A stretch of 64,000 bases of DNA from Candidatus Thermofontivivens primus (lineage in GTDB: Bacteria > Sysuimicrobiota > Sysuimicrobiia > Sysuimicrobiales > Thermofontiviventaceae): the NCBI GenBank assembly GCA_031458695.1, contig JAVKJW010000007.1:28219-92218 (forward strand), written 5' to 3'. The first letter of the stretch is position 1. The number at the start of each line of letters is the position of its first letter. This document shows, piece by piece, positions 1 to 64,000 of the stretch. The position numbers were made by a program, and so were the translations under genes. The notes beneath the pieces are model-generated. The model had not been told where the DNA came from and made no database searches. It saw nothing but the letters and a program-made list of their open reading frames with translations.

Positions 1-584
1 CCTCCCCCAGCGCCTCCACAGTGGCGTGATGGGACTCTATCAGCAGGTTCAGGTCTGGATAGAGGGATTGGAACTTGGCGCTGAGCGACCGGAGCTGGTC
101 CACGAGGTTCGACCACATCCCAAACAGGCGACGGGATCCCGACAGCCGCACCAAATACGCGTGGAACTCCAGATCGCGCTCCATGGCCGCTTCCACATTG
201 CCCACCCTCGCCGCGTCGCCCATGGCAGCTGTGAGCTCCTCCAGGTACACGAGATCTTTCGGCTGGATATGTGCCTGCGCCATGGAAAGGGCATGACCTT
301 CAAGCATTCGGCGTAAGCCAAAGATCTCCCGGATATCCTCGGGGGTAAGGCGGACCACAAACGTCCCCCGGTGCGCCCTGCTCACCACAAGCCCTCGTTG
401 CTCCAGCCTTGCCAAGGCCTCGCGCACCGGGGCCCTACTCACCCCAAGCTCGTGGGAGATCTTTGCCTCTACAAGACGCTCACCAGGTGCAAGCCGCCCG
501 CTGAGGATGGCGTCGCGGATTGCCCGTTCCACAGCGTCTGCGAGAGCTTCCCGGCCTATGGCAGCAAAGATATTCCCCCGCATT
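1..584 (-). CDS. GntR-family transcriptional regulator (FadR-like FCD domain), partial; 3' end runs off the window
   Basis: Reverse translation gives an N-terminal winged HTH (ELGVSRAPVREALARLEQRGLV) followed by an FCD-type ligand domain. The ATG is at 582-584 (MRGNIFAAIGREALADAVERAIRDAILSGRL). The ORF is open to base 1, so the ORF track does not list it. Confidence 0.7.
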
Positions 585-638
585 GGATTGAATTGCCGAT
601 TGTCGACAATATTTAGCCCCTCCTATTCGCCAGAGGTC

Positions 639-1559
639 TCATTTTTCCTGCCGGGCTGCCCAAGGTTTGAGGATGGCGTAAATGGCCTCACACATGGGAA
701 CTAAGATCCCGTGCTTGCGGGCTAGGCGGACCACCGTTCCATGGAGGGCCTCCAGCTCCATGCGTCTCCCGTGGGTGAGGTCGTGGTGGAGGGAAGAATA
801 CGCACCGGGATCCAGGGACCGGAACGTCGCGATGCAGCGGTCGACGAGGTCCTCAGAGAGAGGGATGCCCTCAGCCCTCCCTACACGCATCACCTCCTGG
901 ACGACCCTCCTGAACATCTCTAGGGTCTCTGGGATCTCTCGGATCTCCCCTGTCGGCAGGCGGGTCGTGGCGGTCACCCCGGCCTGGGCGCAGATGAAAG
1001 CGAACTTCTCCCACAGGACGACCTGGATGTCCTCCCGGATTTCCGCGGGGATCCCGGCCTCGCGGCAAAGCGCAAGGAACCTCTCCGCCCGCTCGCTGCG
1101 GGTCCCATCCATCTCCCCGAAGGCGATGCGTCCAGGTCCTGCGTTGTGCACGATCACGCCAGGCTCGGCGATGGTTGCGAAAATATAGGCTGCACCCCCC
1201 ATAACGTGACGCCAGCCAATGGCCTGGGCGATCTTCTCCTCGTTATCGATGCCATTTTGCAGGGAGAGCACAGCTGTGTTCTGATGGAGCAAGGGGTGGA
1301 GGTGGGCAGCGGCACTCTCGGTATCGTAGGACTTCACGCAGAAGAGCACGTAGTCGCAAGGCCCGATCGCGCGAGGATCATCCGTTGCCGGAAGACGGAT
1401 CTCGAAATCGCCTGCGATGCTGCGCACGCGGAGACCACCTTCCTGAAGGGCGGAAAGGTGGGCACCGCGTGCAATCAAGTGGACATCTGCTCCTGCCAAG
1501 GCAAGGCGCCCTCCAAAGTAGCCTCCTATACCCCCTGCCCCATACACGGCAATTTTCAT
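639..1559 (-). CDS. panE: 2-dehydropantoate 2-reductase (ketopantoate reductase, ApbA/PanE family)
   Basis: 306 aa. N-terminal Rossmann motif MKIAVYGAGGIGGYFGG and the C-terminal ApbA_C-like region are typical of PanE/ApbA. Confidence 0.8.
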   Translation of the reverse strand: MKIAVYGAGGIGGYFGGRLALAGADVHLIARGAHLSALQEGGLRVRSIAGDFEIRLPATDDPRAIGPCDYVLFCVKSYDTESAAAHLHPLLHQNTAVLSLQNGIDNEEKIAQAIGWRHVMGGAAYIFATIAEPGVIVHNAGPGRIAFGEMDGTRSERAERFLALCREAGIPAEIREDIQVVLWEKFAFICAQAGVTATTRLPTGEIREIPETLEMFRRVVQEVMRVGRAEGIPLSEDLVDRCIATFRSLDPGAYSSLHHDLTHGRRMELEALHGTVVRLARKHGILVPMCEAIYAILKPWAARQEK

Positions 1560-1616
1560 GGCCTACCTCCTGACCCAACAGGTTTGTGACCTCCCTAGCT
1601 TCTTCTCGCGATTCGC

Positions 1617-3875
1617 TTGATCCTTCTCATGGGGCCTGCTAAGGTGGGGATAGCGATGGGTGAGCGAAACCCGGCGGGAGAGCCCAAGGTGAGACCTAGC
1701 CCTGCAACCCTCCAGGGGACAGTGGAGCGGATCACCTACGTGAACGAAGAGACTGGCTACGTCGTGGCCCGCCTGGAGGTCCCAGGGCGGAAGGAGTTGG
1801 TGACGGTCGTGGGAAACCTGGCCTCCGTGAGCCCTGGGGAGACCCTCCGGCTCTACGGGCGATGGATCATCCACCCCCGGTACGGCGAGCAGTTCCAGGC
1901 CGAGCGCTATGAGTCGGTCGTCCCCGCCACCCTGACGGGGATCGAGAAGTATCTGGGCTCCGGCTTGATCAAAGGCATCGGCCCAATCTTCGCGAGGCGA
2001 CTTGTGGAGGCTTTCGGCCTCGACACATTCCGGGTCATCGAGGAAGAGCCGCACCAGCTCCTCAAGGTCGAAGGGATCGGCCCCATCCGCAAGGCCCGGA
2101 TCGTCCAAAGCTGGGCCGAGCAACGGGAGATCCGCGAGGTCATGGTCTTCCTCCAGAGCCACGGTGTTTCCACCGCCTACGCCGTGAAGATTTTCAAAGC
2201 CTATGGTTCTCGGGCCATCTCTATCGTCAAAGAGAACCCTTACCGCCTAGCCCAGGACATCCATGGGATCGGGTTTGTCACCGCCGATCGCATCGCCCAG
2301 GCCCTCGGCATCCCCAAGGACTCTCCCCTCCGCGTACAAGCGGGGATCCTCTATGTCCTCCACGAGCTGGCCGACGAAGGGCACGTCTACGCCCCTTATG
2401 GGGAGTTGATGAAACGGTGTCGTGTAGCGTTGGAGGTTGACGAGTCCCTCCTCGCCCAGGCTGTGGAGACCCTCCAACGGGAGGGTCGCATCATCGTGGA
2501 GGAACGGGAGGACGGGACAAAGGCCATCTATCTCGAACCGCTTCACGTCGCCGAGGTGAACGTCGCCCGCCGCCTCCTTGCCCTTGCCCAAACCCCCTTC
2601 CCCAAGATCTCCATCGATGTCGAGAGGGCCATCGCCTGGGCTGAGCAGCAACAAGGTTTCTCCTTTGCCGAGGCCCAGAAGGAGGCGATCCGAAAGGCCC
2701 TGACGACAAAGGTCCTGGTGATTACTGGAGGGCCTGGAACCGGCAAGACCACGATTCTCCGGGCGATCGTCGCCATCCTGGAAAAGAAGAAGCTCAACAT
2801 CGCCCTCGCTGCACCCACGGGGCGGGCAGCCAAGCGCATGAGCGAAGCTACTGGGAGGGAGGCCAAGACCCTCCACCGCCTCCTCGAATGGAGCCCGCAG
2901 GAGGGGCGGTTCCTCCGAAACCAAGAGCGTCCCCTCGAGGTAGATCTCGTTGCCGTGGATGAGTGTTCGATGATCGATATCCTCCTCATGAACAGCCTCC
3001 TTCGAGCCCTCCCGTTCCAGGCGATCTTGATTCTCGTTGGGGATGCCGATCAGCTCCCCTCCGTCGGCCCCGGAACCGTTTTCCGCGACATCATCGCCTC
3101 GGGCGCAATCCCTGTTGTGGCCCTCAGGGAGATTTTCCGGCAAGCCCGGGAGAGCCTCATCGTCGTCAATGCCCACAGGGTCAACAACGGCCTCATGCCC
3201 ATTCTTCCCGCGGAGGGCAAGAGTCCTTCGCGGGACTTCCTGTTCATTCCCAAGGAGACGCCCGAAGAGATTTTCCAGGAGATCCTCACCCTTGTCGGGC
3301 AAAGGCTTCCCAGGGAGTTTGGCCTGGATCCCCTGGAGGAGGTCCAGGTCCTTTCCCCCATGCACAAGGGGATCATTGGTGCTGCCCAGCTGAACCAGGC
3401 CCTGCAGAACCTCCTCAATCCCCATGGGCGGGATGTCCGCAAGGGAGCCTCACCTTTCCGCGTCGGCGATAAGGTGATGCAGATCCGCAACAACTACGAA
3501 AAGGAGGTGTTCAACGGGGACATCGGCCGGATCGTCGGGGTGGACTTGGAGGACCAGGAAGTGGTTGTCCGTTTTGAAGATCGCACCGTCTCTTACGACT
3601 TCACCGAGCTGGACGAGCTGGTCTTAGCCTATGCCATCAGCGTCCACAAGAGCCAGGGAAGCGAGTACCCCGCTGTCATCCTGCCCCTCCATCCTTCTCA
3701 CTACGTGATGCTCCAGCGGAACCTGCTTTACACCGCGATCACGCGGGGGAAGCGGCTGGTCGTCCTGGTGGGGACGAAGAAGGCGCTGGTCCTCGCCGTG
3801 AAGACCGTCAGGACCCAAAAGAGGTGGTCGCACCTGGAAGCCCGGCTCCGGAGCACATCCCTGTCCTTCCCATGA
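1617..3875 (+). CDS. recD2: RecD2-type ATP-dependent 5'-3' DNA helicase (RecD/TraA family)
   Basis: 752 aa. Walker A (VITGGPGTGKTT), DEAD-like VAVDECSMID, C-terminal SVHKSQGSEYPAVIL motif and an N-terminal HhH/OB region are typical of RecD2. The start may be the internal M at about 1656. Confidence 0.85.
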   Translation: MILLMGPAKVGIAMGERNPAGEPKVRPSPATLQGTVERITYVNEETGYVVARLEVPGRKELVTVVGNLASVSPGETLRLYGRWIIHPRYGEQFQAERYESVVPATLTGIEKYLGSGLIKGIGPIFARRLVEAFGLDTFRVIEEEPHQLLKVEGIGPIRKARIVQSWAEQREIREVMVFLQSHGVSTAYAVKIFKAYGSRAISIVKENPYRLAQDIHGIGFVTADRIAQALGIPKDSPLRVQAGILYVLHELADEGHVYAPYGELMKRCRVALEVDESLLAQAVETLQREGRIIVEEREDGTKAIYLEPLHVAEVNVARRLLALAQTPFPKISIDVERAIAWAEQQQGFSFAEAQKEAIRKALTTKVLVITGGPGTGKTTILRAIVAILEKKKLNIALAAPTGRAAKRMSEATGREAKTLHRLLEWSPQEGRFLRNQERPLEVDLVAVDECSMIDILLMNSLLRALPFQAILILVGDADQLPSVGPGTVFRDIIASGAIPVVALREIFRQARESLIVVNAHRVNNGLMPILPAEGKSPSRDFLFIPKETPEEIFQEILTLVGQRLPREFGLDPLEEVQVLSPMHKGIIGAAQLNQALQNLLNPHGRDVRKGASPFRVGDKVMQIRNNYEKEVFNGDIGRIVGVDLEDQEVVVRFEDRTVSYDFTELDELVLAYAISVHKSQGSEYPAVILPLHPSHYVMLQRNLLYTAITRGKRLVVLVGTKKALVLAVKTVRTQKRWSHLEARLRSTSLSFP

Positions 3876-3961
3876 ACACAGCGGTTTGGGAACACCTCGG
3901 AGATCACTAGCCAAACGTCCTTCGGATTGAGCCCGCGCCGAGGTGGAGTGGATGAAGATAT

Positions 3962-5047
3962 ATGGCGCGCAGTAAGTCGTCTTTAACCCAGGTCCTGCTC
4001 TCCTGGTATTCCCAGAATGGCCGCCAGCTTCCGTGGCGGAAAACAAAGGACCCATATGCCATCTGGATCTCTGAGATCATGCTCCAACAGACCCGGGCGG
4101 AGGTCGTGATCCCCTATTACGAGCGGTTCCTGCAGGCCTTCCCCACTGTCCAGGCGCTCGCCCAAGCGCCCCTGGATACCGTCCTGCGCTTGTGGGAGGG
4201 GCTGGGGTACTATTCCCGCGCGCGGAACCTCCACCGCGCGGCGAAACAGATCGTCCGCCACGGCGGGACGTTCCCCCGCGATGCGAAGGAGTGGAAGGAG
4301 CTGCCGGGCATCGGCCCCTACACAGCGGCTGCGTTGGCAGCTATCGTCAACGGCCAGGACGCCATTGCCCTCGACGCAAATCTGCTCCGGGTGGGAGCAA
4401 GGCTCTTTGGGGAACGAGGGATCGTGACCTCCCCAGTTGTGCGCAAGAGGATCGAGAGGCGATTCCTGGAACTCCTGCCGCCTGGCAAAGCCGGGACGTT
4501 CAACCAGGCCCTCATGGATTTGGGGGCAACGGTGTGCCTTCCTAGGAATCCCCGGTGCGAGGCCTGTCCACTCCGGAGGTTTTGTGTGGCGCAGGCAACA
4601 GGCCAGCAGGAGAAAATCCCCGTGCGCGCTCGACGCAGGGTCCGCCCGCACAAGCAGTTCATTGCTGCTGTGCTCCAGGATGAGCGCGGGCGGCTCCTCC
4701 TCGTTCGGCAAGCCGACCGCGGGATCTGGGGTGGCCTATGGACGCTTCCCTATGTGGAGGCAAGGTCGTGGAGGGAGGCCCGCCCCAAGCTTGAGGCAAT
4801 CACGGGAACCCGAATGAAGAGAACTGCCGGGAGGTCCCCCTATAGCATAACCCACACGTTTACCCACTTTACGGCAACCTACACGGCGATCCCAGCTATC
4901 CCTACGACCCGCGTCCGACACGGCCGCTGGGTCCGCCCTGAACAGCCCAACCTCGCTGTCCCGGTCCCTCACCGCAAGCTCCTGCAGGCCTTTTCCCGGG
5001 GAGGATTCGGAGCCATTCCTCATGCTCGAACGCCTTCAAATCCTTGA
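3962..5047 (+). CDS. mutY: A/G-specific adenine DNA glycosylase MutY (HhH-GPD plus 4Fe-4S Cys4, with C-terminal NUDIX-like domain)
   Basis: WYSQNGRQLPWR and ISEIMLQQTRAEVV motifs, the HhH-GPD loop (LPGIGPYTAAA) and the 4Fe-4S cluster loop C-x6-C-x2-C-x5-C (CLPRNPRCEACPLRRFC). Confidence 0.85.
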   Translation: MARSKSSLTQVLLSWYSQNGRQLPWRKTKDPYAIWISEIMLQQTRAEVVIPYYERFLQAFPTVQALAQAPLDTVLRLWEGLGYYSRARNLHRAAKQIVRHGGTFPRDAKEWKELPGIGPYTAAALAAIVNGQDAIALDANLLRVGARLFGERGIVTSPVVRKRIERRFLELLPPGKAGTFNQALMDLGATVCLPRNPRCEACPLRRFCVAQATGQQEKIPVRARRRVRPHKQFIAAVLQDERGRLLLVRQADRGIWGGLWTLPYVEARSWREARPKLEAITGTRMKRTAGRSPYSITHTFTHFTATYTAIPAIPTTRVRHGRWVRPEQPNLAVPVPHRKLLQAFSRGGFGAIPHARTPSNP

Positions 5048-5295
5048 AGAGACCATCAGCTTCTTCACGGAGTTCGAGTCCAGGTTTTCATTAGAGCAGG
5101 AACCTTTTGCGCCATGAGTACGCCCGCGTGGACTTGATAAAACTCTATGGGCTTCTGGACCACCTCGAGGATTTCCGGCATTTTGTGATGGCCGTGAAGG
5201 ACTTGCTATGATCCCCCCGGGCACCCACGAGGAACTTTGTCTCCTTGCATCGAATTCTAGAAAAACATTAAAAAAGTATCAAAGAGGGATCGGGT

Positions 5296-5973
5296 ATGGC
5301 TGAAGCAAAAGTGCATGGGTTCTTGTTCTTGCGCGTTCCCGCGGGATTGCGGAATCCCCAAGGGGCAAAGAGGACCAAAGAAGCCGTGGAAGCCGCAGAG
5401 CGAACGGAAGGCGTCTTGGCCATTTACCCGTATAGCCTCGTCGGCCTCCGCGCCGATGCTGATCTTGGCTTTTGGATCGCGGCCACAGATCTGGAAAAGT
5501 ACCAATCCGCTGCCAGGGAAATCCTGCATACAGGCCTGGAGGTGACCTGCACCCTGTGGGGATTCGTGCGGCCGTCGCAGTACACCGGTCGCTCTGGCAC
5601 AAGCGTCCAGGTCCCTGGAAAGCGCCTGCGCTACCTCATCGTCTACCCCTTCTCCAAGACCCACGCGTGGTACCAGCTCCCTGAAGAAGAACGGCGGAAT
5701 ATGATGAGGGAGCATGCCCGCGTAGGCCATGGCTTTAAGGGGATCGAGCAGCTCCTCCTGTACTCCACCGGGCTCGCCGACTGGGAGTTCGTGGTGGGCT
5801 ACGAGACCGACGACCCCGAGCGCTTCTCCGAACTCGTCATGGCCCTCCGGAGCACAGCGGCGCGGCCTTACACCCTCCGGGATACGCCCATCTTCACAGC
5901 ACGCTCGGGATCCCTAGAGGAGATCCTCGAAGAGGTCTTCGGCACAGGGATCAAAGCTGAAGTCGGGACCTAA
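5296..5973 (+). CDS. hemQ: Coproheme decarboxylase / chlorite-dismutase-family protein (HemQ/ChdC)
   Basis: 225 aa with chlorite-dismutase-like fold signatures (YSLVGLRADADLGFW, WYQLPEEERRNMMREHARVG, LLYSTGLADWEFVVGYETDD). The upstream AT-richer region carries TTGCAT and a TTAAAA -10-like element, with RBS AGAGGGA. Confidence 0.7.
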   Translation: MAEAKVHGFLFLRVPAGLRNPQGAKRTKEAVEAAERTEGVLAIYPYSLVGLRADADLGFWIAATDLEKYQSAAREILHTGLEVTCTLWGFVRPSQYTGRSGTSVQVPGKRLRYLIVYPFSKTHAWYQLPEEERRNMMREHARVGHGFKGIEQLLLYSTGLADWEFVVGYETDDPERFSELVMALRSTAARPYTLRDTPIFTARSGSLEEILEEVFGTGIKAEVGT

Positions 5974-5980
5974 ACCAAGG

Positions 5981-7039
5981 CTACCCCCTCCTTCGCGCAC
6001 GGAGAGTATTCCCCAGGAAGACCAAGAGGGCGAGCACGTTGAGCAATCCACCCCAACGCCTCCCGGGGATCCAAAGGAGGAGGTCCGAGGCGACCCGGAG
6101 GGCCAGCGAGAGGTGCAGGAGGATGAGGTGCGCGTAGAAGCTAGGCTGGAAGGAAAGGGGAAGGCCGAGGATGGCCGGGAAGATGATGGGGGCGTGCCCG
6201 AAGATCATGGCGAAGACGAAACCTAAGAAGAAGGTATGGAGAATGGCGTCGTAGCGCGGCCCTGCAGGCTCCCCAAAGAAGAAGAGGGTCGCAAGCCCGC
6301 TCAAGCCTAGCCAGGCATAGCCGGAGAGGAGGCAGATCGCCGTGAACCTCGGCAGACCCGGCTCCCGGACCGTACGGCGGGCGATGTCCTGCAGGAGGAA
6401 CCAGAGAGCAAGCGCCACCATAGCTACACCAGATATCCTGAGCCCTCCCATAAACCAGAAGGGGCTCACGACGATGCCGACCGAAAACAACCCTAAGGCG
6501 ATCACGAACGCGCTCCGGCTTCCCGCAGAGAGCCGGACGAGGCGCGAGAGCTCAAGCCTCTCCCCTGCAATGGTGAGGGTGAGGAAGGCGATCCACCACG
6601 GAACTGCCCGGAACAGGGGAGTGCCCGCCGCCCAGAGGAGGTTCCCGACAAACCAGGCCACCGCGCCACCGGCCATGGCGATGGTGAACACCGTTGTCTG
6701 GCGTCGCACGATGGCAAGGAAGACCGCCACAAACCCGAGGCTCCCGAGCACCATCAGCCACTGGCTGGGTAAACCCAGAATGAGGGCGACGGCGCCAAGC
6801 CCCGTGAGGAGCGGCGCGCTATAGGACCAGGCTTGCCCAAGCGCGACAGCCCTCTCTAGACCGATCAAGGTTCCCAGGAACCCGGAAACCATGAGAGGGC
6901 CGTGAGAAGCTGGAAATGCGCCCCTCAGGCGCGGGAGATCCCACCCGATCCTGAGGAGACCTGCCCACATCCCCAGAAGGAGCGCGAGGAACCCCAGCGC
7001 CAGGAGAGGGAAGCGAAGGCGTCGCAAACCCTGGTTCAT
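5981..7039 (-). CDS. Polytopic (about 12 TM) membrane protein, possibly NnrS-family (NO-response heme-copper membrane protein)
   Basis: Highly hydrophobic. His-containing motifs (SHGPLMVSGFLG, HTFFLGFVFAMIFGHAPIIFP) resemble the HAHEMLFGF-type NnrS signatures. It sits with hemerythrin/DUF2249/DUF1858/Crp genes. Start ATG 7037-7039 overlaps the DUF488 stop as ATGA. Confidence 0.35.
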   Translation of the reverse strand: MNQGLRRLRFPLLALGFLALLLGMWAGLLRIGWDLPRLRGAFPASHGPLMVSGFLGTLIGLERAVALGQAWSYSAPLLTGLGAVALILGLPSQWLMVLGSLGFVAVFLAIVRRQTTVFTIAMAGGAVAWFVGNLLWAAGTPLFRAVPWWIAFLTLTIAGERLELSRLVRLSAGSRSAFVIALGLFSVGIVVSPFWFMGGLRISGVAMVALALWFLLQDIARRTVREPGLPRFTAICLLSGYAWLGLSGLATLFFFGEPAGPRYDAILHTFFLGFVFAMIFGHAPIIFPAILGLPLSFQPSFYAHLILLHLSLALRVASDLLLWIPGRRWGGLLNVLALLVFLGNTLRARRRG

Positions 7040-7401
7040 CGCTTTGTCTTCATCCGCCGCTCGATGATCCTCTTGAGCACGCTGCGGTGGCAATATTCCT
7101 CGTCCTCGCAGGTACACAGGAGTGTGATGGTCTCGCTGCGGGCGCGGCGGGCGAGTTCTTCTACGCGAGCCTGTGCCTGTGGGTCAGCCTCAATCTGGGC
7201 TTCATACCGGCGTGCAAACTCCTCCCAGCGGAGCCGCTTCCCCTTCCATGCCTTAATCAGCTCAGGGGCTGTTCCGAGCTCCTTGTACCACGCGTGGAAA
7301 GCCTCCCGCTTGACCCCACGCGGGTACAGGCGCATGACGAGGATCCGTGTCCCGTCCTCGGGGGAAGGCGCGTCGTAGACGCGTTTGGTCTGCACCGGCA
7401 T
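7036..7401 (-). CDS. DUF488-family protein
   Basis: 121 aa. The N-terminal RVYDAPSPEDGTRILVMRLYPRGVKRE..HAWYKELGTAPEL pattern is characteristic of DUF488. Translationally coupled (ATGA) to the downstream membrane protein. Confidence 0.65.
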   Translation of the reverse strand: MPVQTKRVYDAPSPEDGTRILVMRLYPRGVKREAFHAWYKELGTAPELIKAWKGKRLRWEEFARRYEAQIEADPQAQARVEELARRARSETITLLCTCEDEEYCHRSVLKRIIERRMKTKR

Positions 7402-7417
7402 GGGATCCCCCTCCCCC

Positions 7418-7861
7418 CTACAGGACGCTGACGGACCTGCGCTCGGCCCACTGCGCTCCTAGCTGGGTCAGGGTTTCCTCTCCCAGGATCTGGCCCGCCA
7501 TGGGGAAGAGGACCTGTTCCTCCTTGGCGAAGTGCTGGCGCGCCACCTGGAGGGCGTGCACCAGGAGGCCGCGCGCCTCCACAAGGTCGTCCACGTTCGG
7601 GATCCTAGAAAGGGTCCCCTCGATCTCGTTGTGCTCCGCCCGCATCACGGCGAGCGGCCCCATGGGGCCCAGGTGAGGGTCTAAGGAGGGGAACAGGACA
7701 TCCTCCTCCAAGCGCGCATGCGTAGCGAGGGCCGCAGCGAGCAGCGCGGCCTGGGCATGGACCTCTCCCACCGTCTCTGTGTGGGGCAGGACCTGCTCCA
7801 GGTGAGTGAACTGAGCGTAGAACACGCCGTGCTCTCCAAGCAAGGCATCGGTGATCTTCAT
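7418..7861 (-). CDS. Hemerythrin HHE cation-binding domain protein
   Basis: HHE-type motifs (LLGEHG, ATHARLEEDVLFP, RAEHNEIEG, HFAKEEQVLFP). The likely start is MKITDALL, from the second in-frame M. Confidence 0.7.
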   Translation of the reverse strand: MKITDALLGEHGVFYAQFTHLEQVLPHTETVGEVHAQAALLAAALATHARLEEDVLFPSLDPHLGPMGPLAVMRAEHNEIEGTLSRIPNVDDLVEARGLLVHALQVARQHFAKEEQVLFPMAGQILGEETLTQLGAQWAERRSVSVL

Positions 7862-7960
7862 CCCTCTCCCCCCTTTGTTATCCATCCCTTTCCCACCAAG
7901 CAGGATGTTTTATCCGCACGGTTCCTCGTTTCCAGGCGAGCGGGGAACCCCCTTTCTGTA

Positions 7961-8176
7961 TCAGAACCTCTCCTGGCCGATAGCCTCTATGAGCTCGTCG
8001 AGGAAGCCCTCCAGGGGGAGCCCATAGATCCCGGCCACCTCGGCCACCGTCTCAAAGGGTGCCGCTGCGCAGCCTACGCAAGCCATCCGGTGTGAGAGGA
8101 AGACAGGGATGGCCTGAGGCCACCGGCCAAGCACCTCGGAAACCGTCAATCCCTCAAGATGGCGATCTTTTGCCAC
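7961..8176 (-). CDS. DUF1858 domain protein
   Basis: 71 aa: LTVSEVLGRWPQAIPVFLSHRMACVGCAAAPFETVAEVAGIYGL matches the DUF1858 pattern (CxGC). It is often co-encoded with hemerythrin/NO-stress genes. Confidence 0.6.
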   Translation of the reverse strand: MAKDRHLEGLTVSEVLGRWPQAIPVFLSHRMACVGCAAAPFETVAEVAGIYGLPLEGFLDELIEAIGQERF

Positions 8177-8195
8177 GGCAGCCTCCGCCTGGCGT

Positions 8196-8915
8196 TTATC
8201 TCCCTACCTTCCCAATGCGCACCCGCCACACCTCCGGCCCTTGCTCCATGTACTCCCAGGTGAACTCTCCTTCCCGCTCATACTTGAACTGGTAATACAA
8301 TGGCTTTGGATCGTGGTCGTTGATCAGGATGAACGCCTCCCCCGGCCTGAGCCCATCGAACGCCTGGAAGATGAGTGGGTGCCTCTGGGGCGGCGGGGTC
8401 CCCCGCACATCGAGGGCTTTGACCTCCCCTCCGGAGTTTCCGTGGAAGGCGGCGTGCATCCCCTTGAGGACTTGCTCCTGGTTCGCCTCGGAGAGGTAGC
8501 GCTCGAACAGCGGGAGGTAGACACGCTCCTCCTTCTCCAGGTGAACCCTCAAGAGGGCTTCTAGCTGGAGGGCTTGGTCGCGGAGCTTCCTTTCGAGAGC
8601 GGGTCGTACGCCCTCTCCCGCTTCCTGCAGGGCTTTTACCGTCTCCTCGATGCTATGGATGTAGCCTGCGATGAACTCGTGGTCGATACTCATCGTGGCC
8701 GTCGCCTGGCCATAGGACTTGACCAAAGGCTCCACTGCAGGATACAAGGAACGCTCCTCCCCCACGGCATGGGGAAGCAGATCCCCCTTCAGAAAGGCAA
8801 CGAGCCCTTCTGCATCCTCAAGCTCTCCACCGCGTTCGAGCGCGGAGAGCCTCTCTGTGAGCTCTTTCAGGAGCGCACGGTGGTGCGCGCGAATCGCCTC
8901 ACCAACCTTCCCCAT
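8196..8915 (-). CDS. Hemerythrin-like domain fused to DUF2249
   Basis: N-terminal HHE-type helix bundle (HHRALLKEL..HAVGEERSLYP..HEFIAGY..HLEKEERVYLPLFE). C-terminal DUF2249 signature (LDVRGTPPPQRHPLIFQAFDGLRPGEAFILINDHDPKPLYYQF). Strong RBS GGAGGGAG upstream. Confidence 0.7.
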   Translation of the reverse strand: MGKVGEAIRAHHRALLKELTERLSALERGGELEDAEGLVAFLKGDLLPHAVGEERSLYPAVEPLVKSYGQATATMSIDHEFIAGYIHSIEETVKALQEAGEGVRPALERKLRDQALQLEALLRVHLEKEERVYLPLFERYLSEANQEQVLKGMHAAFHGNSGGEVKALDVRGTPPPQRHPLIFQAFDGLRPGEAFILINDHDPKPLYYQFKYEREGEFTWEYMEQGPEVWRVRIGKVGR

Positions 8916-8987
8916 CGCTCTCCCTCCTCGTGGTGATCTCCCTTGGGTCGGACAGCATCGAGTATACTCAAGCGAGGCGGCAGGTCT

Positions 8988-9001
8988 TTGCGCTAGCGCA
9001 A
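8988..9001 (-). promoter_or_regulatory. FNR/Crp-family palindromic box TTGCG-N4-CGCAA (TTGCGCTAGCGCAA) in class-II position
   Basis: A perfect 14-bp palindrome lies 21 nt upstream of a TATACT -10-like hexamer on the minus strand. Its centre is about -41.5 relative to the predicted TSS of the hemerythrin-DUF2249 gene (start 8915). It overlaps the stop codon of the upstream crp/fnr-family gene. Confidence 0.5.
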
Positions 9002-9727
9002 ACGTTCACCGCCTCCCGAGGAGAGATCCTCTGCGATCGCCACAAGCCCGTGGGGGAACCGGATGAGGATGCGAGCTCGTCGGCTCTCGATCAGCCCTCG
9101 TTGCTCCCAGCGGGCAAGGATGCGGCTTGCGGTGTAGATGGTGGTTCCGGCCATCTCCGCGAGGTCCTGGCGGGAGAGGGGGAGGTCGATGAGAACTCCT
9201 CCTTCTACCTTCCGGCCGGACTGCCGAAGGAGGCGAAGGAGGGCGCGGGCGATCCTCTGCTCCACCCGTTCAGTGGCCATCTCCCTCAGCCGGTCCTGGA
9301 GCTCCTGGACGCGGTCTGCGAGGAGATGGAGGGCGTTTACCGCCAGACGGGGAAAGCTTTCCATGAGCCGGGACATCGTCTCCCCATCCCAGCACAGGGC
9401 CGTGCACTCCTCTACGGCCTGCGCCGAAACAGGGTAGGTCGCGTCCCCCAACGCCGCGATCCCCCCAAACATCTCTCCATCCCTGACAAAGCGCAGGAGC
9501 ACCTCCTGGCCCTCGGGCGTCGTCTGGGTCAATCGCACCCGGCCGCGGAGGAGGATGTAGAGGAACCTTGCTGGATCTCCTTGGTGGAAGAGGAACTCCC
9601 CTTTGGGGAAACGGCGGGTCCGCGCCCGATGGACGATCTCCTCGAGTTCCGGAAGGCTGAGGCCAGAGAACAGGGGAATCCCCTGGACAATGGAGAGATC
9701 GTGGGGAGGAATACCCGCAGTAGGCAT
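8993..9727 (-). CDS. Crp/Fnr-family transcriptional regulator (cNMP-binding fold plus C-terminal HTH)
   Basis: 244 aa: cNMP-binding-like domain (FHQGDPARFLYILLRGRVRL), then HTH (LSRQDLAEMAGTTIYTASRILARWEQRGLI). No N-terminal Cys cluster, so it is not an FNR-type Fe-S sensor; more like the Dnr/NnrR/CooA subgroup. Confidence 0.85.
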   Translation of the reverse strand: MPTAGIPPHDLSIVQGIPLFSGLSLPELEEIVHRARTRRFPKGEFLFHQGDPARFLYILLRGRVRLTQTTPEGQEVLLRFVRDGEMFGGIAALGDATYPVSAQAVEECTALCWDGETMSRLMESFPRLAVNALHLLADRVQELQDRLREMATERVEQRIARALLRLLRQSGRKVEGGVLIDLPLSRQDLAEMAGTTIYTASRILARWEQRGLIESRRARILIRFPHGLVAIAEDLSSGGGERLR

Positions 9728-9883
9728 GGGAACAGGCCTCTAGATTCCTTCTGTGCACATTATACCTAGCTGGGAGGAGGTTGCAAAGCAAGCCGGCAAG
9801 GAGAAATGCTCCACGGGCTCGTAATATAGGGTTATGTGCCCTGGCAAAAGCCTTTTTGCTGGGGTTACGGAGAGGTGAGGGGG

Positions 9884-10915
9884 ATGGAGGAGGTCGGTGA
9901 GGGGATCTTCCGCCTCCAGGTGGAGATGCCAGGCCCCCTTGGGTCTGTTAATTGCTTTCTTCTCGAGGGCGGAGGCGAAGTGGTGCTCGTGGACACAGGG
10001 CCGGATGTAGCCGTCTCCCGGCAAGCTCTCTTGCGGGAGCTGCGTGCCCTTGGGAAACGCCTCGAGGAGATCACCCGCATCCTCATCACCCATGGACACC
10101 CGGATCACTGCGGGTTCGCCAAGCGGGCCCGGCAGGACCACGGGATCCCCTTCTGGATCCACCCGCTGGATGCCGAGTATTACGCCAGGATGCACCGAGG
10201 AGAACTTACTCTCCAGGCCCAAACCTGGATCCGTCGCGAGGTACCTGAAGAAGCTGTCTCACAGATCGAGATGGGACTTTGGGGGATGATGGGGATCGTC
10301 CAAGAGGAGATCCCATGGGATTCCTGCGACATCCCAAGAGAGGTCCCCGATCAGAAACCCATGGTGTTCCATGTTGGCGAGATGGAGTGGAGAGTCTTCC
10401 ACACCCCCGGGCACTCCCCTGGGCACGTGTGCCTGTACGAGCCTCACCTTGGGATCCTCCTCAGCGGAGACCTTGTGCTCCCCCAGGAGACTCCCCACAT
10501 TGGGCTAGATGGGAGCAATTCAGGAGATCCCCTGGCCAACTACCTCGCCTCCCTTCACCTTCTGGAATCCCTCCCTGCGCGGCTCGTCCTGCCAGGCCAC
10601 GGGGAGCCTTTCCACGATTTGGGGGAGAGGATCCTCGAGCTCCGCGCCCATCATCAGGAGCGACTCCACCTGATCCTCGAGGCTGTGCGGGAAGGGGCTC
10701 AGGGGATCTACGAGGTAGCCCAGCGCATCCGCTGGACTCCAAAGAAAGTCTCCTTTGGAGAGTTGGATCCCATCAACCAGTTCCTGGCGCTCCAAGAGGC
10801 CGCAGCGCACCTGGAGCACCTCGTCGCAAGAAACTGCCTCCAGCGCATCCCCAGCGAGGGGCCCACGCGGTTCGTCTTCCTCACAGAGGAAGGTGTCCTG
10901 GGGAAAGGGCTGTGA
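9884..10915 (+). CDS. MBL-fold metallo-hydrolase
   Basis: HxHxDH motif (ITHGHPDHCGF), downstream His/Asp ligands (TPGHSPGHVC, LVLPGHGEPF) and a C-terminal helical domain. Start chosen at MEEVGEGIFRL. The 3' end overlaps convergent otsAB by about 35 nt. Confidence 0.75.
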   Translation: MEEVGEGIFRLQVEMPGPLGSVNCFLLEGGGEVVLVDTGPDVAVSRQALLRELRALGKRLEEITRILITHGHPDHCGFAKRARQDHGIPFWIHPLDAEYYARMHRGELTLQAQTWIRREVPEEAVSQIEMGLWGMMGIVQEEIPWDSCDIPREVPDQKPMVFHVGEMEWRVFHTPGHSPGHVCLYEPHLGILLSGDLVLPQETPHIGLDGSNSGDPLANYLASLHLLESLPARLVLPGHGEPFHDLGERILELRAHHQERLHLILEAVREGAQGIYEVAQRIRWTPKKVSFGELDPINQFLALQEAAAHLEHLVARNCLQRIPSEGPTRFVFLTEEGVLGKGL

Positions 10916-13106
10916 GGTGCGCAAGCAGATTCTGCGCTTCCGAGGGATCCCTCAAGGAGAATTTTGCCTGTGAAGGGGCAAGACCTACCCGGATCGTGAA
11001 GGCTTCCTGCGGGAGGCTAGCGAACAGGTCCTCGTCCGCCCGGTCATCCCCCATCGCCAGGATGAAATCGGACGGCGTCTTGTGGAGGAAGTACAGCGCA
11101 GCCCTCCCCTTGTCCACCCCAATGGGCCGGACCTCTACCACCTTGTTCCCGTGGAGTACCTGGACATCGACATGGGTGGTCGCACGGAGGAGGGTATCGA
11201 TCAACTCTTTCGCTCGCATCGAGGCCACCTCAGGATCCGCCAAGCGGTAGTGCCAGGCCAAAGCGTACTCTTTCTCCTCCACAAAGGCCCCGGGAACGTA
11301 TTCTGCGTAGCTGTGGAGGAGGGAGAGGAGGTGGGGTTTCCAATCGTTTGTCACGGGGCTCAGCAGGCGCCACCCCTCCCCGCGCTCTTTGATCCAAACC
11401 CCGTGCTCTGCAACGAGGGCGACATCGAGCGTGCCAAACCAGCGATCGAGGGTCTCCCTGTCCCGGCCGCTTGTCAGCACCACCTGATTGCGGGGATCTC
11501 TACTGAGCTCCTGGAGGAGCGCCAAAAGTTCTCCAGGAGGTCTCGCTTGAGAAGGATCGCCTGTGTAAGGGACGAGGGTGCCATCGTAATCCAGGAACAG
11601 GACCCTCCGCTGGGCACCATGGTAGGCCCGAACCACCTGCGCTTTCTCCTGGGGATCCAGGGAGCGAGCCTGGAATCGCGCTTGTTCTCTGTGGAAGGTG
11701 AGCAAGGAGTGCAGGAAGTCGCTGGCCCAGCGCACCACATCATACCGCTTCAGGCGCTCCTGCATCACCTGGATCCTCCGGATCTGCTCTTCTTCCGGCA
11801 TCTCCAGGGCTTCCCCGATAGCTGTAGCGATCTCCTCCACGTGGGTCGGGTTGATGAGGATCGCCTCGCGGAGCTCGTGGGCGGCGCCAGCTGTCTCACT
11901 GAGGATCAGCACCCCTCCCCCATCCCTCCTGCTCGCCACGTACTCCTTAGCGATGAGGTTCATCCCGTCCCTGAGTGGGGTCACCAGGGCGATGTCGCTG
12001 GCTGTATAAAGGGCAGCCAGGGAGTGGAAGGGCAGGTAGGTATACTGGTACATAATGGGTGCCCAGCCGATGGTCCCGAACCTGCCGTTGATTTTTCCCA
12101 CAAGCTCGTCGATCTGCCTCTTGGTCCGCCGGTAGTGCTCTACACCCACACGGGAGGGGACGACGACCATGAGCAACACAACCTTCCCATGCCACCTGGG
12201 GTTCCTCTCCAGGAACCGCTCGTAGCCCTGCAAGCGGTTGAGAACGCCCTTGGAGTAGTCCAGCCGATCCACGGAGAGGATCACCTTAAGACCACCAAGC
12301 CGCTCTTTGAGCTTCCCCCTCTCCATCTGGACCTCCGGGCGTTCCCCAGCTTCGAAGAACCTCTGGAAGTGGATCCCCATGGGGAAGGTGCCCGCCTGCA
12401 CAAGGCGGTCGCCCACAGCAATCCTACCCATGGTGTGCGTGTACCCCAAGAACCGGAGGACGCATCGGAGGAAGTCGTAGGTGTACTCGTGGGTGTGGAA
12501 TCCTATAAGGTCTGCACCGAGCAACCCTTCGAGGATCTCGCCCCGCCACCGGCTGGGGAGGAGGCGGAAGAGCTCGAAAGATGGGAAGGGGATGTGCAGG
12601 AAGAACCCAATGGGCACACCTGGCGCGCGCTCCCGCAAAAGCTTGGGAAGGAGCATGAGGTGATAGTCGTGGACCCACACCACGTCCTCTGGCCCGAGGA
12701 TCTCCACGACCGCCTCACAGAACTTCTCGTTGACGCGCTTGTAGTGGTTCCACAGCTCCTCTTCGTACACCGCATAGGAGGGGAAATAGTGGAAGAGCGG
12801 CCAGATGGTCCTGTTGCAAAAGCCCAGGTAAAACTTCTCCATCTCCTCCTCGGAGAGAAAGACGGGGTAGGCACGGGACCGCTCCAGGAGAGATGACCGC
12901 AACCACCCCCGGTCCCCCTCTGGAACAGCGATCCCCGGCCAGCCGACCCAGATGTACTCCTGCTGGGTAAATGGAGATTCCCTAAGTGAGTCCAGGTAGG
13001 CGCTCAGCCCGGAGACAAGGCCCCCAGCACTTGCCTGGAAACGGAGCTTCCCCTCCCTCTCGACGACGGTGACAGGGAGCCGGTTGGACACCACAAGGAG
13101 TCTCAT
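10881..13106 (-). CDS. otsAB: Bifunctional trehalose-6-phosphate synthase / trehalose-6-phosphate phosphatase (OtsA-OtsB fusion)
   Basis: N-terminal GT20 domain (MRLLVVSNRLPV, GGLVSGL, the HDYHLMLLP region). C-terminal HAD phosphatase (VLFLDYDGTLVP, AMGDDRADEDLF). The long 828-aa ORF is trimmed to the MRLLVVSNR start at 13106. Confidence 0.85.
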   Translation of the reverse strand: MRLLVVSNRLPVTVVEREGKLRFQASAGGLVSGLSAYLDSLRESPFTQQEYIWVGWPGIAVPEGDRGWLRSSLLERSRAYPVFLSEEEMEKFYLGFCNRTIWPLFHYFPSYAVYEEELWNHYKRVNEKFCEAVVEILGPEDVVWVHDYHLMLLPKLLRERAPGVPIGFFLHIPFPSFELFRLLPSRWRGEILEGLLGADLIGFHTHEYTYDFLRCVLRFLGYTHTMGRIAVGDRLVQAGTFPMGIHFQRFFEAGERPEVQMERGKLKERLGGLKVILSVDRLDYSKGVLNRLQGYERFLERNPRWHGKVVLLMVVVPSRVGVEHYRRTKRQIDELVGKINGRFGTIGWAPIMYQYTYLPFHSLAALYTASDIALVTPLRDGMNLIAKEYVASRRDGGGVLILSETAGAAHELREAILINPTHVEEIATAIGEALEMPEEEQIRRIQVMQERLKRYDVVRWASDFLHSLLTFHREQARFQARSLDPQEKAQVVRAYHGAQRRVLFLDYDGTLVPYTGDPSQARPPGELLALLQELSRDPRNQVVLTSGRDRETLDRWFGTLDVALVAEHGVWIKERGEGWRLLSPVTNDWKPHLLSLLHSYAEYVPGAFVEEKEYALAWHYRLADPEVASMRAKELIDTLLRATTHVDVQVLHGNKVVEVRPIGVDKGRAALYFLHKTPSDFILAMGDDRADEDLFASLPQEAFTIRVGLAPSQAKFSLRDPSEAQNLLAHLTALSPGHLPL

Positions 13107-13200
13107 CGTTCCCCTAAGATCTTCCCCGTTATGAGACCTTCTCCCTCTCCTCTCGCTAAGCCCCTCACCAAAGCCACTTCTGAGGATCTTGAACCCTCCT

Positions 13201-14334
13201 TCATACCGTGGCTGCCTCCTCGTCTGCGAAGATATTTCCCTCAAAGCGGCGGTTTTCGACAGAAGGAGGGCGGAGGAGCTCGATCCGGAAGAGGCTAGAG
13301 AAGTACCACGGCCTGTCCGGGCGCACGCGGATGGGGAGCCAGCTCCAGGCACGCATGGTCTCGACATAACCCCAAGTCACATAGCTGTTGAAGTCCTCGC
13401 GGATATCGGTGATCACCGCTCCGGATTCAAGGAGGAACCTTTGGATCTGCGCCCATTTCTCCAGACTGGATTCTGCGTGGGTGAGCCCGAAGTATCCTGC
13501 GCTCCCCACCCCCCGTACAGCCAGGAGCCCCCGCTCAATGAAGGCACAGAACCCGGCGAAGCTTTCCGTGGGATCGCAAAGGAAGGTATCAAACCTCCCC
13601 CGCCACTCGTGGGGGAGCGGGTCCCGGATGTCGTACCGGGTGGCCTCCAGCATATCAAGCCCTTCCACCCGCGCGACCTCCCGGATGAACCGGATCAGCC
13701 GGTCGTCGATGTCTACGACTAGCACCCTGGAAGGCGCGCCTGTCAGAGCGGCGGCCACGCTCACCAGATCATCGTCCCCGATGACCAGGATCTCCTTCCC
13801 AGAAAGGTCCCCCCGGGCCAACGCAAAGGCCACCCGGGCCAGCGTCGTCTCCTCAGTGACGTATCCCTGATCATAGACCTGAAGGGCTTCCGGGCGGCCG
13901 CGGCTGATCTCCCGGAACCGCTCGACGACCTCTCGGGGAAGCCTAGCGAAGTCCACCCCTCTTCCCTCACAGGAATCGCAAGAAGCCTCCCATGCTGGAG
14001 CAATGCAAAGGTTGGAGGCAAGCTCCCTCCCGGCCTCAGTGAGAGAGAGGCGACCGTCCTGGACCGCGAGGAGGTCTTTCTCCTCGAGACGAGACCAGAA
14101 GGCGCAGAGAAAGCGCATCGGGACGCGGCTGAGCCGGACAGCCTCCCACATTTCCTCCGTGCTCAGAAGAGCGGCAAGGGCCCTTTCGGCGTCCCTGTGG
14201 GTGAACGGGATGGGCGCATCGGATCTCACCGAATCCAGGATCTCTGCCAGCATCTCTCTCGCCTTTGGGGGAGTGAGAGGTTCTCCTTTTCCTACCCTCT
14301 GGAGAACAACCGTGCTCCTGCGCATTTCCCTCAC
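13201..14334 (-). CDS. bpsA: N4-bis(aminopropyl)spermidine synthase-like (branched-chain polyamine synthase, DUF43/BpsA family)
   Basis: 377 aa. Central methyltransferase-like fold (KEILVIGDDDLVSVAAAL, RVLVVDIDDRLI) and the overall length match the BpsA/DUF43 family known from Thermus/Thermococcus. Assignment by motif recall only. Confidence 0.55.
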   Translation of the reverse strand: MREMRRSTVVLQRVGKGEPLTPPKAREMLAEILDSVRSDAPIPFTHRDAERALAALLSTEEMWEAVRLSRVPMRFLCAFWSRLEEKDLLAVQDGRLSLTEAGRELASNLCIAPAWEASCDSCEGRGVDFARLPREVVERFREISRGRPEALQVYDQGYVTEETTLARVAFALARGDLSGKEILVIGDDDLVSVAAALTGAPSRVLVVDIDDRLIRFIREVARVEGLDMLEATRYDIRDPLPHEWRGRFDTFLCDPTESFAGFCAFIERGLLAVRGVGSAGYFGLTHAESSLEKWAQIQRFLLESGAVITDIREDFNSYVTWGYVETMRAWSWLPIRVRPDRPWYFSSLFRIELLRPPSVENRRFEGNIFADEEAATV

Positions 14335-14706
14335 CTCCTTGCTCCAACCTTTTTGCGGGCGAGCGCCTCAGAGAACCGCCCATAGAGGAACGGTTGAGGC
14401 CGGGACCAGGGAAGGTTTCTTCCGCCAAGCCTCCGGCCTAACCCTCCGGACCAATGTCGCCGGATTCCTCTCACATCAAGGGCCGATCCACGCTCGCCTA
14501 GGATGCCAAAGGGAGTAAGGGCCGCGCAGTGCGCGCCCCATAAATAGGCTAGGCGGATTCCCTCCCCAGGTCAAGGGTGAGCTCTGGGTGTTCACCGCAA
14601 GGCTTTTGGTGTCAAGATCCTCCTGACAACCTTTCTCGGGATCCAGGCCATAGGCCTCGAAGAGGAGACCTTTGCCTCTCCGGCTGGGTCCTGCCGTGCA
14701 CTCTCC

Positions 14707-16077
14707 TCAGGGGTCAACCCGCGCTCCTGTGTCCTGGAGGCGCAGCTGGATGAGACCGACGAGCTCCTTCCGCCGAATCAAGAAATGGGGTGTGAGCCGG
14801 TATTCCACTGCCACGGCCGCTGTCACACCGGCGGCCTCCCCCATCGCCATGGTCGTCGGCACGACCCGGGCGGAGCCAGCTGCCTGGTAGGTTGCAGAGA
14901 ACGCCCGGCTGGCCACAAGGAGGTTGTCGATCCCACGGACGATCAAGCTCCGCAGGGGGATGGTGTAGATCCTTCGCTTTGGGGCAAAGGGGGAACGTTC
15001 CCCCGGCTTATAAGGGTGCAAGTCGATGGGATAGGAGGCAACCGCGATCCTGTCCCAGAAGATCCTGTGGGTCAAGATGTCTCCCGCGCTGAGGACATAC
15101 AGCCCCTTGATGTGCCGCGTCTCCCGGATATACAACTCCGGCGCCACCTCGATGAGGTAGGCGCTCTCGAACCCCGGGGCATGGTCCCGCAGGTAGGAGA
15201 CGAAGGCTGGCACGAGGCGTTTGGCCCGGGTGTAGGCGTCCTTCCGGGAAGCGCGGCTCGTCCCGTCCACGCCAAAGAGTTGCAGGGAGTTCACCCAGAC
15301 GGTCCCGTCCGGCTGGCGGCCCAGGTTGAGGTCTACCGCCGCGATCTTGGGATCGGGCGAACGAAACCCCTTCACGACCTCGCGGTAGCCCCACGCGTAC
15401 CCGAAGCGGACCCCGCCGCGGCGGAACGGCTTGTCCTTCTTGCGGATGTAATCGGTCACCGCCGCCCAGTCCACGCCTCCAACGCGGAACACGAGCGTGG
15501 CGGCCTGCATCAACCGGTCAATCCCGGATTCCTCCCGTCCCAGGGTATATTCGGCCCCAGCGGCGGCCGCGAAGTCCCCATCGTCCGTTGCATCGATGGT
15601 CACAGGGGCCAGGATCATCCATCGCCTGCCCCGGTGTTGGACAATCGATCCCAGGACTGCATTCCCCTTCCGCACCGGATGGAGGAACTGGGTACTGAGG
15701 TAAACCCGGATCCTCCTTTCAGAAGCGACCTTGCGCGCAAAGAACTCTCGCGCGGCCCGGGGGTCGAAGGTCAACCCCAGCGCGCGGAACACTTCCGCGA
15801 AGATCCCCTCTACGAGGTTGCCTCCGTCGTCCCTGTGGTTGAGATCGAAGGTGTTGAGCATCGCACCTGTCAGGACCGTCCCGAGGAAAGGCCTGGGTTC
15901 GATGAGGACGACAGATCGCCCTTGCCGCGCTGCAGCGAGTGCAGCCGCGATCCCTCCCGGGCTCCCCCCAACGACCAGGACGTCTGCACGCTCCGGAACT
16001 TGGTAGACAGCGGGTTGGGCCAGGAGGGGGAGGGCGAGGGTGAATACCAGGATCAAGAGCAAAACCACCCTTCTCAT
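14707..16077 (-). CDS. Secreted FAD-dependent oxidoreductase (FAD_oxidored / GIDA-like fold)
   Basis: Signal-peptide-like N-terminus (MRRVVLLLILVFTLALPLLAQP) followed by an FAD Rossmann motif (VLVVGGSPGGIAAALAAARQG). Confidence 0.65.
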   Translation of the reverse strand: MRRVVLLLILVFTLALPLLAQPAVYQVPERADVLVVGGSPGGIAAALAAARQGRSVVLIEPRPFLGTVLTGAMLNTFDLNHRDDGGNLVEGIFAEVFRALGLTFDPRAAREFFARKVASERRIRVYLSTQFLHPVRKGNAVLGSIVQHRGRRWMILAPVTIDATDDGDFAAAAGAEYTLGREESGIDRLMQAATLVFRVGGVDWAAVTDYIRKKDKPFRRGGVRFGYAWGYREVVKGFRSPDPKIAAVDLNLGRQPDGTVWVNSLQLFGVDGTSRASRKDAYTRAKRLVPAFVSYLRDHAPGFESAYLIEVAPELYIRETRHIKGLYVLSAGDILTHRIFWDRIAVASYPIDLHPYKPGERSPFAPKRRIYTIPLRSLIVRGIDNLLVASRAFSATYQAAGSARVVPTTMAMGEAAGVTAAVAVEYRLTPHFLIRRKELVGLIQLRLQDTGARVDP

Positions 16078-16191
16078 CCTCGTTGCAAGTCCCCCCTGAG
16101 GTCTCTAGCGCCCATCTTGCTCGGGAGGTTCCAACCGCACTCCATCAGCCCACGGGTTCCCTGCCATCCAAGAAAGCGAGAGAACGCGATA

Positions 16192-16689
16192 TCAGATCTT
16201 CGGCGTGGGAAGTTCCCAGGTAGGCGCGTGCTCCCGCTTGTACACCATGATCGTGCGCTTGAACTCGATCACCACCACCCCATCCTGGTTGAACCCAATG
16301 GTCCTCACCTTTACGATGCCCATGTGTGGGCGAGATCTCGACTCCCGTTTTTCCAGTACCTCGCTCTGAGCATAAATGGTATCCCCCTCGAAGACAGGAT
16401 GCGGCAGGCGGACCTCCTCCCAACCCAGGTTGATGGCGTTTTGGGAGATATCGGCAACTGTAAGCCCCGTCACAATCGCAAGGGTGAGCGTAGAGTCCAC
16501 AAGCGGCCTTCCGAACTCCGTTCTGGAGGCGTACACTTGGTCGAAGTGGATGGGGTTGGTGTTCACCGTGAGCAGGGTGAACCAAATGTTGTCCGTCTGG
16601 GTGATGGTACGTCCAATGGGGTGGCGGTACACCTCGCCAACGACGAAGTCCTCGTAGAACCTTCCCTGCCTCATCTTCTGGCCCTGCAT
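16192..16689 (-). CDS. MaoC-like (R)-specific enoyl-CoA hydratase/dehydratase (hot-dog fold)
   Basis: About 165 aa. The hot-dog fold motifs (FTLLTVNTNPIHFD, PVFEGDTIYAQSEVLEKRES, GIVKVRT) are typical of MaoC dehydratases (mesaconyl-/itaconyl-CoA hydratase class). Confidence 0.75.
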   Translation of the reverse strand: MQGQKMRQGRFYEDFVVGEVYRHPIGRTITQTDNIWFTLLTVNTNPIHFDQVYASRTEFGRPLVDSTLTLAIVTGLTVADISQNAINLGWEEVRLPHPVFEGDTIYAQSEVLEKRESRSRPHMGIVKVRTIGFNQDGVVVIEFKRTIMVYKREHAPTWELPTPKI

Positions 16690-16853
16690 GCCCAGATCCC
16701 TTCCCTTCCAGGAGATCATGGATTTCCCGGGTGAACAGCTTGCCTCGCGTGCATTCTACAAAGCACCTCTTTTGAGGAAAGCATCTTTCGAGGGATTCAC
16801 GACCCTTTCCTGTCAGCACCGCGGAAATCCCACGGAGATCTTTGTGCGGTCCC

Positions 16854-18080
16854 TCAGGTGGATGCGCGTGCCTGCTCGCAAGATGCGCTCCCGAGAACAA
16901 TCCCTACCCCGACCAGCGCGACGAGGCCCAGGGAGCTGAACGCCCACCCCCACCCCCCGAAGGCATCCAGAAGGAAGCCAAAGAGGGCTGGGGAGATGGC
17001 GCTTGCGGCGAAACCCAGCGAGGATTGGATGGCTAGGGTGGTTCCAAGTGCCTCCGGGTCCGCGGATTCGGCGACGGCAGTAGAGAGGGTGCTAGACTCT
17101 GCAGTGACGAGGAGGCCGTAAAGGGTAGCGAGGGGCAAGATGACGCGCAGACCATACGGCAGGAGCCAACCGACGCTCAACGAACAGGCCGCTGAGGCGG
17201 TCAGGAAAAGGACGATAGTAGGCCGTCGCCCGAGGTGATCCGAAAGCCATCCTCCCGTGGCGTTGGAGATCGCGCTGGCCACGAGCACCAATCCGCCAAA
17301 GGCGGAGGCGCGTGCCGTCGCCTGGCCAAGAGGAACGTGGGCGGCCACCCAGCCCGCGGTGAGGAAACTGGGGAGCCAAGCCCGCATCCCAAAGAGCTCC
17401 CAGTTGTGCGCGGCGTAGGCAAGGGAGAAGCGGAGGGCGCGCGCGTTCTGGAGAGCCTGGCGGAAGGGAATCCGGCGGGCACGGAGGGGTCGGATATCGA
17501 ACACCACGGACCAAGCGATCACTGAGGCCGCCAAGGGCCCTAGACCACTTATCATGAACGCCATGCGCCATCCCCGTCGGAGCAACAGGGATGTCGCAAA
17601 CAGCGACGCCGCAGCTCCGAGGCTGAAAGCGCTGATATACATCCCCATGGCAGCTCCTCTCCGTCCTGGGGGAGCTCGCTCGACAACAAGGCGCATGCCA
17701 GGTACGTATGTCCCCGCTAACCCAATGCCGCACAGGATGCGAAAGAATGCAGCGGATCGAAAGTCGTTCGCCAGGAGTGCGAAAAGTAGACTCGCCAATC
17801 CGTTCAACACCGAGGAGAAGAGATAGATCCTCCGCACGCCGACGAGGTCTGTCAGGGAACTCAGGACGAGGACGGCCACCGTGTAACCGATCTGCTGCAT
17901 GGCGAAGACCCCTCCTGCCTGTGCACCCGTCATACGCCATTCCACGCGCAGGAGCGGGAGGGTCCCGGAGTACGTACCGAAGGTGAGCATCGTTCCTAGT
18001 TCCGCCAAGGAAAGCCACAAAAGCCAGGGAGTGAACCGCACCGTCTTGGAACCAGTACAGCCCGCCGTTCTCATGGCCAA
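16854..18080 (-). CDS. MFS transporter
   Basis: 408 aa with about 12 TM segments and an MFS motif (the GIGLAGTYVPGMRLVVERAPPGRRGAAMG region). Confidence 0.75.
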   Translation of the reverse strand: MAMRTAGCTGSKTVRFTPWLLWLSLAELGTMLTFGTYSGTLPLLRVEWRMTGAQAGGVFAMQQIGYTVAVLVLSSLTDLVGVRRIYLFSSVLNGLASLLFALLANDFRSAAFFRILCGIGLAGTYVPGMRLVVERAPPGRRGAAMGMYISAFSLGAAASLFATSLLLRRGWRMAFMISGLGPLAASVIAWSVVFDIRPLRARRIPFRQALQNARALRFSLAYAAHNWELFGMRAWLPSFLTAGWVAAHVPLGQATARASAFGGLVLVASAISNATGGWLSDHLGRRPTIVLFLTASAACSLSVGWLLPYGLRVILPLATLYGLLVTAESSTLSTAVAESADPEALGTTLAIQSSLGFAASAISPALFGFLLDAFGGWGWAFSSLGLVALVGVGIVLGSASCEQARAST

Positions 18081-18246
18081 ACCCTTATGCCTTCCTAGTC
18101 CCTGGGACCAATCCCAAGCGCCACGTACGCAGAGGATTACGACATGAAAAGACTTCTCTCCTGTGCCATTACCTCAAAGGCAAACGTTCCTGGTCAGCGA
18201 GCCGCCAGAAGCGCGCATTGTAACGGGTAGGAGCTCTTTCCTTGAG

Positions 18247-18293
18247 GCTATTAACAGGTGCTATTGACAGGTGCAGAGGTAGTGTTTTAGAAT
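18247..18293 (+). promoter_or_regulatory. Sigma70-like promoter (TTGACA-N18-TAGAAT) overlapped by a 13-bp tandem direct repeat GCTATT(A/G)ACAGGT x2
   Basis: -35 TTGACA at 18264-18269 and -10 TAGAAT at 18288-18293, with an 18-nt spacer. The direct repeats at 18247-18259 and 18260-18272 are a candidate operator for the adjacent IclR regulator. The region is divergent from the MFS gene. Confidence 0.5.
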
Positions 18294-18321
18294 GTTTCAC
18301 AAAGAAGACTACTATGCCACA

Positions 18322-19140
18322 ATGTGGAACGCCAGCCTCGGGGTATCTTCTAGAGTAACCCAGAAGGGTCCGAAGGAACACAAGGTCGTTTCCGCGGTTA
18401 CCCGTGCTGCGCGTATCCTCGTTGCGCTTGCAGAAAGCTCCTCTGCCCTCACCCTCTCGGATCTCACCAAGCGTGTCGGGATCCCCAAAAGTACTGTGCT
18501 TCGCATCTGCCTCACCTTATGCAAATCTGGGCTCCTCGTCCGGCTCCATGATGGGAGGTTCCGGCTTGGGCCGCTGTGTCTACGACTAGGGACCGCTTAC
18601 CAGAATACGTTCCGGCTATCCGATCATGTGATTCCCGTCCTGCAGACCCTCGTCCAGAAGACTGGTGAGAGCGCCTCGTTCTTCATTCGCGAGGGAGACA
18701 AACGCATCTGCCTGTTCCGGGTCGACTCACCAAAGATGGTTCGGGTGTTCTCCCAGGTTGGCGACCATTTCCCCCTGGACCGGGGGGCCGCTGGAAAGGT
18801 CTTGCTCGCGTTCTCTAACGCACAAACCGCGGATTCGCCTAGTTTCCAAGAGATCCGGGAGTCCCTGTACGCAGTCTCCTATGGAGAGCGCGACCCTGAG
18901 GTAGCGGCGGTAGCGTGCCCTGTGTTTGGCCGAGATCAGGTCCTTGTGGGCGCAATCAGCGTCGCAGGTCCGAAGGCAAGGTTTTCCCACGCAGAGATCC
19001 AAAGGGCCTCCAACCTCGTTCGGGCGGAGGCTGCTCGGCTCACGGCTGTGTTAGGGGGCGATCCCACGGTATTCGAGCGTGCAACGAAAAAACTGCGGGA
19101 TTCAAGAACAACCTCACAAGGGGGTGAGCATAATGGCTAA
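18322..19140 (+). CDS. IclR-family transcriptional regulator
   Basis: N-terminal HTH (VTRAARILVALAESSSALTLSDLTKRVGIPKSTVLRICLTLCKSGLL) and a C-terminal IclR effector domain. Start moved to 18322 because the ATG at 18292 overlaps the predicted -10. Confidence 0.7.
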   Translation: MWNASLGVSSRVTQKGPKEHKVVSAVTRAARILVALAESSSALTLSDLTKRVGIPKSTVLRICLTLCKSGLLVRLHDGRFRLGPLCLRLGTAYQNTFRLSDHVIPVLQTLVQKTGESASFFIREGDKRICLFRVDSPKMVRVFSQVGDHFPLDRGAAGKVLLAFSNAQTADSPSFQEIRESLYAVSYGERDPEVAAVACPVFGRDQVLVGAISVAGPKARFSHAEIQRASNLVRAEAARLTAVLGGDPTVFERATKKLRDSRTTSQGGEHNG

Positions 19141-20245
19141 TTGGGTTCGCATGAGTGTTGCAATCCTCGCCTTGGTGGCTCTTGTGCTGCCAGCGGGTGC
19201 GGCTCCAGCGACACCAGGACTTCCTGCATACTATCCTGCCGACTACAGCCGGATCATCGAAGCTTCCAAGGCCGAGGGCAAGCTGCTCATCTACTCGATC
19301 ATGTCCGCCCGGAACTGGGCGCCGGTGCTTGCAGAGTTCAAGAAGCTCTATCCCTGGCTAGAGGTGGAAACACTCGACCTCGGTTCGTATGAGGTGTTTG
19401 AGCGGTACTACGCGGAGTCGGCAAGCGGTGCACGGACCGCAGACATGATGATCTCCATCGCCCCGGACGCTTGGCAAGAGTTTGTCCAGAAAGGACAGGC
19501 CGTTGCCTACGAATCCCCGGAATCCCGCTTCATCCCCACCTGGGCCAAGTTTGGGAAAGAAATCTACATGGTCTCTGCGGACCCAATGGTGTTCATCTGG
19601 AACAAGCGCGCCCTGCGCCCCGAGCTGTGGCCAAAGGGAATGGCACAGCTTGCGGAACTCGTCCAGCAGAACCCACAAACCTTCCGCAACCGCCTGACCA
19701 CATACGATGCGGAGCGTGTGGCAACGGGGTTCGCCATCAACTGGTTCTGGATCAAACGCCATGGTGAGCGGGGGTGGCGCATTCTGGAGACGCTTGCGCG
19801 TGCGGGAGTGAGAGCCCAGAGCAGCGCAGGCCGCATGATCGATAGCGTGCTCGCTGGAGAGAGTGTGGTGGGCTATTTCGTTTCCACCATCTCTGTCTTC
19901 CCAAGGTTCCCCGCTGCCGAACCTGTGCTAGGGTGGGGGATGATCGAGGACGGCACTCCTGTGGCGAACCGCGGGATGGCCATCACCCGCGCGGCGCGGA
20001 GCCCGAATGCCGCCCGTCTCATGCTGGATTTCATCCTTTCCCAGGCCGGCCAGATCGCGTTTGCGGAGGGGGGCCTGACGGCATACCGTCCTGATGTGGC
20101 TGGAAAGGCCAAGTACCATTTGACCGATCTCGCCAAGGCCATCGGGGAGAAGAACCTGATCATCTTCTCCTATGACAAGGACCTGATGGACAAGGCCAAG
20201 CGGGAGGCCTTCCTGGCCCGCTGGAAGAAGATCTACCAGCGCTAG
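19133..20245 (+). CDS. ABC transporter substrate-binding protein (SBP family 1, FbpA/iron(III)-like)
   Basis: Signal peptide (MANWVRMSVAILALVALVLPAGAAP) then a type-II periplasmic binding fold. Operon with a fused two-domain FbpB-type permease and a TOBE-containing ATPase. Confidence 0.75.
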   Translation: MANWVRMSVAILALVALVLPAGAAPATPGLPAYYPADYSRIIEASKAEGKLLIYSIMSARNWAPVLAEFKKLYPWLEVETLDLGSYEVFERYYAESASGARTADMMISIAPDAWQEFVQKGQAVAYESPESRFIPTWAKFGKEIYMVSADPMVFIWNKRALRPELWPKGMAQLAELVQQNPQTFRNRLTTYDAERVATGFAINWFWIKRHGERGWRILETLARAGVRAQSSAGRMIDSVLAGESVVGYFVSTISVFPRFPAAEPVLGWGMIEDGTPVANRGMAITRAARSPNAARLMLDFILSQAGQIAFAEGGLTAYRPDVAGKAKYHLTDLAKAIGEKNLIIFSYDKDLMDKAKREAFLARWKKIYQR

Positions 20246-20248
20246 TAC

Positions 20249-21964
20249 ATGGAAGTTGCGGCGATCATCCACAGGGCTGAGCGAGCGGGAGTGGTGGACC
20301 GGCTCGTGCAGGGGCTCGTCGCCCTCGTAACCATCTTCCTCGTGGCGTTGCCCCTTGTGCCCATCCTCTACCAGAGCTTCCTCTCCAGTCCATTGTACGA
20401 GCCGAGCCGGGCCCTAACGCTCTCCAACTACATCCGGCTCCTAGAGAATCCGGAGTTCCGGAAGGTCCTCTCCAACACTCTGGTGTTCGCTATCGCTACA
20501 ACTGCCCTTGGCGTGGTATTGGGCACCATCCTGGCTATCCTCATTATGCGCACAGACATGCCAGGACGGACTTACCTATCGGGGTTGGTCATCTCTCCTC
20601 TGTTCCTGAGCCCACTCGTCATCGCCTTTGCCTGGACGGTGATCTTTGGGCCGCAGGGATACCTGACCCAGCTCTTCCGAAGCCTCGCTGGTAGGGACCC
20701 GTGGAACCTGTACTCTCTTGGAGGGATGGCTATCCTGGGCGGGGTCTACTACGCGCCCTATACCTACCTCTATGCCTCGGGAAGCCTCGCGCTCTCGGAT
20801 CCTTCGGTGGAAGATGCGGCACGTATCGCTGGTGCTGGACCCCTGCGGACGTTATGGCGGGTAACGCTCCCTCTCCTCCGGCCGGCACTCCTGTATAGTG
20901 GCCTGTTGACGTTCATCGCTGCCGCAGAGGTTCTCAGCATCCCCCTTGTCCTGGGGACGCCTGTAGGGATTGAGCTTTTCTCCTCCTTCCTCTATAAGCT
21001 TGGGATCGTAGGCGGAACGACAGAATACGGGATGATCGCCGCAGCTTCAGTGCTGGTGCTCGTTTTCCTGACACTCCTCATCGCGCTCCAGGAGCGGCTG
21101 CTCGGAGGGCGGCGTCGGTTCGTCACGGTGACAGGGCGGGCGACACGTGCGCGCCTCCTTTCGCTGGGTCGGATCCGGTGGGCTGCGGCCGCATGGTGCT
21201 GGCTTTACGTCTTCCTGGCGATCATCCTCCCGCTTGTCGGGATCGTCGCCCAGTCCTTCACGGCCTTCCTAAGCCCCTTCATGAACCCTTTGGAGGTCAT
21301 GACCCTGGATCATTACCGGTTGATCTTTGGCCATAGCGCCTACGCACGGTCCATCCTCAACAGCTTCCTCATCGCCTTCGCAGGAGGTGCTGTAGGGATC
21401 CTGTTCATGGCCCTTGTGACCCTTGTGGCGTTCCGTTCCGACTTCCCGCTTCGGAGACTTTTGATTTACGTTGCCCTTTACCCCCGGGCAATCCCTGGGA
21501 TCATCGTGGGCATCGGGTTCCTGTGGACATTCCTCCTCCTCCCAGGGCTGGGGGCGTTGCGCAACACGATCCTTGGTCTCACCCTTGCGTTCATCACACG
21601 ATACATCCCCTATGGCTTCGGTGCGGTGAGCCCTGCGGTCTTCCGAGTTAGCGAGGAGATGGACCGAGCCGCTCGCGTTGTGGGTGCGAGCTGGATCACA
21701 ACCATCCGCAAGGTCCTCCTGCCACTTCTCCGGGAGGCTCTCTTCGGAGGATACGCCCTCTTGTTCATCACGTTCCTGAAGGAGTACGCCTCAGCGGTCT
21801 TTCTCTTCGCCCGCGGGAGTGAAGTCATGGGGACAACCATGATCGAGCTGTGGCGCCAGGGAGACAGCGGCCCCGTGTCGGCCCTGGCTGTCGTGCAGGT
21901 TGTGCTCACGCTTCTCTGGCTTGGGATCGCCCGGGGGGTGCTTGGGGTGAAGGTCTATGGCTGA
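20249..21964 (+). CDS. ABC transporter permease, fused two-domain FbpB-type
   Basis: 571 aa with two tandem BPD_transp_1 domains and two EAA-like loops (EDAARIAGAGPLRTLWRVTLP and DRAARVVGASWITTIRKVLLP). Confidence 0.8.
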   Translation: MEVAAIIHRAERAGVVDRLVQGLVALVTIFLVALPLVPILYQSFLSSPLYEPSRALTLSNYIRLLENPEFRKVLSNTLVFAIATTALGVVLGTILAILIMRTDMPGRTYLSGLVISPLFLSPLVIAFAWTVIFGPQGYLTQLFRSLAGRDPWNLYSLGGMAILGGVYYAPYTYLYASGSLALSDPSVEDAARIAGAGPLRTLWRVTLPLLRPALLYSGLLTFIAAAEVLSIPLVLGTPVGIELFSSFLYKLGIVGGTTEYGMIAAASVLVLVFLTLLIALQERLLGGRRRFVTVTGRATRARLLSLGRIRWAAAAWCWLYVFLAIILPLVGIVAQSFTAFLSPFMNPLEVMTLDHYRLIFGHSAYARSILNSFLIAFAGGAVGILFMALVTLVAFRSDFPLRRLLIYVALYPRAIPGIIVGIGFLWTFLLLPGLGALRNTILGLTLAFITRYIPYGFGAVSPAVFRVSEEMDRAARVVGASWITTIRKVLLPLLREALFGGYALLFITFLKEYASAVFLFARGSEVMGTTMIELWRQGDSGPVSALAVVQVVLTLLWLGIARGVLGVKVYG

Positions 21965-23072
21965 GCTGGTGGTGGAGGGGCTTCGCAAGCGCTTCGATGG
22001 CGTCCTGGCTGTGGACGGGGTGAGCTTTACCGTCCGCGACGGGGAGATGGTGACTCTCTTAGGGCCATCAGGGTGCGGGAAATCCACGACCCTCAATTGT
22101 ATCGCCGGGTTGGAGGTTCCAGACGAAGGAGTCATCAAGTTTGGGGACCGCATCCTCACCGACACACGGCGGGGGATCTTCCTGCGTCCCGAGGCGCGCA
22201 ACGTCGGCATGGTATTTCAGTCCTATGCGCTCTGGCCCCACATGACGGTGTTCGAAAACTTAGCCTTCGGGCTCCGCATGCGCAGGGTCCCCCAGGCGGA
22301 GATCCGGCGGCGCATCGAATGGATCCTGTCCTTGTTACAGCTTGAAGGCTTTGAGCATCGATACCCACACCAGCTGTCCGGTGGGCAACAGCAGCGCATT
22401 GCTCTTGCGAGGGCCCTCGTCTATGAACCGAGTATCCTGTTGCTCGATGAACCGTTGTCCAACTTGGATGCCAAGCTCCGGGAGCAGGCACGGTTCTGGT
22501 TGCGGGAGTTGCAGCAGCGGCTCCGCATCACAGCGATCTATGTGACCCACGACCAAGCAGAGGCCCTGGCGCTTTCAGACCGCGTGGTGGTGATGAACCG
22601 TGGTCGCATTATGGCCATCGGAACCCCACGGGAGATCTATGAGCTCCCTCCAAACCCCTTCGTGGCCGATTTTATCGGCTCCTGTAACTTCCTCCATGGT
22701 CATATCGAGACCATCGGGGAAGCGAACCGGATTACTGTGAAGTTGGAGAAGGGAATTCCGTTGCAGGCCTCCGCCCTGTACCGGTTTTCCCCTGGGCAGC
22801 CGGTGATCGTGGCAGTGCGGCCACAACGAATCCGCATCCATACTGATGGTCCTAAGGAGACGAACACCCTCCCCGGGAAGGTAGAGTCAGGCTTATACTT
22901 GGGAGCGTCGTTCCAGTATGTCCTCGAAACCCCCGTGGGAACGCTGCGTGTAGAAGCAACAGAGCCTGTGCAGGGGGAGGTCACCCTCTACCTGCCGCCG
23001 GAGTGGTGCATTGTGCTTCCCGCATCGGATTCTGGAGACGAGGGAGGGAGCCCTGCGGATGCTGCCACTTGA
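21957..23072 (+). CDS. ABC transporter ATP-binding protein with C-terminal TOBE domain (FbpC/PotA class)
   Basis: Walker A GPSGCGKST, signature LSGGQQQRIALARAL, Walker B LLLDEPLSNLD. Confidence 0.85.
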   Translation: MAELVVEGLRKRFDGVLAVDGVSFTVRDGEMVTLLGPSGCGKSTTLNCIAGLEVPDEGVIKFGDRILTDTRRGIFLRPEARNVGMVFQSYALWPHMTVFENLAFGLRMRRVPQAEIRRRIEWILSLLQLEGFEHRYPHQLSGGQQQRIALARALVYEPSILLLDEPLSNLDAKLREQARFWLRELQQRLRITAIYVTHDQAEALALSDRVVVMNRGRIMAIGTPREIYELPPNPFVADFIGSCNFLHGHIETIGEANRITVKLEKGIPLQASALYRFSPGQPVIVAVRPQRIRIHTDGPKETNTLPGKVESGLYLGASFQYVLETPVGTLRVEATEPVQGEVTLYLPPEWCIVLPASDSGDEGGSPADAAT

Positions 23073-24240
23073 GGATCTCCGTGTGCTGGATCTGTCCCGC
23101 CTTGTGGCAGGGAACATGCTGACCCTTGTCCTTGCGGATTTCGGCGCAGATGTGGTCAAAGTGGAGCAGCCCGGAGTCGGGGACCCGCTACGAACCTGGA
23201 AGACGAACAACCTGGACCTGTGGTGGAAGGTCTATGCGCGGAACAAACGGAGCATCACACTGAACCTGGCGCACCCGCAAGGACGCTCCCTCCTGTTGCA
23301 GATGGTCGACCACTTCGATGTGCTCGTGGAGAATTTCGTCCCTGGCACGCTCGAGCGATGGGGGATCGCCCCGGATGTCTTGCTCGCCCGGAATCCACGG
23401 CTCGTCGTGGTCCGGATCTCCGGATGGGGGCAGACAGGGCCATACCGGGAGAGGCCAGGGCTTGGAACGTTGATCGAGGCCATGAGCGGGTTTGCGGCCA
23501 TGACAGGATTTCCTGATCGACCGCCGACCCTGCCGCCATTTCCCCTCGCCGATATGGTTGCAGCTCTGTGGGGCGTTGCGGCAACGGTCATCGCCGTCTC
23601 CCATGCGCGGCGGTCGGGAAACGGGCAGGTCATCGACCTCGCCATTCTTGAACCGCTTTTTGCCATCCTGGGACCTGTCGCTGCCGAGTATCGGTTGGCA
23701 GGGAAAGTGCGGGAACGGATCGGCAACCGATCGTACAATGCCGCGCCCCGAAATACCTACAAGACCGCGGACGGCCAGTGGGTGGCCATCTCTGCATCCA
23801 CTCCCCATACTGCCGCCCGCCTGTTCGAGGCCCTTGGGCTGTCTGAGCTTCTTTCTGACCCTCGGTTTGCGACAAACGAGGCCCGGGTCCAGCACGCAGA
23901 AGCGCTCGACGAGATCCTCGGGGAAGCGATCGGGAGGTATACGCTCCAGGAATTGATGGAACTGTTCACACGCCACGAAGTAACTGCCGCACCGGTGTAT
24001 AATGTTGCACAACTCCTCGCAGATCCGCACGTCCAAGCGCGTGCGCTGGTGATCGAGGTAGAGGACCCCCAGTTGGGAAGAATTCCCATGCATCTCCCCC
24101 TCCCCCGTCTTACGGGCACACCGGGTGCAATCCGTTGGCCCGGCCCTCCCCTTGGGGCCCACAACGAGGAGTTCTATCGAGGGGAACTTGGACTTACGAC
24201 TGCAGAACTAGAACGATTGAAGGCAGAAGGTGTGATTTAG
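23059..24240 (+). CDS. Family III CoA-transferase (CaiB/BaiF family)
   Basis: N-terminal LRVLDLSRLVAGNMLTLVLADFGADVVKVE and interlocked-dimer family motifs (GWGQTGPYRERPGLGTLIEAMSGF). Start at MLPLEDLRV. Confidence 0.8.
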   Translation: MLPLEDLRVLDLSRLVAGNMLTLVLADFGADVVKVEQPGVGDPLRTWKTNNLDLWWKVYARNKRSITLNLAHPQGRSLLLQMVDHFDVLVENFVPGTLERWGIAPDVLLARNPRLVVVRISGWGQTGPYRERPGLGTLIEAMSGFAAMTGFPDRPPTLPPFPLADMVAALWGVAATVIAVSHARRSGNGQVIDLAILEPLFAILGPVAAEYRLAGKVRERIGNRSYNAAPRNTYKTADGQWVAISASTPHTAARLFEALGLSELLSDPRFATNEARVQHAEALDEILGEAIGRYTLQELMELFTRHEVTAAPVYNVAQLLADPHVQARALVIEVEDPQLGRIPMHLPLPRLTGTPGAIRWPGPPLGAHNEEFYRGELGLTTAELERLKAEGVI

Positions 24241-24315
24241 GTAGCTCAGTGTTCAGAAGGAGACTGAGCAAAACTCCTGGGCCTCTTGCGAGGTGCCTGG
24301 AAGAGGAGGATGCCT

Positions 24316-25077
24316 ATGGAAGCGTGGAGGACGTCGATTTCTACCTATGATCGCGACCGCATCATCCTGCGGGGATACCGCGTGGAGGATCTCATGCATC
24401 GCGGGAACTTTGGGGATGTGGCATTCTTGCTTCTCCGCGGCCGCATGCCCTCCCCTGCCGAGTCCAGACTGTGGAATGCGATCCTCATCGCCTCCTCAGA
24501 CCATGGACCCACTCCCCCTTCCACCATGGCCGCGCGTGTCATCGCCAGCGGAAACCGGAAGGCGGTGGAGGCTGCTGTTGCAGGAGGCTTGCTCGCAATA
24601 GGGGATGCGCATGGCGGGGCGGGAGAGGAAGCGATGCGGATGTTGCAGGAAGGGATCGAGTTGATCTCTCGCGAGGGGATCTCTGTGGAGGAAGCTGGAA
24701 GACAGCTCGTGCAGCGATACCGGATGGAGGGCAAGAGGATCCCAGGTGTGGGACACAGGGTGCACGAGCGAGATCCGAGAACCGTGGCCCTGTGGGCGAT
24801 GGCCAAGGAGGAAGGAATTGCCGAACTTCCCATTGCCCTGATGCAAGCCATTGCCGATGCCCTCTCCATGCAGGTCGGTCGAACGCTCCCGGTGAACGTG
24901 GACGGAGCGCTTGCGGCCGTCTTGCTGGGCCTGGAATTCCCTCCTGAAGTCGGGAAACTCGTGTTCATCCTCGGCCGGTGCGCAGGCATCGCGGCACATG
25001 TGGTGGAGGAACTGACGCGGGAGGCGCCTATGAGGATCCACGTGCCGTTCACTTACGATGGCCCACAACCGGAATAG
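24316..25077 (+). CDS. Short citrate-synthase-fold protein (citryl-CoA lyase-like / citrate synthase small-domain homolog)
   Basis: About 253 aa, carrying the citrate-synthase catalytic signature GHRVHERDPR, the DHG/HGGA region (SSDHGPTPPSTMAARV, GDAHGGAGEEA) and the C-terminal D-x-containing helix. Length and motifs resemble Ccl-type citryl-CoA lyase rather than full-length citrate synthase. Confidence 0.55.
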   Translation: MEAWRTSISTYDRDRIILRGYRVEDLMHRGNFGDVAFLLLRGRMPSPAESRLWNAILIASSDHGPTPPSTMAARVIASGNRKAVEAAVAGGLLAIGDAHGGAGEEAMRMLQEGIELISREGISVEEAGRQLVQRYRMEGKRIPGVGHRVHERDPRTVALWAMAKEEGIAELPIALMQAIADALSMQVGRTLPVNVDGALAAVLLGLEFPPEVGKLVFILGRCAGIAAHVVEELTREAPMRIHVPFTYDGPQPE

Positions 25078-25106
25078 GTTGCGAGCAAGCGCACAGGATT
25101 TCGAAG

Positions 25107-26483
25107 ATGCGTGACCCGTACCTCGAAGTGTTCGCAGCATATGCACGGAGCATCCAGTGGAAGGATCTCCCGCAGGAAACGGTCCATGAAGTGAAACGCC
25201 GTATCCTCGACTCCCTCGGAGTGGCACTGCTAGCTTTAGGAGCAGAGGCCGTTGCTGCAGCACGGAACCTTGCCTATGAAGTTGCTTCCCCACGAGGCGC
25301 GAGCATCTGGGGAACGCGAGTCAGGGCATCTCCAGACCTCGCTGCCTTTGTCAATGGGATCATGGTCCGCACGCTCGACTACAACGATACTTACCTGTCT
25401 CGGGAGCCACTCCACCCAAGCGATATGATCGCCCCCCTGATGGCAGTCGCAGAATATCGGGACTGCCCGACCACGGAGCTGGTCACCGCAATCGCGGTGG
25501 CATACGAGATTGGTGTCTCCCTGTGCGATGCCGGGAGTCTACGCAAACACGGGTGGGACCATGTCAATTATCTGGGAGTTGCGACTGCCTCCGCAGCAGG
25601 GCGTCTTTTCGGCTTAGAACCGGAGGCCTTGGAGCATGCGATCTCCCTGACAGTTGTGCCGCACGCCGCCATGCGCCAGACGCGTTCGGGGGAGCTCTCC
25701 ATGTGGAAGGGAGCTGCGGCTGCCAATGCCTGTCGCAACGCCATTTTCTCCTGTCTTTTAGCGGCAAAGGGGATGAGGGGCCCATTCCAACCATTTGTGG
25801 GGGAGATGGGGTTTATCCGCCAGCTCCTCAAGGGTGAGGAGTTCGATCAGGAGGCCTTCAGGTCTCTCCAGGAACGGCGGCCGCCGCGGAGGATCCTGGA
25901 CACATCCCTAAAGTATTGGCCGGTAGAATACCATGCCCAGACTGCGGTAGACGCGGCTCTTCAGGTGCGCGGAGAGATTGAAGATCCGAGTCGTATCTCC
26001 CACATCGAGATCCATACTTTCAAGGCCGCCTATGAGATCATTGCCAAAGACCCCGAGAAATGGGCGCCTCAGACACGGGAGACGGCGGATCATTCCCTGC
26101 CCTATACCGTGGTCGTTGCCCTTCTCGATGGGGAGCTCACATGGCGATCGTTCGACCCAGAGCGCTTCTCGGATCCTCTGATCCGGAAGATGCTTGCAGA
26201 GCATACCACACTGTGGGAGGACCCTGCACTCACAGCGGCTTACCCGCAGGCGGTCCCTAACCGCATTGTCGTGCGGACCAGGGATGGGTCCGAGGTCGTA
26301 CGGGAGGTATGGTATCCGCGCGGCCACGTGCGCAATCCCATGACCGACGAGGAGGTCGTGGAGAAGTTCCGGAAAAACGTCAGCGGGGTGCTCCCAACAG
26401 CCAAGGCTGAGCGACTTGTAGAGTGCGTGATGGGGATCGAGCGATCTTCGATCCATGAGATTGTGGACCTCATGGTGGTTTGA
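25107..26483 (+). CDS. MmgE/PrpD-family protein (2-methylcitrate dehydratase / cis-aconitate decarboxylase family)
   Basis: 459 aa with family-wide motifs (TLDYNDTYLSREPLHPSDMIAPLMAVAE and the KHGWDHVNYLGVATASAAGRL region). Confidence 0.8.
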   Translation: MRDPYLEVFAAYARSIQWKDLPQETVHEVKRRILDSLGVALLALGAEAVAAARNLAYEVASPRGASIWGTRVRASPDLAAFVNGIMVRTLDYNDTYLSREPLHPSDMIAPLMAVAEYRDCPTTELVTAIAVAYEIGVSLCDAGSLRKHGWDHVNYLGVATASAAGRLFGLEPEALEHAISLTVVPHAAMRQTRSGELSMWKGAAAANACRNAIFSCLLAAKGMRGPFQPFVGEMGFIRQLLKGEEFDQEAFRSLQERRPPRRILDTSLKYWPVEYHAQTAVDAALQVRGEIEDPSRISHIEIHTFKAAYEIIAKDPEKWAPQTRETADHSLPYTVVVALLDGELTWRSFDPERFSDPLIRKMLAEHTTLWEDPALTAAYPQAVPNRIVVRTRDGSEVVREVWYPRGHVRNPMTDEEVVEKFRKNVSGVLPTAKAERLVECVMGIERSSIHEIVDLMVV

Positions 26484-26641
26484 GTGGAAGCTCACCCAGC
26501 AACGCCTCCGTCCGTCGGCACTCAACCGTACTCTCCTGTATTCCTGTCAAACCATCTTCTCGGTTCCAAGACCTTGTCTTGGGGTAGCAGCCCTGCTATA
26601 CTGGTTGTAACGTTTGTATACTCTGTAAACAAAAGAGACAG

Positions 26642-27064
26642 GTGATCGGTGTGTCCCGGGTCGTCAGTATGCGGTTGAAGGATGCGGAAGCGGAAAAGCT
26701 GAAGCGTCTCGCACAGCGCCTTCGGAGATCCGTTTCTGAGACGGCCTCTCTCCTTCTCTCAGAAAAGCTGCGTGAGGAAGAGTTTCCTCTCATCGAGTTC
26801 CGCGCCTCCGGCCTCGGGAGACAACCTTATATCAAGGGTACCGGCCTGGCGGTATGGGAGGTCGCCCTCGTAGCAAAGCAGCTGGGCATGGACGCGCGAA
26901 AGGTTGCGGAACATCTCGGCTGGCCGGAGGAGCGCGTCCAGGCCGCCCTCAGATATGCGGAGGTCTACCCGGACGAAGTCTGGCCGCTTGTGGAAGAGGC
27001 CGAATCCACAACTCTCCAGCAGCTCCGGCGGAAGCTTCCCTGGCTTGAAGAGGTTGCACCGTAG
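26642..27064 (+). CDS. DUF433-domain antitoxin-like protein with N-terminal ribbon-helix-helix
   Basis: RHH-like N-terminus (SRVVSMRLKDAEAEKLKRLAQRL) and a DUF433 core (GRQPYIKGTGLAVWEVALVAKQLGMDARKVAEHLGWPEERVQAALRYA). GTG start. The upstream AT-richer region has TATACT elements. Confidence 0.6.
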   Translation: MIGVSRVVSMRLKDAEAEKLKRLAQRLRRSVSETASLLLSEKLREEEFPLIEFRASGLGRQPYIKGTGLAVWEVALVAKQLGMDARKVAEHLGWPEERVQAALRYAEVYPDEVWPLVEEAESTTLQQLRRKLPWLEEVAP

Positions 27065-27427
27065 GTGAGCTACCTCCTCGACGAGCACTTCTCCCCTGCA
27101 GTGGCACATGGGTTGCGCGCGCGGGACATACAGGCAAGCACCTTGAGGGAATTTGCCGGAGGCCGATATGTGGCGGCGGACGATGCCGAGATCCTGATCG
27201 CCGCTCGCGACGCTGGCCTGGTCTTTGTTACCTTCGACGTCCACACCATCCCCGAAGTCCTGCGGTCCTTTGCAGAAGCGGGGACAGAGCACGGTGGGGT
27301 GGTGCTCGTGAGTACCCGGTCGTTCAGACAGGACGACATCGGGGGATTGATTGCCAGCCTGGAGCGTCTGCACCACAAGCTCCAACGGGAAGGAAGCCGC
27401 AACCGCGTCCTCTACCTGGTGGGTTGA
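27065..27427 (+). CDS. DUF5615-family PIN-like protein (putative toxin partner of DUF433)
   Basis: 120 aa. Its start abuts the DUF433 stop. The acidic PIN-like pattern (LLDEHFSP, the FVTFDVHTIPE region) and the conserved DUF433-DUF5615 gene order support the call. Confidence 0.5.
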   Translation: MSYLLDEHFSPAVAHGLRARDIQASTLREFAGGRYVAADDAEILIAARDAGLVFVTFDVHTIPEVLRSFAEAGTEHGGVVLVSTRSFRQDDIGGLIASLERLHHKLQREGSRNRVLYLVG

Positions 27428-27663
27428 ACAGCAACCTCTCGGTCTCAGCGCAAGCGAGAGGCTCAGGCTCTCTGCCCACCTCTCCACAGTGTCCTCCGAA
27501 AAATCGGCGCGCCGTGGAACAGGCAGAGGAGACTGTAAGCGATCCGGCAACCGGTGTCGAGAAGGCTTGACAAACGTAGTCCCTCCACATCGATGCTTTC
27601 TGCCAATTGGATGGAGGTGCGCTAGGGGTCAACCGCCAAAGTCGCGTCTGAGCGATCTTCGAA

Positions 27664-28035
27664 TCATCGCAGCACTTCAATGCGTTGTGCCTCGATCTCG
27701 TTGTAGAACGTGTACTGCCCCACCCGCTTCATCTTGTCGAACCGGCCTACCACACGCACGCGCAGGCCATTCCGGAGGCCCTGGTGACGCCAAGCGAAAA
27801 CTGCCACAGATGCTCCGCCCTCTTCCAGCCGGAAGGTCGTATAAGGGTTGCCACGAGCGGAGATGCGTTCGCGGTAGGCAGCAATGGTTCCCGTCACGCT
27901 GACGATCTGACCGTCGTATCGGTCGGGGTTCTGGACAATATCTCGGACAGTAACCGTTAGTTGGGCGAGAGCTGAGGGAAGCAGTAGGGTGACAAGGAGG
28001 AAGACAAGAAAAACTTTCACACGAAGGGGCTTCAT
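27664..28035 (-). CDS. Secreted small protein, OB-fold-like, function unknown
   Basis: Signal peptide (MKPLRVKVFLVFLLVTLLLPSALAQ) then a beta-rich about 95-aa domain. Downstream of a 100-aa hypothetical in the same orientation. Confidence 0.45.
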   Translation of the reverse strand: MKPLRVKVFLVFLLVTLLLPSALAQLTVTVRDIVQNPDRYDGQIVSVTGTIAAYRERISARGNPYTTFRLEEGGASVAVFAWRHQGLRNGLRVRVVGRFDKMKRVGQYTFYNEIEAQRIEVLR

Positions 28036-28041
28036 CTTCTC

Positions 28042-28344
28042 TCACCCCTTGGTCTTTTTTCGCTCTTCCGGTACAACCAGGGTGAAGCGTTCCCGGCTAG
28101 GTACTGCACCCGTATTCCTTGCCACAGGCTCATTATACGGCACCTCTCGTCGGATGCGAAGGGTACACATGCGGATTCCAGGTTCCTTCCGGTCCGAAGC
28201 AGCATAATCACAACGATTGGTTTCCCCTTCGGTGAGCACTACTTCCCCTCCGCCCCGTACGACCTTCGTATTCTTCGAAAAGGGGTGGTTTGCTTCGCGC
28301 AAACCAAGTTTCATAGCGTCCTTCGAGATTGTCGTATCTGTCAC
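28042..28344 (-). CDS. Hypothetical protein
   Basis: 100-aa ORF with no recognisable motif. Coding status uncertain. Placed at the left edge of the lower-GC island. Confidence 0.25.
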   Translation of the reverse strand: MTDTTISKDAMKLGLREANHPFSKNTKVVRGGGEVVLTEGETNRCDYAASDRKEPGIRMCTLRIRREVPYNEPVARNTGAVPSRERFTLVVPEERKKTKG

Positions 28345-28430
28345 TACGTTCTACCCCCTGAGAGATGAAGGGGCAAGTCATCCAAGAGCTCTTGACAAGG
28401 CTAAGGTCTTGAGGTACCATATTCCACAAA

Positions 28431-29252
28431 ATGGAATTAATTTCCAGAAATAACAGACGCCGGGGGAATCCCCAGAATAAGGCAAAAGCAGCAGGGACTC
28501 TCGAGAAGGGTCTTGCTCTCCTCGAGTGGCTATCTCGGGGGAAAGGCGAGTTCACCCTTATGCATCTCGCAAACGCTGTGAGTCTTCCTCCTAGCACCAC
28601 ACATCGTATTCTTGCTGCGCTCGGCAGATTGGGTTACGTTGAGCAGGATCAAGAGACAAGGCACTATCGGTTGGGACACAAGGCAGTAGGATTCGCCGCC
28701 TCCATCCTTCAGCAAATAGACATGCTCCGGGAGGCTCGCTCTCTACTGCAGAACTTCGTATCAAAAACAGGGGAAAGTATTACATTGGCGACTTTGGAGG
28801 ATAAAGAAGTCCTCGTCATTGAGAAGGTCGAAGTATTTGACCGTCCGCGGCTGTTCCTGCACATCGGGAGACGCGCACCTGTGCATTCTACAGCCCTTGG
28901 GAAAGTTCTCCTTGCAGGTCTCCCAGACCGTGAGGTTCTCAACATTCTCAGGCGTACAGGAATGCCACGCCTGACGCCAAATACCATAGTTTCCCCCAAG
29001 CAGTTCCTTCATCACCTCCGCCGAGTCCGCCAGTTAGGATATGCCATAGACGACGAGGAGACTGTCTTAGGCGCAAGGTGCCTCGCTGTCCCGGTTTATA
29101 ACCATCTTGGTCGTGTAATTGGCGCACTGAGCTCATCTGGCCCGACGAGCATATGGACTGATAGATATATGAAAACGGTTCTTAGGCCCCTTCGAAATGT
29201 AGCTCATGAATTGTCGGTTCGCCTTGGATATTCGCCGTGGGTCAATCAATAA
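28431..29252 (+). CDS. IclR-family transcriptional regulator
   Basis: HTH (LEKGLALLEWLSRGKGEFTLMHLANAVSLPPSTTHRILAALGRLGYV) plus an IclR effector domain. The coding sequence has clearly lower GC than the flanks. Confidence 0.8.
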   Translation: MELISRNNRRRGNPQNKAKAAGTLEKGLALLEWLSRGKGEFTLMHLANAVSLPPSTTHRILAALGRLGYVEQDQETRHYRLGHKAVGFAASILQQIDMLREARSLLQNFVSKTGESITLATLEDKEVLVIEKVEVFDRPRLFLHIGRRAPVHSTALGKVLLAGLPDREVLNILRRTGMPRLTPNTIVSPKQFLHHLRRVRQLGYAIDDEETVLGARCLAVPVYNHLGRVIGALSSSGPTSIWTDRYMKTVLRPLRNVAHELSVRLGYSPWVNQ

Positions 29253-29285
29253 AGCGTGTGGCCTATAGAAAGGAGGGAAAAAACA

Positions 29286-30338
29286 ATGCGTGGGAAAAGA
29301 CGAATGAGTTACGTTCTGACCGTTCTGATGCTCGGCCTCTTTGTGCTCCCTGTGTTTTCCGCGCCACCAAAGGTGAAGCTCACAATGTTCATTTGGGCAG
29401 GCGCAAACCAAGGGGTAGTTCCACGGGAGGTTGTTCGACAGTATTTGCGCACCCATCCAAACGTAGAAATTGAATTCTGGGAATCTAACAATACCATTAC
29501 TTATCCCAAGATGGTAGCGGCTAAACAAGCGAATCCGAACAATCCCCTCATCCATTTTGGGTTCTTCAACATCGATGCAAGCAACCGTGGTGACGTAGAC
29601 GACATGTGGCTTCCTCTCGACGAGAAGAAGATCCCGAATATGCGTTTTGTACATCCGAGTCTACGTCGTCCCGGGAATCATGGAATAGGCTATGGTATCA
29701 GCGCCATGGGTTTAATGTATAATAAGAACTTAGTGCAAGAGCCACCAAACTCCTGGAGTGCACTTTGGGATCCGAAGTGGCGAGGAAAAGTTACCTTCTT
29801 CGATAACAACTTCATCCCTCTTGTCCTGGCGGCTCGCTTAAATGGAGGGAGCGAAAAGAACATCGATCCAGGATTTAAGGTCTGGTCAGAGAATGCCAAG
29901 AACATTCGGGCCCTTGTGACGAGCAACGATCAACTTAAGAACCTTCTCGTGAGTGGAGAGGCACTCATAGCGCCTTGGTTTACGAGTATATGGAAGTTCT
30001 GGGAGCTGGAGGGAGCACCGCTTGGCTTCATCAATCCTAAAGAAGGTGTAGTCGCGTTTCCTATCTACCTCCAAATCGTGAAAGGTAGCACTCCAGAGCA
30101 GATCCGGATCGCAGAGGAGATTATCAACGAACTGCTGGCTCCCGAGAATAACGCGCGATACGCTCGCCTGACATTCGGAATTCCTTCTGTGAAAGGAGCG
30201 CAAATTGCAGAAAGTGTCCGGCAGATTCTTAACCCAAAGCTTCTGGATACTGCCATATGGCTGGATTGGGCAACGATGGCCCAAAGGGCCAGCGAGTGGC
30301 GCCAACGGTGGGAGCGCGAAGTAAAATCCAGAATGTAG
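29286..30338 (+). CDS. ABC transporter substrate-binding protein, PotD/PotF (spermidine/putrescine)-type
   Basis: Signal peptide (MSYVLTVLMLGLFVLPVFSA) and a PotD-like fold. RBS GGAGGG lies 9 nt before the ATG at 29286. Confidence 0.7.
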   Translation: MRGKRRMSYVLTVLMLGLFVLPVFSAPPKVKLTMFIWAGANQGVVPREVVRQYLRTHPNVEIEFWESNNTITYPKMVAAKQANPNNPLIHFGFFNIDASNRGDVDDMWLPLDEKKIPNMRFVHPSLRRPGNHGIGYGISAMGLMYNKNLVQEPPNSWSALWDPKWRGKVTFFDNNFIPLVLAARLNGGSEKNIDPGFKVWSENAKNIRALVTSNDQLKNLLVSGEALIAPWFTSIWKFWELEGAPLGFINPKEGVVAFPIYLQIVKGSTPEQIRIAEEIINELLAPENNARYARLTFGIPSVKGAQIAESVRQILNPKLLDTAIWLDWATMAQRASEWRQRWEREVKSRM

Positions 30339-30357
30339 AGGAGCTTCTGAGGGATTC

Positions 30358-31521
30358 ATGCTGGCCACATCAAACCAAGAAGTCGAAGTCCAACTCGTCG
30401 AGGTTACAAAACGCTTCGGAGATGTGACAGCGGTAGAATCTGTCTCATTCACGGTACACAAGGGAGAATTCTTCTCTCTTCTGGGGCCGTCAGGATGCGG
30501 AAAGACCACTACTCTCCGACTCATCGGAGGATTTGAGTTTCCCGATACGGGAGAAGTATACTTGAACGGCCGCCCGATGGGGAGGATTCCTCCAAACCGG
30601 CGTGAGACAAATATGGTGTTCCAGCGTCTTGCGCTTTTTCCTCACTACTCTGTGTTCGAGAATGTCGCGTTCGGGCTACGAATGAAAAGAGTCCCTGAGG
30701 CAGAGATACGCCGTCGGGTCACAACTGTATTAGAGATGGTCCAGATGAGCGGTTTCGAAACCCGACGAATTACAGAGCTCTCGGGTGGCCAACAACAGCG
30801 CGTTGCGCTTGCGCGCGCGCTGGTGAATAATCCCCGGGTTCTCCTCCTGGATGAGCCCCTTAGCTCGTTGGACCTCAAGCTCCGGCTTCAGATGCAAGAG
30901 GAATTAAAACGCTTGCAGCGGGATCTCGGAACCACCTTTATCTACGTCACGCACGACCAGGGGGAAGCTCTTGCCATGAGTGACCGAATCGGCATCATGA
31001 ATAACGGCCGGCTCCTCCAGGTTGGCAGTCCTATGGAGATTTACGAGCATCCAAGTACCCCGTTTGTTGCAAGTTTCATCGGAGACACAAATCTGATTCA
31101 AGGATCCGTCGATTTTGTAGATGAAGAGGTGACAGCCATCACCGCTTCGGGATTACACCTCCTGGTCAAGCGTGCTGGCTGGGAGACCCCAGGGGATCAA
31201 GTTTATGTGTGCATACGTCCAGAGAGGATCCTGATGAACAGCGACCGTGAAACCGGCAATGTCCTCCACGGAAAAATCCAGGAACGTCTTTTTAAAGGGC
31301 ACTTCGTGCAGTACCGCATTCACGTGGGGCCTTTCACCCTACAAACCACAATTCCCTATGGAGGCAGTAACCGCATCTTCGGAATGGGCGAAGAAGTTAC
31401 AATCTCTTGGGATCCGCACCAAGCAGTTCTCCTTCAAGCTGATGAAGAGGGGAGGAACTTTGATGGATACTCTCCAAGTCGCAGGGATGAGCGTGCCGAG
31501 AGGACAGCGAGCACTCGGTGA
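30358..31521 (+). CDS. ABC transporter ATP-binding protein, PotA-like with C-terminal TOBE
   Basis: Walker A GPSGCGKTT, signature LSGGQQQRVALARAL, Walker B LLLDEPLSSLD. Confidence 0.85.
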   Translation: MLATSNQEVEVQLVEVTKRFGDVTAVESVSFTVHKGEFFSLLGPSGCGKTTTLRLIGGFEFPDTGEVYLNGRPMGRIPPNRRETNMVFQRLALFPHYSVFENVAFGLRMKRVPEAEIRRRVTTVLEMVQMSGFETRRITELSGGQQQRVALARALVNNPRVLLLDEPLSSLDLKLRLQMQEELKRLQRDLGTTFIYVTHDQGEALAMSDRIGIMNNGRLLQVGSPMEIYEHPSTPFVASFIGDTNLIQGSVDFVDEEVTAITASGLHLLVKRAGWETPGDQVYVCIRPERILMNSDRETGNVLHGKIQERLFKGHFVQYRIHVGPFTLQTTIPYGGSNRIFGMGEEVTISWDPHQAVLLQADEEGRNFDGYSPSRRDERAERTASTR

Positions 31522-32449
31522 GGTTCTCGCCGGAGAGCTCCCGGATGGAAGTCCCATTAAGATTCCGCTCATCGTGCTCAATGGCAGGCAGGAGGGACCA
31601 GTCCTCTGGCTGGGGGCTGGTCTCCATGGTACAGAAATTCCAGGTATGGAGGTTATCCGGCGAGTCTGCCGAGAGATTGTTGACCCACAAAGCCTCCGAG
31701 GGTCCATCATTGCCTCACCCCTCCTGAATCCTTTTAGTTTCCACCAACACCATATGCTGACTCCCCAGGATGGCTATAATCTGAACCGAGTCTTTCCAGG
31801 CGATCCTACTATGCTTCTGAGTCACCGGCTGGCATCCCTCATAACTCGACTGGCCGAATCATGCGACGTTTACATCGATTTTCACGCCAATCCTTCACCT
31901 GCCCTTCAATTCACGATCATCAAGCACCCAGGGGATGATGATCTCTGGAGGAAGTGCCAGTTGCTTGCGGAAGCTTTCGGGATCACGACAATCGAAATGA
32001 AACAAATGCATGAGCGCCACAGGACAGGGACCTTCACGGATTACGTCCAACTAGACCGTCGTAAACCATGTCTCGTGGTAGAACTCATCGCATGGAGGCG
32101 GTTCGATCCTCTCTCGATCCGCACAGGGATACGAGGAACTCTCAACGTTCTTAAGCACTTAGGGATGATCGATGGGGAAATTGAACCTCAGGAGGATGTC
32201 CCTATCATCCCCGGGAGGCTCTCCAGGATTGAGCTCACTGCTAACCGGGGTGGACTTGTCCATCCTCTACGGCTTCCAGGAGATCCGGTGCGGAAAGGGG
32301 AGACGATAGCGTTGATCCGCAATCCATGGGGCGACGTGGTAGAGGAAGTTCTCGCACCCATCCATGGATGGATCCTTGCTTGGCCGCTCCTTGGTAACCA
32401 AGCTGTCGCCACTGGGGACATTCTTGTGTTCATAGCCTTCCCTCAATGA
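31463..32449 (+). CDS. Succinylglutamate desuccinylase / aspartoacylase family (AstE/AspA; M14-like zinc deacylase, DoeB-like)
   Basis: Zn-ligand-like motifs (GLHGTEIPG, YNLNRVFPG, DFHAN) characteristic of the AstE_AspA family. Embedded between the ATPase and permease genes of the Pot-like operon. GGAGG lies 8 nt upstream of the ATG at 31463. The start overlaps the ATPase 3' end by about 59 nt. Confidence 0.7.
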   Translation: MDTLQVAGMSVPRGQRALGEVLAGELPDGSPIKIPLIVLNGRQEGPVLWLGAGLHGTEIPGMEVIRRVCREIVDPQSLRGSIIASPLLNPFSFHQHHMLTPQDGYNLNRVFPGDPTMLLSHRLASLITRLAESCDVYIDFHANPSPALQFTIIKHPGDDDLWRKCQLLAEAFGITTIEMKQMHERHRTGTFTDYVQLDRRKPCLVVELIAWRRFDPLSIRTGIRGTLNVLKHLGMIDGEIEPQEDVPIIPGRLSRIELTANRGGLVHPLRLPGDPVRKGETIALIRNPWGDVVEEVLAPIHGWILAWPLLGNQAVATGDILVFIAFPQ

Positions 32450-33294
32450 GAATCCAAGGTCTTCTCGCAGTTTGGTTTCTAGCCCCCGCATTGGGAATTA
32501 TGACGATCTTTTACTTGATCCCCCTGGGTGTTTATCTTCTGAATGGTTTCCATTTGTTTCAGAGCGGGAAAATCGTCCCAATATGGACTCTCCGTACGTT
32601 TGGTTCCTTCTTTCAAGATCCCTTTTCCTACCGCGTGATTGGCACATCCCTCAGCCTCTCCACCGTCGTTACGCTCCTGGATGTTGCTTTGGGTTACCCA
32701 ATTGCATACGCGCTACATACGAGGGTCAAGTCTCCCGGTATACGTGCGTTGATCGGGTTGCTGCTCTTCTCTCCCCTTCTGGTTAGCGTCGTAGTCCGGA
32801 CTTATGGATGGTTCATCCTCCTTGCCAACCAAGGTCTCATTAACGCGTTACTTAAAAATGCCGGGATTATATCACAACCTCTCCCCCTTCTGTTCAATAC
32901 GTGGGGAGTCATCATCAGTTTGGCCCATATTCTCCTACCGTTTTCTATTTTCCCGATTTACAGCATCATGACACGCATGGACCCTACCCTCAAAGAGGCG
33001 GCGAGAGATCTTGGGGCTAACTGGTGGAAAGCTTTCACCCAAATTACCCTCCCCTTAACTATGCCAGGAGTTATAACTGCAATACTCATTTGCTTTACGT
33101 TAGCCTTAAGTGCTTTCGTGACTCCACAACTCCTGGGGGGAGGCCGCATTCAAGTCCTCCCATTGACTGTCTATAACAACACAGTAGAAATTAATTGGCC
33201 GACAGGTGCCGTAGCCGGATTTACACTCCTTCTCCTTTCGATCACGGCTATCTGGATCATTAACGCGATCCTTCGGCGATTACCTAGCATATGA
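32446..33294 (+). CDS. ABC transporter permease (PotB-like)
   Basis: 6 TM with BPD_transp_1 EAA loop (EAARDLGANWWKAFTQITLP). Confidence 0.8.
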   Translation: MRIQGLLAVWFLAPALGIMTIFYLIPLGVYLLNGFHLFQSGKIVPIWTLRTFGSFFQDPFSYRVIGTSLSLSTVVTLLDVALGYPIAYALHTRVKSPGIRALIGLLLFSPLLVSVVVRTYGWFILLANQGLINALLKNAGIISQPLPLLFNTWGVIISLAHILLPFSIFPIYSIMTRMDPTLKEAARDLGANWWKAFTQITLPLTMPGVITAILICFTLALSAFVTPQLLGGGRIQVLPLTVYNNTVEINWPTGAVAGFTLLLLSITAIWIINAILRRLPSI

Positions 33295-34163
33295 ATACCA
33301 TACGACGTGAAAGATACCTGGAGAGCTACGAAGAAAGGAGCGAGATTTTTAGAACCGCGCTCCTCAGAGCAACTCTTGCATTTGGAACAGGGTTCATCCT
33401 TCTTCCTTTGATGATCGTCGCTATCTACTCCTTCAGCGAAGTAGCATATGGGATCTTTCCCCCTCCGGGGTTCTCGACGAAATGGTACGCTCACCTTTTC
33501 GCTCAGGCGACATTCCGAGGAGCGTTTTTCCGGAGTGTGGGCATTGGAATTTCGGCCACGACGATCGCGTTGTTGGTAGGTTTCCCCACATCCCTCGCAC
33601 TTGCTCGCACTCGCCTCGCAGCTGGGAATTTTCTCCGGGCCTTCATTCTCTCACCAATCGTGATTCCAAAAATTGTTCTCGGGGTGGGATGGTTTATTTT
33701 CTTTGCTCGGATCAGCCTCATTGGAGGGTGGATTCCGCTCATTCTTGCTCATACGGTCATCGTGCTCCCATTCGTTGTAGCCATTCTTACTGCTAATCTC
33801 TCCGGCCTTGACCCTACGATCGAAGAAGCAGCCCAGGACCTCGGAGCAGGCTTCGTAAAGGTTCTTTGGTACGTTATCCTCCCCCAGATCAAATCTGGAG
33901 TGATAATCAGTGCTCTCCTGGCTTTCATCGTCTCCTTCGACCAGGTCGAGAGTTCGATTTTCCTCGTTCGTGGTGAAAACAACACCCTTCCGATTGAGAT
34001 GTTCCTGTATATGGAAAAATGGCAAGATCCTACGATCGCAGCCCTGTCGACACTCCTCATAGGATTTGCAGCGGTTATAACATGCGCTACCGTTGCAATC
34101 AGCCGTGGGATTGACCTTTCAAATCTTCTCCCGACGTTGGGAGGGAAGAAATCCACCAGGTAA
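33291..34163 (+). CDS. ABC transporter permease (PotC-like)
   Basis: EAA loop EEAAQDLGAGFVKVLWYVILP and 6 TM. Confidence 0.8.
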   Translation: MNTIRRERYLESYEERSEIFRTALLRATLAFGTGFILLPLMIVAIYSFSEVAYGIFPPPGFSTKWYAHLFAQATFRGAFFRSVGIGISATTIALLVGFPTSLALARTRLAAGNFLRAFILSPIVIPKIVLGVGWFIFFARISLIGGWIPLILAHTVIVLPFVVAILTANLSGLDPTIEEAAQDLGAGFVKVLWYVILPQIKSGVIISALLAFIVSFDQVESSIFLVRGENNTLPIEMFLYMEKWQDPTIAALSTLLIGFAAVITCATVAISRGIDLSNLLPTLGGKKSTR

Positions 34164-34277
34164 CAGAAGGTACGCACGATCGAGAATGGCAGATGACACT
34201 TGCTAGCTTGACAAGGAATAAGCCTAACATATACGATTGACATCGGGTATATACTTCCTCTCCAGGAGGTGCCGCCA

Positions 34278-35861
34278 ATGGCCCGTTGGTTCGTTGTGGT
34301 GGTCGTCCTTCTTCTGTTGTCCACCCTGATCCCAGCTTCAGTGATGCATGCTCAACCCAAGCCAGGTGGCGAGCTCGTATTCGCGGCGACAGAAGAACCC
34401 GATACGCTAGATCCACAGAAGACCGGAACCGCGATTACGGGTCTTCTGATGCGCTACCTGGGTGATACCCTAGTCACCAAAGACCTCAAAGGGAACTACA
34501 TCCCGCACCTTGCGAAGTCGTGGACTATCTCCGGCGATGGACTTACGTGGACCTTCCAACTACGAAGCGGGGTAAAGTTCCATGACGGAACGCCTTTTAA
34601 TGCACGCGCTGTGAAATTCACCATCGAGCGCGCTCTTGCTCCAGAGACCAAGTCTCCGATCGCGGGAGCGTTGTTCGGCCCAGTGGCTAGTGTGGAGGCA
34701 GTTGGTGATCTGACGGTTGTGATCAAGCTGAAAGAGCCCTTTTCACCTTTCCTGGATAACTTAACCGATCCCCGGGCTATGATCATCAGCCCTCAAGCTG
34801 TACAGAGGCTCGGAGATCAGTTCGGAAGGGCACCTGTGGGGACAGGTCCTTTCAAGTTCCAGGAGTGGCGCAGCGCAGATCGTATCATATTCGTTCGCAA
34901 CCCTGATTACCAATGGGCACCTAGTTATGCCCACCAGGGCCCACCGTTCGTCGATCGCATCGTGGTTAGGATTATGCCGGAATCTGCGGCGCAGGTCGCG
35001 GCGTTCGAGCGTGGTGAACTTTCCGTCTTGCTTGCCGTACCCCCTACCGACGTACGTCGCCTCCAAGCGACGCAGAAGTATACTTTCTTCTCGTTCCTCC
35101 GCAAAGGCGTAGGATTATTTATGGAGTTCAATATAACAAAGGAACCCTTCTCTGATCTGAGAGTTCGCCGTGCTTTCAACTATGCCGTTGAGAAGAAACT
35201 TGTTCTGAACATCGCACTCGAAGGCCTTGGTGAGGTTGCGTACGGCCCGCTTCCACCCTCGATCTGGGGTTACTGGGACGGAGTCAAAGACTATGCACCT
35301 CGTTTCGACCCCGGAGAGGCAAGGCGGTTGCTTGCTGAAGCAGGCTGGCAGAGGGGTCAGAGCGGTTTCCTGGAAAAAGATGGCAAACCCTTCAAGTTTG
35401 TCCTTTACATAGCTCCTATCGACACCTGGCGGCGTTCGGCTCAAGTAGTCCAGGCCCAACTCAAGACATACGGCATCCAAATGGAGATCCAAACGTTTGA
35501 GTTCGGTACCCTGCTCAGCAAGCTCAGGGCCGGTGAGCATCAGGCCGAGTTCATGGGATATACATACACGTCCCCAGACATCTTCTACCTCTGGTTCCAC
35601 TCCTCCAATATTGGGAAGGGCCTCAACTTCAGCCATTTCAAAGACACAAAACTGGATGAGTTGATCGAGGCATCGCGCAAGGAAATGAACCAAACCCGCC
35701 GTCTGCGGATCTACAGGGATATCCAAAAGTACATCATAGACAAAGCGCTTTGGGTACCTCTGTGGATTAACCATTTCTATATTGCCGTTCAACCCAACGT
35801 GAAGGGAGCGAAGATACATCCTGATGGTTTTCTCGCCCTGAACGATGTCTATATCCAGTAG
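34278..35861 (+). CDS. ABC transporter substrate-binding protein, family 5 (DppA/OppA peptide/nickel type)
   Basis: Signal peptide (MARWFVVVVVLLLLSTLIPASVMHA) and an SBP_bac_5 fold. GGAGG lies 8 nt before the ATG. Confidence 0.8.
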   Translation: MARWFVVVVVLLLLSTLIPASVMHAQPKPGGELVFAATEEPDTLDPQKTGTAITGLLMRYLGDTLVTKDLKGNYIPHLAKSWTISGDGLTWTFQLRSGVKFHDGTPFNARAVKFTIERALAPETKSPIAGALFGPVASVEAVGDLTVVIKLKEPFSPFLDNLTDPRAMIISPQAVQRLGDQFGRAPVGTGPFKFQEWRSADRIIFVRNPDYQWAPSYAHQGPPFVDRIVVRIMPESAAQVAAFERGELSVLLAVPPTDVRRLQATQKYTFFSFLRKGVGLFMEFNITKEPFSDLRVRRAFNYAVEKKLVLNIALEGLGEVAYGPLPPSIWGYWDGVKDYAPRFDPGEARRLLAEAGWQRGQSGFLEKDGKPFKFVLYIAPIDTWRRSAQVVQAQLKTYGIQMEIQTFEFGTLLSKLRAGEHQAEFMGYTYTSPDIFYLWFHSSNIGKGLNFSHFKDTKLDELIEASRKEMNQTRRLRIYRDIQKYIIDKALWVPLWINHFYIAVQPNVKGAKIHPDGFLALNDVYIQ

Positions 35862-35864
35862 GCG

Positions 35865-36794
35865 GTGCTCGGCATGACTGTCTTTATCATCCGACGGCTA
35901 GTCATGCTCGTCCCGACCCTAGCCGGAGTTACCCTTGCTGTGTTCCTCATGCTTCATTTGACGCCCGGTGATCCTATCACGCTGATGCTCGGGGAGTTCG
36001 CCTCGGCCACGGAGGTCGCTCGCCTACGGAACGAGCTCGGACTGGATCGGCCACTGCTCGTCCAGTACCTGAAGTACATGGAGCGGACGTTCCATGGGGA
36101 TCTCGGTACTTCGATCCGGAGCCAGCGAGCTGTTCTTGACGAAATTGCTGATCGGCTTCCCTGGACTCTCCAGCTTGCCTTTGCAGCCATGACACTTGCG
36201 ATCTTCGTTGGCATCCCCATGGGAGTGATCGCCGCGACGACGAGAAACCCCGCGATTGATTCAGTCGTCACGGTGTTCTCACTACTGGGTCTCTCGATGC
36301 CCACGTTTTGGTCCGGTTTGCTGCTCATCCTGCTCTTCTCCCTCACTCTAGGGTGGTTTCCCATCACCGAATCGCATGGGCTCCGGGCGCTGGTCCTACC
36401 CGCAGTAACCCTCGCTGCGCCTGCCGCTGCGGTTCTTGCCAGGATGACTCGATCCAGCGTGCTGGAGGTGCTGCGCCAGGAATATATTCGGACAGCGAGG
36501 GCAAAGGGACTACTCGAGCGCGTGGTAGTATATAAACATGCGCTGCGGAACGCGATGATCCCCATCCTGACAGTCGCGGGGCTCCAATTTGGTGGCCTTC
36601 TGGCTGGTGCGGTGATTGTGGAATCGGTGTTCGCGCGTCCTGGGCTTGGTCGCCTTACCGTTAATGCTGTCCTGTCCCGTGATTTCCCTCTTGCCCAAGG
36701 TGTCGTCCTGGTAATCGCTGCTATGTATGTCTTCGTTAACTTAGCAGTCGATGTCCTATACGGATTATTGGATCCACGCATCCGTTACCACTGA
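35865..36794 (+). CDS. Peptide ABC transporter permease (DppB-like)
   Basis: N-terminal IIRRLVMLVPTLAGVTLAVFLMLHLTPGDP is typical of DppB/OppB. Confidence 0.85.
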   Translation: MLGMTVFIIRRLVMLVPTLAGVTLAVFLMLHLTPGDPITLMLGEFASATEVARLRNELGLDRPLLVQYLKYMERTFHGDLGTSIRSQRAVLDEIADRLPWTLQLAFAAMTLAIFVGIPMGVIAATTRNPAIDSVVTVFSLLGLSMPTFWSGLLLILLFSLTLGWFPITESHGLRALVLPAVTLAAPAAAVLARMTRSSVLEVLRQEYIRTARAKGLLERVVVYKHALRNAMIPILTVAGLQFGGLLAGAVIVESVFARPGLGRLTVNAVLSRDFPLAQGVVLVIAAMYVFVNLAVDVLYGLLDPRIRYH

Positions 36795-37651
36795 TGGCGA
36801 TAGCTCTCCCTGTACGAAGACAAAATCGCGTATTGCAACGATTAAAACAGCGGCCTGTGGTTCTAGCGGCCTTCGCGGTGCTTGGACTCTTCGTCATTCT
36901 GGCGGTGGCTGGACCTCTGTTCTCACCTTACGATCCGTATACTCTTATCCCTGGGGCGGTAATGCAGCCACCCTCATGGGAGTTCCCCTTTGGAACGGAT
37001 GAACTGGGACGCGATGTCTTCAGCAGGGTGATCCACGGTTCCCGAATTTCCATACGGATCGCTCTCGTCACAGTCTCGATCCCACTGGTACTGGGAGGTA
37101 CCGTGGGACTAGTAGCTGGCTTCTATGGAGGTCTCCTGGATGTTGTCCTCATGGCGGTCATGGAGGTTATGCTTGCGTTCCCGCAGATCCTGCTTGCGAT
37201 TGCAATCCTGGCCATGCTTGGCCCTAGCCTCGTCAACGCGATGATTGCGGTCGGTCTCTCTGCGGTGCCAGTATATGCCAGAACCGCGCGAGGTACCACA
37301 CTCAGTGTGAAAAGCATGGGCTATGTAGAGGCAGCGAAAGCTCTGGGGGCTGGAGATATCCGGATTCTCCTGAAGCATATCCTACCCAATATATTCCCCC
37401 CCTTGATAGTCCTCGCCACTGCGGGAGTAGGGATCTCCCTACTCATCGCCGCAGGCTTGAGTTACCTAGGCCTAGGTGCGCAACCTCCGACACCGGAGTG
37501 GGGAGCAATGCTCAGTGAAGCGAGAGCCTATCTCCGAAATGCGTGGTGGATGGCAACATTCCCGGGGCTGGCGATCACTCTGGTTGTGCTCAGCCTCAAC
37601 GTGTGTGGGGATTGGCTACGGGACTTCCTAGACCCAAGACTCCGTGTATGA
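36794..37651 (+). CDS. Peptide ABC transporter permease (DppC-like)
   Basis: DppC/OppC-type N-terminus and EAA loop (EAAKALGAGDIRILLKHILPN). Confidence 0.85.
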   Translation: MAIALPVRRQNRVLQRLKQRPVVLAAFAVLGLFVILAVAGPLFSPYDPYTLIPGAVMQPPSWEFPFGTDELGRDVFSRVIHGSRISIRIALVTVSIPLVLGGTVGLVAGFYGGLLDVVLMAVMEVMLAFPQILLAIAILAMLGPSLVNAMIAVGLSAVPVYARTARGTTLSVKSMGYVEAAKALGAGDIRILLKHILPNIFPPLIVLATAGVGISLLIAAGLSYLGLGAQPPTPEWGAMLSEARAYLRNAWWMATFPGLAITLVVLSLNVCGDWLRDFLDPRLRV

Positions 37652-38496
37652 CCGAGCAAAGGTCTTTGGTATCCATGATTCGGCGATTGGCCGCGAGGTT
37701 CAGCGGTGAATTGGGAGTGTGGGCACATTGCCTCGATACCGGTGAAAGCGTGGAGTGGAATGCCTACGAGATTTTCCCTGCGGCCTCAGCAATCAAGCTC
37801 GGGATTCTCTATGAGGTTTACCACCAAGTCTTTCAAGGCCTGGTCAGACTTGATGACATGCTCACCGTTCAGGCAGAGGATCTCGTCCCAGGATCAGGGA
37901 TCCTGAAGGACCTCACTCCAGGGATGAGGCTTTCCGTCAAGGATCTTGCGACCCTCATGATCGTGGTCAGCGACAACACAGCAGCGAACCTCCTCATCGA
38001 TCTACTCGGACGCGAAGCTATCAATCAGAGCTTCGCGGAGCTCGGTCTCAACAGCACGCGCTTGGAGCACAAGTTCTTCCGGGCTCCCAAGGAATCTCCG
38101 CCGAACCGATCCACCCCGGCTGATCTTGGGAAACTGATGCTTAGGATCGCAACCCATACTGTACTCACCCCGCAACTATGCACGGAAATGTTGGATATCC
38201 TGGGAAGACAGCATCTGACCGATAACCTGACCCGGTACATCCCCGACTTTGACGGCTTTATCGAGCCAGGACGAGAACCTGTTGTTCGGGTAGCCTCAAA
38301 GAGCGGTGCCATACGAGGCACCAGGAACGAGGTTGGTTTGGTGTCCACAAGGAGCTGCAGTTACGTCATTGCCGTGATGAGCAAGGGTTGTAAGGATACA
38401 CGTTTTTACCCCGATAATGAGGCTTCCCGTTTCGTTGCGAAGATCTCTGCGATGTTTTACGAATATTTTCAGACGAGGGCGATCCAAGGCGGATGA
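37648..38496 (+). CDS. Class A beta-lactamase-related serine hydrolase
   Basis: S-x-x-K motif (AASAIKLGILYEV), SDN (VVSDNTAANLL) and KSG (SKSGA) triads in the class A order. ATGA overlap with dppC. Confidence 0.65.
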   Translation: MTEQRSLVSMIRRLAARFSGELGVWAHCLDTGESVEWNAYEIFPAASAIKLGILYEVYHQVFQGLVRLDDMLTVQAEDLVPGSGILKDLTPGMRLSVKDLATLMIVVSDNTAANLLIDLLGREAINQSFAELGLNSTRLEHKFFRAPKESPPNRSTPADLGKLMLRIATHTVLTPQLCTEMLDILGRQHLTDNLTRYIPDFDGFIEPGREPVVRVASKSGAIRGTRNEVGLVSTRSCSYVIAVMSKGCKDTRFYPDNEASRFVAKISAMFYEYFQTRAIQGG

Positions 38497-38547
38497 TAAC
38501 AGCTGGGCGATCCCGTCGACAGGAATCTGAACCACAGGAGGCGAGGA

Positions 38548-39387
38548 ATGCGCGTCTATATTTCTGTCGATATGGAAGGGATTTCTGGCGTTGTCGCAGG
38601 GAAGCAAGTTCAGAGTGGTGAGAAGGACTATGAGCGATTCCGACGGCTCATGACCTTGGAGGCGAATGCAGCGGTTGAAGGTGCGCTGGATGCAGGTGCT
38701 TCCGAAGTCGTTGTGAGCGACGGTCATGGCCCGATGACCAATCTCCTAGTAGAAGAGTTGGACCCTGCGGCTCGTTTAATCAGTGGGAGCAATAGGTTGC
38801 TCGGCCAGATGGAGGGAATCGATAGAGGTTTCGATGTCGCCTTCTTCGTGGGGTACCACCAGAGGGAGGGAGGAAATGACGGCGTTCTTAATCATACGCT
38901 TTTGGGGAAGATCGTATATGAGGTTCGTGTGAATGGAGAACCCGCGGATGAAGCGATGATCAATGCGGGTTTGGCGGGAGCTTTCGGCGTGCCTATTGGT
39001 CTCGTCACGGGCGATCGAGGTGTGTGTGAAGAGGCACAGAAACGTTTTAGGGGTGTGGTTATTGCACCGGTCAAAGAAGGGCTCGATCGCTTCACGGGAA
39101 TAACGTTGACCCCGGAGAAAGCACGTGTGCTGATCCGTGAGAAAGCAGTTCAGGCTATTCACGCTACCCGTGCTGGCTTATTGTCGCCATACCGGGTTGA
39201 GGAGCCTGTAACGTTCGAGGTAGATTTCAAGCGGACATCTCCAGCACACATGTGTACCCTGTTTCCGGGAGTCGAACGCGTAAGCCCCAGGACAATCCGG
39301 ATCATCGAACACGACTATGTCCGCGGCTTTAAACTGTTTTGGGGTTGCCTCATTGTCGGTGCGGCGTCTTTTGAAGGCATTTTGTAG
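38548..39387 (+). CDS. M55-family D-aminopeptidase (DppA-type)
   Basis: MRVYISVDMEGISGV...VVSDGHG...FFVGYH are hallmark Peptidase_M55 motifs. Confidence 0.8.
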   Translation: MRVYISVDMEGISGVVAGKQVQSGEKDYERFRRLMTLEANAAVEGALDAGASEVVVSDGHGPMTNLLVEELDPAARLISGSNRLLGQMEGIDRGFDVAFFVGYHQREGGNDGVLNHTLLGKIVYEVRVNGEPADEAMINAGLAGAFGVPIGLVTGDRGVCEEAQKRFRGVVIAPVKEGLDRFTGITLTPEKARVLIREKAVQAIHATRAGLLSPYRVEEPVTFEVDFKRTSPAHMCTLFPGVERVSPRTIRIIEHDYVRGFKLFWGCLIVGAASFEGIL

Positions 39388-39978
39388 CGGTTCAACAGGA
39401 CTTCTGCAGCGACCATAAGTTCATCTCTTAGAGCTGTAGCGATGGAAGACATAGGTGACGGAGATCCTCCATTGATCGCTTTCGAGCTGCAGGCAGCTTT
39501 TCCCCTCACCCGCCGTTTTTCATAGATCATCGCTCGTCCTGAGCACAGCAAAGGATGTAGCCCAAACCTCCCGCCCGTTTTTGGCCATGACGAGGCGGAC
39601 AGTCCTGAGGCGCGGGAGGGGCACGATGCCTACCCAGGCCCAGGTGCGGCTCGCGATACGGCGGGGGAGCCATCTAGCCAATACGCCTACTGGCTGGGCG
39701 TGCCCCCTATAGGAGACCAGGACACAGCTCTTCTCCACCACATCGTCCAGGCACAGATAGCCAAGCTTCCCCAGGCGCTCCATGACCTGGACAAGGCTTG
39801 GCAGAACTTCTCTAAGGGAGCGGCTTCTTCATCCTCGAAGATTGGTGGCACGAGTGCCGCAGAGGAGCTTCATAATCTTTCCATCTCACCTTCAAACGTT
39901 CTTCATGCACTTCGGGTACTGTTTGGGCGTGGAGGGTTCAAACTCCGAGACAAAAATCTTCGAGAGGAGCGTGAGGTC

Positions 39979-40713
39979 ATGAGCAAAAAGGTTGCATGGA
40001 TCTTAGCCATCGCCGGTGTGCTGGCCATCGCCATTCCCGTGCTGGCACAGCCCTACTGGTTCGGACCCGGTATGATGGGGGGATATGGACCAGGAAGCCG
40101 TCCTGGTTACGGGTATGGGCCGGCGGTCCCTCCGACCGCCCAGCCTATCAGCATGGACCGTGCCATAGGGATCGCGAGATCGGCTGTCATCGCATACGGC
40201 AATCCGGACCTGGTACTCGATGAGATTATGGAGTTCACCCGCAACTTCTACGTTGTCGTCAAGGAGAAGAGCACCGGCATTGGGGCGTTTGAGCTTCTCG
40301 TCGACCGCTTCACTGGCGCAGTCTATCCTGAACCCGGTCCCAACATGATGTGGAATACCAAGTACGGCCACATGGGTGCATGGCACGGTGGATACGGCAT
40401 GATGGGCGGATACGGCATGATGGGTGGATACGGCTGGGGGCCCCGGTGGGGCTACCAGGCTCCCGCGCAGACGACACCCCAAACAGCTTTGCCCGTGACC
40501 AAGGAGCAGGCCATGCAGATCGCCAATCGCTACCTTGCAACAGTCATGCCCGGGGCCAAGGCTGAGGACGTCCATACATTCTACGGCTACTACACCGTCC
40601 ACGTTGCCCGCGGGGGCAAGATCGTGGGGATGCTGAGTGTCAACGGCTACACCGGTCAGGTTTGGTACCACAACTGGCACGGAGACTTCATCCGGGAGAA
40701 GGAACTCTCATGA
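39979..40713 (+). CDS. Secreted tandem PepSY-domain protein with Gly/Tyr/Met-rich linker
   Basis: Signal peptide (MSKKVAWILAIAGVLAIAIPVLAQP). Two PepSY-like modules (ISMDRAIGIARSAVIAYGNPD..FYVVVKEKSTG and VTKEQAMQIANRYL..YTVHVARGGKIVGMLSVNGYTGQVWY). They are separated by GYGMMGGYGMMGGYGWG repeats. RBS GAGGAG upstream. Confidence 0.55.
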   Translation: MSKKVAWILAIAGVLAIAIPVLAQPYWFGPGMMGGYGPGSRPGYGYGPAVPPTAQPISMDRAIGIARSAVIAYGNPDLVLDEIMEFTRNFYVVVKEKSTGIGAFELLVDRFTGAVYPEPGPNMMWNTKYGHMGAWHGGYGMMGGYGMMGGYGWGPRWGYQAPAQTTPQTALPVTKEQAMQIANRYLATVMPGAKAEDVHTFYGYYTVHVARGGKIVGMLSVNGYTGQVWYHNWHGDFIREKELS

Positions 40714-41072
40714 ACGAGCAGACGCTCCTGTGGATTGTGGTTGCAATCCTCGCCCTCTTCCTCCTCGGCCCGATCTTGAGTGGGCTTGGTTGGATGGGGG
40801 GATGGGGGCATGGATGGATGATGGGCCCCTGGATGATGGGGAGATGGTGTGGATGGGGCGGGCAGGCTCCTTGGGGTGCTCCATGGATCTTCTGGCTGCC
40901 CCCCTTAATTCAGCTCCTGCTCCTCATCGGCCTCGGGGTGGTCGTGATCGTGCTTTTGGCAAGATCACGACCCGCAGAAGGATCCCCCCTGGAGATCCTG
41001 CGGAAACGCTACGCAGCGGGCGAGATTTCCAAGGAGGAGTTCGAGGAAGCTCGTCGCATCCTGGGGGTATAG
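40710..41072 (+). CDS. SHOCT-domain membrane protein with Trp/Met/Gly-rich periplasmic-side tract
   Basis: ATGA-coupled to the PepSY gene. One or two TM segments, a GWMGGWGHGWMMGPWMMGRWCGWGG tract, and the C-terminal SHOCT signature ILRKRYAAGEISKEEFEEARRIL. Confidence 0.6.
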   Translation: MNEQTLLWIVVAILALFLLGPILSGLGWMGGWGHGWMMGPWMMGRWCGWGGQAPWGAPWIFWLPPLIQLLLLIGLGVVVIVLLARSRPAEGSPLEILRKRYAAGEISKEEFEEARRILGV

Positions 41073-41080
41073 CGGTATAG

Positions 41081-41116
41081 CCGTGTAGGGGCGACCCATG
41101 GGCCGCCCCTACACGG
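41081..41116 (+). terminator. Perfect 13-bp stem hairpin (CCGTGTAGGGGCG...CGCCCCTACACGG) after the SHOCT gene
   Basis: Seen directly in sequence 9 nt after the stop codon. No U-tract, as is common in GC-rich genomes. Confidence 0.4.
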
Positions 41117-41472
41117 CTGGCGCCTGTTCTCCAGGTTCGAGGAAGATCGCCTCGCCAGGACATCCCCTGACCACCGCCTCCTTCGACGCCAAGATTTTGT
41201 GCAAGGCGAATTGACTCTTGGAGTAGGGTCAGGCAGGGTATCCTCTCCCCGGGCAGGAGTTTGATGGTGTATAGTGAATCACCTCATAGAGGGGCTCCCT
41301 GCTGGTCTGGGCGGTCGTGTCTGTCCGAACCAGCAGCTCAGCTCGTCAGAGGAGGGAGAACTCCTGTTATTTTGCCGGCGGACGGAGGACACGATCTTGA
41401 ATTGGATCCCATTTGCTGTCCTATTTTTCACCAATATTGCCATAAGTCAGAAGGCAGGAAGGAGGGAGTGTG

Positions 41473-42690
41473 ATGGGAACGATGAGGCAGCGAATTCTGT
41501 TCCTGCTTCTGCCAGTTGTGATACTTCCCCTTCTCAGCATGGGACCCGTCTTCGCGCAAAACCCTATCGTGATCGGATCGTTCGGCCCATTCTCTCCTCC
41601 CGGGTCTATTGCCCAGTGGAGCGAGGCTGTGGATGGGATCAAGCTGGCCGTGGAGATGATCAACGAACGAGGAGGAGTTCTTGGCCGGCCTATTCGAGTC
41701 CAGTTTGAGGATAGTGCAGGGATTCCTGAGAGGGGGAGGGCTGCCGTTGAGAGATTGATCACCCAGCATAAAGTCCCGGCCATCGTGGGCGGGAACCACA
41801 GTTCGGTTTGCCTGGCCGTGACCGAGATCGTTCATGCGCGTCGCATCCCCTTCATCAATGTGAACTGCTGGGCAAACGCTATTCGGGAAAAGGGATACCC
41901 GGAGGTTTTTAACACAGCCGTCGTAAATGCCAGGATCGCTGTTGCTGGAGCCTACTTCATCAGGCATCTGGGGAGCAAGACCGTGGTCGCCTTTGCAGAG
42001 AATACGGACTTCGGGATAGGCTTAGCACAGGCGCTTGGTAGCCGGCTGAAGGCGATCGCCCCCGATGTACGATACACTTATACCGTATTGGATCGCGAAG
42101 CGAAAGATTTTGCCCCTGCCATCCTTGGTTTTGCCCAGAGGCCCCCAGATGTTGTCGTGACGATTATGGACCCGCCTGCGGGCTACATTATTATTAACCA
42201 ACTCAAGGAGTTCGGTGTGGCACCGACTCCACGAACATGGCTGCTTGATTTGGATGCCCTAGCAGAACTTCCAGACTTTTGGGACAACGTTGAGGAAGCA
42301 GGCAAATTCCTGACAGGAATCGCTCTTTTCCACCCCGCGATGAAGCTCACGGACCTTGGGCAAAGCGTTCGAGAGCGTCATAAGAAACGGACAGGTCGCG
42401 AGGCTAGCAGGCTGGTTTTCCAAGGATTTGATGCGATGTGGGTTATGGCCGATGCAATCAAGCGCGCAGGCTCGCTGGAGGCGGGAGCAATAATCAAAGC
42501 ACTAAGGGCAACAAACCTTGTGGGCACACGAGGGCGTATCTCGTTCAGCCTTGAACGGGGTCCCTTCTTCCAGCAATGGGTTGAGGTTCCCTTCGCAATC
42601 ATCCAGTTTACGGAGGTCAAACAGCCGCTTGAGCGATCAACAATCGTCTTCCCATTAGCTCAGGCGACCGGTACCCTCCGAAGACCTTAA
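41473..42690 (+). CDS. Branched-chain amino acid ABC transporter substrate-binding protein (LivK/Peripla_BP_6)
   Basis: Signal peptide and a type I periplasmic binding fold. GGAGGG lies 6 nt upstream of the ATG. Confidence 0.8.
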   Translation: MGTMRQRILFLLLPVVILPLLSMGPVFAQNPIVIGSFGPFSPPGSIAQWSEAVDGIKLAVEMINERGGVLGRPIRVQFEDSAGIPERGRAAVERLITQHKVPAIVGGNHSSVCLAVTEIVHARRIPFINVNCWANAIREKGYPEVFNTAVVNARIAVAGAYFIRHLGSKTVVAFAENTDFGIGLAQALGSRLKAIAPDVRYTYTVLDREAKDFAPAILGFAQRPPDVVVTIMDPPAGYIIINQLKEFGVAPTPRTWLLDLDALAELPDFWDNVEEAGKFLTGIALFHPAMKLTDLGQSVRERHKKRTGREASRLVFQGFDAMWVMADAIKRAGSLEAGAIIKALRATNLVGTRGRISFSLERGPFFQQWVEVPFAIIQFTEVKQPLERSTIVFPLAQATGTLRRP

Positions 42691-42727
42691 AAAGTTTTCA
42701 TCGCGGGAGGAATCAAAGGTTTGAACG

Positions 42728-43615
42728 ATGATGGAGATCCTTGTTACAGGGGCCATCATGGGAACTTTTTATGCCATGCTGGCCCTCGGTCTTTCCCTGA
42801 TTTTTGGAATTCTCAAGGTTGTCAATTTCGCTCATGGCGAATTCTTTATGATCGGTGCGTACACGTACGCTATTCTCACTCGTACTTTCGGAGTGACCTC
42901 TTTCTTGGCAGTCCTCCCTGCAGCGCTCATGGGAATCGCTGCAGGCCTGATCGTTGAGCGCCTGCTCATGCGACCGCTCTATCAAAGATACATGGAGTGG
43001 GCAACGCTACGCGATGAGTATGCCGTGATTGTCACATTCGGGCTTTCTCTCTTCCTGATCAACCTTGCAAACCAAGTCTTTGGCCCCTACCAGATCAGTG
43101 GTGCGGGGTTGGTCCCGTTGCGGGAGAGAATGCAGGTAGGAGGAGTAACCCTTAGTACCCATCGCGTGCTCGCTTCGATCCTTGGCGCAAGCATCCTCCT
43201 TGCTGCCTATCTCCTCATCAAATACACCTACTGGGGAAAGGCAGTCCAGGCTGTTGCACAAAACCGCTTTGGCGCAGCTATCGCTGGGATTGATTCCACT
43301 CGAGTCAGCCTCATTGTGTTCGGGATTTCCGGAGGCTTGGCTGCTGTCGCAGGAGCGTTGCTCTCTCCCATATTTCCTGCAGAACCCTTCGCGGGAGCGT
43401 TCCCTGCTGTGAAGTCCTTCGTTGTAGTAGTGCTGGGGGGAATGGGCTCTCTTCCTGGAAGCATTATAGGAGCCTATCTCCTTGGCATTCTTGAGCAGGT
43501 GGGTGCAGTGTATGTTTCCTATACATACCGAGATACCTTCGCATTTCTCGTTCTCATCCTTACACTGCTCTTGAGGCCACAGGGGATCCTGGGAGAGCGT
43601 GTTCGCGAGGTCTAA
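42728..43615 (+). CDS. Branched-chain amino acid ABC permease LivH-like
   Basis: LivH-type N-terminus (MMEILVTGAIMGTFYAMLALGLSLIFGILKVVNFAHGEF). Confidence 0.85.
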   Translation: MMEILVTGAIMGTFYAMLALGLSLIFGILKVVNFAHGEFFMIGAYTYAILTRTFGVTSFLAVLPAALMGIAAGLIVERLLMRPLYQRYMEWATLRDEYAVIVTFGLSLFLINLANQVFGPYQISGAGLVPLRERMQVGGVTLSTHRVLASILGASILLAAYLLIKYTYWGKAVQAVAQNRFGAAIAGIDSTRVSLIVFGISGGLAAVAGALLSPIFPAEPFAGAFPAVKSFVVVVLGGMGSLPGSIIGAYLLGILEQVGAVYVSYTYRDTFAFLVLILTLLLRPQGILGERVREV

Positions 43616-43617
43616 GT

Positions 43618-44658
43618 ATGCGAGCGGATTGGCGTATCTTCAACGCAAGAGACATTGGAATGGTCTTGCGGATATCCTTCGGTGCATGGCGGAGGCAGTG
43701 GTTGGACCTCGCCCTCACGTTTGGGATGCTCATACTTGCAGCAATCCTCCCTTTGGGTATTCCATCGATCTACTGGCAAGGCGTGCTCACCGTTACTCTT
43801 GTATACGCCCTTGCCTCCACTGGCTGGAACATCCTGGGAGGTTTTACAGGCCAATTCTCCCTTGCGCCGGCGACTTTCCTGATGCTCGGAATGTATACTT
43901 CTGCCCTGCTCGTACACTACCGTGGGTGGCCTCCGGTGGCAGGAATCCTGGCAACGCTTCCAGTCACGAGCGTGATCGGTATGGTTCTCGGTCTCCTTTG
44001 CCTTCGCCTTAGGGGACCGTACCTGGCGCTTACCACTGTCGCATTCTCAGAGATCACAAGAAACCTCATCAGGTTTTCCTACAACTTTACTCGGGGAGAT
44101 CTTGGGCTCAGTGTTCCTACACTCTATGGGATGGAAGGTAATCGCCTTTACTATTACTACACCATCTACCTCCTGAACATCGCTGTGATCCTGGCCGTCC
44201 ATCTCTTGATGAGCTCTAGGGTGGGCCTTTACCTGCGGAGCATCCGTGATGATGAAGTAGCCGCTGCGGGACGAGGGGTAAACACAGTTCTTTGGAAGAC
44301 CATGGCATTTACCATCAGCAGCTCTATCTGTGGACTGGCTGGTGGCTATTATGTGCACTTCATCGGTCTCGCGAGCCCGGAAATGGGACTGTTGCTTCAA
44401 GCTGGGTTCATCATCAGTATGGCCGTGATCGGAGGGATGGGTACGTTAGGGGGGCCACTCGCAGGCGCCATGCTGCTCTACCCGCTTTCCGAGTACGTTC
44501 GGAGGTTTGGGATCCAGTATATGGTCATCTTCAGTTTTCTCATGATTCTCATGATCAGATTCTGGAAGGCAGGGATTTATGGAACGATCTTGAACATCAT
44601 GGATCGCTGGGTGACTTCAAGTGGAAGTGCCCCTGCTTTGGGTTCAAAATATCTCTAA
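43618..44658 (+). CDS. Branched-chain amino acid ABC permease LivM-like
   Basis: BPD_transp_2-type TM pattern; position in the liv operon. Confidence 0.8.
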   Translation: MRADWRIFNARDIGMVLRISFGAWRRQWLDLALTFGMLILAAILPLGIPSIYWQGVLTVTLVYALASTGWNILGGFTGQFSLAPATFLMLGMYTSALLVHYRGWPPVAGILATLPVTSVIGMVLGLLCLRLRGPYLALTTVAFSEITRNLIRFSYNFTRGDLGLSVPTLYGMEGNRLYYYYTIYLLNIAVILAVHLLMSSRVGLYLRSIRDDEVAAAGRGVNTVLWKTMAFTISSSICGLAGGYYVHFIGLASPEMGLLLQAGFIISMAVIGGMGTLGGPLAGAMLLYPLSEYVRRFGIQYMVIFSFLMILMIRFWKAGIYGTILNIMDRWVTSSGSAPALGSKYL

Positions 44659-45358
44659 ACGCTTCGGAGGCCTCCAAGCGCTCTCGGGCGTCTCTTTTAA
44701 GCTTGAAGAGGGAGAATTGGTAGGACTCATTGGTCCGAATGCTTCAGGTAAGACGACGCTCTTGAATGTGATCAACGGTTACCACACGCCTGACTCCGGG
44801 TGGATCCGATTGCGAGGGGAACGTATCAATGGACTGAGCCCCTTCCAAATTGCCAGGAAAGGTGTTGCCAGGATGTTTCAAATCACCCATATTTTCCCCC
44901 GCATGTCGGTCCTTGAGAACATGCTCACCGTGGGTTATGCGATCGGTCGCATCCCCGCCAAAAGTCTTGTACATCGTGCCCACGAGATTTTAGATCAGCT
45001 CTCTCTCCGGGATTGGATCTATGAACCGGCAGCAAGCCTCTCCGGAGGTCAACGGAAACTCCTGGAATTTGGAGCTTGTTTTATGGCAGCCCCTAGGTTG
45101 GCCTTATTGGATGAGCCCTTTGCGGGTGTCCATCCCGAGCTGAAGGCGGTCATGGAAAGGTTCATTCAATCGTACCATGCAGAGGGAGGGACGGTCTTCA
45201 TTGTGAGCCATGATATACCTGCCCTCGTTTCCATCTGCCCCCGCTTGATTGCCCTGCATGCAGGTGTCCTTCTCGCAGATGGACCTACAGAGCAAGTCAT
45301 CCGAGATGAAGCTGTGCTTGAATCCTACCTCGGGAGTTATACCCCCTCAGAGGTGTAA
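44621..45358 (+). CDS. Branched-chain amino acid ABC ATPase LivG-like
   Basis: Walker A GPNASGKTT, signature LSGGQRKLLEF, Walker B LLDEP. GTG start. Confidence 0.85.
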   Translation: MEVPLLWVQNISKRFGGLQALSGVSFKLEEGELVGLIGPNASGKTTLLNVINGYHTPDSGWIRLRGERINGLSPFQIARKGVARMFQITHIFPRMSVLENMLTVGYAIGRIPAKSLVHRAHEILDQLSLRDWIYEPAASLSGGQRKLLEFGACFMAAPRLALLDEPFAGVHPELKAVMERFIQSYHAEGGTVFIVSHDIPALVSICPRLIALHAGVLLADGPTEQVIRDEAVLESYLGSYTPSEV

Positions 45359-45362
45359 CGCC

Positions 45363-46085
45363 ATGGAGTACCTCCTGGAGGCGGAGCATATAACTGCAGG
45401 CTATATTGAGGACGTCGATGTATTGCAAGAAGTTTCTGTCCGTGTGATACAAGGTTCTATTACAGGAATGATTGGGCTCAATGGGGCAGGGAAGAGTACG
45501 TTCGTGAAAACGGTCTTCGGATTTCTTAAACCCAAAAAAGGGCGGATCCTTCTTGAAAAGGATGATATCACAGGAATAGAACCGCATATATTGATCCGAA
45601 AAGGCCTATGGTACCTCCCCCAGGAATCGAGTCTGTTTCCCCACCTTACCATTGAGGACAACCTCCTTATCCCAACCCGGGTGATAGGCCTGAGTTCGTA
45701 CGAGATCAGAGATCGATTGGAGCACGTCTACACGAGGTTCCCTGAGCTAAAGGCAAATCGAAAGAGGCATGCTGGAGATCTTAGCGGGGGGCAGCAAAAG
45801 ATACTGGAGTTCGCCAAGGTCCTTATGGTGAAACCTCGTTTGCTCTTTATCGATGAACCAACCGTTGGCATCTCCCCGAAGATCGCAGCAGAAATCTATA
45901 CCATGATCCAACAATTTTTAGGCGAGGGAACATCGGTATTTCTCATCGACCATAACCTCCGCAAACTTGTAGATTTGACGGATTATGTGTATGTGATGAG
46001 CCTAGGGCGGATCGTCGCCGAGGGGCCATCTTCCCAGTTTCAAGACAGTCTCAAAGAACAAGTCCAACGATGGTTAGGCCTCTGA
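45363..46085 (+). CDS. Branched-chain amino acid ABC ATPase LivF-like
   Basis: Walker A GLNGAGKST, signature LSGGQQKILEF, Walker B LFIDEP. Confidence 0.85.
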   Translation: MEYLLEAEHITAGYIEDVDVLQEVSVRVIQGSITGMIGLNGAGKSTFVKTVFGFLKPKKGRILLEKDDITGIEPHILIRKGLWYLPQESSLFPHLTIEDNLLIPTRVIGLSSYEIRDRLEHVYTRFPELKANRKRHAGDLSGGQQKILEFAKVLMVKPRLLFIDEPTVGISPKIAAEIYTMIQQFLGEGTSVFLIDHNLRKLVDLTDYVYVMSLGRIVAEGPSSQFQDSLKEQVQRWLGL

Positions 46086-46251
46086 GACTCACCGACATTT
46101 CCACGGTTCGGCACCCTTCCCTACGACTCTTCCGAGACTTTGACATCGTATTTCCGGGAAACCGCTAATTACAAGTATTTTAGGCATGGAAGGCCGAAAC
46201 AGGGGTCGATGGTTATGTATGCGTGGGGAAGAATTAAGGGATTCGCCAGTT

Positions 46252-46794
46252 TCAAGGGCTGGACCGAATCCGAACGAGATGCCAGATCACATACCCGTAG
46301 ATCGCCCAGATTGTGCCAAGGACCAAACCGAGGACGAGCGGCAAGACCGAATCAGGGTAAGGGCTGATGAACCCTGGCTGGGGACTTAGATGGCGAAGGA
46401 TGGCACGGCCGGGCCGGACGGCAGGCTCGAAAACATGGGCTTCCCTTAGCTTGATCGCAGCCTGGACCGTTCCTGTCTCCCCGGAGGCCTCGGCGACGAC
46501 CTCTTGGGGGCGCAGGGAGGATGGCAGAGAGATCCTCGCCCTGCCCTCTTCATCGGTCGAAGCCTCGGAAAGCTGCAGCCAGCCAAAGGTCATCCGGGCT
46601 TTGAAATTGATCATCACCTCCGGAATGGGATTCCCCAGATCGTCTACAACCTTCGCCACCACCTGGGTTGCCCCATCTGGAGCGGTCTGCACTTCCAGGA
46701 TCACCTTGGCAGGCTCCGCTGCAGATGCAGCGAGGACGTATCCCATCAACGCGACCAATACCCCAAAGGCTACGATGTTACGCCCCAGGCGCAT
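46252..46794 (-). CDS. Exported protein with C-terminal TM anchor, unknown function (last gene of the NrfCD-like operon)
   Basis: Signal peptide (MRLGRNIVAFGVLVALMGYVLAASAA), a beta-rich about 110-aa domain and a C-terminal hydrophobic helix (LPLVLGLVLGTIWAIYGYVIW). Overlaps the NrfD-like gene end by 17 nt. Confidence 0.4.
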   Translation of the reverse strand: MRLGRNIVAFGVLVALMGYVLAASAAEPAKVILEVQTAPDGATQVVAKVVDDLGNPIPEVMINFKARMTFGWLQLSEASTDEEGRARISLPSSLRPQEVVAEASGETGTVQAAIKLREAHVFEPAVRPGRAILRHLSPQPGFISPYPDSVLPLVLGLVLGTIWAIYGYVIWHLVRIRSSP

Positions 46795-48352
46795 CGGATA
46801 CCTCCTTTCGGATCACCGTATGAGGCTCCATGACCGCCTCCCGCGTCTCCCAGATGGAGACGATGGGGAAGAGCTTGCTGAAGAGGAGGTAGATCAACAC
46901 GAACCCCGCAAGCGCCGCTGCGGTGATGGACCACTCCACCCAGGTGGGCTTGTAAATCGCCCAGATCACCGGGACGTTCTGGATGGGGAGGAAGGGGTTC
47001 TCTAGCGTCGGTACAATGATCACAAAGCGCTTCATCCACGCCCCAATGTTGACGAGGAGGGACGCCACGACCGCAGCGGTGATGGGCCAGGTGTGGAAGA
47101 TCGGGAGCAGCCCCAAAAACGACCACCCACCCAGGGCGAAAACGACCCACAACGCTACAGTACGGATGGTATCCACGTTCTCAACCGCAGCGACCGGCGA
47201 TCTGGAGATCAACAGGAAGAAGGAGATCCCTGTCGCCGTGGCAAGCGCAGCCAGGATTGGCCGGGGCTGGAACAGCGGGAGATCTCCGAGCCGCCGGACC
47301 CAGGAGATGCGCGGCAGGGTCAGCAACAGCACGGGAAGGAGCACCCCAACGATTTGAGTGAACCAGAACAGTCGGGCGTATGGCCCGCTGAACACGGCAG
47401 TGAGGTACCCCCGCTCGTGTGTGGCCATCTTGTAGGCTGGGGTGAGGTATTCGGCGAAAGTGAAGTAGGCGTAGATCAGCCCGAGCGCGATCACGAGATA
47501 CCCCATGCGCCGAAAGTGGGACTCGGTGATGTAATCCTCCAGGTGGTACGCCCAGCGAAAGGCCGCCATCGCCGTCACCACCGCCGCTGCCCCGCTGAAC
47601 AGCGCCCCGGAGACGAAGTACGGACCGAAAATCGTGCTGTTCCACCCCGCGCGCAGGGTCATACCGAAGATCCAAGAGACCACAGTGTGTACCGAGACGG
47701 CGATGGGAATGATCAGGACCGCCATCACCGCCATGATCGTCTCCAGGCGATGACGCTGCTCTTCGGTCCCCTTCCACCCTAGCGCCAGGACGGTGTAGAG
47801 GCGTCTCCGCCAGGCCGGGCCTTGGGCGAACCGGTCCCGTAGCAAGGCGATGTCGGGGATCATGGGCACGTACAGGAAGAGCGTGCTGCCCGTCAAGTAC
47901 GTGGTGATGGAGAGGATGTCCCAAAGGATAGGAGACGGGAGGCGCCCGTGGAGCAGCACGTTGAGAATCCGATCTGGGCGGCCCATGTCCACGACGGGCA
48001 TCAGCGCACCCATGAGGAGCGAGGCGAACGTGATCGCCTCGGCCATGCGGGTAATCGGCCGCCGCCACTCGGCCCCTGTGATCCGGAGGATCGCCGACAT
48101 AAGGGCACCCACATGGCTCACCCCGATGAAGAAGACGAAGTTGGTGATATACACGCCCCACATAACATAGTCGCGAAGACCGGTCACACCCAGCCCGTAT
48201 CGGAGTTGTATGGAATAGGCGATGATGCCCCAGGCGATGACCGCGAGCAGGAAGCCCACCAAGCCATAGAAGCCTGGCCCGCTCTCCGTCAGGGAGGAGA
48301 GGAGCTGTACCTCGCGATCCGAGAACTGTTCGCGTAACTGAGGCGATCTCAT
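46778..48352 (-). CDS. NrfD/PsrC-family polytopic membrane subunit (quinone/quinol-interacting)
   Basis: 524 aa, about 10-12 TM, with NrfD-family features (the HGRLPSPILWDILSITTYL region). ATGA-coupled to the upstream Fe-S subunit gene. Confidence 0.75.
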   Translation of the reverse strand: MRSPQLREQFSDREVQLLSSLTESGPGFYGLVGFLLAVIAWGIIAYSIQLRYGLGVTGLRDYVMWGVYITNFVFFIGVSHVGALMSAILRITGAEWRRPITRMAEAITFASLLMGALMPVVDMGRPDRILNVLLHGRLPSPILWDILSITTYLTGSTLFLYVPMIPDIALLRDRFAQGPAWRRRLYTVLALGWKGTEEQRHRLETIMAVMAVLIIPIAVSVHTVVSWIFGMTLRAGWNSTIFGPYFVSGALFSGAAAVVTAMAAFRWAYHLEDYITESHFRRMGYLVIALGLIYAYFTFAEYLTPAYKMATHERGYLTAVFSGPYARLFWFTQIVGVLLPVLLLTLPRISWVRRLGDLPLFQPRPILAALATATGISFFLLISRSPVAAVENVDTIRTVALWVVFALGGWSFLGLLPIFHTWPITAAVVASLLVNIGAWMKRFVIIVPTLENPFLPIQNVPVIWAIYKPTWVEWSITAAALAGFVLIYLLFSKLFPIVSIWETREAVMEPHTVIRKEVSDAPGA

Positions 48353-49272
48353 GGGTGGTTCCCTCCTGTGGCTGCAGGTTCAGACTCGGCAGGCGGAGCG
48401 GGGTAAATGCGCTTTCTCGGTGGGAGGTAGTAGACGCGCGGCTCCGTGCCCAACTCCTCCATGAACCGGTAGCCAGCGTTGTTGCTGACCAGCTCAGAGA
48501 AACGCACCGTCTCTCCCTGGGAGTTGGTCACGGCGTCCTCAACCTGATCCCCAAAATAGATCGCCCCCATGGGGCAAGCCTGGACACAAGCGGGGAGCTT
48601 GCCCTCCTTGACGAGCCCCGGGCAGAAGATGCACTTCTCGGTAACCCCCTTGACGTGCGGGTAATTCCAATCGGTGGAGTACGGGCGGCTCAGCTCCTCA
48701 GGGGTATGCGGCGGCTCCACCCAGTTGAAGTACCGTGCCGAGTACGGGCAGGCAGCTATGCAAAAGCGGCAGCCGATGCAGCGGGAGGTATCCTGGATCA
48801 CGATCCCGTCCTCGCGCTTCCAGGTGGCGCTCACCGGGCAGACCTTGACGCACGGGGGATTGTCGCACTGCATGCACGGCCTGGGGAACCAGTAGGGTGC
48901 CGCCGCCGGGTTGTCCTGCATCTTGTAGACCTTGATCCATTCCTGCCCGGGCGGAACGAAGTGCATCGCAGTGCAGGCCTCGGTGCAAGCCCGGCATCCA
49001 TCGCACCGGCTTAGATCGATGACCATCACCCAGCGGCGCTGGGAGGTCTCCAAGGCAGGCTGGGCCGGCAGAGGAGCTGCGGAGGCTAGGGCGACGCCAT
49101 CCGGCCCATCGGGCAGGTGATCAAGATGGATAAGACGCCCTGGAGAGGAGGCGTCTGCCACCAGCGCAGGAACCCCCTTCCGGCGGATCAGGCGATTGAG
49201 GCCCGCGGGGAGGCTCGCTGTCCCGCCGAGCACGGCAATCCACTTGAGGAAAGCTCTCCGCGAGAGTCTCAT
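48349..49272 (-). CDS. Tat-exported 4x[4Fe-4S] ferredoxin-type subunit (NrfC/HybA/PsrB-like)
   Basis: Twin-arginine signal (MRLSRRAFLKWIAVLGG) and four Cys4 clusters (CDGCRACTEAC, CMQCDNPPCVKVCP, CIGCRFCIAACP, CIFCPG..CVQACP). Confidence 0.8.
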   Translation of the reverse strand: MRLSRRAFLKWIAVLGGTASLPAGLNRLIRRKGVPALVADASSPGRLIHLDHLPDGPDGVALASAAPLPAQPALETSQRRWVMVIDLSRCDGCRACTEACTAMHFVPPGQEWIKVYKMQDNPAAAPYWFPRPCMQCDNPPCVKVCPVSATWKREDGIVIQDTSRCIGCRFCIAACPYSARYFNWVEPPHTPEELSRPYSTDWNYPHVKGVTEKCIFCPGLVKEGKLPACVQACPMGAIYFGDQVEDAVTNSQGETVRFSELVSNNAGYRFMEELGTEPRVYYLPPRKRIYPAPPAESEPAATGGNHP

Positions 49273-49282
49273 CGTGGCCCCC

Positions 49283-49726
49283 TCAAGGAGTCCCCAGCAC
49301 AATGAGTTGACCCTTCTGGCCGGCGTGATCCGGGGCACATCCAACTTTGGTACACGCGAACATGTAAATCCCCGGCCTTCTTGCCACGAACCGCACCGTT
49401 ACGGTCTGGCCTGGCGGGATCTCCTGGATCGAGACGTTGGCCTCGGGGAGGACAAACCCATGAGCACCCTCGGGGTCGGCGTTGGTAATCTTAAGGATCA
49501 CTGTGTCGCCAGCGTTGGCCACAATGGTCCCAGGGACCCACTTGCGGAGCTGCACCGCCTCCTCTGCCCCGAGCGGAACGAGAACCACGTTGAACTCCCT
49601 TTCCTGGGGGACTACAGGCCGGGAGGCGGACAGCGGGAGGGTATACGCCTGCCAGACTAAGTACCCCACGGTCAGGCTTCCCAGTACCACGAAGAAAACG
49701 ATCAACAGCCACCCACGCCCATTCAT
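49283..49726 (-). CDS. Membrane-anchored cupredoxin-like protein, CuA-motif variant (C-x4-C-x3-H-x2-Q)
   Basis: N-terminal TM anchor (GWLLIVFFVVLGSLTVGYLV) and a cupredoxin fold, with upstream His (GAHGF) and FACTKVGCAPDHAGQ. GGAGGG lies 7 nt before the ATG at 49726. Confidence 0.55.
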   Translation of the reverse strand: MNGRGWLLIVFFVVLGSLTVGYLVWQAYTLPLSASRPVVPQEREFNVVLVPLGAEEAVQLRKWVPGTIVANAGDTVILKITNADPEGAHGFVLPEANVSIQEIPPGQTVTVRFVARRPGIYMFACTKVGCAPDHAGQKGQLIVLGTP

Positions 49727-49759
49727 CTGTGCACCCTCCAATGGATGTTCATCCCCTGT

Positions 49760-50302
49760 TCATGGGGTCATCGCCCTCGATTGTTCTTCCCGGATGGCCT
49801 GAAGGAGAAGGTTCACCAGAAGGCCGTCTCGAACGGCATACTCCCTGGCGATCCTCACCAACCGACGGTCCAACGAAGAAGTCGTCTCATCCTTGCGCTC
49901 AAGGAGGGATCGGAGGTATCCCAGGGTTTTGTGCTGTTCCCATAACCATGCCTCCACGCCCTCCATCTCCGCGGTCTTCCATGCCAGGGCTTCCTGGTGA
50001 CACAAGAAGGCCATCCTTTCCACTACCCGGATGAGATCGCGTTTATCGCGTTTATTGCGTTCATTGCGTTTGTTGCGTTCATTGGGTTCATCGGGTTGAT
50101 CGAGTTTGAGCTGGAGCTGCCGGAGATCTTCTGTGAGATCTGTCAACTCCAGCCACTCCAAAACGTCCCGTAACGCTTGAAATCCGTATTTTTTGAAGTG
50201 CTCTAAGACCATCTCCCGGGTAGGATCTCCAATCAGCTCGGCCAGAACCGTATACGCCTGTGCACGTCGAAATGCCACGGTTCGGGTGTATGGGACGCTC
50301 AT
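49760..50302 (-). CDS. Hypothetical all-helical protein with in-frame (NERNKR)n charged repeat; possibly a TorD-like redox-enzyme chaperone
   Basis: About 180 aa, no Cys/His metal motifs. ATGA-coupled to the upstream cupredoxin gene. Chaperone assignment is speculative. Confidence 0.3.
   Translation of the reverse strand: MSVPYTRTVAFRRAQAYTVLAELIGDPTREMVLEHFKKYGFQALRDVLEWLELTDLTEDLRQLQLKLDQPDEPNERNKRNERNKRDKRDLIRVVERMAFLCHQEALAWKTAEMEGVEAWLWEQHKTLGYLRSLLERKDETTSSLDRRLVRIAREYAVRDGLLVNLLLQAIREEQSRAMTP
50037..50095 (-). repeat. Tandem 18-nt/9-nt in-frame repeat (AATGAACGCAA(C/T)AAACGC x2 plus GATAAACGC) encoding NERNKR-NERNKR-DKR
   Basis: Directly visible as CGTTTATTGCGTTCATTGCGTTTGTTGCGTTCATT on the plus strand. 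Confidence 0.6.
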
Positions 50303-50757
50303 GGTCGGTCCACAGAACCCCGGGGAGCGACGACCAACCATCCCGCCATCTTGCGTGCCGAGGGGGTCGAACGATCATGATCGCAAGGGATTGGGCAATA
50401 AAAAGGGAAACGTCCGGCACGCGTGGCCAGGAACTCTGTGGTCCTTTCTTCTCCCTCTGGGACGATCAGCGTGATCCCATAGTCAGGGATAGTGAACCCG
50501 TGGGTTCCTTCGACTGCCTGAAGACGCAGGCGAACCCGCTGCCCCACGACCGCATGGATCACCTCAGGCCTCCACTTCCCATCTCCGGCGATCAAGGAAA
50601 TGCCAGAAGCAGGGGAGATTTCCCCCCACCCGAGGAACCTCGCCAAAACGACCAGCGCCGGAAGGCCGACGACCACGGCCAGGACAAGGATCCACGCCAC
50701 CGCTTCACTGCGCCGCCGGTCCCGCCAGGTCTCCATTAGACTGTAGAAAGCGGCCAT
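50299..50757 (-). CDS. Membrane-anchored cupredoxin-like protein, degenerate CuA-like motif (C-x3-C-x-H ... M)
   Basis: TM anchor (AVAWILVLAVVVGLPALVVLARF), upstream His (GTHGF) and FYCPIPCDHD...KMAG. RBS GGAGGAGGG. Confidence 0.5.
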   Translation of the reverse strand: MAAFYSLMETWRDRRRSEAVAWILVLAVVVGLPALVVLARFLGWGEISPASGISLIAGDGKWRPEVIHAVVGQRVRLRLQAVEGTHGFTIPDYGITLIVPEGEERTTEFLATRAGRFPFYCPIPCDHDRSTPSARKMAGWLVVAPRGSVDRP

Positions 50758-51048
50758 CCCTCCTCCCCCTCCAGCCTTATCCCTTCAGTCGCTCCGGCAT
50801 GGCGAATATGCCTCATCGTTTCTGGCTTGCTCTTTCCTCCACGATCGTGGCACATTCTCCCTAACGAGGGAATTCGTAAAAGGGGGGATTTTGCGGTACC
50901 GCGAGATGCGGAGAAGGGAGTTACCGGATCCCGACATGAAGACTACTGAGAGACACGGAGGGGATGTGGAGGGGTACGAAGGCGCGCTACGATACGATGT
51001 GGGGGGGCACGGCGGCGCCGTGCCCCCCCACAGGCGGGGACGCTGATG

Positions 51049-51708
51049 TTATGGCTTGATGAGGCCCTTGCGGATGGCGTACCGGACGAGGTCAGCAGAG
51101 GTGTGGAGGCCGAGCTTCTCCATAATGTTTTTGCGGTGGGTCTCCACGGTGCGCACGCTCAAATACAACCGCTGGGCGATCTCCTGGTTGGTCAACCCTT
51201 CGGCGATGAGCCGCAATACCTCCTGTTCACGTTCCGTTAGCCCATCCTCCTCTCCTGCAGGCACCCGCCGCCGGTATTCCTCGAGAAGGGCTTTGGCCAC
51301 CGAGGGATAGAGGTAGGATTCATCTTTATAGACCGAGCGGATCGCCTGCACCAGCTCGCTGGCCGCTGCTCGCTTCACCACGTATCCCGAGGCCCCAAAA
51401 CCCAGCATGGGAAGGACATATTCCTTGTGGTCGTGCATGGTCAGGGCTAAGATGCGCACCTCGGGATGCGCGGCCTTGATCCTCCGTGTTGCTTCCAGAC
51501 CGCCAATGCCGGGCATGGCGATATCCATGATCACGACATCCGGACGTACCTCCTCCACCAGGGCAAGGGCCTGTTCCCCGTCTTCCGCCTCCCCGACCAC
51601 TTCGATGTCCGGTTGCGCCTCCAGGATCATCCTGATCCCTTCTCGGAACAGCGCATGGTCGTCCACGATGAGGATACGGATTGCGCGCTCAGACTGCGAC
51701 GCGAGCAT
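51049..51708 (-). CDS. Response regulator, NarL/FixJ (LuxR-type HTH) family
   Basis: REC domain (ILIVDDHALFREG...DVVIMDIAMPG) plus a LuxR HTH (LTEREQEVLRLIAEGLTNQEIAQRLYLSVRTVETHRKNIMEKLG). Confidence 0.85.
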   Translation of the reverse strand: MLASQSERAIRILIVDDHALFREGIRMILEAQPDIEVVGEAEDGEQALALVEEVRPDVVIMDIAMPGIGGLEATRRIKAAHPEVRILALTMHDHKEYVLPMLGFGASGYVVKRAAASELVQAIRSVYKDESYLYPSVAKALLEEYRRRVPAGEEDGLTEREQEVLRLIAEGLTNQEIAQRLYLSVRTVETHRKNIMEKLGLHTSADLVRYAIRKGLIKP

Positions 51709-53200
51709 CGGTCTCGACCTCCGCAGGAACAGGAATCTCCACGTACAGCCTGGTCCCACCCCCCGGCCTGGAGTGGATGTTGAACGTGCCACCCAGGAGG
51801 GTTGCCCGTTCCCTGATCCCAACAAGGCCCATCCCCCTCCGGGAGGCCCCTGGCCCTAGAACCTCAGCCAGCTCAAACCCTCTTCCATTGTCCTCGACGA
51901 AGATCACCAGGAGGGTCCCATCGAAGTCCAGGAGCACCCGGACGTGGCTGGCCTGGGCATGTTTGATCACATTGGTGATGGCCTCCTGGACGATCCGAAA
52001 CGTCGCCGTCTCCACCGTGCTGGGGAGCCTGCGTTCTAGGCCGTGCGCATGCAAGTCGTAGGTGATGCCGAGGGGGACGAGGTGGCTCTCCAGATATCCG
52101 GATACCGCTGGCACGAGCCCTAGGTCGTCGAGGACCCTGGGGCGGAGGTCGAAGATGATCTTGTGGATCTCCTCGAGGGTTTGGGTGGCGATCTCCCTGA
52201 GCCTCCGGAGCCGCTCGGCCACCTGGACCTCCTTCTTGGGGAGGGTATTCTCCAGGAACTCCAGGTTGACCACCAAGGTGGCGATGGCCTGGCTGGCTTC
52301 ATCGTGCAGTTCCCGGGCGATGCGCCGGCGCTCCTCCTCCTGAGCGGAGATGACCTTCGCGAGCAGCTCCTGCCGTTCCCGGTGATGCAATTCCAGCTCG
52401 CGGTTGGCCCGGGCCAGATCCCTCGTTCGCTCCGCAACCCTCTGCTCCAGGGTAGCGTAGGAATCCTGCAGGCGTTCGGCCATGCGGTTAAATGCCTCTG
52501 CGAGGCGTCCAACTTCGTCATTGGTGGCCACCTGCAACCGGACACCCAGGTTTCCGGAACCAATCGCCTCGGCCCCCTGTTGTAATTGCGCAATCGGCCT
52601 GGTGATCGCGCGGGTGAGGAGCAGCGCAAAGATCAAGCCCAGCAAAGCTGCAGAAGCGGCGGAAAGGAGGAGTTCGCGCTTAGCCTGGGCTTTGCTCTTC
52701 CTGGCGAGCTCCAACACACCGGCGGCCCGCTCGGCATGGAGCTGGTGGAACTGGTCCATCTGGGAGAAGATGGCATGGGTAGCCAGGGTCGTCTCCTCGC
52801 TCCTCCTTCCCCCCAGGACCCCGAGGTCAGAGGGACGATCCGCCCGCCCCTGAACCGCCTTATTCCAGGAGGCGAGAGCCTCCAGAAGGTCTGTCTCCCT
52901 GGAGTCGAGGCCATCGCGTTGAAGGGAACGTGCCAGGGCTCCGCTCAGGCTGTGGATCTCCCCCATCACAGCGTCCTGGTGCTTTCTCGCAGGTCCCCCC
53001 GAGAGCGAGGGCTCAAGGGCCCGGCTCATGGCCAGTTGGAGTTCCAGGAACAAGTCGTGTTCCTCGAAGATCCTGGCGACCGCATCTACCTGTCTCGCGA
53101 CGGCCTCCAGGCTGCGGATGGAGATGACCGCCACTGAGACCAGCAACCCTACCAGGACCAGGAACGCCGCGATGAGCTTGGTGCCTAAGGAAAGCCTCAT
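51689..53200 (-). CDS. Sensor histidine kinase, NarX-like topology (TM, periplasmic helical sensor, TM, HAMP, HisKA_3, HATPase)
   Basis: Two TM segments flank an about 150-aa helical domain. HAMP (AEAIGSGNLGVRLQVATNDEVGRLAEAFNRMAERL), H-box (ELHDEASQAIATL) and the HATPase G-boxes are present. Confidence 0.85.
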   Translation of the reverse strand: MRLSLGTKLIAAFLVLVGLLVSVAVISIRSLEAVARQVDAVARIFEEHDLFLELQLAMSRALEPSLSGGPARKHQDAVMGEIHSLSGALARSLQRDGLDSRETDLLEALASWNKAVQGRADRPSDLGVLGGRRSEETTLATHAIFSQMDQFHQLHAERAAGVLELARKSKAQAKRELLLSAASAALLGLIFALLLTRAITRPIAQLQQGAEAIGSGNLGVRLQVATNDEVGRLAEAFNRMAERLQDSYATLEQRVAERTRDLARANRELELHHRERQELLAKVISAQEEERRRIARELHDEASQAIATLVVNLEFLENTLPKKEVQVAERLRRLREIATQTLEEIHKIIFDLRPRVLDDLGLVPAVSGYLESHLVPLGITYDLHAHGLERRLPSTVETATFRIVQEAITNVIKHAQASHVRVLLDFDGTLLVIFVEDNGRGFELAEVLGPGASRRGMGLVGIRERATLLGGTFNIHSRPGGGTRLYVEIPVPAEVETDARVAV

Positions 53201-53206
53201 CCCCTT

Positions 53207-53671
53207 CTACTTCACCACCAGGGTCCCCTTCATCCCTCGCTCGTAGTGGTCCGGCAGGAGGCAACCGATCTCAAAGGTCCCCTTCTTCCGGGGGGTGAAC
53301 TTCACCTCCGCCTTCTTCCCCGCTTTTACCTCCACTTCAAAAATCCCCATGCCCTCTACCTCGGCTTCAGAGGTTTCTACCTTCACTTCCAGATCCTTGA
53401 AGTAAGACTGCTCCTCTGCCCACTCGTGGAGCTCGTCCATGTCGATACCCGGCTTTGGAAGCGCGTACACCATGAACTCGTGGGTGACCTTCCCTTTGTT
53501 GACCAGGACGATCTCGGCAGGAACCCCTGCGGTCAATGTGACCTGCTTCGGGCGGAAGTAATACTCACCCATCTCCAGGGTCACTTTCTGGGCCTTCGGT
53601 GCAGCCGACCCTCCTTGCATCAGAGCAAGGGCGATCACCATAGCGATAGCTAGGATGGTTACTTTTCGCAT
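53207..53671 (-). CDS. Secreted type-1 (blue) copper cupredoxin, plastocyanin/auracyanin-like
   Basis: Signal peptide (MRKVTILAIAMVIALALMQGGSAA). T1 Cu ligands H (THEF), C-x4-H-x4-M (GCLLPDHYERGM). Confidence 0.7.
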   Translation of the reverse strand: MRKVTILAIAMVIALALMQGGSAAPKAQKVTLEMGEYYFRPKQVTLTAGVPAEIVLVNKGKVTHEFMVYALPKPGIDMDELHEWAEEQSYFKDLEVKVETSEAEVEGMGIFEVEVKAGKKAEVKFTPRKKGTFEIGCLLPDHYERGMKGTLVVK

Positions 53672-53732
53672 CTCCCTTCCCTCCTTTTTGTTTGGATTTC
53701 TTGCGCAGGCACCGCAGATGCTTTGTCCTCCC

Positions 53733-54140
53733 TTAGGGTTCCACGATCACCTCCCCTTGCATCTCCGTATGCTCTGGGCTGCATATCACTGTGCAATAGA
53801 AAGGAAAGGTCCCGGTCTTTTGAGGGACAAATTCGATGATCTGGTAGCTCCCGGGGGTGATCGGCCCGCTCTTTACCTTTAACCCCCGGATACGCAGCCC
53901 GTGGGTAACGTCGGCGCTTGTCACCTTCAACCGGACCTTCTCCCCCCTCCTCACCACGATCTCTGAGGGGAGCCATCCCCCTGCCTCATGGGTCCTAGCG
54001 ATGATGGTGATCTCTCCAGAGGCAGAAGCCACGGCCGGATAATAGATGAACTGATAGGCCAGGATGACCACAGGTATCCCCACTACCGTGAGGAGGACAA
54101 GAAGGAACGCAGTCCACTCAAGACGCCGCATCCTCATCAC
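53733..54140 (-). CDS. Membrane-anchored CuA-motif cupredoxin (C-x3-C-S-x2-H-x2-M)
   Basis: TM anchor (WTAFLLVLLTVVGIPVVILAY), upstream His (VTHGL) and YCTVICSPEHTEM, a canonical binuclear CuA ligand spacing as in COX II/NosZ. Confidence 0.65.
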   Translation of the reverse strand: MMRMRRLEWTAFLLVLLTVVGIPVVILAYQFIYYPAVASASGEITIIARTHEAGGWLPSEIVVRRGEKVRLKVTSADVTHGLRIRGLKVKSGPITPGSYQIIEFVPQKTGTFPFYCTVICSPEHTEMQGEVIVEP

Positions 54141-54141
54141 C

Positions 54142-55599
54142 TCACCCGAGATAGAGCCACAGGAAGAGCACCGTCACACCTGCCAGGTATGCAGAGAGGG
54201 GGACGAGCGCCCGCCTGGCCTTGGTGGATGGGGAGAAGTTTTGCCTGGCAATGGTATCCCCCACCTTGATGGAGAGAACAAGGCCCAGAAGGAGCGTGGG
54301 AACCTGGATGTAGGGCAACAGGTGCGGTGCATAAGGCGTCCAGGGATACCCTTTAGTCCCGAAGAGGTCCCATCCCCAGCCGAATGGATCAGAGAGGACC
54401 GAGAGCGCATAGGAGATGTTGGGGAGCACGAACGAGAAGCTGAAGGCGATCCATCCCGCGAGCCCTAGGGGAACCAGGGTGTAGGCGTAGTCCACGAACA
54501 GCTTCTTCAGGTCAGGGCGGCTTCCACCGGCGAAGACGCGGGAGAGCCAGGTAAATACAAGGTGAAGGGCTGGGGCCGCGACTAGGATGGATCCCAGGAA
54601 GATCGCAGCATACAGGAGAAGGCCAGAGAACGAGGTGAAGTTGGCCCAATCCTTGATCCTTCCCCAAGGCCCCAGCATGACGATGGAGTACATGATCGCC
54701 GCCCCTAACATGATGAAGGCCTTGTAGGCCTCATCCAGCTTGCGTCCCTTCTCCACTTGGAGGTCCTGAAAGAAGGGACGAGTGCGGATGGTGATGTTCT
54801 CGTAAGGACAGGCCTTGATGCACTCGGTGCACAAGAGACAATAGGTGTTCCGCTCCATGGGCGCTCCGGGGAACTCGAAGTTGGGGCAACCGTACCCTCC
54901 CACGCCCCCGACCCGAAGGCTTGCCTCGGTGCTCCCCCGGAAGCAGGCCTTGAACTGGCACTGCCGGCAGACCTCTGCATCCACCCGCCGCACCTCCACG
55001 GGAGCCGCCATGGAGTAAAGCCCCAGGAACCCTCCCACCGGGCAGAGGTAGCGGCAGAAGGTCCTTCGCTCAAACACCAGGTGGGTGACCGCGGCGATGA
55101 TTACGAGCCCCAGGAGAACGGCTCCAGTGACGATGGGACGGGTGGTGAGGACAGCGCTGGTGAGAGCGATGGATGCGAATCCGAAATTGGCTACCCACAG
55201 GTTCCGCAGCCCCTTGGGCCACTTTCGTGCCAGGCCAAAGGTTTTCGGCTTCCAGAGGATGAACGCCCGGCGCTGCATCCACTCCCCGACGGCGGGGATC
55301 GGACACATGGCACACCAGATCCTCGCCCCGAAGGGCACGAGGACCAGGATCAGCAGGGCCCACCAGACGATCCAGACGAAGATGATGGCGAAGTTCTTGG
55401 CCCCAATCGGGGTCCCCAAGAACCCAGCCATGATCACGATGGTGAAGACGAACAGGTTGGGGAGGATCAGGGCGAACTGCAGCCACCGCTGGCGAACGAG
55501 CCATCGCACAGGACGATATCCCAGGAGGTCTTTGCGCCAGGCAACCTCCTGGGGCGGACGCAGGATAGGACGCGCAATCGCAGTGCTACGCTGTGCCAT
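54142..55599 (-). CDS. NapH/MauN-type membrane polyferredoxin (2 x CxxCP plus 2 x [4Fe-4S] ferredoxin motifs) with extra C-terminal TM domain
   Basis: WCAMCP and FCRYLCP motifs on TM-flanking loops. Ferredoxin clusters CRQCQFKAC and CLLCTECIKACP. About 5 additional C-terminal TM helices. Confidence 0.65.
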   Translation of the reverse strand: MAQRSTAIARPILRPPQEVAWRKDLLGYRPVRWLVRQRWLQFALILPNLFVFTIVIMAGFLGTPIGAKNFAIIFVWIVWWALLILVLVPFGARIWCAMCPIPAVGEWMQRRAFILWKPKTFGLARKWPKGLRNLWVANFGFASIALTSAVLTTRPIVTGAVLLGLVIIAAVTHLVFERRTFCRYLCPVGGFLGLYSMAAPVEVRRVDAEVCRQCQFKACFRGSTEASLRVGGVGGYGCPNFEFPGAPMERNTYCLLCTECIKACPYENITIRTRPFFQDLQVEKGRKLDEAYKAFIMLGAAIMYSIVMLGPWGRIKDWANFTSFSGLLLYAAIFLGSILVAAPALHLVFTWLSRVFAGGSRPDLKKLFVDYAYTLVPLGLAGWIAFSFSFVLPNISYALSVLSDPFGWGWDLFGTKGYPWTPYAPHLLPYIQVPTLLLGLVLSIKVGDTIARQNFSPSTKARRALVPLSAYLAGVTVLFLWLYLG

Positions 55600-56146
55600 C
55601 GGTAGCCTCCTCGCTTCGATCTCGGATTTCCTCTCCACGGCGCCACAGCATCAAGACCGTCCCACCCGCCGCGAGCACGGTCAGGGCGAGCGCTCCCCAC
55701 AGGGTGTAGTTGGGGCCTACAACCACCTCGCCGATCATGAACGGGTGCAGGTTCCCGCAGATCACCGAGCAACGGTACCGGATCTTTCCAGGGCGATTGG
55801 CCACAAAGGAGACCACCGTCTCCTGCCCCGGGTAGACCTTCGCGTTGATGCCGTACCCATCGATGTAGAGACCGTGGACGACATCCTCGCTCGTGACCCG
55901 CAGCGTCACGCGGTCACCCAGCCTTACCCGGATGCGCGGGGGGCTGTAGGCAAACTGCCTGGCGGTGATGGTGAATTCTCGCTCCCGCCCGCCCGCCGGT
56001 CCGGCCGCTTGCGACACATTGCTGACCACAAGGATGTCGAGAAGCAACAGAAAGAAGACAAAGGAGAGAACCAGCGAGAGGCCCGTCAAGAACCTTGCCC
56101 TCCCACCGTGAGATCTTAACCCCATACGCCGTGTGTGTCGGAACAC
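55586..56146 (-). CDS. Membrane-anchored CuA-motif cupredoxin (C-x3-C-G-x2-H-x2-M, identical spacing to COX II)
   Basis: TM anchor (FLTGLSLVLSFVFFLLLLDILVV), upstream His (VVHGL) and RCSVICGNLHPFM. A second hydrophobic helix at the C-terminus. Confidence 0.65.
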   Translation of the reverse strand: MFRHTRRMGLRSHGGRARFLTGLSLVLSFVFFLLLLDILVVSNVSQAAGPAGGREREFTITARQFAYSPPRIRVRLGDRVTLRVTSEDVVHGLYIDGYGINAKVYPGQETVVSFVANRPGKIRYRCSVICGNLHPFMIGEVVVGPNYTLWGALALTVLAAGGTVLMLWRRGEEIRDRSEEATDGTA

Positions 56147-56329
56147 TTCCTCGCCTCCTCACGTTGTGTCGTGAGAGTCGGGCTCAGCCTTGCCCTACGC
56201 TCACGCTACCATGAGGTTCTGGAAGGGCACAACACACGATGGGGTAGGCGTTTTCACAAGTTTGCCCTCTTCCGTTGAGCGGGGGAATGTATAGGGGAAA
56301 ACCGCATCGGGAATCGGGTGGGGACTGTA

Positions 56330-56983
56330 TCAGGAATCAGGTGGACGCAGGAGGCCTTTGCGGGCGGCGTAGGCGACCGCCTCCGCCCTGTTGCGCAGGT
56401 GGAGCTTATCGAGGATGTTCTTCATATGGAACTTGACGGTGTTCTCGCTGATCCCAAGGGAGGTGGCGATCTCCCTGTTCGTTGCACCCCCGGCAACGAG
56501 CTGTAGCACTTCCTTCTCCCGCTCGGTCAGTTCCTCTTCCAGGACCTCTCGGGGCCGCTGACCCCCGTGCGTCCTGGCGAACTCCTCCAAGATCTTGCCG
56601 GCCAGCTCCCGGGAGATGACCGCTTCCCCCCGGGCGGCGCTCGTGAGGAGATCGAAGAACTCCTCGGCCTTCAGGTTCTTCAGGAGGTAACCCTGGGCTC
56701 CGCTTTTGATGGCGTCAAAAAGGTCGCGGTCGTCGTCGGAGACAGTAAGAATCACGATCTTCACCTGGGGGAATTCGGCCTTGATGAGGCGGGTTGCCTC
56801 CAGGCCGCTGCATCGAGGCATCCGGATGTCCATGAGAACGACATCCGGTTGGAGCTGGCGCGTCTTCTCCAGGGCCTCCAGGCCGTCGTTGGCCTCCCCG
56901 ACCACCTCCATCCCCCTCGCCTGGAGGAGGCTTTTGATCCCGTCCCTGAACAAGGGATGGTCGTCGGCAAGCAGGATCCTCAT
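56330..56983 (-). CDS. Response regulator, NarL/FixJ (LuxR-type HTH) family
   Basis: REC (ILLADDHPLFRDG...DVVLMDIRMP) plus LuxR HTH (LTEREKEVLQLVAGGATNREIATSLGISENTVKFHMKNILDKL). ATGA-coupled to the kinase. Confidence 0.85.
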   Translation of the reverse strand: MRILLADDHPLFRDGIKSLLQARGMEVVGEANDGLEALEKTRQLQPDVVLMDIRMPRCSGLEATRLIKAEFPQVKIVILTVSDDDRDLFDAIKSGAQGYLLKNLKAEEFFDLLTSAARGEAVISRELAGKILEEFARTHGGQRPREVLEEELTEREKEVLQLVAGGATNREIATSLGISENTVKFHMKNILDKLHLRNRAEAVAYAARKGLLRPPDS

Positions 56984-58356
56984 ACTTCGGCACCCTCCCT
57001 CCTTGCCGTCCTTACAGGGACAGAGACGATCACCTTGGTCCCCCGAAATGGAGCCGTTTCGAGACGGAACGTGCCACCCACAGCTTCGGCACGCTCCCGC
57101 ATGCTCTGGAGGCCAAACCTTGGCCAGGGGCTCGGAGGAAGGTGCTGGGGGTCAAAGCCTCTTCCGTTATCCTCGATGATGATCTGGACCTCCTCTGCTC
57201 CCTCGAGAAAGCGTACCTTGACGGCGGTGGCCTGGGCGTGCTTGCGGACGTTGGTTAGGGCCTCCTGCACAATGCGCAGGAGCTGCACCTCCACCTCCGG
57301 GGGAAACGGAAGAGACCCCGGCTCGCCCTCTATCTCCACGGCGATCCCATAAAGCTGTCTGTAGTGATAGAAGTACTCCTTGAGGACAGACATCAGGGTC
57401 CGATCCGGGCTCAGGGAGGTCCGCAACCCGAGGATTGCCTCCCGGATGTCGGCATACACCTCACGGGCCATGGACTCAAGCTGGGCGAGCTGGGATGAAG
57501 CTTCTTCTATCCGCCCCGCGTTGAGAAGCTCGCGGACCGCCTGGGCCTTGGTGTTCACGTACCCGAGAACCTGTGCCAGTCCATCGTGCATCTCCCTGGC
57601 GATGCGCTCACGTTCTTCCAGAATCGCCAGGCTCTGCACCTGGGCGTGGAGCCGGGCGTTCTCAATGGCGATCGCTGCCTGGTTGGCCAAGCTGCTCAGG
57701 ACTGTCTCCGCCTCCCGGTCAAAGCCATTCGGGCGGCGGCTCCCTGCCATGAGGATCCCTATCACCTTGGATCCAGTACACAGGGGGATGGCGAAAATCT
57801 CCTTCATCTCAGGAGCGGGAAACATTTTCCAAACGTCCGCATGGGGATCGGTGAACCTCAGAACCTGGCCGTCCCCCCCAAAGCAGGGGATCCATGAAGG
57901 TTCTATGGGAAGACGGACGTACGAAAGATTACGGGAATTGTCGACCAGAAGTCGCCAGGTGATCTCTTGGTGCTCATCAAGAAGCCCGAGAGCAGTGACG
58001 TCGCTGTTGAGAAGCCGGTGCGTGCTGACCACCACGGTCCGGATCACGTGATCCAGGTCCAGCTTGGCGGAAATCTCCGTGCCAATCTGGTAGAGGGCCT
58101 GGGTGAGCGCATTTCGAGCTGCCAGCTCCTTGTTGCGGGCAACGAGCTCTTCCTCCATGCGATCGATGATCCCAAAGACAAGGGAAGAAAATATGTGGGC
58201 CCCCACAAGCATGGCAAACAGGACCATCAGGCTAGAAGCCCAGACAGGAAGGTAGTGATCCACTGGAGAGCTGTGCCGGATATATTCAAAGATAGCAATG
58301 AACAGCGCCGGCCCCCAGGTTGTCAGGAGACGCAGGTTTCGCTTGTTCGTAAACAT
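56980..58356 (-). CDS. GAF-domain sensor histidine kinase (TM x2, GAF, HisKA_3, HATPase)
   Basis: N-terminal TM helices, a GAF-like region (the VTALGLLDE..AIPLCTGSKVIGILMAG region), H-box (REMHDGLAQVLG) and HATPase (EDNGRGF). The start is uncertain (58356 or 58395). Confidence 0.8.
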   Translation of the reverse strand: MFTNKRNLRLLTTWGPALFIAIFEYIRHSSPVDHYLPVWASSLMVLFAMLVGAHIFSSLVFGIIDRMEEELVARNKELAARNALTQALYQIGTEISAKLDLDHVIRTVVVSTHRLLNSDVTALGLLDEHQEITWRLLVDNSRNLSYVRLPIEPSWIPCFGGDGQVLRFTDPHADVWKMFPAPEMKEIFAIPLCTGSKVIGILMAGSRRPNGFDREAETVLSSLANQAAIAIENARLHAQVQSLAILEERERIAREMHDGLAQVLGYVNTKAQAVRELLNAGRIEEASSQLAQLESMAREVYADIREAILGLRTSLSPDRTLMSVLKEYFYHYRQLYGIAVEIEGEPGSLPFPPEVEVQLLRIVQEALTNVRKHAQATAVKVRFLEGAEEVQIIIEDNGRGFDPQHLPPSPWPRFGLQSMRERAEAVGGTFRLETAPFRGTKVIVSVPVRTARREGAEV

Positions 58357-58486
58357 ACACGGACAGAGGGTTCGGTTCTGCCTATATTGTGGCATGGATT
58401 CGCCCACCCGTCCATCCGCCCTTCGCCGGATGGGGCATCCGCTGGAGATCTGATGGTTTAACGAACCCCGGTATTTCAAGAGGGAC

Positions 58487-58517
58487 CCCCGGCAAAAGTC
58501 CAAGACTTTTGCCGGGG
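58487..58517. other. Near-perfect 13-bp stem hairpin (CCCGGCAAAAGTC-CAA-GACTTTTGCCGGG)
   Basis: Seen in sequence between the permease remnant and the kinase gene. Possible terminator or insulator. Confidence 0.35.
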
Positions 58518-58622
58518 TGCATAGGTCTCAGGGATCAGGCCTCGGTTGGCTACTCCCTGGGACCTGTGACCTTTCCCCTGGAACCCGTGTATGGCGTCTG
58601 CGGGCAAGGAGATCCCTGAGAC

Positions 58623-59101
58623 TCACGGGTTCCTTTTGGTGCTGTGCGGGTTTCCACCGGAAGATCCGCCGCTCCAGGCGTTCGAACGCCGCAAAGATCC
58701 CCAGCATGACCGCGACACGAGGACGATCAGGGCGATGGTCAGGGCAGCGTTGTAGGTGCTGTGGGCAAAGGAGAGCAGGTAACCCAACCCGCGGCTCGAC
58801 GCCACGAACTCACCCACGATGGCTCCGGTAAAAGCAAAGCCGGTAGCCCCCTTGAGACCTCCCAGTAGCCAGGCGGCCAAGGAGGGAATGGAAACCTCGC
58901 GGAGAAGATCAACCCTCCCTCCACCAAGTGCGCGAACCCGATCTATCAGCCGGGATCGATCTCCCGGATCCCGGAGTACACAGCAAAGAATATAAACCAC
59001 CGTCACCAGGAGGAAGCTGAGGGCGATCTTGGAAGCGATGCCGATCCCGAACCAGATTACGAACAGGGGTGCGAGGATGATCCTGGGCCCGGCGTTAAGT
59101 G
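58623..59101 (-). pseudogene. C-terminal remnant of an SsuC/TauC/NrtB-type ABC transporter permease, truncated by IS insertion
   Basis: The minus-strand translation (LNAGPRIILAPLFVIWFGIGIASKIALSFLLV...REVSIPSLAAWLLGGLKGATGFAFTGAIVGEF) is a BPD_transp_1 C-terminal half. The reading frame continues into the IS inverted repeat. No N-terminal half is present on either side. Confidence 0.6.
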
Positions 59102-60779
59102 GTTCTCGGTGAAAAATGGAGCCGGAAACCGGCATCAATTCATGATCGCATCTCCAATTCGCCGGCAAAATAGCAGGAGTTCCCATTCCCGTGGCGAATC
59201 GAACTGGTGTGTGCACAAGCACATCTATCCGAACCGCCAGGGAGGGAACTCCGATGCAAGTGATTCGCCATACACATTCAAACTCCTGCGGAGGGGTGAG
59301 AGGATGCTCCGCCTGAGGGATCCGCAGGAGTCGTTGTGGTACGAGATCCTTCCCCCTGAGGTGCGCACCCTCCCTGAGGACCTGGCCACTGTCGATTCCC
59401 TGTTGGATGATGAGCGGTTCTTTGCCCCCTTTCGGGAGCAGTTCTCTACATCGGTGGGCCGCCCAACGATTCCTGTGCAGACCTATATCCGGATGATGTA
59501 TTTGAAGCACAGCCGCAAGCTGAGCTACGAGACCCTGGTCAAGGAGGTCTCTAGTAGCATCGCCTGGCGTATCTTCTGCCGCATCCCCCTGGACAGGGAA
59601 GTGCCAGATCGATCGACCCTGATCAAGCTGACGCGCAGATTTGGACCTGAGGTCATAAAAGCATTGCTTGACCTGTTGGTTCAAAAGGGCATAGAGGAGA
59701 AGCTGATCCGGGGTCGCAAGGTACGGGTAGATGCCACCGTGGTCCAATCCCCCATCAAACATCCCACGGACATCGGGCTGCTTGCAGATGGCGTACGCAT
59801 GGTCACGCGGATTACAAAGCGCCTGCAGGAAGTAGGGGTGGCTGCGCAAACGAAGTTCCGGGATCGGACACGTACAATCAAGAAGGTGGTGCGGGCAGTA
59901 GGGTATGCGCTGCGAGGGAAGGCCAGGGAGGCTCGGGAAGCCCTCCGACAGCAGACTATGCGCGCACTGGACATCACCAAGCAGGTCGTCTACCAGGCCG
60001 AGCGCATCCTTCTGGAGAGCAGGGCCAGGGTAGAAAAGATACGGGGATGTGCTGCGGATGCGGGGAAGCAACTGTGGCAGGAACTGCACCATACTTTGAA
60101 CTTGGTCACCCGCGTCATGGCCCAGACGGTGCTCAGCCTGAAGGGGGTCCGGTCGATCCCTGACAGGATCGTTAGCCTGTTTGATCCCCAGAGCGAGGCC
60201 CATCTGCCGGGGCAAGGCCAACCGGAAGACAGAATTTGGCTACAAAGCGGTGCTCACCGAGACCGAGGAGCGGATCATCACCTATTTCGAGGTCTATCAA
60301 GGCAACCCCGCCGATAGCACCCTGCTCATTCCGGCATTTGAAGAGCATGTGCGGGTGATTGGGAAGGTCCCCTGGGCAGTGGCTACCGATCGCGGATTGA
60401 CCAGCAAGGCCAACGAGGCCTACCTGGAGGAACGGGCAGTCCAAAGGATCAGCCTTCCCTATCGAGGTCGTCGCAGCCCTCCCCGCAGGGACTACGAGTA
60501 CCAAAGGTGGTTCAGGAGGCTGCAGCGCTGGAGGGCAGGACAGGAAGCTACCATCAGCCTGGGAAGCCGCAAGTACGCGTGGCTGCACAGCCAGATGAGG
60601 GGACATGATGGTGCACGCATCCACTTCGGGTGGGGGATCTTCGCCTACGACATCAACCGGCTGGCTGCCCTCAGTAGGTCCGCAGCATAAAGGAAGGTGA
60701 TGGAGAGATCCCCTGCTCATCATAGAACCTGACCTGCCCACATACGGATTGTAAAAAATCGGACTTTTTCACCGAGAAC
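59102..60779 (+). mobile_element. IS5/IS1182-like insertion sequence (about 1.68 kb) with 15-bp terminal inverted repeats GTTCTCGGTGAAAAA
   Basis: Left inverted repeat at 59102-59116, right inverted repeat (reverse complement) at 60765-60779. Encodes a DDE transposase. No clean target-site duplication is visible. Confidence 0.7.
59304..60690 (+). CDS. IS5/IS1182-family DDE transposase, split by a +1/-1 frameshift near 60200-60230
   Basis: N-terminal part in frame 0 (DDE_Tnp_1-like: PTIPVQTYIRMMYLKH...VDATVVQSPIKHPTD) continues in another frame (GKANRKTEFGYKAVLTETEERIITYFEVYQGNPADS...ATDRGLTS), matching the conserved RKGKAxKxTEFGYK transposase motif. RBS GGAGGGG before the ATG at 59304. Confidence 0.7.
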
Positions 60780-60924
60780 TACTTTACCAAAACCTCCCTA
60801 CTGGTCCTCGACCCCTGAGGACTAAGCAGGGTCGAATTTTGTGCGCCAGCATGGGCGCTGGCTTGGAGGTGCAAGTCCTCTCTGGGGGTGGTCGCCCCTT
60901 CAGTAGCCTAAGGCAAGGGCGCCG

Positions 60925-60959
<35 letters not shown>

Positions 60960-61219
60960 AGGGGGAGGAGGGGTGAACCCTCCTCCCTACCCGATCCCTC
61001 GATTCAGTGTCAAACTACAGCCATACCTGGCGCTCTTCGGCAGGTAGGAGCTGCGACGGGCGGGTATGGGGCTGGAGTTCGCCAGGCCCGCCGAGTACCT
61101 GCTCGTGGCATCTGATGTCAGGATGATGATCCCCTCCCGGCGGGCCAGTAACTTGACACCCAGCAGGTGGCGGATTACGATGAAGTAGGTCAAAATAAAC
61201 GGACCAAGATGGAGGGGCC

Positions 61220-61450
61220 ATGACTAAGGTCATCAACGTCCATGAGGCAAAGGCGCACCTTTCAGAGATCCTCGAGCGGGTGCGCCGCGGAGAAGAGATC
61301 ATCCTGGGGAAGTACGGCAAACCGTATGCCAGGCTCATCCCCGTCCAGCGCGAACGCGTACCGCTGGGCTTTTTGAACATCAGGGTGCCGGAGAGCTTTT
61401 TTGAGCCGCTGCCGGAGGAAGAGCTGAAGGCATGGGAGGGAAGCCCGTGA
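61220..61450 (+). CDS. Phd/YefM-family type II antitoxin
   Basis: MTKVINVHEAKAHLSEILERVRRGEEIILGKYGKPYARLIP is the classic Phd/YefM N-terminus. Confidence 0.75.
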   Translation: MTKVINVHEAKAHLSEILERVRRGEEIILGKYGKPYARLIPVQRERVPLGFLNIRVPESFFEPLPEEELKAWEGSP

Positions 61451-61836
61451 CGAAACTCCTCCTGGACACCCATGCCCTGCTGTGGGCCCTCGGCGAGCCC
61501 GAGAAGCTGAGCGCACGCGCACGGGAGGCCGTCGAGGATCCTGCAAGTCTGCGTCTTGTCTCCAGCGCGTCGGCGTGGGAGATTGCGACCAAATACCGCT
61601 TGGGGCGACTTCCAGGGGCCGAGGTACTTCTCAGCGCGTATTCCCGGCACCTGCGAACTCTGCATGCGGTGGAACTGACCATCACCTCTGAACACGCCAT
61701 CCTTGCTGGGATGATTCGCCACGTGCATCGGGATCCGTTCGACCGTGTGCTGGCAGCCCAGGCCAGGATCGAAGGAGCCTATATCGTTTCGAGGGACGAA
61801 GTATTTGACGCCTTAGGGGCCCCGCGCCTGTGGTGA
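61447..61836 (+). CDS. PIN-domain VapC-type toxin
   Basis: LLLDTHALLWAL ... DPFDRVLAAQA: PIN acidic residues. GTG start overlaps the antitoxin stop. Confidence 0.75.
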   Translation: MTKLLLDTHALLWALGEPEKLSARAREAVEDPASLRLVSSASAWEIATKYRLGRLPGAEVLLSAYSRHLRTLHAVELTITSEHAILAGMIRHVHRDPFDRVLAAQARIEGAYIVSRDEVFDALGAPRLW

Positions 61837-61991
61837 GTCTCCGGCTTGCGACGGACAGGGGGTCTGAGCCTCCCCAGGGTTAGAGCGGGGGGTTGCAGGG
61901 GGAATCGTCGACTGCGCCCCGGCCGGGAGTTCTGCTAGTTCACCTGTCTGTCCCAGGCAAGGAAGGGCTGCCTGCCGCGTCGAGGAAACGC

Positions 61992-63001
61992 TCAGGTTGG
62001 CTGATCCTTCACCTTCGACCATTCCAGTCGGCGGCCACCCGCGCTTACCACCGCGATGGCAAAGCCGTCCTCGTCTCTGGTGACGAACCCCTCCTGCGGC
62101 TCCCTCTCTCGGCTCACTGGTGCCTTGAGCGCGACCGACTGAAGCACCTCCGGCCCCAGTTGCGCCAGCGACTCCACCGGCGCCCTGGCTTGGCCTAAGC
62201 GCCGGGCCAGGTCGAGCACGTCATCCGGCGATGGGAGCACGAGGGAGAAGTGCAGCAGTTGAACTGTGTTGGAGGGCGGCGGAGGCACGTCCTGACCGAT
62301 CCAAGTTCCGCATGTTGGCCCCATGTGATGGTGGTAGCCGCCCGCGGAAAAGAAAAGCGCGCCAGAGCCGAAGCGAAGCACCAGATCCAACCCCAAGGCC
62401 TCCCGGTAGAAGCGCTCGGCCCGTTCCAGGCGGGAGACGTGCAGGTGGATGTGACCGAGCCGCTAGGCATGCCGTTCAGCTTGGAGTCAGACCCAGCGTG
62501 ATCGTCGTGTATCCCCGGGCCTCGCTCTCCGGGCGGGAGTTCAGTCATGAGGCCATCCCAGTCGAGGGGCTCGGTGGTCATCAAGATCCTCTCGCCGCGC
62601 CGCGGCCACTGATCTCTCGGTCGGTCCGCGTACAGCTCGATGCCGTGGCCGTTGGGATCCGAAAGGTATATCGCCTCACTCACCCAGTGGTTGGCGGCGC
62701 CATCGATGGACCACCCCCTCCGGACAAGCCTTATAGCGGCGCGTGCTAGGTCTCTCCGTGTGGGAAGGCGTAGGGCCAAGTGGTACAACCCCCGGCAGTG
62801 CGCGGGTTTGGGGTGCGCCCCAGGCCAGTGGGTGAGTAGGACGAGCGGCACTGGCTGCGAACCTGCCGCACCGTCCTCCTGCACGCCCATGACGATGAAC
62901 CTTGGGGAGCGCCTCAGCATCCGCAGTCCCACGGCACTCTCGTAGAAAGCCGCTGAACGCTCCACGTCTGCCACGCTGAGGTGCACCCAGCCGAGTTCCA
63001 T
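61992..63001 (-). pseudogene. Two-domain VOC-family (extradiol dioxygenase/glyoxalase-like) gene interrupted by a frameshift
   Basis: Domain 1 is in the 62195-63085 frame (MELGWVHLSVADVERSAAFYESAVGL...HLALRL...SEAIYLSDPNGHGIELYADRP, with a typical inter-domain linker). Domain 2 is in a different frame (LGHIHLHVSRLERAERFYREALGLDLVLRFGSGALFFSAGGYHHHMG...). There is an in-frame TAG at 62463-62465. Confidence 0.55.
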
Positions 63002-63089
63002 GTCTGGATATATACAACGAGCCTCCTCTCCTCGTTGACGTTTCGTGAACACGCTGACGTTCACTATTATACTGTACTTTGGCAAAATT

Positions 63090-64000
63090 TCACGCTGCTT
63101 CGGCTAGGAAGCGCGTAAACATTGGTGGAACAGACTTATGGCGCAATGCTTGACGGATCACCTCCTTGAAGAACTGGTGCAGATGCCATTGGCGATGAGC
63201 AGCCAAGGCATCGCTGAGGGTACGATAGCCTCCTTTTTCCTTTCGAACCTGCAGGAAGGCCAGGGCCAGGAAGACCACTGCCCAGTATTTGGTGATGGCC
63301 TCCACCGAGCGGAGGCGGAAGTCCTCCAAGCCCAACCGGGTCTTCAAGTACAGGTAATCCACTTCACAGCCCCAGCGCAGCGCATAATAGGTCAGAATCT
63401 CCCGTGGACTGAGCGTGGGGTCTGTGCACAGGAGATACTTCGGGCGGCGATCCGCAGGTGACCGACGCGACTGGAGCACGGTGGCAAGCATAGGTACCCC
63501 ATTCAGATATCCTTGGAGGCACCGGGTGTAATAGGTTCGCTTGCCATCCGTAGCGCTGATCGTGACACGATCATAGTGCTGGTGCCGCAGGGTCTGCGCA
63601 AGGGCATGGAGGGGTTTCCCGTCAAGGCGACGGTTAGGCTTGAGATCGCAGATCACGTGCCAGCCCTGGTGCAGGCAAAACCGGATCAGCTTCTTAGAGG
63701 CATACCAACTATCGAAGACGATATAAATGCGGCAATCTGGGGGAAGCAAGGGTGCGATCTCAGCGAGCATCTCCCGTGCCAGGGAGAACTTGCTCCGGAA
63801 GTGCAACCGGGCATGAGGGGGGCGCTTGCGGTTCAGCCTGCGCACGGTGCGCTCCCGCAGGTAAGGACGCCAGTTGACCGTGTAGGCCTGGCCGGCGACG
63901 TGCACACGACAGGTGACGACAGGCAGTCCATAGGCGTAGCGCTGTCCTGTGGTTCCGACCCCGGCTGTGTGCTCCGTATGGTCCGCATGCCAGTCGACTG
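63090..64000 (-). CDS. IS701/IS4-like DDE transposase, partial (5' end beyond the window)
   Basis: The C-terminal transposase region (IYIVFDSWYASKKLIRF...YLLCTDPTLSPREILTYYALRWGCEVDY) is typical of IS701/IS4-type DDE transposases. Reverse translation stays open up to base 64000. Confidence 0.65.
   Translation of the reverse strand, partial: VDWHADHTEHTAGVGTTGQRYAYGLPVVTCRVHVAGQAYTVNWRPYLRERTVRRLNRKRPPHARLHFRSKFSLAREMLAEIAPLLPPDCRIYIVFDSWYASKKLIRFCLHQGWHVICDLKPNRRLDGKPLHALAQTLRHQHYDRVTISATDGKRTYYTRCLQGYLNGVPMLATVLQSRRSPADRRPKYLLCTDPTLSPREILTYYALRWGCEVDYLYLKTRLGLEDFRLRSVEAITKYWAVVFLALAFLQVRKEKGGYRTLSDALAAHRQWHLHQFFKEVIRQALRHKSVPPMFTRFLAEAA

Follow-up and report, generated by a model that had tools for sequence, protein, structure and literature searches.

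The cluster is best read as two conserved extracytoplasmic electron-transfer modules in which copper carriers replace or accompany c-type cytochromes. Module A comprises the CuA-type cupredoxins Cup4 and Cup3, the NapH/NosH-like protein Fer45, and the type-1 cupredoxin T1cup (positions 53207 to 56146), and module B comprises the cupredoxin Cup1, a TAT-exported NrfC-like protein, an NrfD-like protein, and an Ig-like anchor (46252 to 49726). We consider it rather probable that these two quinol-dehydrogenase modules feed copper carriers serving extracytoplasmic reductases, e.g., nitrous-oxide reductase. The features are compiled in Table 1; "the window" denotes the whole 64-kb stretch of DNA that was analyzed.

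Table 1. Features of the cupredoxin cluster, with positions in the window
Feature	Position	Strand	Description	Evidence
HK2 and RR2	56330..58356	(-)	HK2 (two TM helices, GAF, HisKA_3) and RR2 (NarL-like), 5′ of module A	
Cup4	55586..56146	(-)	Upstream-type CuA cupredoxin, 186 aa; N- and C-terminal TM helices, domain predicted outside	COX2 40.1, Cupredoxin_1 32.0 bits; H...CSVICGNLHPFM; dN/dS 0.24
Fer45	54142..55638 (likely start 55599)	(-)	NapH/NosH-like polytopic Fe-S membrane protein, 485-498 aa	Fer4_5 33.7 bits; dN/dS 0.12
Cup3	53733..54140	(-)	Downstream-type CuA cupredoxin, 132-135 aa; N-terminal TM anchor	COX2 30.5, Cupredoxin_1 35.4 bits; H...CTVICSPEHTEM; dN/dS 0.17
T1cup	53207..53671	(-)	Fifth cupredoxin, type-1 (blue or green) copper, 154 aa	Cupredoxin_1 53.5, Copper-bind 27.2 bits
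HK1	51689..53200	(-)	Membrane histidine kinase: periplasmic helical sensor, HAMP, HisKA_3	Pfam on the identical gene of the sister genome (L091)
RR1	51049..51708	(-)	NarL/GerE-type response regulator	
Cup2	50299..50757	(-)	Orphan degenerate downstream-type cupredoxin, 152 aa, TM-anchored	Cupredoxin_1 28.5 bits only
unk193	49760..50341	(-)	Lineage-specific ORF adjoining Cup2	No TM helix, no domain
Cup1	49283..49726	(-)	Gln-variant CuA-like cupredoxin, 147 aa, TM-anchored	Cupredoxin_1 32.2 bits; H94-G-F...C130-TKVG-C135-APD-H139-AG-Q142, read as CTKVGCAPDHAGQ; dN/dS 0.09
NrfC-like	48349..49272	(-)	NrfC/DsrO-like protein, four ferredoxin-type Cys groups, TAT signal SRRAFLK	Pfam Fer4_11 and TAT_signal
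NrfD-like	46778..48352	(-)	NrfD/DsrP-like quinol-interacting membrane subunit, 524 aa, ~10 TM helices	Pfam NrfD 100.4 bits
Big1	46252..46794	(-)	Bitopic Ig-like protein, final gene of module B	Weak Big_1 match, 31.2 bits

Ligand motifs and fold of the four CuA-type cupredoxins

The translations of the four open reading frames, all present on the minus strand at the coordinates given in the earlier note, carry the ligand motifs that the earlier note had described: C-x3-C-G-x2-H-x2-M in Cup4, C-x3-C-S-x2-H-x2-M in Cup3, C-x4-C-x3-H-x2-Q in Cup1, and C-x3-C-x-H (CPIPCDH) in Cup2, in all four cases with an HG(F/L) motif upstream of the Cys loop. Each protein has a single hydrophobic N-terminal helix after K/R residues, to which Cup4 adds a C-terminal one, and since the cupredoxin domains follow K/R-flanked transmembrane helices, they are predicted to face outwards. 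Pfam likewise agreed with the description as membrane-anchored cupredoxins: all four exceeded the Cupredoxin_1 cutoff (27 bits), and Cup3 and Cup4 alone exceeded that for COX2 (22 bits), for which Cup1 scored 16.2 bits. Aligned with HMMER against Thermus ba3 subunit II, the cysteines fell on the CuA ligand loop. Specifically, His, both Cys, His, and Met (or Gln) fall on H114, C149, C153, H157, and M160 (numbering counted from the aligned 1EHK stretch), with E values of 4e-19 for Cup4, 7e-10 for Cup3, and 3e-9 for Cup1. Cup4 and Cup3 possess the complete CuA ligand set, all five side-chain ligands aligning with those of the Thermus ba3 CuA, whereas in Cup1 Gln replaces Met and one additional residue separates the cysteines. 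AlphaFold predicted cupredoxin sandwiches for the two atypical proteins, with pLDDT values of 84.9 (Cup1) and 89.1 (Cup2); Foldseek matches of these models include the CuA domains of NosZ and ba3, and the Cup1 model superimposes on the NosZ CuA domain with an rmsd of 1.7 to 2.2 Å. Judged from these sequence features, the cupredoxins probably bind copper.

Pairwise identity among the four is 27 to 41%, and their paralogy is therefore old. Relative to orthologues in a lineage of ~75% identity, dN/dS is 0.09 to 0.24 for the cupredoxins, indicating functional genes, and 0.09 to 0.29 across all eight orthologous genes of the cluster. The Gln motif of Cup1 represents a conserved variant rather than decay, as the pattern C-x3-G-C-A-x-D-H-A-x-Q recurs unchanged in all 14 sequences aligned from its 25-member family. 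For Cup2, the description as degenerate held, but the motif given for it was incomplete: in addition to H86, C121, and C125, the protein retains M137 in register with the canonical Met-x-Gly, with Arg at the canonical His position, His127 two residues before it, and a 5-residue loop insertion. A search of a 5.8-billion-protein database yielded no Cup2 homologue besides Cup2 itself; its best matches are downstream-type cupredoxins (34 to 39% identity), and it looks like a recent, diverging or degenerating copy of one of these. The neighboring unk193 has no Pfam or NCBIfam match, and a search of 1.84 billion representatives gave just three weak matches from outside its own cluster. Both genes are missing from the otherwise syntenic locus L095 and constitute a joint lineage-specific insertion.

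Conservation of the two modules and the link to nosZ

T1cup and the NapH-like and NrfCD-like partner genes had been overlooked in the earlier note. Fer45 has ~8 to 9 transmembrane helices and carries CxxCP, CxxxCP, and two ferredoxin-type Cys groups in K/R-rich loops, for which reason the Fe-S motifs are presumed to be cytoplasmic; 11 Cys are invariant across 87 family members. It scored 42.8 bits against NCBIfam NapH/MauN (cutoff 213), and no protein of the cluster reached a curated NCBIfam cutoff. The trio of CuA cupredoxin, NapH-like protein, and CuA cupredoxin was confirmed at 557 loci in more than 550 species genomes and is widespread among uncultured bacteria, so that the stand-alone CuA-type domains, termed unusual in the note, are unusual among characterized proteins only. 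Neighborhood counts refer to 78 species-level loci collected via the NapH-like protein. Upstream of the NapH-like gene there is a cupredoxin in 65 of 74 loci, and the position of Cup3, 3′ of Fer45, is filled by a CuA cupredoxin in 68 of 74, mostly as a cytochrome c fusion. The CuA motif is retained by 70 of the 73 upstream proteins and by 57 of the 60 downstream proteins of the long form, and all 74 upstream-type homologues of the Cup4 family show C-x3-C-x3-H-x2-M.

The closest relatives of module A (61 to 68% identity) are located immediately 5′ of clade II nosZ. In L001 (Limnochordaceae), L096 (Armatimonadota), and L097, nosZ and the nosD, F, L, and Y genes come immediately after the trio. 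L096 and L091 stem from one assembly, a sister genome that matches the window at 99.6% identity across the cluster; L097 shares a 150.8-kb contig with the window-like locus L095. The trio is also found beside nos genes in L008 (Clostridia) and L015 (Chloroflexota) and, in divergent orientation, in L077 (Caldarchaeum). The NosZ proteins of L001, L015, and L077 scored 910, 855, and 732 bits, respectively (cutoff for Sec-type NosZ, 625). In a simple neighbor-joining tree without support values, Fer45 of the window has as its sister the nos-linked copy from its own lineage (68% identity), and this pair groups with the nos-linked L001 and L008 (61%). Module A is a duplicate of the module sitting just 5′ of clade II nosZ in its own lineage and in four other phyla.

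T1cup has a signal peptide, no lipobox Cys, and the motif H(THEF)...C-LLPD-H-YERG-M, i.e., H...C-x4-H-x4-M; its best NCBIfam match, CopI, is weak (56.5 bits; cutoff 280). It is 53 to 65% identical to the gene immediately 5′ of the Cup1 orthologues in L088 to L090, where the order T1cup, Cup1, NrfC, NrfD, Ig-like is kept; in Thermoflexus loci, a T1cup-type gene comes after the trio, and in L095 module B comes after module A. The NrfC-like gene adjoins Cup1 across loci. Its product, whose signal sequence predicts export and hence a place on the membrane's outer face, scored slightly under the NCBIfam DsrO cutoff (184.5 versus 200 bits), and the NrfD-like protein scored 101.8 bits against DsrP (cutoff 350). 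Big1, with a signal or transmembrane helix, an outside Ig-like domain, and a C-terminal transmembrane helix, is retained after NrfD in L088, L089, and L095 at 43 to 48% identity. The local regulators are of the NarL family and not of the OmpR type; HK1 reached no NCBIfam cutoff, and RR2 scored 189.5 bits against NarL (cutoff 250).

Electron transfer, copper handling, and other explanations

The note had proposed a single graded series arising by successive local duplication, followed by stepwise tuning of redox potential or loss of a copper site. All four proteins have the fold and the positions of one His and two Cys in common, Cup2 resembles a recent divergent copy, and the whole of module A duplicates a nos-linked module; nevertheless, the low identity among the four speaks against such a series, as does the strong purifying selection on the Gln variant. 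Moreover, the upstream, downstream, and Gln types form three families that are conserved independently, and each keeps an invariant motif of its own and a fixed operon position across phyla. The series is largely refuted by this synteny and is very improbable. Scarcely credible is the view that the genes, intact or as pseudogenes, stand for subunit II of a heme-copper oxidase or of a CuA-type NO reductase with subunit I nearby. Subunit II of the ba3 type gives the best PDB matches, and module B of L088 lies immediately 3′ of an aa3 oxidase operon, but that operon holds its own complete COX2. In the 64-kb window, tblastn detected no COX1 or COX3, there is no NosZ propeller, Pfam found no oxidase among the submitted ORFs of ≥500 aa, and the cupredoxin ORFs are uninterrupted, conserved, and subject to purifying selection. 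Accordingly, the note was right that these domains stand alone, with no catalytic domain of an oxidase or N2OR, and they are not truncated COX II pseudogenes next to ctaD.

The main rival to the respiratory reading is copper homeostasis, with the NapH-like protein acting as a CcoG-like Cu(II) reductase and the cupredoxins binding, buffering, or delivering copper for resistance or cuproenzyme metallation; we regard this as possible but unlikely. The Cu(II)-reducing CcoG is a membrane protein of the Fer4_5 type, bears two [4Fe-4S] clusters, and belongs to the broad class of the NapH-like protein (review PMC7558416), and a membrane-anchored cupredoxin, CupA of S. pneumoniae, can be a Cu(I) chaperone (also mentioned in PMC7558416). 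In the Chloroflexota clade, which makes up most of the family, the trio lies away from nosZ (adjacent in 3 of 78 loci), a PCYCGC protein precedes it in 43 of 66 loci, and DUF305, HMA, and YtkA genes can occur within 10 kb, as can regulators of the OmpR type. Across the 78 loci, CopA-type ATPases occur within 10 kb in 13, and copper-resistance-like multicopper oxidases do so in at least 9 (best model copper_res_A, 196 bits, versus NirK, 85); CopI as best match of T1cup points the same way. However, such genes next to copper-protein operons may merely reflect copper-dependent co-regulation, and none are found near the window copy (no CopA, multicopper oxidase, PCYCGC, NosD, or NosL gene in the 64 kb) or its closest relatives, which cluster with nos-operon copies. 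Fer45 is without the FixG_C and Fer4_18 domains of CcoG, its outer loops contain neither a conserved His nor a conserved Met, the cupredoxins lack the C...C-x-M-x-M site of CupA, and the conserved full CuA ligand set and the cytochrome c fusion in most loci are typical of redox carriers, not chaperones. Less probable still is that the trio, rather than carrying the bulk flow, supplies occasional electrons by which NosZ or another cuproenzyme maintains its catalytic copper centre in the active state. This role has been proposed for NosR in clade I organisms, and the C-terminal half of NosR is a NapH-like core with CX3CP motifs and two cytoplasmic Fe-S groups. Fer45 shares this core, and no NosR-type gene (FMN_bind domain) is among the called genes of the nos-linked loci listed, where the trio lies inside the nos operon. 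Conversely, Pfam found no periplasmic FMN-binding domain, and the window copy lies outside any nos operon; the computed results fit bulk donation and reactivation alike.

Most of the functional information resides in the partner genes (the NapH-like and NrfCD-like modules) and T1cup. In the favored reading, electron transfer through copper carriers, the NrfD-like subunit and the NapH-like protein would oxidize menaquinol. From module B, electrons would exit via the exported Fe-S protein to membrane-tethered CuA centres, presumably copper-loaded and possibly in a physical complex with their partners; in module A, they would pass to such centres straight from the quinol site. Against this reading, the presumably cytoplasmic Fe-S motifs of Fer45 would allow no direct handover to the outside CuA domains. 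The CuA centres, possibly via a soluble blue-copper protein, would then reduce CuA-bearing terminal enzymes encoded elsewhere. Since the window encodes no terminal reductase or oxidase, the acceptor is a guess, with nitrous-oxide reductase as the best candidate and an aa3 oxidase as the second.

Our literature search found no study of a two-module copper-carrier arrangement. The place 5′ of nosZ that the trio occupies in the nos-linked loci is taken in Wolinella by NosGH and the NosC1/C2 cytochromes, and in Gram-positive bacteria by the NosC cytochrome. NosGH has been described as a NapGH-like quinol-oxidizing module serving NosZ (PMC3475470).

Gene order and the cupredoxins of the cluster

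The gene calls were taken from L091, a sister contig with 99.6% identity to the window across the cluster. All genes of the cluster are located on the minus strand, and the dN/dS ratios between the window and L095, a window-like locus from a lineage with about 75% identity, range from 0.09 to 0.29, indicating that the eight genes compared are functional.

Genes of the copper cluster in 5'-to-3' order, with dN/dS for the window versus L095
Gene	Position	Strand	Product	dN/dS
HK2	56980-58356	-	histidine kinase	
RR2	56330-56983	-	response regulator	
Cup4	55586-56146	-	CuA cupredoxin, upstream type	0.24
Fer45	54142-55599/55638	-	NapH-like Fe-S membrane protein	0.12
Cup3	53733-54131/54140	-	CuA cupredoxin, downstream type	0.17
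T1cup	53207-53671	-	type-1 cupredoxin	0.12
HK1	51689-53200	-	histidine kinase	
RR1	51049-51708	-	response regulator	
Cup2	50299-50757	-	degenerate cupredoxin	
unk193	49760-50341	-	ORF without domain	
Cup1	49283-49726	-	Gln-variant cupredoxin	0.09
NrfC-like	48349-49272	-	exported Fe-S protein	0.09
NrfD-like	46778-48352	-	quinol subunit	0.14
Big1	46252-46794	-	Ig-like bitopic protein	0.29

When read from the translations, the ligand motifs that an earlier note had assigned to Cup1 to Cup4 proved to be exact, and all four are real cupredoxins; that note overlooked a fifth, T1cup, in which a type-1 site (H...C-x4-H-x4-M) is combined with a signal peptide. Cup1 to Cup4 passed the Pfam Cupredoxin_1 threshold, and Cup4 (40.1 bits) and Cup3 (30.5 bits) additionally exceeded the gathering threshold of 22 bits for Pfam COX2 (PF00116); Cup1 (16.2 bits) remained below this threshold, and Cup2 gave no match. 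The best solved-structure matches of Cup4, Cup3, and Cup1 were subunit II of the Thermus thermophilus ba3 oxidase (E-values of 4e-19, 7e-10, and 3e-9, respectively) and loop chimeras. As the earlier note had supposed, the cysteines of these three proteins map onto the CuA ligand loop, aligning with C149 and C153 of subunit II. Specifically, in Cup4 and Cup3 the upstream histidine, both cysteines, the loop histidine, and the methionine align on H114, C149, C153, H157, and M160, and the full ligand set H...C-x3-C-x3-H-x2-M is present. Cup1 departs from this set by its C-x4-C spacing and by a glutamine instead of methionine, aligned at the M160 position. Homologues of Cup4 form 74 clusters, annotated merely as cupredoxin domain-containing, all of which possess C-x3-C-x3-H-x2-M. 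On the basis of Pfam and ligand alignment, Cup3 and Cup4 are predicted to be CuA-type proteins.

Sequence matches in Pfam and the PDB support the cupredoxin fold of Cup1, Cup3, and Cup4, and AlphaFold2 with Foldseek supports that of Cup1 and Cup2. The models of the latter two (pLDDT 84.9 and 89.1, respectively) are confident cupredoxin sandwiches with an N-terminal helix in front, the ligand loops being of lower confidence, and Foldseek matched them with the CuA domains of NosZ and ba3 oxidase, nitrosocyanin, NirK, and a Bacillus Cupredoxin_1 protein. Judged by hydropathy and the distribution of charges, all cupredoxin domains lie outside the membrane, and Cup4 features a second anchor at its C terminus.

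Cup2 matched only itself among 5.8 billion proteins, and a search of 1.84 billion representatives gave three weak matches to the adjacent ORF unk193; L095 lacks both genes and has a short gap between RR1 and Cup1. The nearest relatives of Cup2 are downstream-type cupredoxins (34 to 39% over nearly the full length), and among solved structures it showed weak matches only, to NirK, nitrosocyanin, and the copper chaperone CupA (E-value of 0.0095 for CupA). In the superfamily alignment Cup2 retains H86, C121, C125, and Met-x-Gly; the CuA ligand set is incomplete, with arginine at the canonical histidine position, a histidine two residues earlier, and a longer loop with a five-residue insertion. 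The most plausible reading of Cup2 is a diverging duplicate specific to its lineage, and any copper binding by it is expected to be poor.

The four proteins are not truncated COX II copies next to ctaD, a possibility raised in the earlier note, as judged by tblastn across the 64 kb and by Pfam on ten of its ORFs. In tblastn searches with NosZ, COX1, COX2, COX3, and further queries, the sole matches were those of CuA domains to the four cupredoxins, so that the window matches NosZ in its CuA domain only and not in its propeller; COX1, COX3, NosD, NosL, PCYCGC, CopA, and multicopper oxidases (MCOs) were all absent from the 64-kb window. The Pfam check covered ten window ORFs, seven of them of at least 500 aa, and neither a heme-copper subunit I nor NosZ was present among these long ORFs. 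An assignment as heme-copper oxidase subunit II was rejected because it needs a COX1 partner and the window encodes neither COX1 nor COX3.

The window regulators display similarity at the level of the NarL family only, and beyond this likeness no sensor specificity was found. Counts of promoters and terminators in the sequence did not exceed the shuffled expectation, and an Rfam scan of the window between positions 45 and 60 kb returned no match. Just upstream of HK2, the window contains a DUF772 transposase ORF overlapping a broken ABC-permease ORF (58623-60317), and L091 carries an OmpR-type two-component system and a cytochrome b gene at the same position, a difference that indicates a rearrangement in the window's strain; a DDE_Tnp_1 transposase (63090-63905) is found near the window end. 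Branched-chain amino acid transporter genes flank the cluster. Between 28000 and 46000, the GC content falls from about 61% to 50 to 55% across a plus-strand ABC-transporter block, which may be a horizontally acquired island; the sole gene of this block checked by Pfam encodes an SBP_bac_5 binding protein (34269-35861). A fused trehalose-6-phosphate synthase/phosphatase (10881-13367, 828 aa) and a RecD2-type helicase (1617-3875, 752 aa) are encoded by ordinary genes unrelated to the copper cluster.

The Fer45 trio and its linkage to nos genes

In module A, which also includes T1cup, the gene for Fer45 lies between those for Cup4 and Cup3, the three forming a trio. Fer45 has the architecture of NapH/NosH, being polytopic with a Pfam Fer4_5 match, and a comparison of 87 sequences revealed eleven invariant cysteines arranged as CxxCP (C109-x2-C112-P), CxxxCP (C195-x3-C199-P), and two ferredoxin-type groups (residues 224 to 251 and 267 to 277), in K/R-rich loops as in NapH; no conserved histidine or methionine was detected in the outer loops. 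An extra C-terminal block comprises about five transmembrane helices, and the scores against the NapH models were 42.8 bits (TIGR02163, cutoff 213) and 35.4 bits (NF007013, cutoff 234). No NapG/NosG partner is encoded beside Fer45, its flanking genes being cupredoxins. Pfam gave no FMN_bind match, the N terminus being a 55-residue K/R-rich tail, and detected weak generic Fer4 as the only domain besides Fer4_5, with the CcoG-type domains Fer4_18 and FixG_C absent; cbb3 oxidase genes were absent among the window ORFs examined.

A scan of one genome per species confirmed 557 Fer45-related loci with about 45 to 60% identity, mostly in Chloroflexota; other carriers are Rokubacteria, Methylomirabilia, Acidobacteria, Bacillota, Marinimicrobia, and a Caldarchaeum. 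Neighborhoods were counted in the best 78 loci with a recovered Fer45 ORF. A cupredoxin is encoded upstream of Fer45 in 65 of 74 loci and a CuA cupredoxin downstream in 68 of 74, 57 of the latter being fused to a CxxCH cytochrome c domain. A DUF1573 Ig-like protein often is inserted ahead of Fer45. Trio loci commonly carry regulators of the OmpR type, and HisKA_3/PAS is their most frequent kinase cluster. A protein of the uncharacterized PCYCGC family (PF13798) is encoded further upstream of the trio in 43 of 66 loci, being found within the range L003 to L087 (e.g., L003:7305-7748). Because it is strictly linked to a pair of CuA proteins, it may be a factor that assembles CuA sites by handling copper or thiol redox state.

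Two candidate identities were considered among the neighboring genes. That of the 350-aa MCOs near Chloroflexota trios as NirK was rejected, since they scored 196 bits as copper-resistance MCOs versus 85 bits for NirK (cutoff 296), and that of a propeller encoded before Fer45 in Rokubacteria and Methylomirabilia as a split lactonase-type NosZ found no support, the propeller being generic YVTN (108 bits versus a cutoff of 700). This seven-bladed propeller with one histidine per blade directly precedes the NapH-like gene, in place of the upstream cupredoxin (L019:5179-6222, L047:8614-9564, and L074:3597-4544). At L083:3612-5765, an MCO fused to a YVTN beta-propeller (717 aa) is encoded a few kilobases upstream of the trio.

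In three loci, namely, L001 (Limnochordaceae), L096, and L097, the trio is directly followed by nosZ and the nosD, F, L, and Y genes, and it is also paired with nos genes in L008 (Clostridia), L015 (Chloroflexota), and L077 (Caldarchaeum). The NosZ proteins of L001, L015, and L077 passed the cutoff of the Sec-type (clade II) model. As L096 belongs to the same assembly as L091, and L097 lies on the same 150.8-kb contig as L095, each Armatimonadota-like lineage possesses two trio copies: in both lineages, one copy lies within a nos operon, and the other is the window-type copy. A neighbor-joining tree built from 87 Fer45 proteins places L096 as the sister of the window and L095 (68% identity) and groups these three with the nos-linked L001 and L008 (61%); the PCYCGC-type loci of Chloroflexota fall into a large clade of their own. 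Between nosZ and nosD, L096:14361-14954 and L001:12643-13071 encode a polytopic membrane protein without Pfam or NCBIfam match, at the position of the four-helix "NosB" ORF of Gram-positive and Wolinella nos clusters. In Gram-positive nos clusters a cytochrome c gene, nosC, is located before nosZ, and in Wolinella NosGH has been reported to be a NapGH-like quinol-oxidizing module for NosZ (PMC3475470). The nos-linked trio fills this nosC/NosGH position, with copper carriers instead.

Cup1 and the NrfCD-like genes

Module B, composed of Cup1, the NrfC-like and NrfD-like proteins, and Big1, combines an exported Fe-S protein with an NrfD-family subunit, as in NrfCD/DsrOP-type modules. The NrfC-like protein features a TAT signal and Fer4_11 with four ferredoxin-type cysteine groups, and the NrfD-like protein, which resembles DsrP, matched Pfam NrfD with 100.4 bits. 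Since the NrfC-like protein scored 184.5 bits against DsrO (cutoff 200) and the NrfD-like protein 101.8 bits against DsrP (cutoff 350), neither is assigned to these equivalog families.

The Cup1 family comprises 25 clusters; of these, 14 members were aligned, all of which share H94-G-F and C130-x3-G-C135-A-x-D-H139-A-x-Q142-x-G-Q without variation. The glutamine motif, which the earlier note had interpreted as divergence, is therefore a conserved signature, and the family provides a naturally occurring CuA-like loop that is longer by one residue and has glutamine for the axial methionine. To our knowledge, this combination has been studied in engineered proteins only, and Cup1, if the copper-based respiratory branch considered below is real, would be the first natural Gln-ligated CuA known to us.

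In L088, L089, and L090 the genes are ordered HisKA_3 kinase, GerE regulator, T1cup orthologue (53 to 65% identical), Cup1 orthologue, NrfC-like, NrfD-like, and Big1-like, the sequence of L090 stopping inside the NrfD-like gene; in L095 modules A and B are adjacent, as in the window. A complete aa3 oxidase operon directly precedes module B in L088, and L089 and L090 have copper-related neighbors (HMA ATPase, CopD, and YHS). Paired membrane-anchored cupredoxins with an extra histidine and a C-x10-C-x2-D-H-x2-M loop, a further CuA-like variant with 30 to 35% identity to Cup1 and Cup2, accompany the aa3 operon in L088 (5013-9476) or a SHOCT/CopD region in L089 (14998-15910).

Predicted function and comparison with known systems

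On balance, we favor the prediction that each module links the quinol pool with copper carriers outside the cytoplasm. Electrons in module B would pass, as in NrfCD-type complexes, from a quinol site in NrfD through the exported Fe-S chain to Cup1 and/or T1cup. Module A, with NapH, NosH, or NosR as the analogue, would transfer electrons from quinol to an outside carrier by a route with a gap, shared with all three analogues, because the Fe-S clusters presumably face the cytoplasm. The acceptor would be encoded outside the window, with NosZ as the leading candidate, since the window trio is sister to nos-linked copies, and an aa3 oxidase as the second, in view of the L088 context.

The main alternative, a role in copper resistance or homeostasis instead of respiration, appears unlikely to us for the window: copper-homeostasis genes are absent from the 64-kb window, the window trio is related to nos-linked copies, and the complete electron-transfer ligand set is conserved and often fused to cytochrome c, even though the trio of the Chloroflexota clade is accompanied by PCYCGC, P-type ATPases, copper-resistance-like MCOs, DUF305, and OmpR-type regulators, T1cup weakly resembles CopI, and CcoG, a Fer4_5 protein, can act as a cupric reductase (PMC7558416). 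The cluster could possibly, if doubtfully, represent a largely heme-free, copper-based respiratory branch in which an NrfCD quinol dehydrogenase, the Gln/C-x4-C Cup1, a soluble blue-copper shuttle, and a two-CuA/NapH-like complex lead to NosZ or another CuA enzyme. If so, the CuA/NapH-like/CuA trio of more than 550 species genomes would be an unrecognized respiratory complex.

Clade II nitrous oxide reductase is a major sink of a potent greenhouse gas, and electron delivery to it outside Proteobacteria is poorly known. In its nos-adjoining form, the trio directly precedes nosZ in Armatimonadota and Limnochordaceae and neighbors the nos genes of Clostridia, Chloroflexota, and a Caldarchaeum genome, and it is a testable candidate for the missing NosZ donor or activator. 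Usually with cytochrome c fusion and PCYCGC, the trio occurs in hundreds of Chloroflexota genomes without nosZ, where respiration and copper handling are the alternatives; in the window, a second copy, arisen by duplication, is connected with an NrfCD-type module and NarL-type regulators. All parts fall in known superfamilies, and none reaches a curated NCBIfam family cutoff. No description of either module was found in the open-access literature on NrfD/NapH-like proteins with cupredoxins, PCYCGC, and clade II/III nos, a prior account elsewhere being possible. New here are NapH/NosH-type and NrfCD-type modules whose partners are, as predicted from sequence, stand-alone CuA-type cupredoxins.

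The CuA domains of T. thermophilus ba3 subunit II and NosZ share the fold and the H, C, C, H, M ligand set with the window proteins (about 38% identity over 99 residues between Cup4 and the ba3 domain, counted by eye from the alignment), whereas the latter stand alone, without a catalytic partner encoded nearby, and Cup1 and Cup2 deviate in their loops. PmoD, a small membrane-anchored cupredoxin outside oxidases and NosZ, can reportedly form a CuA-type site, which is said to be built across a homodimer interface with one cysteine per chain; the window proteins differ in their classical two-cysteine loop within one chain and in genomic context. CupA, the Cu(I) chaperone of Streptococcus pneumoniae, is likewise a membrane-anchored cupredoxin fold, weakly matched by Cup2, but its C...C-x-M-x-M Cu(I) site is absent from all five window cupredoxins, and the window contains no CopA. 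T1cup matched the CopI NCBIfam models weakly, with 56.5 bits (cutoff 280) and 18.1 bits (cutoff 200). CcoG resembles Fer45 as a Fer4_5 membrane protein with two [4Fe-4S] clusters, and Chloroflexota trios likewise lie in a copper-gene neighborhood; Fer45 differs in having neither FixG_C and Fer4_18 nor a ccoGHIS context.

Alternative complex III passes electrons to a membrane-tethered cupredoxin, auracyanin. Module B resembles this complex, DsrOP, NrfCD, and QrcCD in its NrfC-type exported Fe-S protein and NrfD-type quinol subunit; a review of NrfD-type complexes mentions neither copper nor auracyanin (PMC8076601). Module B differs from these systems by having no heme subunits (ActA/ActE heme c proteins), no second NrfD-like subunit, and no molybdopterin-like subunit, its partners being a CuA-like cupredoxin, a type-1 cupredoxin, and an Ig-like bitopic protein.

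NosR, a NosZ-associated protein, has a NapH-like core in which CX3CP motifs occur together with two cytoplasmic [4Fe-4S] motifs. Fer45 has this core and the NosZ association in common with NosR of clade I nos systems; NosR carries a periplasmic FMN-binding domain, whereas Fer45 has none and is accompanied by two separate CuA cupredoxins on the extracytoplasmic side. NosGH with NosC1/C2 of the Wolinella succinogenes clade II nos system likewise combines a NapH-type Fe-S protein in or beside the nos operon with small extracytoplasmic redox carriers (PMC3475470). The trio differs in having no NapG/NosG-type periplasmic Fe-S subunit, Fer45 in its additional C-terminal transmembrane block and in scoring far below the NapH cutoffs, and the window copy in being detached from nosZ; while NosC1/C2 are monoheme cytochromes, the carriers of the trio are two CuA cupredoxins, with or without a cytochrome c fusion.

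Follow-up and report, generated by a model that had tools for sequence, protein, structure and literature searches.

Two NarL-class two-component systems in a cupredoxin/NrfCD gene cluster of Candidatus Thermofontivivens primus

Several described signaling systems share features with the two kinase–regulator pairs, here named HK1–RR1 and HK2–RR2, found in a 64,000-nucleotide stretch of Candidatus Thermofontivivens primus DNA (the window). NarX and NarQ, which signal to NarL and NarP, are built of a transmembrane (TM) segment, a periplasmic four-helix bundle, a second TM segment, a HAMP domain and an S-helix, a layout that HK1 matches, and HK1–RR1 likewise combines a HisKA_3 core with a REC/LuxR-type regulator. 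Unlike HK1, NarX contains a central GAF-like module (residues 235-387), and the candidate DNA sites described below are not arranged as the 7-2-7 heptamer pairs of NarL. NreABC, the nitrate/oxygen system of Staphylococcus, joins a GAF module, a HisKA_3 kinase and a NarL-type regulator, with nitrate bound by the GAF protein NreA. HK2–RR2 shows the same pairing; however, NreB is a cytoplasmic PAS/Fe-S kinase, and a PDB sequence search with the HK2 GAF domain did not recover NreA at E-values up to 10. HK2 also resembles the kinases of DevS/DosT–DevR in linking GAF, HisKA_3 and HATPase_c domains to a LuxR-type regulator, and it weakly matches the DevS GAF-A domain (E 0.003), but it has one GAF domain rather than two, is tethered to the membrane through a conserved two-TM module and shows a gap at the histidine of the DevS FPPYHPPM motif, which we take to be the proximal haem ligand. 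CopRS and CusRS resemble this locus in their copper-protein setting, here a CopI-like cupredoxin, with CopA nearby in a sister genome. Neither the CopS nor the CusS sensor is known to be a four-helix bundle, and these systems use a HisKA kinase with an OmpR regulator, whereas HK1 and HK2 are HisKA_3 kinases with NarL-type regulators. CopS and CusS sense periplasmic copper via histidines at the kinase dimer interface, which act as metal ligands (PMC7763554), and HK1 also has invariant periplasmic histidines. TorS shares an all-helical periplasmic sensor with HK1 and controls a respiratory operon by making contact with proteins of the system that it regulates (PMC8534201); TorS differs in its two stacked bundles, its hybrid kinase and its OmpR-type regulator, and a TorT-like binding protein is missing at this cluster.

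All four signaling genes lie on the minus strand and start with ATG. HK2 (56980-58356) encodes 458 aa with Pfam GAF_2 (E 5.5e-12), HisKA_3 (4.1e-15) and HATPase_c (3e-14) domains, and overlaps by 4 nt with RR2 (56330-56983; 217 aa; Response_reg 1.6e-30, GerE 6.7e-22). HK1 (51689-53200; 503 aa; HAMP 2e-18, HisKA_3 1.6e-14, HATPase_c 3.1e-15) overlaps by 20 nt with RR1 (51049-51708; 219 aa; Response_reg 8.5e-32, GerE 1.3e-21). An earlier note, made from the sequence alone, had described two separate pairs of HisKA_3 kinase and LuxR-type regulator with different sensors, one of them a membrane-anchored GAF domain, embedded in a cupredoxin cluster; the Pfam assignments bear this out at the positions given, with both pairs intact, and the embedding is kept as synteny down to ~50% identity, with the gene layout of the window preserved in L007, L008 and L003. 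Between and after the pairs lie cupredoxins, a Fer4_5 NapH-like membrane protein, NrfC and NrfD (Pfam, NCBIfam). A motif search finds the H-box (His299), N box and G1 box of HK1, while H257, N369 and D396/G398/G400 of HK2 are invariant across its family (alignment A4), and by-eye reading of the translations places an acidic pair and a phospho-acceptor aspartate in both regulators. The dN/dS values of 0.09-0.18 for the four genes, measured against 75-78% identical orthologues, indicate that all are under purifying selection. Identity is 46% between RR1 and RR2 and 35% between the two kinase cores, and the recognition helix of RR1 (LSVRTVETHRKNIMEKLGL) is unlike that of RR2 (ISENTVKFHMKNILDKLHL), which is the consensus of its family.

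The genes ahead of HK1–RR1 (53207-56146, minus strand) are joined by overlaps or short gaps and, by Pfam and NCBIfam, comprise cup186 (55586-56146), a cupredoxin with a CuA motif; the Fer4_5 NapH-like membrane protein (54142-55638); cup135 (53733-54140), also with a CuA motif; and cup154 (53207-53671), a CopI-like type-1 cupredoxin. The gap from the cup154 stop codon to the ATG of HK1 is 6 nt and holds an AAGGGG ribosome-binding site. A perfect inverted repeat with 17-nt arms (50998-51032, minus strand) begins 16 nt past the RR1 stop; its predicted RNA fold (-40.3 kcal/mol, z-score -5.1) forms a hairpin that likely marks the end of a transcript running from cup186 to RR1.

HK1 has hydrophobic segments at residues ~8-28 and 178-200, with a periplasmic domain of ~148 residues between them. 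Its AlphaFold2 model (pLDDT 78) predicts helices at 5-61, 70-95, 100-121, 130-214 and 229-249, which read as TM1, a four-helix bundle, TM2 and HAMP, and the best PDB matches found by Foldseek are the NarQ sensor–TM–HAMP fragments 5JGP and 5IJI (E 2e-4, TM 0.53-0.58, 15% identity). The HAMP domain and S-helix are NarX-like down to the sequence ESYAxLEQRV, and the conserved polar residues lie on helix 1 at a distance from the membrane similar to that of the NarX/NarQ P-box. The earlier note had called this sensor NarX-like and proposed nitrate or nitrite as its signal. The likeness holds for the fold and the HAMP domain but not for the P-box or the sensor sequence: the 17-residue P-box motif (HAINKAGSLRMQSYRLL, checked against PDB 3EZH), whose presence was a test set by the note itself, is absent from HK1. 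An arginine equivalent to NarX R54 is also missing, the aligned stretch being acidic or histidine. Profile–profile comparison with NarX aligns only the HAMP domain and S-helix and detects no sensor homology, Pfam finds no NarX-type domain in HK1, and HK1 scores ~124 bits with the NarX and NarQ NCBIfam models, whose cut-offs are 578 and 553. Given the missing P-box and invariant residues that are His, Glu, Asp and Gln instead of Arg, a NarX-like nitrate sensor is not supported as the function of HK1.

These residues instead outline a different putative site. Alignments A1 and A3 show ~16 invariant periplasmic residues, including three to four histidines, three acidic residues and one glutamine; E47, H48, D49, E53, Q55, H142, H152 and H155 are among them. 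Judged by the AlphaFold2 helix limits, H152 and H155 on helix 4 would be level with E53 and Q55 on helix 1. Such a His/Glu/Asp/Gln set suits a cation, not an anion, and the most likely ligand is a metal cation, most obviously copper, the conservation and the putative site being read from nine sequences and a monomer model. The domain (dN/dS 0.18) is an orphan, with two matches among 1.84 billion representatives, and full-length HK1 relatives number only ~10. HK1–RR1 adjoins cupredoxin, Fer4_5 NapH-like or NrfC genes in 8/8 contexts, and HK1 directly follows either cup154 (the window, L004, L005, L007, L107, L105) or p180, a membrane protein gene (L003, L106).

HK2–RR2 belongs to a large Chloroflexota/Armatimonadota family and is the widespread partner of this cupredoxin/NrfCD type of cluster. 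The best NCBIfam match of RR2 is NarL (189.5 bits; cut-off 250). HK2 contains one strong membrane segment (35-65), with a weaker one ahead of it, followed by the cytoplasmic GAF domain. An FExxRH motif closes TM1 and hardly varies across the family (alignment A4), and the two-TM module that carries it is the most constrained part of HK2, with a dN/dS of 0.06 compared with 0.14 overall and 0.23 in the GAF domain; the family alignment shows no conserved polar pocket residues in the latter. Family members adjoin nirK, scored above its curated cut-off, in L014, L045, L087 and L020, and a nosZ-like gene in L076. Many members resemble DevS in a pocket motif, FPxxHPxM, which occurs in 11/13 kinases linked to nirK, multicopper oxidase or nosZ and is absent from HK2 and all 12 cupredoxin/NrfCD-linked kinases; the HK2 GAF domain has neither the DevS-type haem histidine nor the CxDC motif found in its relatives. 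A breakpoint, from an IS or a rearrangement, is located 91 nt upstream of HK2.

Candidate regulatory sites were found in two of the three intergenic regions singled out in the earlier note (50758-51048 and 56147-56329, but not 53672-53732), although each promoter carries its own element instead of the shared NarL-like heptamers that had been expected. These elements are assigned to RR1 or RR2 by position. Across the HK2–RR2 family, the intergenic palindrome CCTACCC-N4-GGGTAGG is 72-fold enriched downstream of regulator genes, occurring in 32/68 loci between -30 and +450 nt relative to the regulator stop (1.02 per kb vs 0.014 per kb elsewhere). It stands upstream of a copper-protein gene in 16/21 loci, the genes behind it being nirK, multicopper oxidase, nosZ or cupredoxin-NrfCD, and we infer that it may be the operator of the RR2 family. 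The full palindrome is absent from the window and its close relatives; the window retains a perfect CCTACCC half-site (56242-56248, minus strand) ~100 nt upstream of the cup186 start, while the right half, GTGTGTT, is mismatched at 4/7 positions, a divergence that may weaken or alter RR2 binding at this promoter. Next to it lies the 11-mer CGTGTGTTGTG (56228-56238, minus strand), identical in L003, where proteins are ~50% identical, conserved at 10/11 positions in L007 and L008 and otherwise absent from intergenic regions in ~0.9 Mb. As judged by eye, it covers a -35-like TTGTGC (56227-56232) that stands 18 nt upstream of a -10-like TAGCGT (56203-56208, minus strand); a generic promoter scan returned nothing in these promoter regions.

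The second element, AAATCCC-N7-ACGAAT (50872-50891, minus strand; extended match GGTACCGCAAAATCCC at 50885-50900), lies upstream of the presumed RR1 target operon (46252-50757, minus strand). This operon consists of cup152a (50299-50757), unk193 (49760-50341, an ORF for a 193-aa protein), cup152b (49283-49741), an NrfC/DsrO-like gene (48349-49344), NrfD (46778-48352) and p180 (46252-46794, an ORF for a 180-aa membrane protein), as read from ORFs, Pfam, NCBIfam and synteny. The general pattern AAATCMC-N7-MCGRAT was drawn from the very loci used for counting it. All 7/7 HK1–RR1 lineages have it once, in every case in the interval from RR1 to the following operon, and its 11 matches in 1.0 Mb (0.08 expected) include none away from RR1 loci. 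Its half-elements are ~14 bp apart, wider than is usual for NarL-type dimer sites.

We propose that both systems are functional, NarL-class and dedicated to the cupredoxin/NrfCD cluster, probably as a two-tier cascade whose signal is copper or redox state and not nitrate, a reading to which we give about an even chance. In the first tier, RR2 would act on the cup186-Fer4_5-cup135-cup154-HK1-RR1 promoter through the CCTACCC half-site, whose centre lies near -44. The position of HK1–RR1 at the end of this operon suggests that the second pair is made only when the first tier is on. The NarQ-like four-helix bundle of HK1 would then read the periplasm through a ligand site rebuilt from His, Glu, Asp and Gln, level with the nitrate site of NarX/NarQ. 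As is usual in the kinase family, a piston or rotation movement would carry the signal via TM2 and HAMP to His299 and on to Asp62 of RR1, which may bind AAATCCC-N7-ACGAAT and switch on the cup152a-to-p180 operon.

On whether the cluster is respiratory, as the earlier note had hinted, or serves copper resistance, its genes and neighbors point both ways. CopI-like cupredoxins, CopA, CopZ-like proteins and multicopper-oxidase neighbors point to copper homeostasis: L009 combines a multicopper oxidase with a CopZ-like protein, L018 carries a cupredoxin-HMA P-type ATPase, and the best matches of the adjacent cupredoxins are CopI-like, at 40-80 bits far below the curated cut-off of 280. The score with the heavy-metal kinase model TIGR01386 is 32.9 bits (cut-off 292), and no terminal reductase or exporter is recognizable in the cluster. 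The NrfCD/DsrOP-like and NapH-like genes, together with HK2-family relatives beside nirK/nosZ, point to respiration. On this basis, and in line with the earlier note, HK1 could sense periplasmic nitrate or nitrite as NarX/NarQ do, with HK2 adding a second signal, to switch on a copper-based respiratory chain. NarQ as the best structural match, the NarX-like HAMP and S-helix, the nirK and nosZ-like neighbors and the electron-transfer proteins of the cluster would all fit, but we consider such nitrogen-oxide control unlikely given the missing P-box and R54 equivalent, the undetected sensor homology and the low NarX/NarQ scores. Moreover, the HK2 relatives beside nirK/nosZ carry the DevS-like haem-pocket motif that HK2 lacks, and the window ORFs examined include no nir, nor, nos or nar genes.

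Likewise unlikely, in our view, if slightly less so, is sensing of redox state or of a protein partner, in which HK1, instead of binding a free ion, would contact a cluster protein such as cup154 or p180 in its apo/holo or oxidized/reduced forms and HK2 would read membrane or quinone redox through its FExxRH module. The constant placement of HK1 right behind one of these two genes is consistent with such contact but may reflect co-expression, and the all-helical TorS, controlled by protein partners (PMC8534201), offers a precedent in its reading of TorT and apo-TorC. Strong constraint on the HK2 TM module beside a GAF domain without conserved polar pocket residues also fits, whereas invariant His/Glu/Asp/Gln on two adjacent helices of HK1 are a pattern seen more at ion sites than at protein interfaces. 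Alternatively, the pairs could work in parallel, each autoregulating and controlling its own neighbors, or one could be a drifting duplicate. The identities between the pairs fit an old duplication, and the incomplete RR2 palindrome and the breakpoint near HK2 are compatible with independence; we nevertheless find a cascade-free arrangement distinctly unlikely, as purifying selection acts on all four genes, HK1–RR1 closes the cupredoxin operon at its 3' end and lacks a promoter gap of its own, the two promoters carry distinct conserved elements, the recognition helices differ and the layout is kept in L007, L008 and L003. Returning to the two-tier cascade, the arrangement in L088, where the same NrfCD operon stands directly behind RR2 and a perfect palindrome with no HK1–RR1 between them, fits HK1–RR1 as an inserted second tier.

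The two sensor kinases and their response regulators lie within a single compact cupredoxin cluster that occupies window positions 46252-58356 on the minus strand. HK2 (56980-58356, minus strand), a GAF-containing kinase, comes first in transcription order and overlaps the gene for its regulator RR2 (56330-56983, minus strand) by 4 nt. A 183-nt gap separates RR2 from the cupredoxin gene cup186, which is followed by genes for a Fer4_5 NapH-like membrane protein, the cupredoxins cup135 and cup154, the HAMP-containing kinase HK1 (51689-53200, minus strand) and, overlapping HK1 by 20 nt, its regulator RR1 (51049-51708, minus strand). After a further gap of 291 nt, the last block runs, on the same strand, through cup152a, unk193 (a 193-aa protein), cup152b, NrfC, NrfD and a 180-aa membrane protein. 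Over positions 41689-58447 the window is 99.7% identical to a sister assembly, L001 (GCA_031432505.1).

Both pairs are ordinary two-component systems by class. All four genes start with ATG; Pfam assigns HisKA_3 and HATPase_c to both kinases, with HAMP in HK1 and GAF in HK2, and Response_reg and GerE to both regulators. HK1 carries the phospho-acceptor motif at His299, with the N box at 405 and the G1 box at 437; H257, N369 and D396/G398/G400 of HK2 are invariant in its family alignment. The translations of the regulators contain the NarL/FixJ-class DD acidic pair and the MDI phospho-acceptor aspartate (D62 in RR1, D52 in RR2). The earlier note's recognition of two such systems at this locus is therefore confirmed; its interpretation is only partly supported, since the proposed sensor fold holds, while the proposed nitrate sensing and the shared sites for which it suggested a search do not. 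None of the four proteins reaches a curated NCBIfam cut-off. The NarL model scores 189.5 bits for RR2 and 154.3 for RR1 against a cut-off of 250, and NarP gives 152.9 and 129.6 for the two regulators against 343. For HK1, the NarX and NarQ models score 124 against 578 and 123.8 against 553, respectively, and NarQ scores 132 against 553 for HK2.

The genes downstream of RR2 (46252-56146) encode five membrane-anchored cupredoxins, a NapH/CcoG-like Fer4_5 protein, a TAT-signal NrfC/DsrO-like Fe-S protein, NrfD, and two proteins of 193 and 180 aa without family assignment. The CuA-type motif (H...C-x3-C-x3-H-x2-M) is complete in the cup135 and cup186 products, which match the C-terminal domains of NosZ and CoxB best. 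No catalytic terminal enzyme is found among the genes of 46252-56146, which seem to make up an electron-transfer system that has not been described before.

HK1 has two hydrophobic segments around ~148 periplasmic residues, followed by a HAMP domain (E-value 2e-18). An AlphaFold2 model built from a nine-sequence alignment (pLDDT 78) consists of four long helices, the first and last of which run on into the membrane and HAMP. In a Foldseek comparison, the NarQ sensor-TM-HAMP structures 5JGP and 5IJI come first (E 2e-4, TM 0.53-0.58, 15% identity), ahead of the Tar, PcaY and Adeh_2942 bundles. HK1 thus has the NarX/NarQ order of TM, periplasmic four-helix bundle, TM and HAMP, and the earlier description of a NarX-like periplasmic four-helix sensor plus HAMP is right as to fold.

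The further proposal that HK1 senses nitrate or nitrite fails at the ligand site. NarX and NarQ are defined by the P-box, a 17-residue ligand motif on helix 1 that holds the nitrate-binding arginine (PMC8534201). The P-box of NarX, confirmed against PDB 3EZH, is HAINKAGSLRMQSYRLL; it is missing from HK1, where IFEEHDLFLELQLAMSRAL stands at the corresponding place. Homology of the HK1 sensor to NarX was likewise rejected: Pfam at relaxed thresholds returned no NarX-type sensor domain, a PDB sequence search gave no matches at E up to 10, and hhalign aligned only residues 196-255 with NarX 175-234, that is, HAMP and the S-helix. The closest Pfam signal, 4HB_MCP_1 (PF12729), reaches 16.9 bits against a gathering cut-off of 27 and covers residues 3-40 only, comprising TM1 and the start of helix 1. 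HK1, unlike NarX and NarQ, has no central GAF-like module separating the S-helix from the phosphotransfer domain; its HAMP ends at 246 and HisKA_3 starts at 290, and the NarX model covers only HK1 288-489, equivalent to NarX 388-583.

Among the nine known HK1 relatives, identity in this region is as low as ~34%; E47, H48, D49, E53, Q55, H142, H152 and H155 are among the periplasmic residues that never vary. These putative ligands are of cation type rather than arginines of the oxyanion type. The helix limits of the model would place H152 and H155 on helix 4 level with E53 and Q55 on helix 1. The sensor domain is under purifying selection (dN/dS 0.18), and it is almost unique: exhaustive searching with HMMER through 1.84 billion representative proteins gave two matches, and a metagenome scan added a single distant relative on three low-GC contigs (L092-L094; 29% identity over residues 3-246). 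This relative has a HisKA-type core, is divergently paired with an NtrC-type sigma-54 activator, and retains the helix 1 HD and proline with loss of the three-histidine set, including the HxxH residues. HK1 appears, from these patterns of conservation, to be a new orphan sensor of cation type on a NarQ scaffold.

In every context recovered (eight, including relatives only ~50% identical), the gene immediately ahead of the HK1-type kinase encodes a CopI-like cupredoxin or the 180-aa protein, and the kinase is followed by its regulator and then by cupredoxin, unk193 or NrfC genes. Just past RR1, all seven lineages share the element AAATC[AC]C-N7-[AC]CG[AG]AT. In 1.0 Mb of fetched sequence this pattern matches 11 times, every time at a post-RR1 site, against 0.08 matches expected from composition. 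Its occurrence in the window is at 50872-50891 on the minus strand. In the other lineages, a -10-like TAGNNT or TACGGT, picked out by eye, follows 22-23 nt downstream, which would place the centre of the element near -44. The transcript ahead of the element probably ends at a perfect inverted repeat whose arms are 17 nt long (-40 kcal/mol, z -5.1).

The leader of cup152a, the gene that follows, also holds a 12-bp palindrome, CCACGATCGTGG. In relatives of 75-78% identity, the cup152a orthologue is cut to an ORF of 46-47 aa that keeps only the N-terminal membrane anchor (L004 4443-4583; a 47-aa ORF after RR1 in L005 and L007), so these lineages either can do without the opening gene of the NrfCD operon or are losing it.

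Full-length relatives of HK2, at 37-50% identity, number in the thousands and come from Chloroflexota, Armatimonadota and Bacillota. We define the HK2-RR2 family by a two-TM FExxRH module, GAF and HisKA_3 in the kinase, the operator CCTACCC-N4-GGGTAGG, and the recognition helix ISENTVK[FY]H in the regulator. HK2 belongs to it by full-length similarity and by its N-terminal FExxRH module, in which R27 and H28, at the end of TM1, are nearly invariant. The RR2 recognition helix is identical to the family consensus; that of RR1 differs. The closest relatives retain these neighbours: L007 and L008 have the layout of the window. L003 and L088 combine kinase, regulator, cupredoxins, NrfC, NrfD and the 180-aa protein, while L009 and L010 contain kinase, regulator and a CopI-like cupredoxin, to which L009 adds a multicopper oxidase and a CopZ-like protein.

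A scan for the HK2 family, limited to one genome per species, yielded 80 further loci. The palindrome was present in three early loci and was therefore tested on the remaining 68, where it occurs with at most two mismatches in 32, between -30 and +450 nt from the regulator stop codon. Its density in that interval is 1.02 per kb, compared with 0.014 per kb elsewhere, and its full consensus is CCTACCCAAATGGGTAGG. This signal came only from testing the palindrome of three loci on the 68 others; an unbiased search for shared 8- and 9-mers in seven RR2-to-cupredoxin intergenic regions found no excess over shuffled sequences. Across the 80 loci, the genes after the regulator are for a GltD-like Fe-S flavoprotein 32 times, for a two-domain multicopper oxidase eight times, for NirK five times (four of these were scored, and all four pass the curated cut-off), for a NosZ-like protein once, and for CopI-like cupredoxins or NrfCD about eight times. 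Of 21 loci with a copper-protein gene, 16 have the palindrome upstream of that gene, at a distance of 38-623 nt. Among the GTDB species genomes that supply L012-L091, mostly Chloroflexota, it is seen at promoters of nirK, two-domain multicopper oxidase, nosZ-like and GltD-like Fe-S flavoprotein genes that adjoin HK2-type systems. The candidate operator and the neighbouring target-gene set appear to be new for this large uncharacterised family.

Between regulator and target, no complete palindrome (at most two mismatches) is present in the window, L001, L007 or L008. What the window and its nearest relatives retain is a perfect CCTACCC half-site, at 56242-56248 (minus strand) in the window. The 11-mer CGTGTGTTGTG begins 3 nt after it and recurs unchanged in L003, with no other occurrence in the intergenic DNA of the set; it overlaps a -35-like TTGTGC located 18 nt from a -10-like TAGCGT, both identified by eye. 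A generic promoter and terminator scan of 46000-58700 gave counts at chance and none within the key intergenic regions. The earlier note had suggested a search of three intergenic regions for shared NarL-like sites, and no such shared site is found: 53672-53732 has none, and 50758-51048 and 56147-56329 carry differing elements. Two other candidates were set aside, namely the palindrome CGGATG-N3-CATCCG upstream of HK2, which is confined to the window and L001, and the 9-mer CGGATGCCC, which is mostly coding sequence of the receiver motif MDIRMP. The cup186 5' leader (56150-56205) contains an imperfect inverted repeat with 14-nt arms (86% complementary) and a second repeat, CTCACG-N6-CGTGAG, that extends into the ribosome-binding site GAGGAGG before the GTG start; these could be translational or attenuator structures.

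The input to HK2 was approached through its GAF domain. Of the 13 kinases linked to nirK, multicopper oxidase or nosZ, 11 have FPxxHPxM, which matches the DevS pocket motif FPPYHPPM with its haem-ligating histidine. FPxxHPxM occurs in none of the 12 kinases linked to cupredoxins or NrfCD, and HK2 has a gap opposite the DevS Tyr-His. Consequently, the family's tie to denitrification genes says little about the input of HK2 itself. Unlike DevS and DosT, HK2 has no haem-GAF pocket motif, and a DevS-like haem GAF was rejected on the missing histidine and the alignment gap. An NreA-like nitrate GAF was also rejected, as no NreA chain is among the PDB matches to the domain at E up to 10. In the family alignment, the GAF has no conserved His or Cys, or indeed any conserved polar residue. 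The most constrained part of HK2 is its TM module (dN/dS 0.06, against 0.23 for GAF). For the kinases that have it, FPxxHPxM suggests gas sensing through haem, upstream of denitrification genes in Thermomicrobiales and Sphaerobacter, and the distribution of motifs shows one output module common to the family with sensors swapped.

Some long-form relatives of HK2 (Cache-like domain, HAMP, GAF, HisKA_3) have a conserved C-x-D-C...D...H inside GAF that could be a metal or redox site. They are found at L003 27-1988, L088 3954-6164 and L018 3945-6164 and as the related proteins P0154, P0188, P0193, P0211 and P0242, and they adjoin the same type of cupredoxin-NrfCD cluster or a cupredoxin-HMA P-type ATPase. 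HK2 has neither this motif nor FPxxHPxM.

A regulatory cascade is the simplest reading of three observations: HK1-RR1 lies at the 3' end of the operon with the half-site, the RR1-linked element stands on the NrfCD operon, and in L088 the same NrfCD operon directly follows RR2 and a perfect palindrome. RR2 would switch on the first operon, HK1-RR1 included, RR1 would in turn switch on the NrfCD operon, and HK1 would add a periplasmic check. Such two-tier wiring, apparently conserved within a copper-protein cluster, would be new. That the two pairs are instead independent, parallel systems would fit the lack of a full palindrome in the window; the position of HK1-RR1 and the differing elements and recognition helices speak against it, and we regard it as quite improbable.

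The signal for HK1 is most likely copper, to judge from its ligand-type residues, the precedent of histidine sites in the copper sensors CopS and CusS (PMC7763554), the CopI-like cupredoxins (CopI is described in PMC13308877) and the copper-handling neighbours. The likeness to CusS and CopS does not extend to their class: they pair a HisKA-type core with an OmpR-type partner, whereas the cores here are HisKA_3 and the partners GerE-type, and the CusS/CopS model TIGR01386 gives 32.9 bits against a cut-off of 292.55. Nitrogen-oxide sensing, to which the NarQ fold and the nirK-linked family members might point, is improbable for a sensor with no P-box. That HK1 instead reads a protein partner or the redox state sits well with a kinase encoded beside cupredoxins and less well with a set of invariant ligand-type residues, and we consider it unlikely. 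A bolder reading, less likely than not when taken whole, joins the cascade to two further proposals: that HK1 founds a new class of periplasmic copper or cupredoxin-state sensor on the NarQ scaffold, and that HK2-RR2 and its relatives are a hitherto unrecognised family of master regulators in Chloroflexota and Armatimonadota. If it is correct, periplasmic copper enzymes are governed through the operator CCTACCC-N4-GGGTAGG, among them NirK, two-domain multicopper oxidases, NosZ-like proteins, and CopI-like cupredoxins together with an NrfCD quinol module; sensors are interchangeable within the family (haem-type GAF, CxDC-type GAF or membrane module); and the cascade in the window makes the activity of an undescribed quinol:cupredoxin electron-transfer system depend on the copper supply.

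In the literature searched, we found nothing on the regulation of copper enzymes, NirK and NosZ included, in Chloroflexota or Armatimonadota, and nothing relevant on the present cluster or on copper-regulated auracyanin or cupredoxin two-component systems. The candidate operator offers a testable handle for regulon mapping in hundreds of uncultured genomes. In HK1 the NarQ scaffold is reused for an apparent cation site, so that a small soluble domain would suffice to test ligand specificity in four-helix-bundle kinases. The analysis also corrects a tempting but wrong annotation, as relatives carry the JGI label of 'nitrate/nitrite-specific' kinases, and it provides regulatory evidence for the cupredoxin, NapH-like and NrfCD genes as one functional system.

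Identity with the sister assembly L001 ends at 58447, 91 nt upstream of the HK2 start. Beyond this breakpoint, L001 (1-4753) encodes an OmpR-type two-component system, cytochrome b, a 180-aa protein and a CopA-type P-type ATPase, and the window (58448-64000) contains the transposases DUF772 (59109-60317) and DDE_Tnp_1 (63090-63905) and a group II intron domain match (60923-60995). Judged by this gene content, an IS-mediated insertion or rearrangement looks to have taken place beside the cluster. On the other side of the cluster, GC content is 0.50-0.57 over window ~28-46 kb, which holds ABC-transporter genes, against 0.60-0.64 on either side, the cluster included, and this segment may have a different history.
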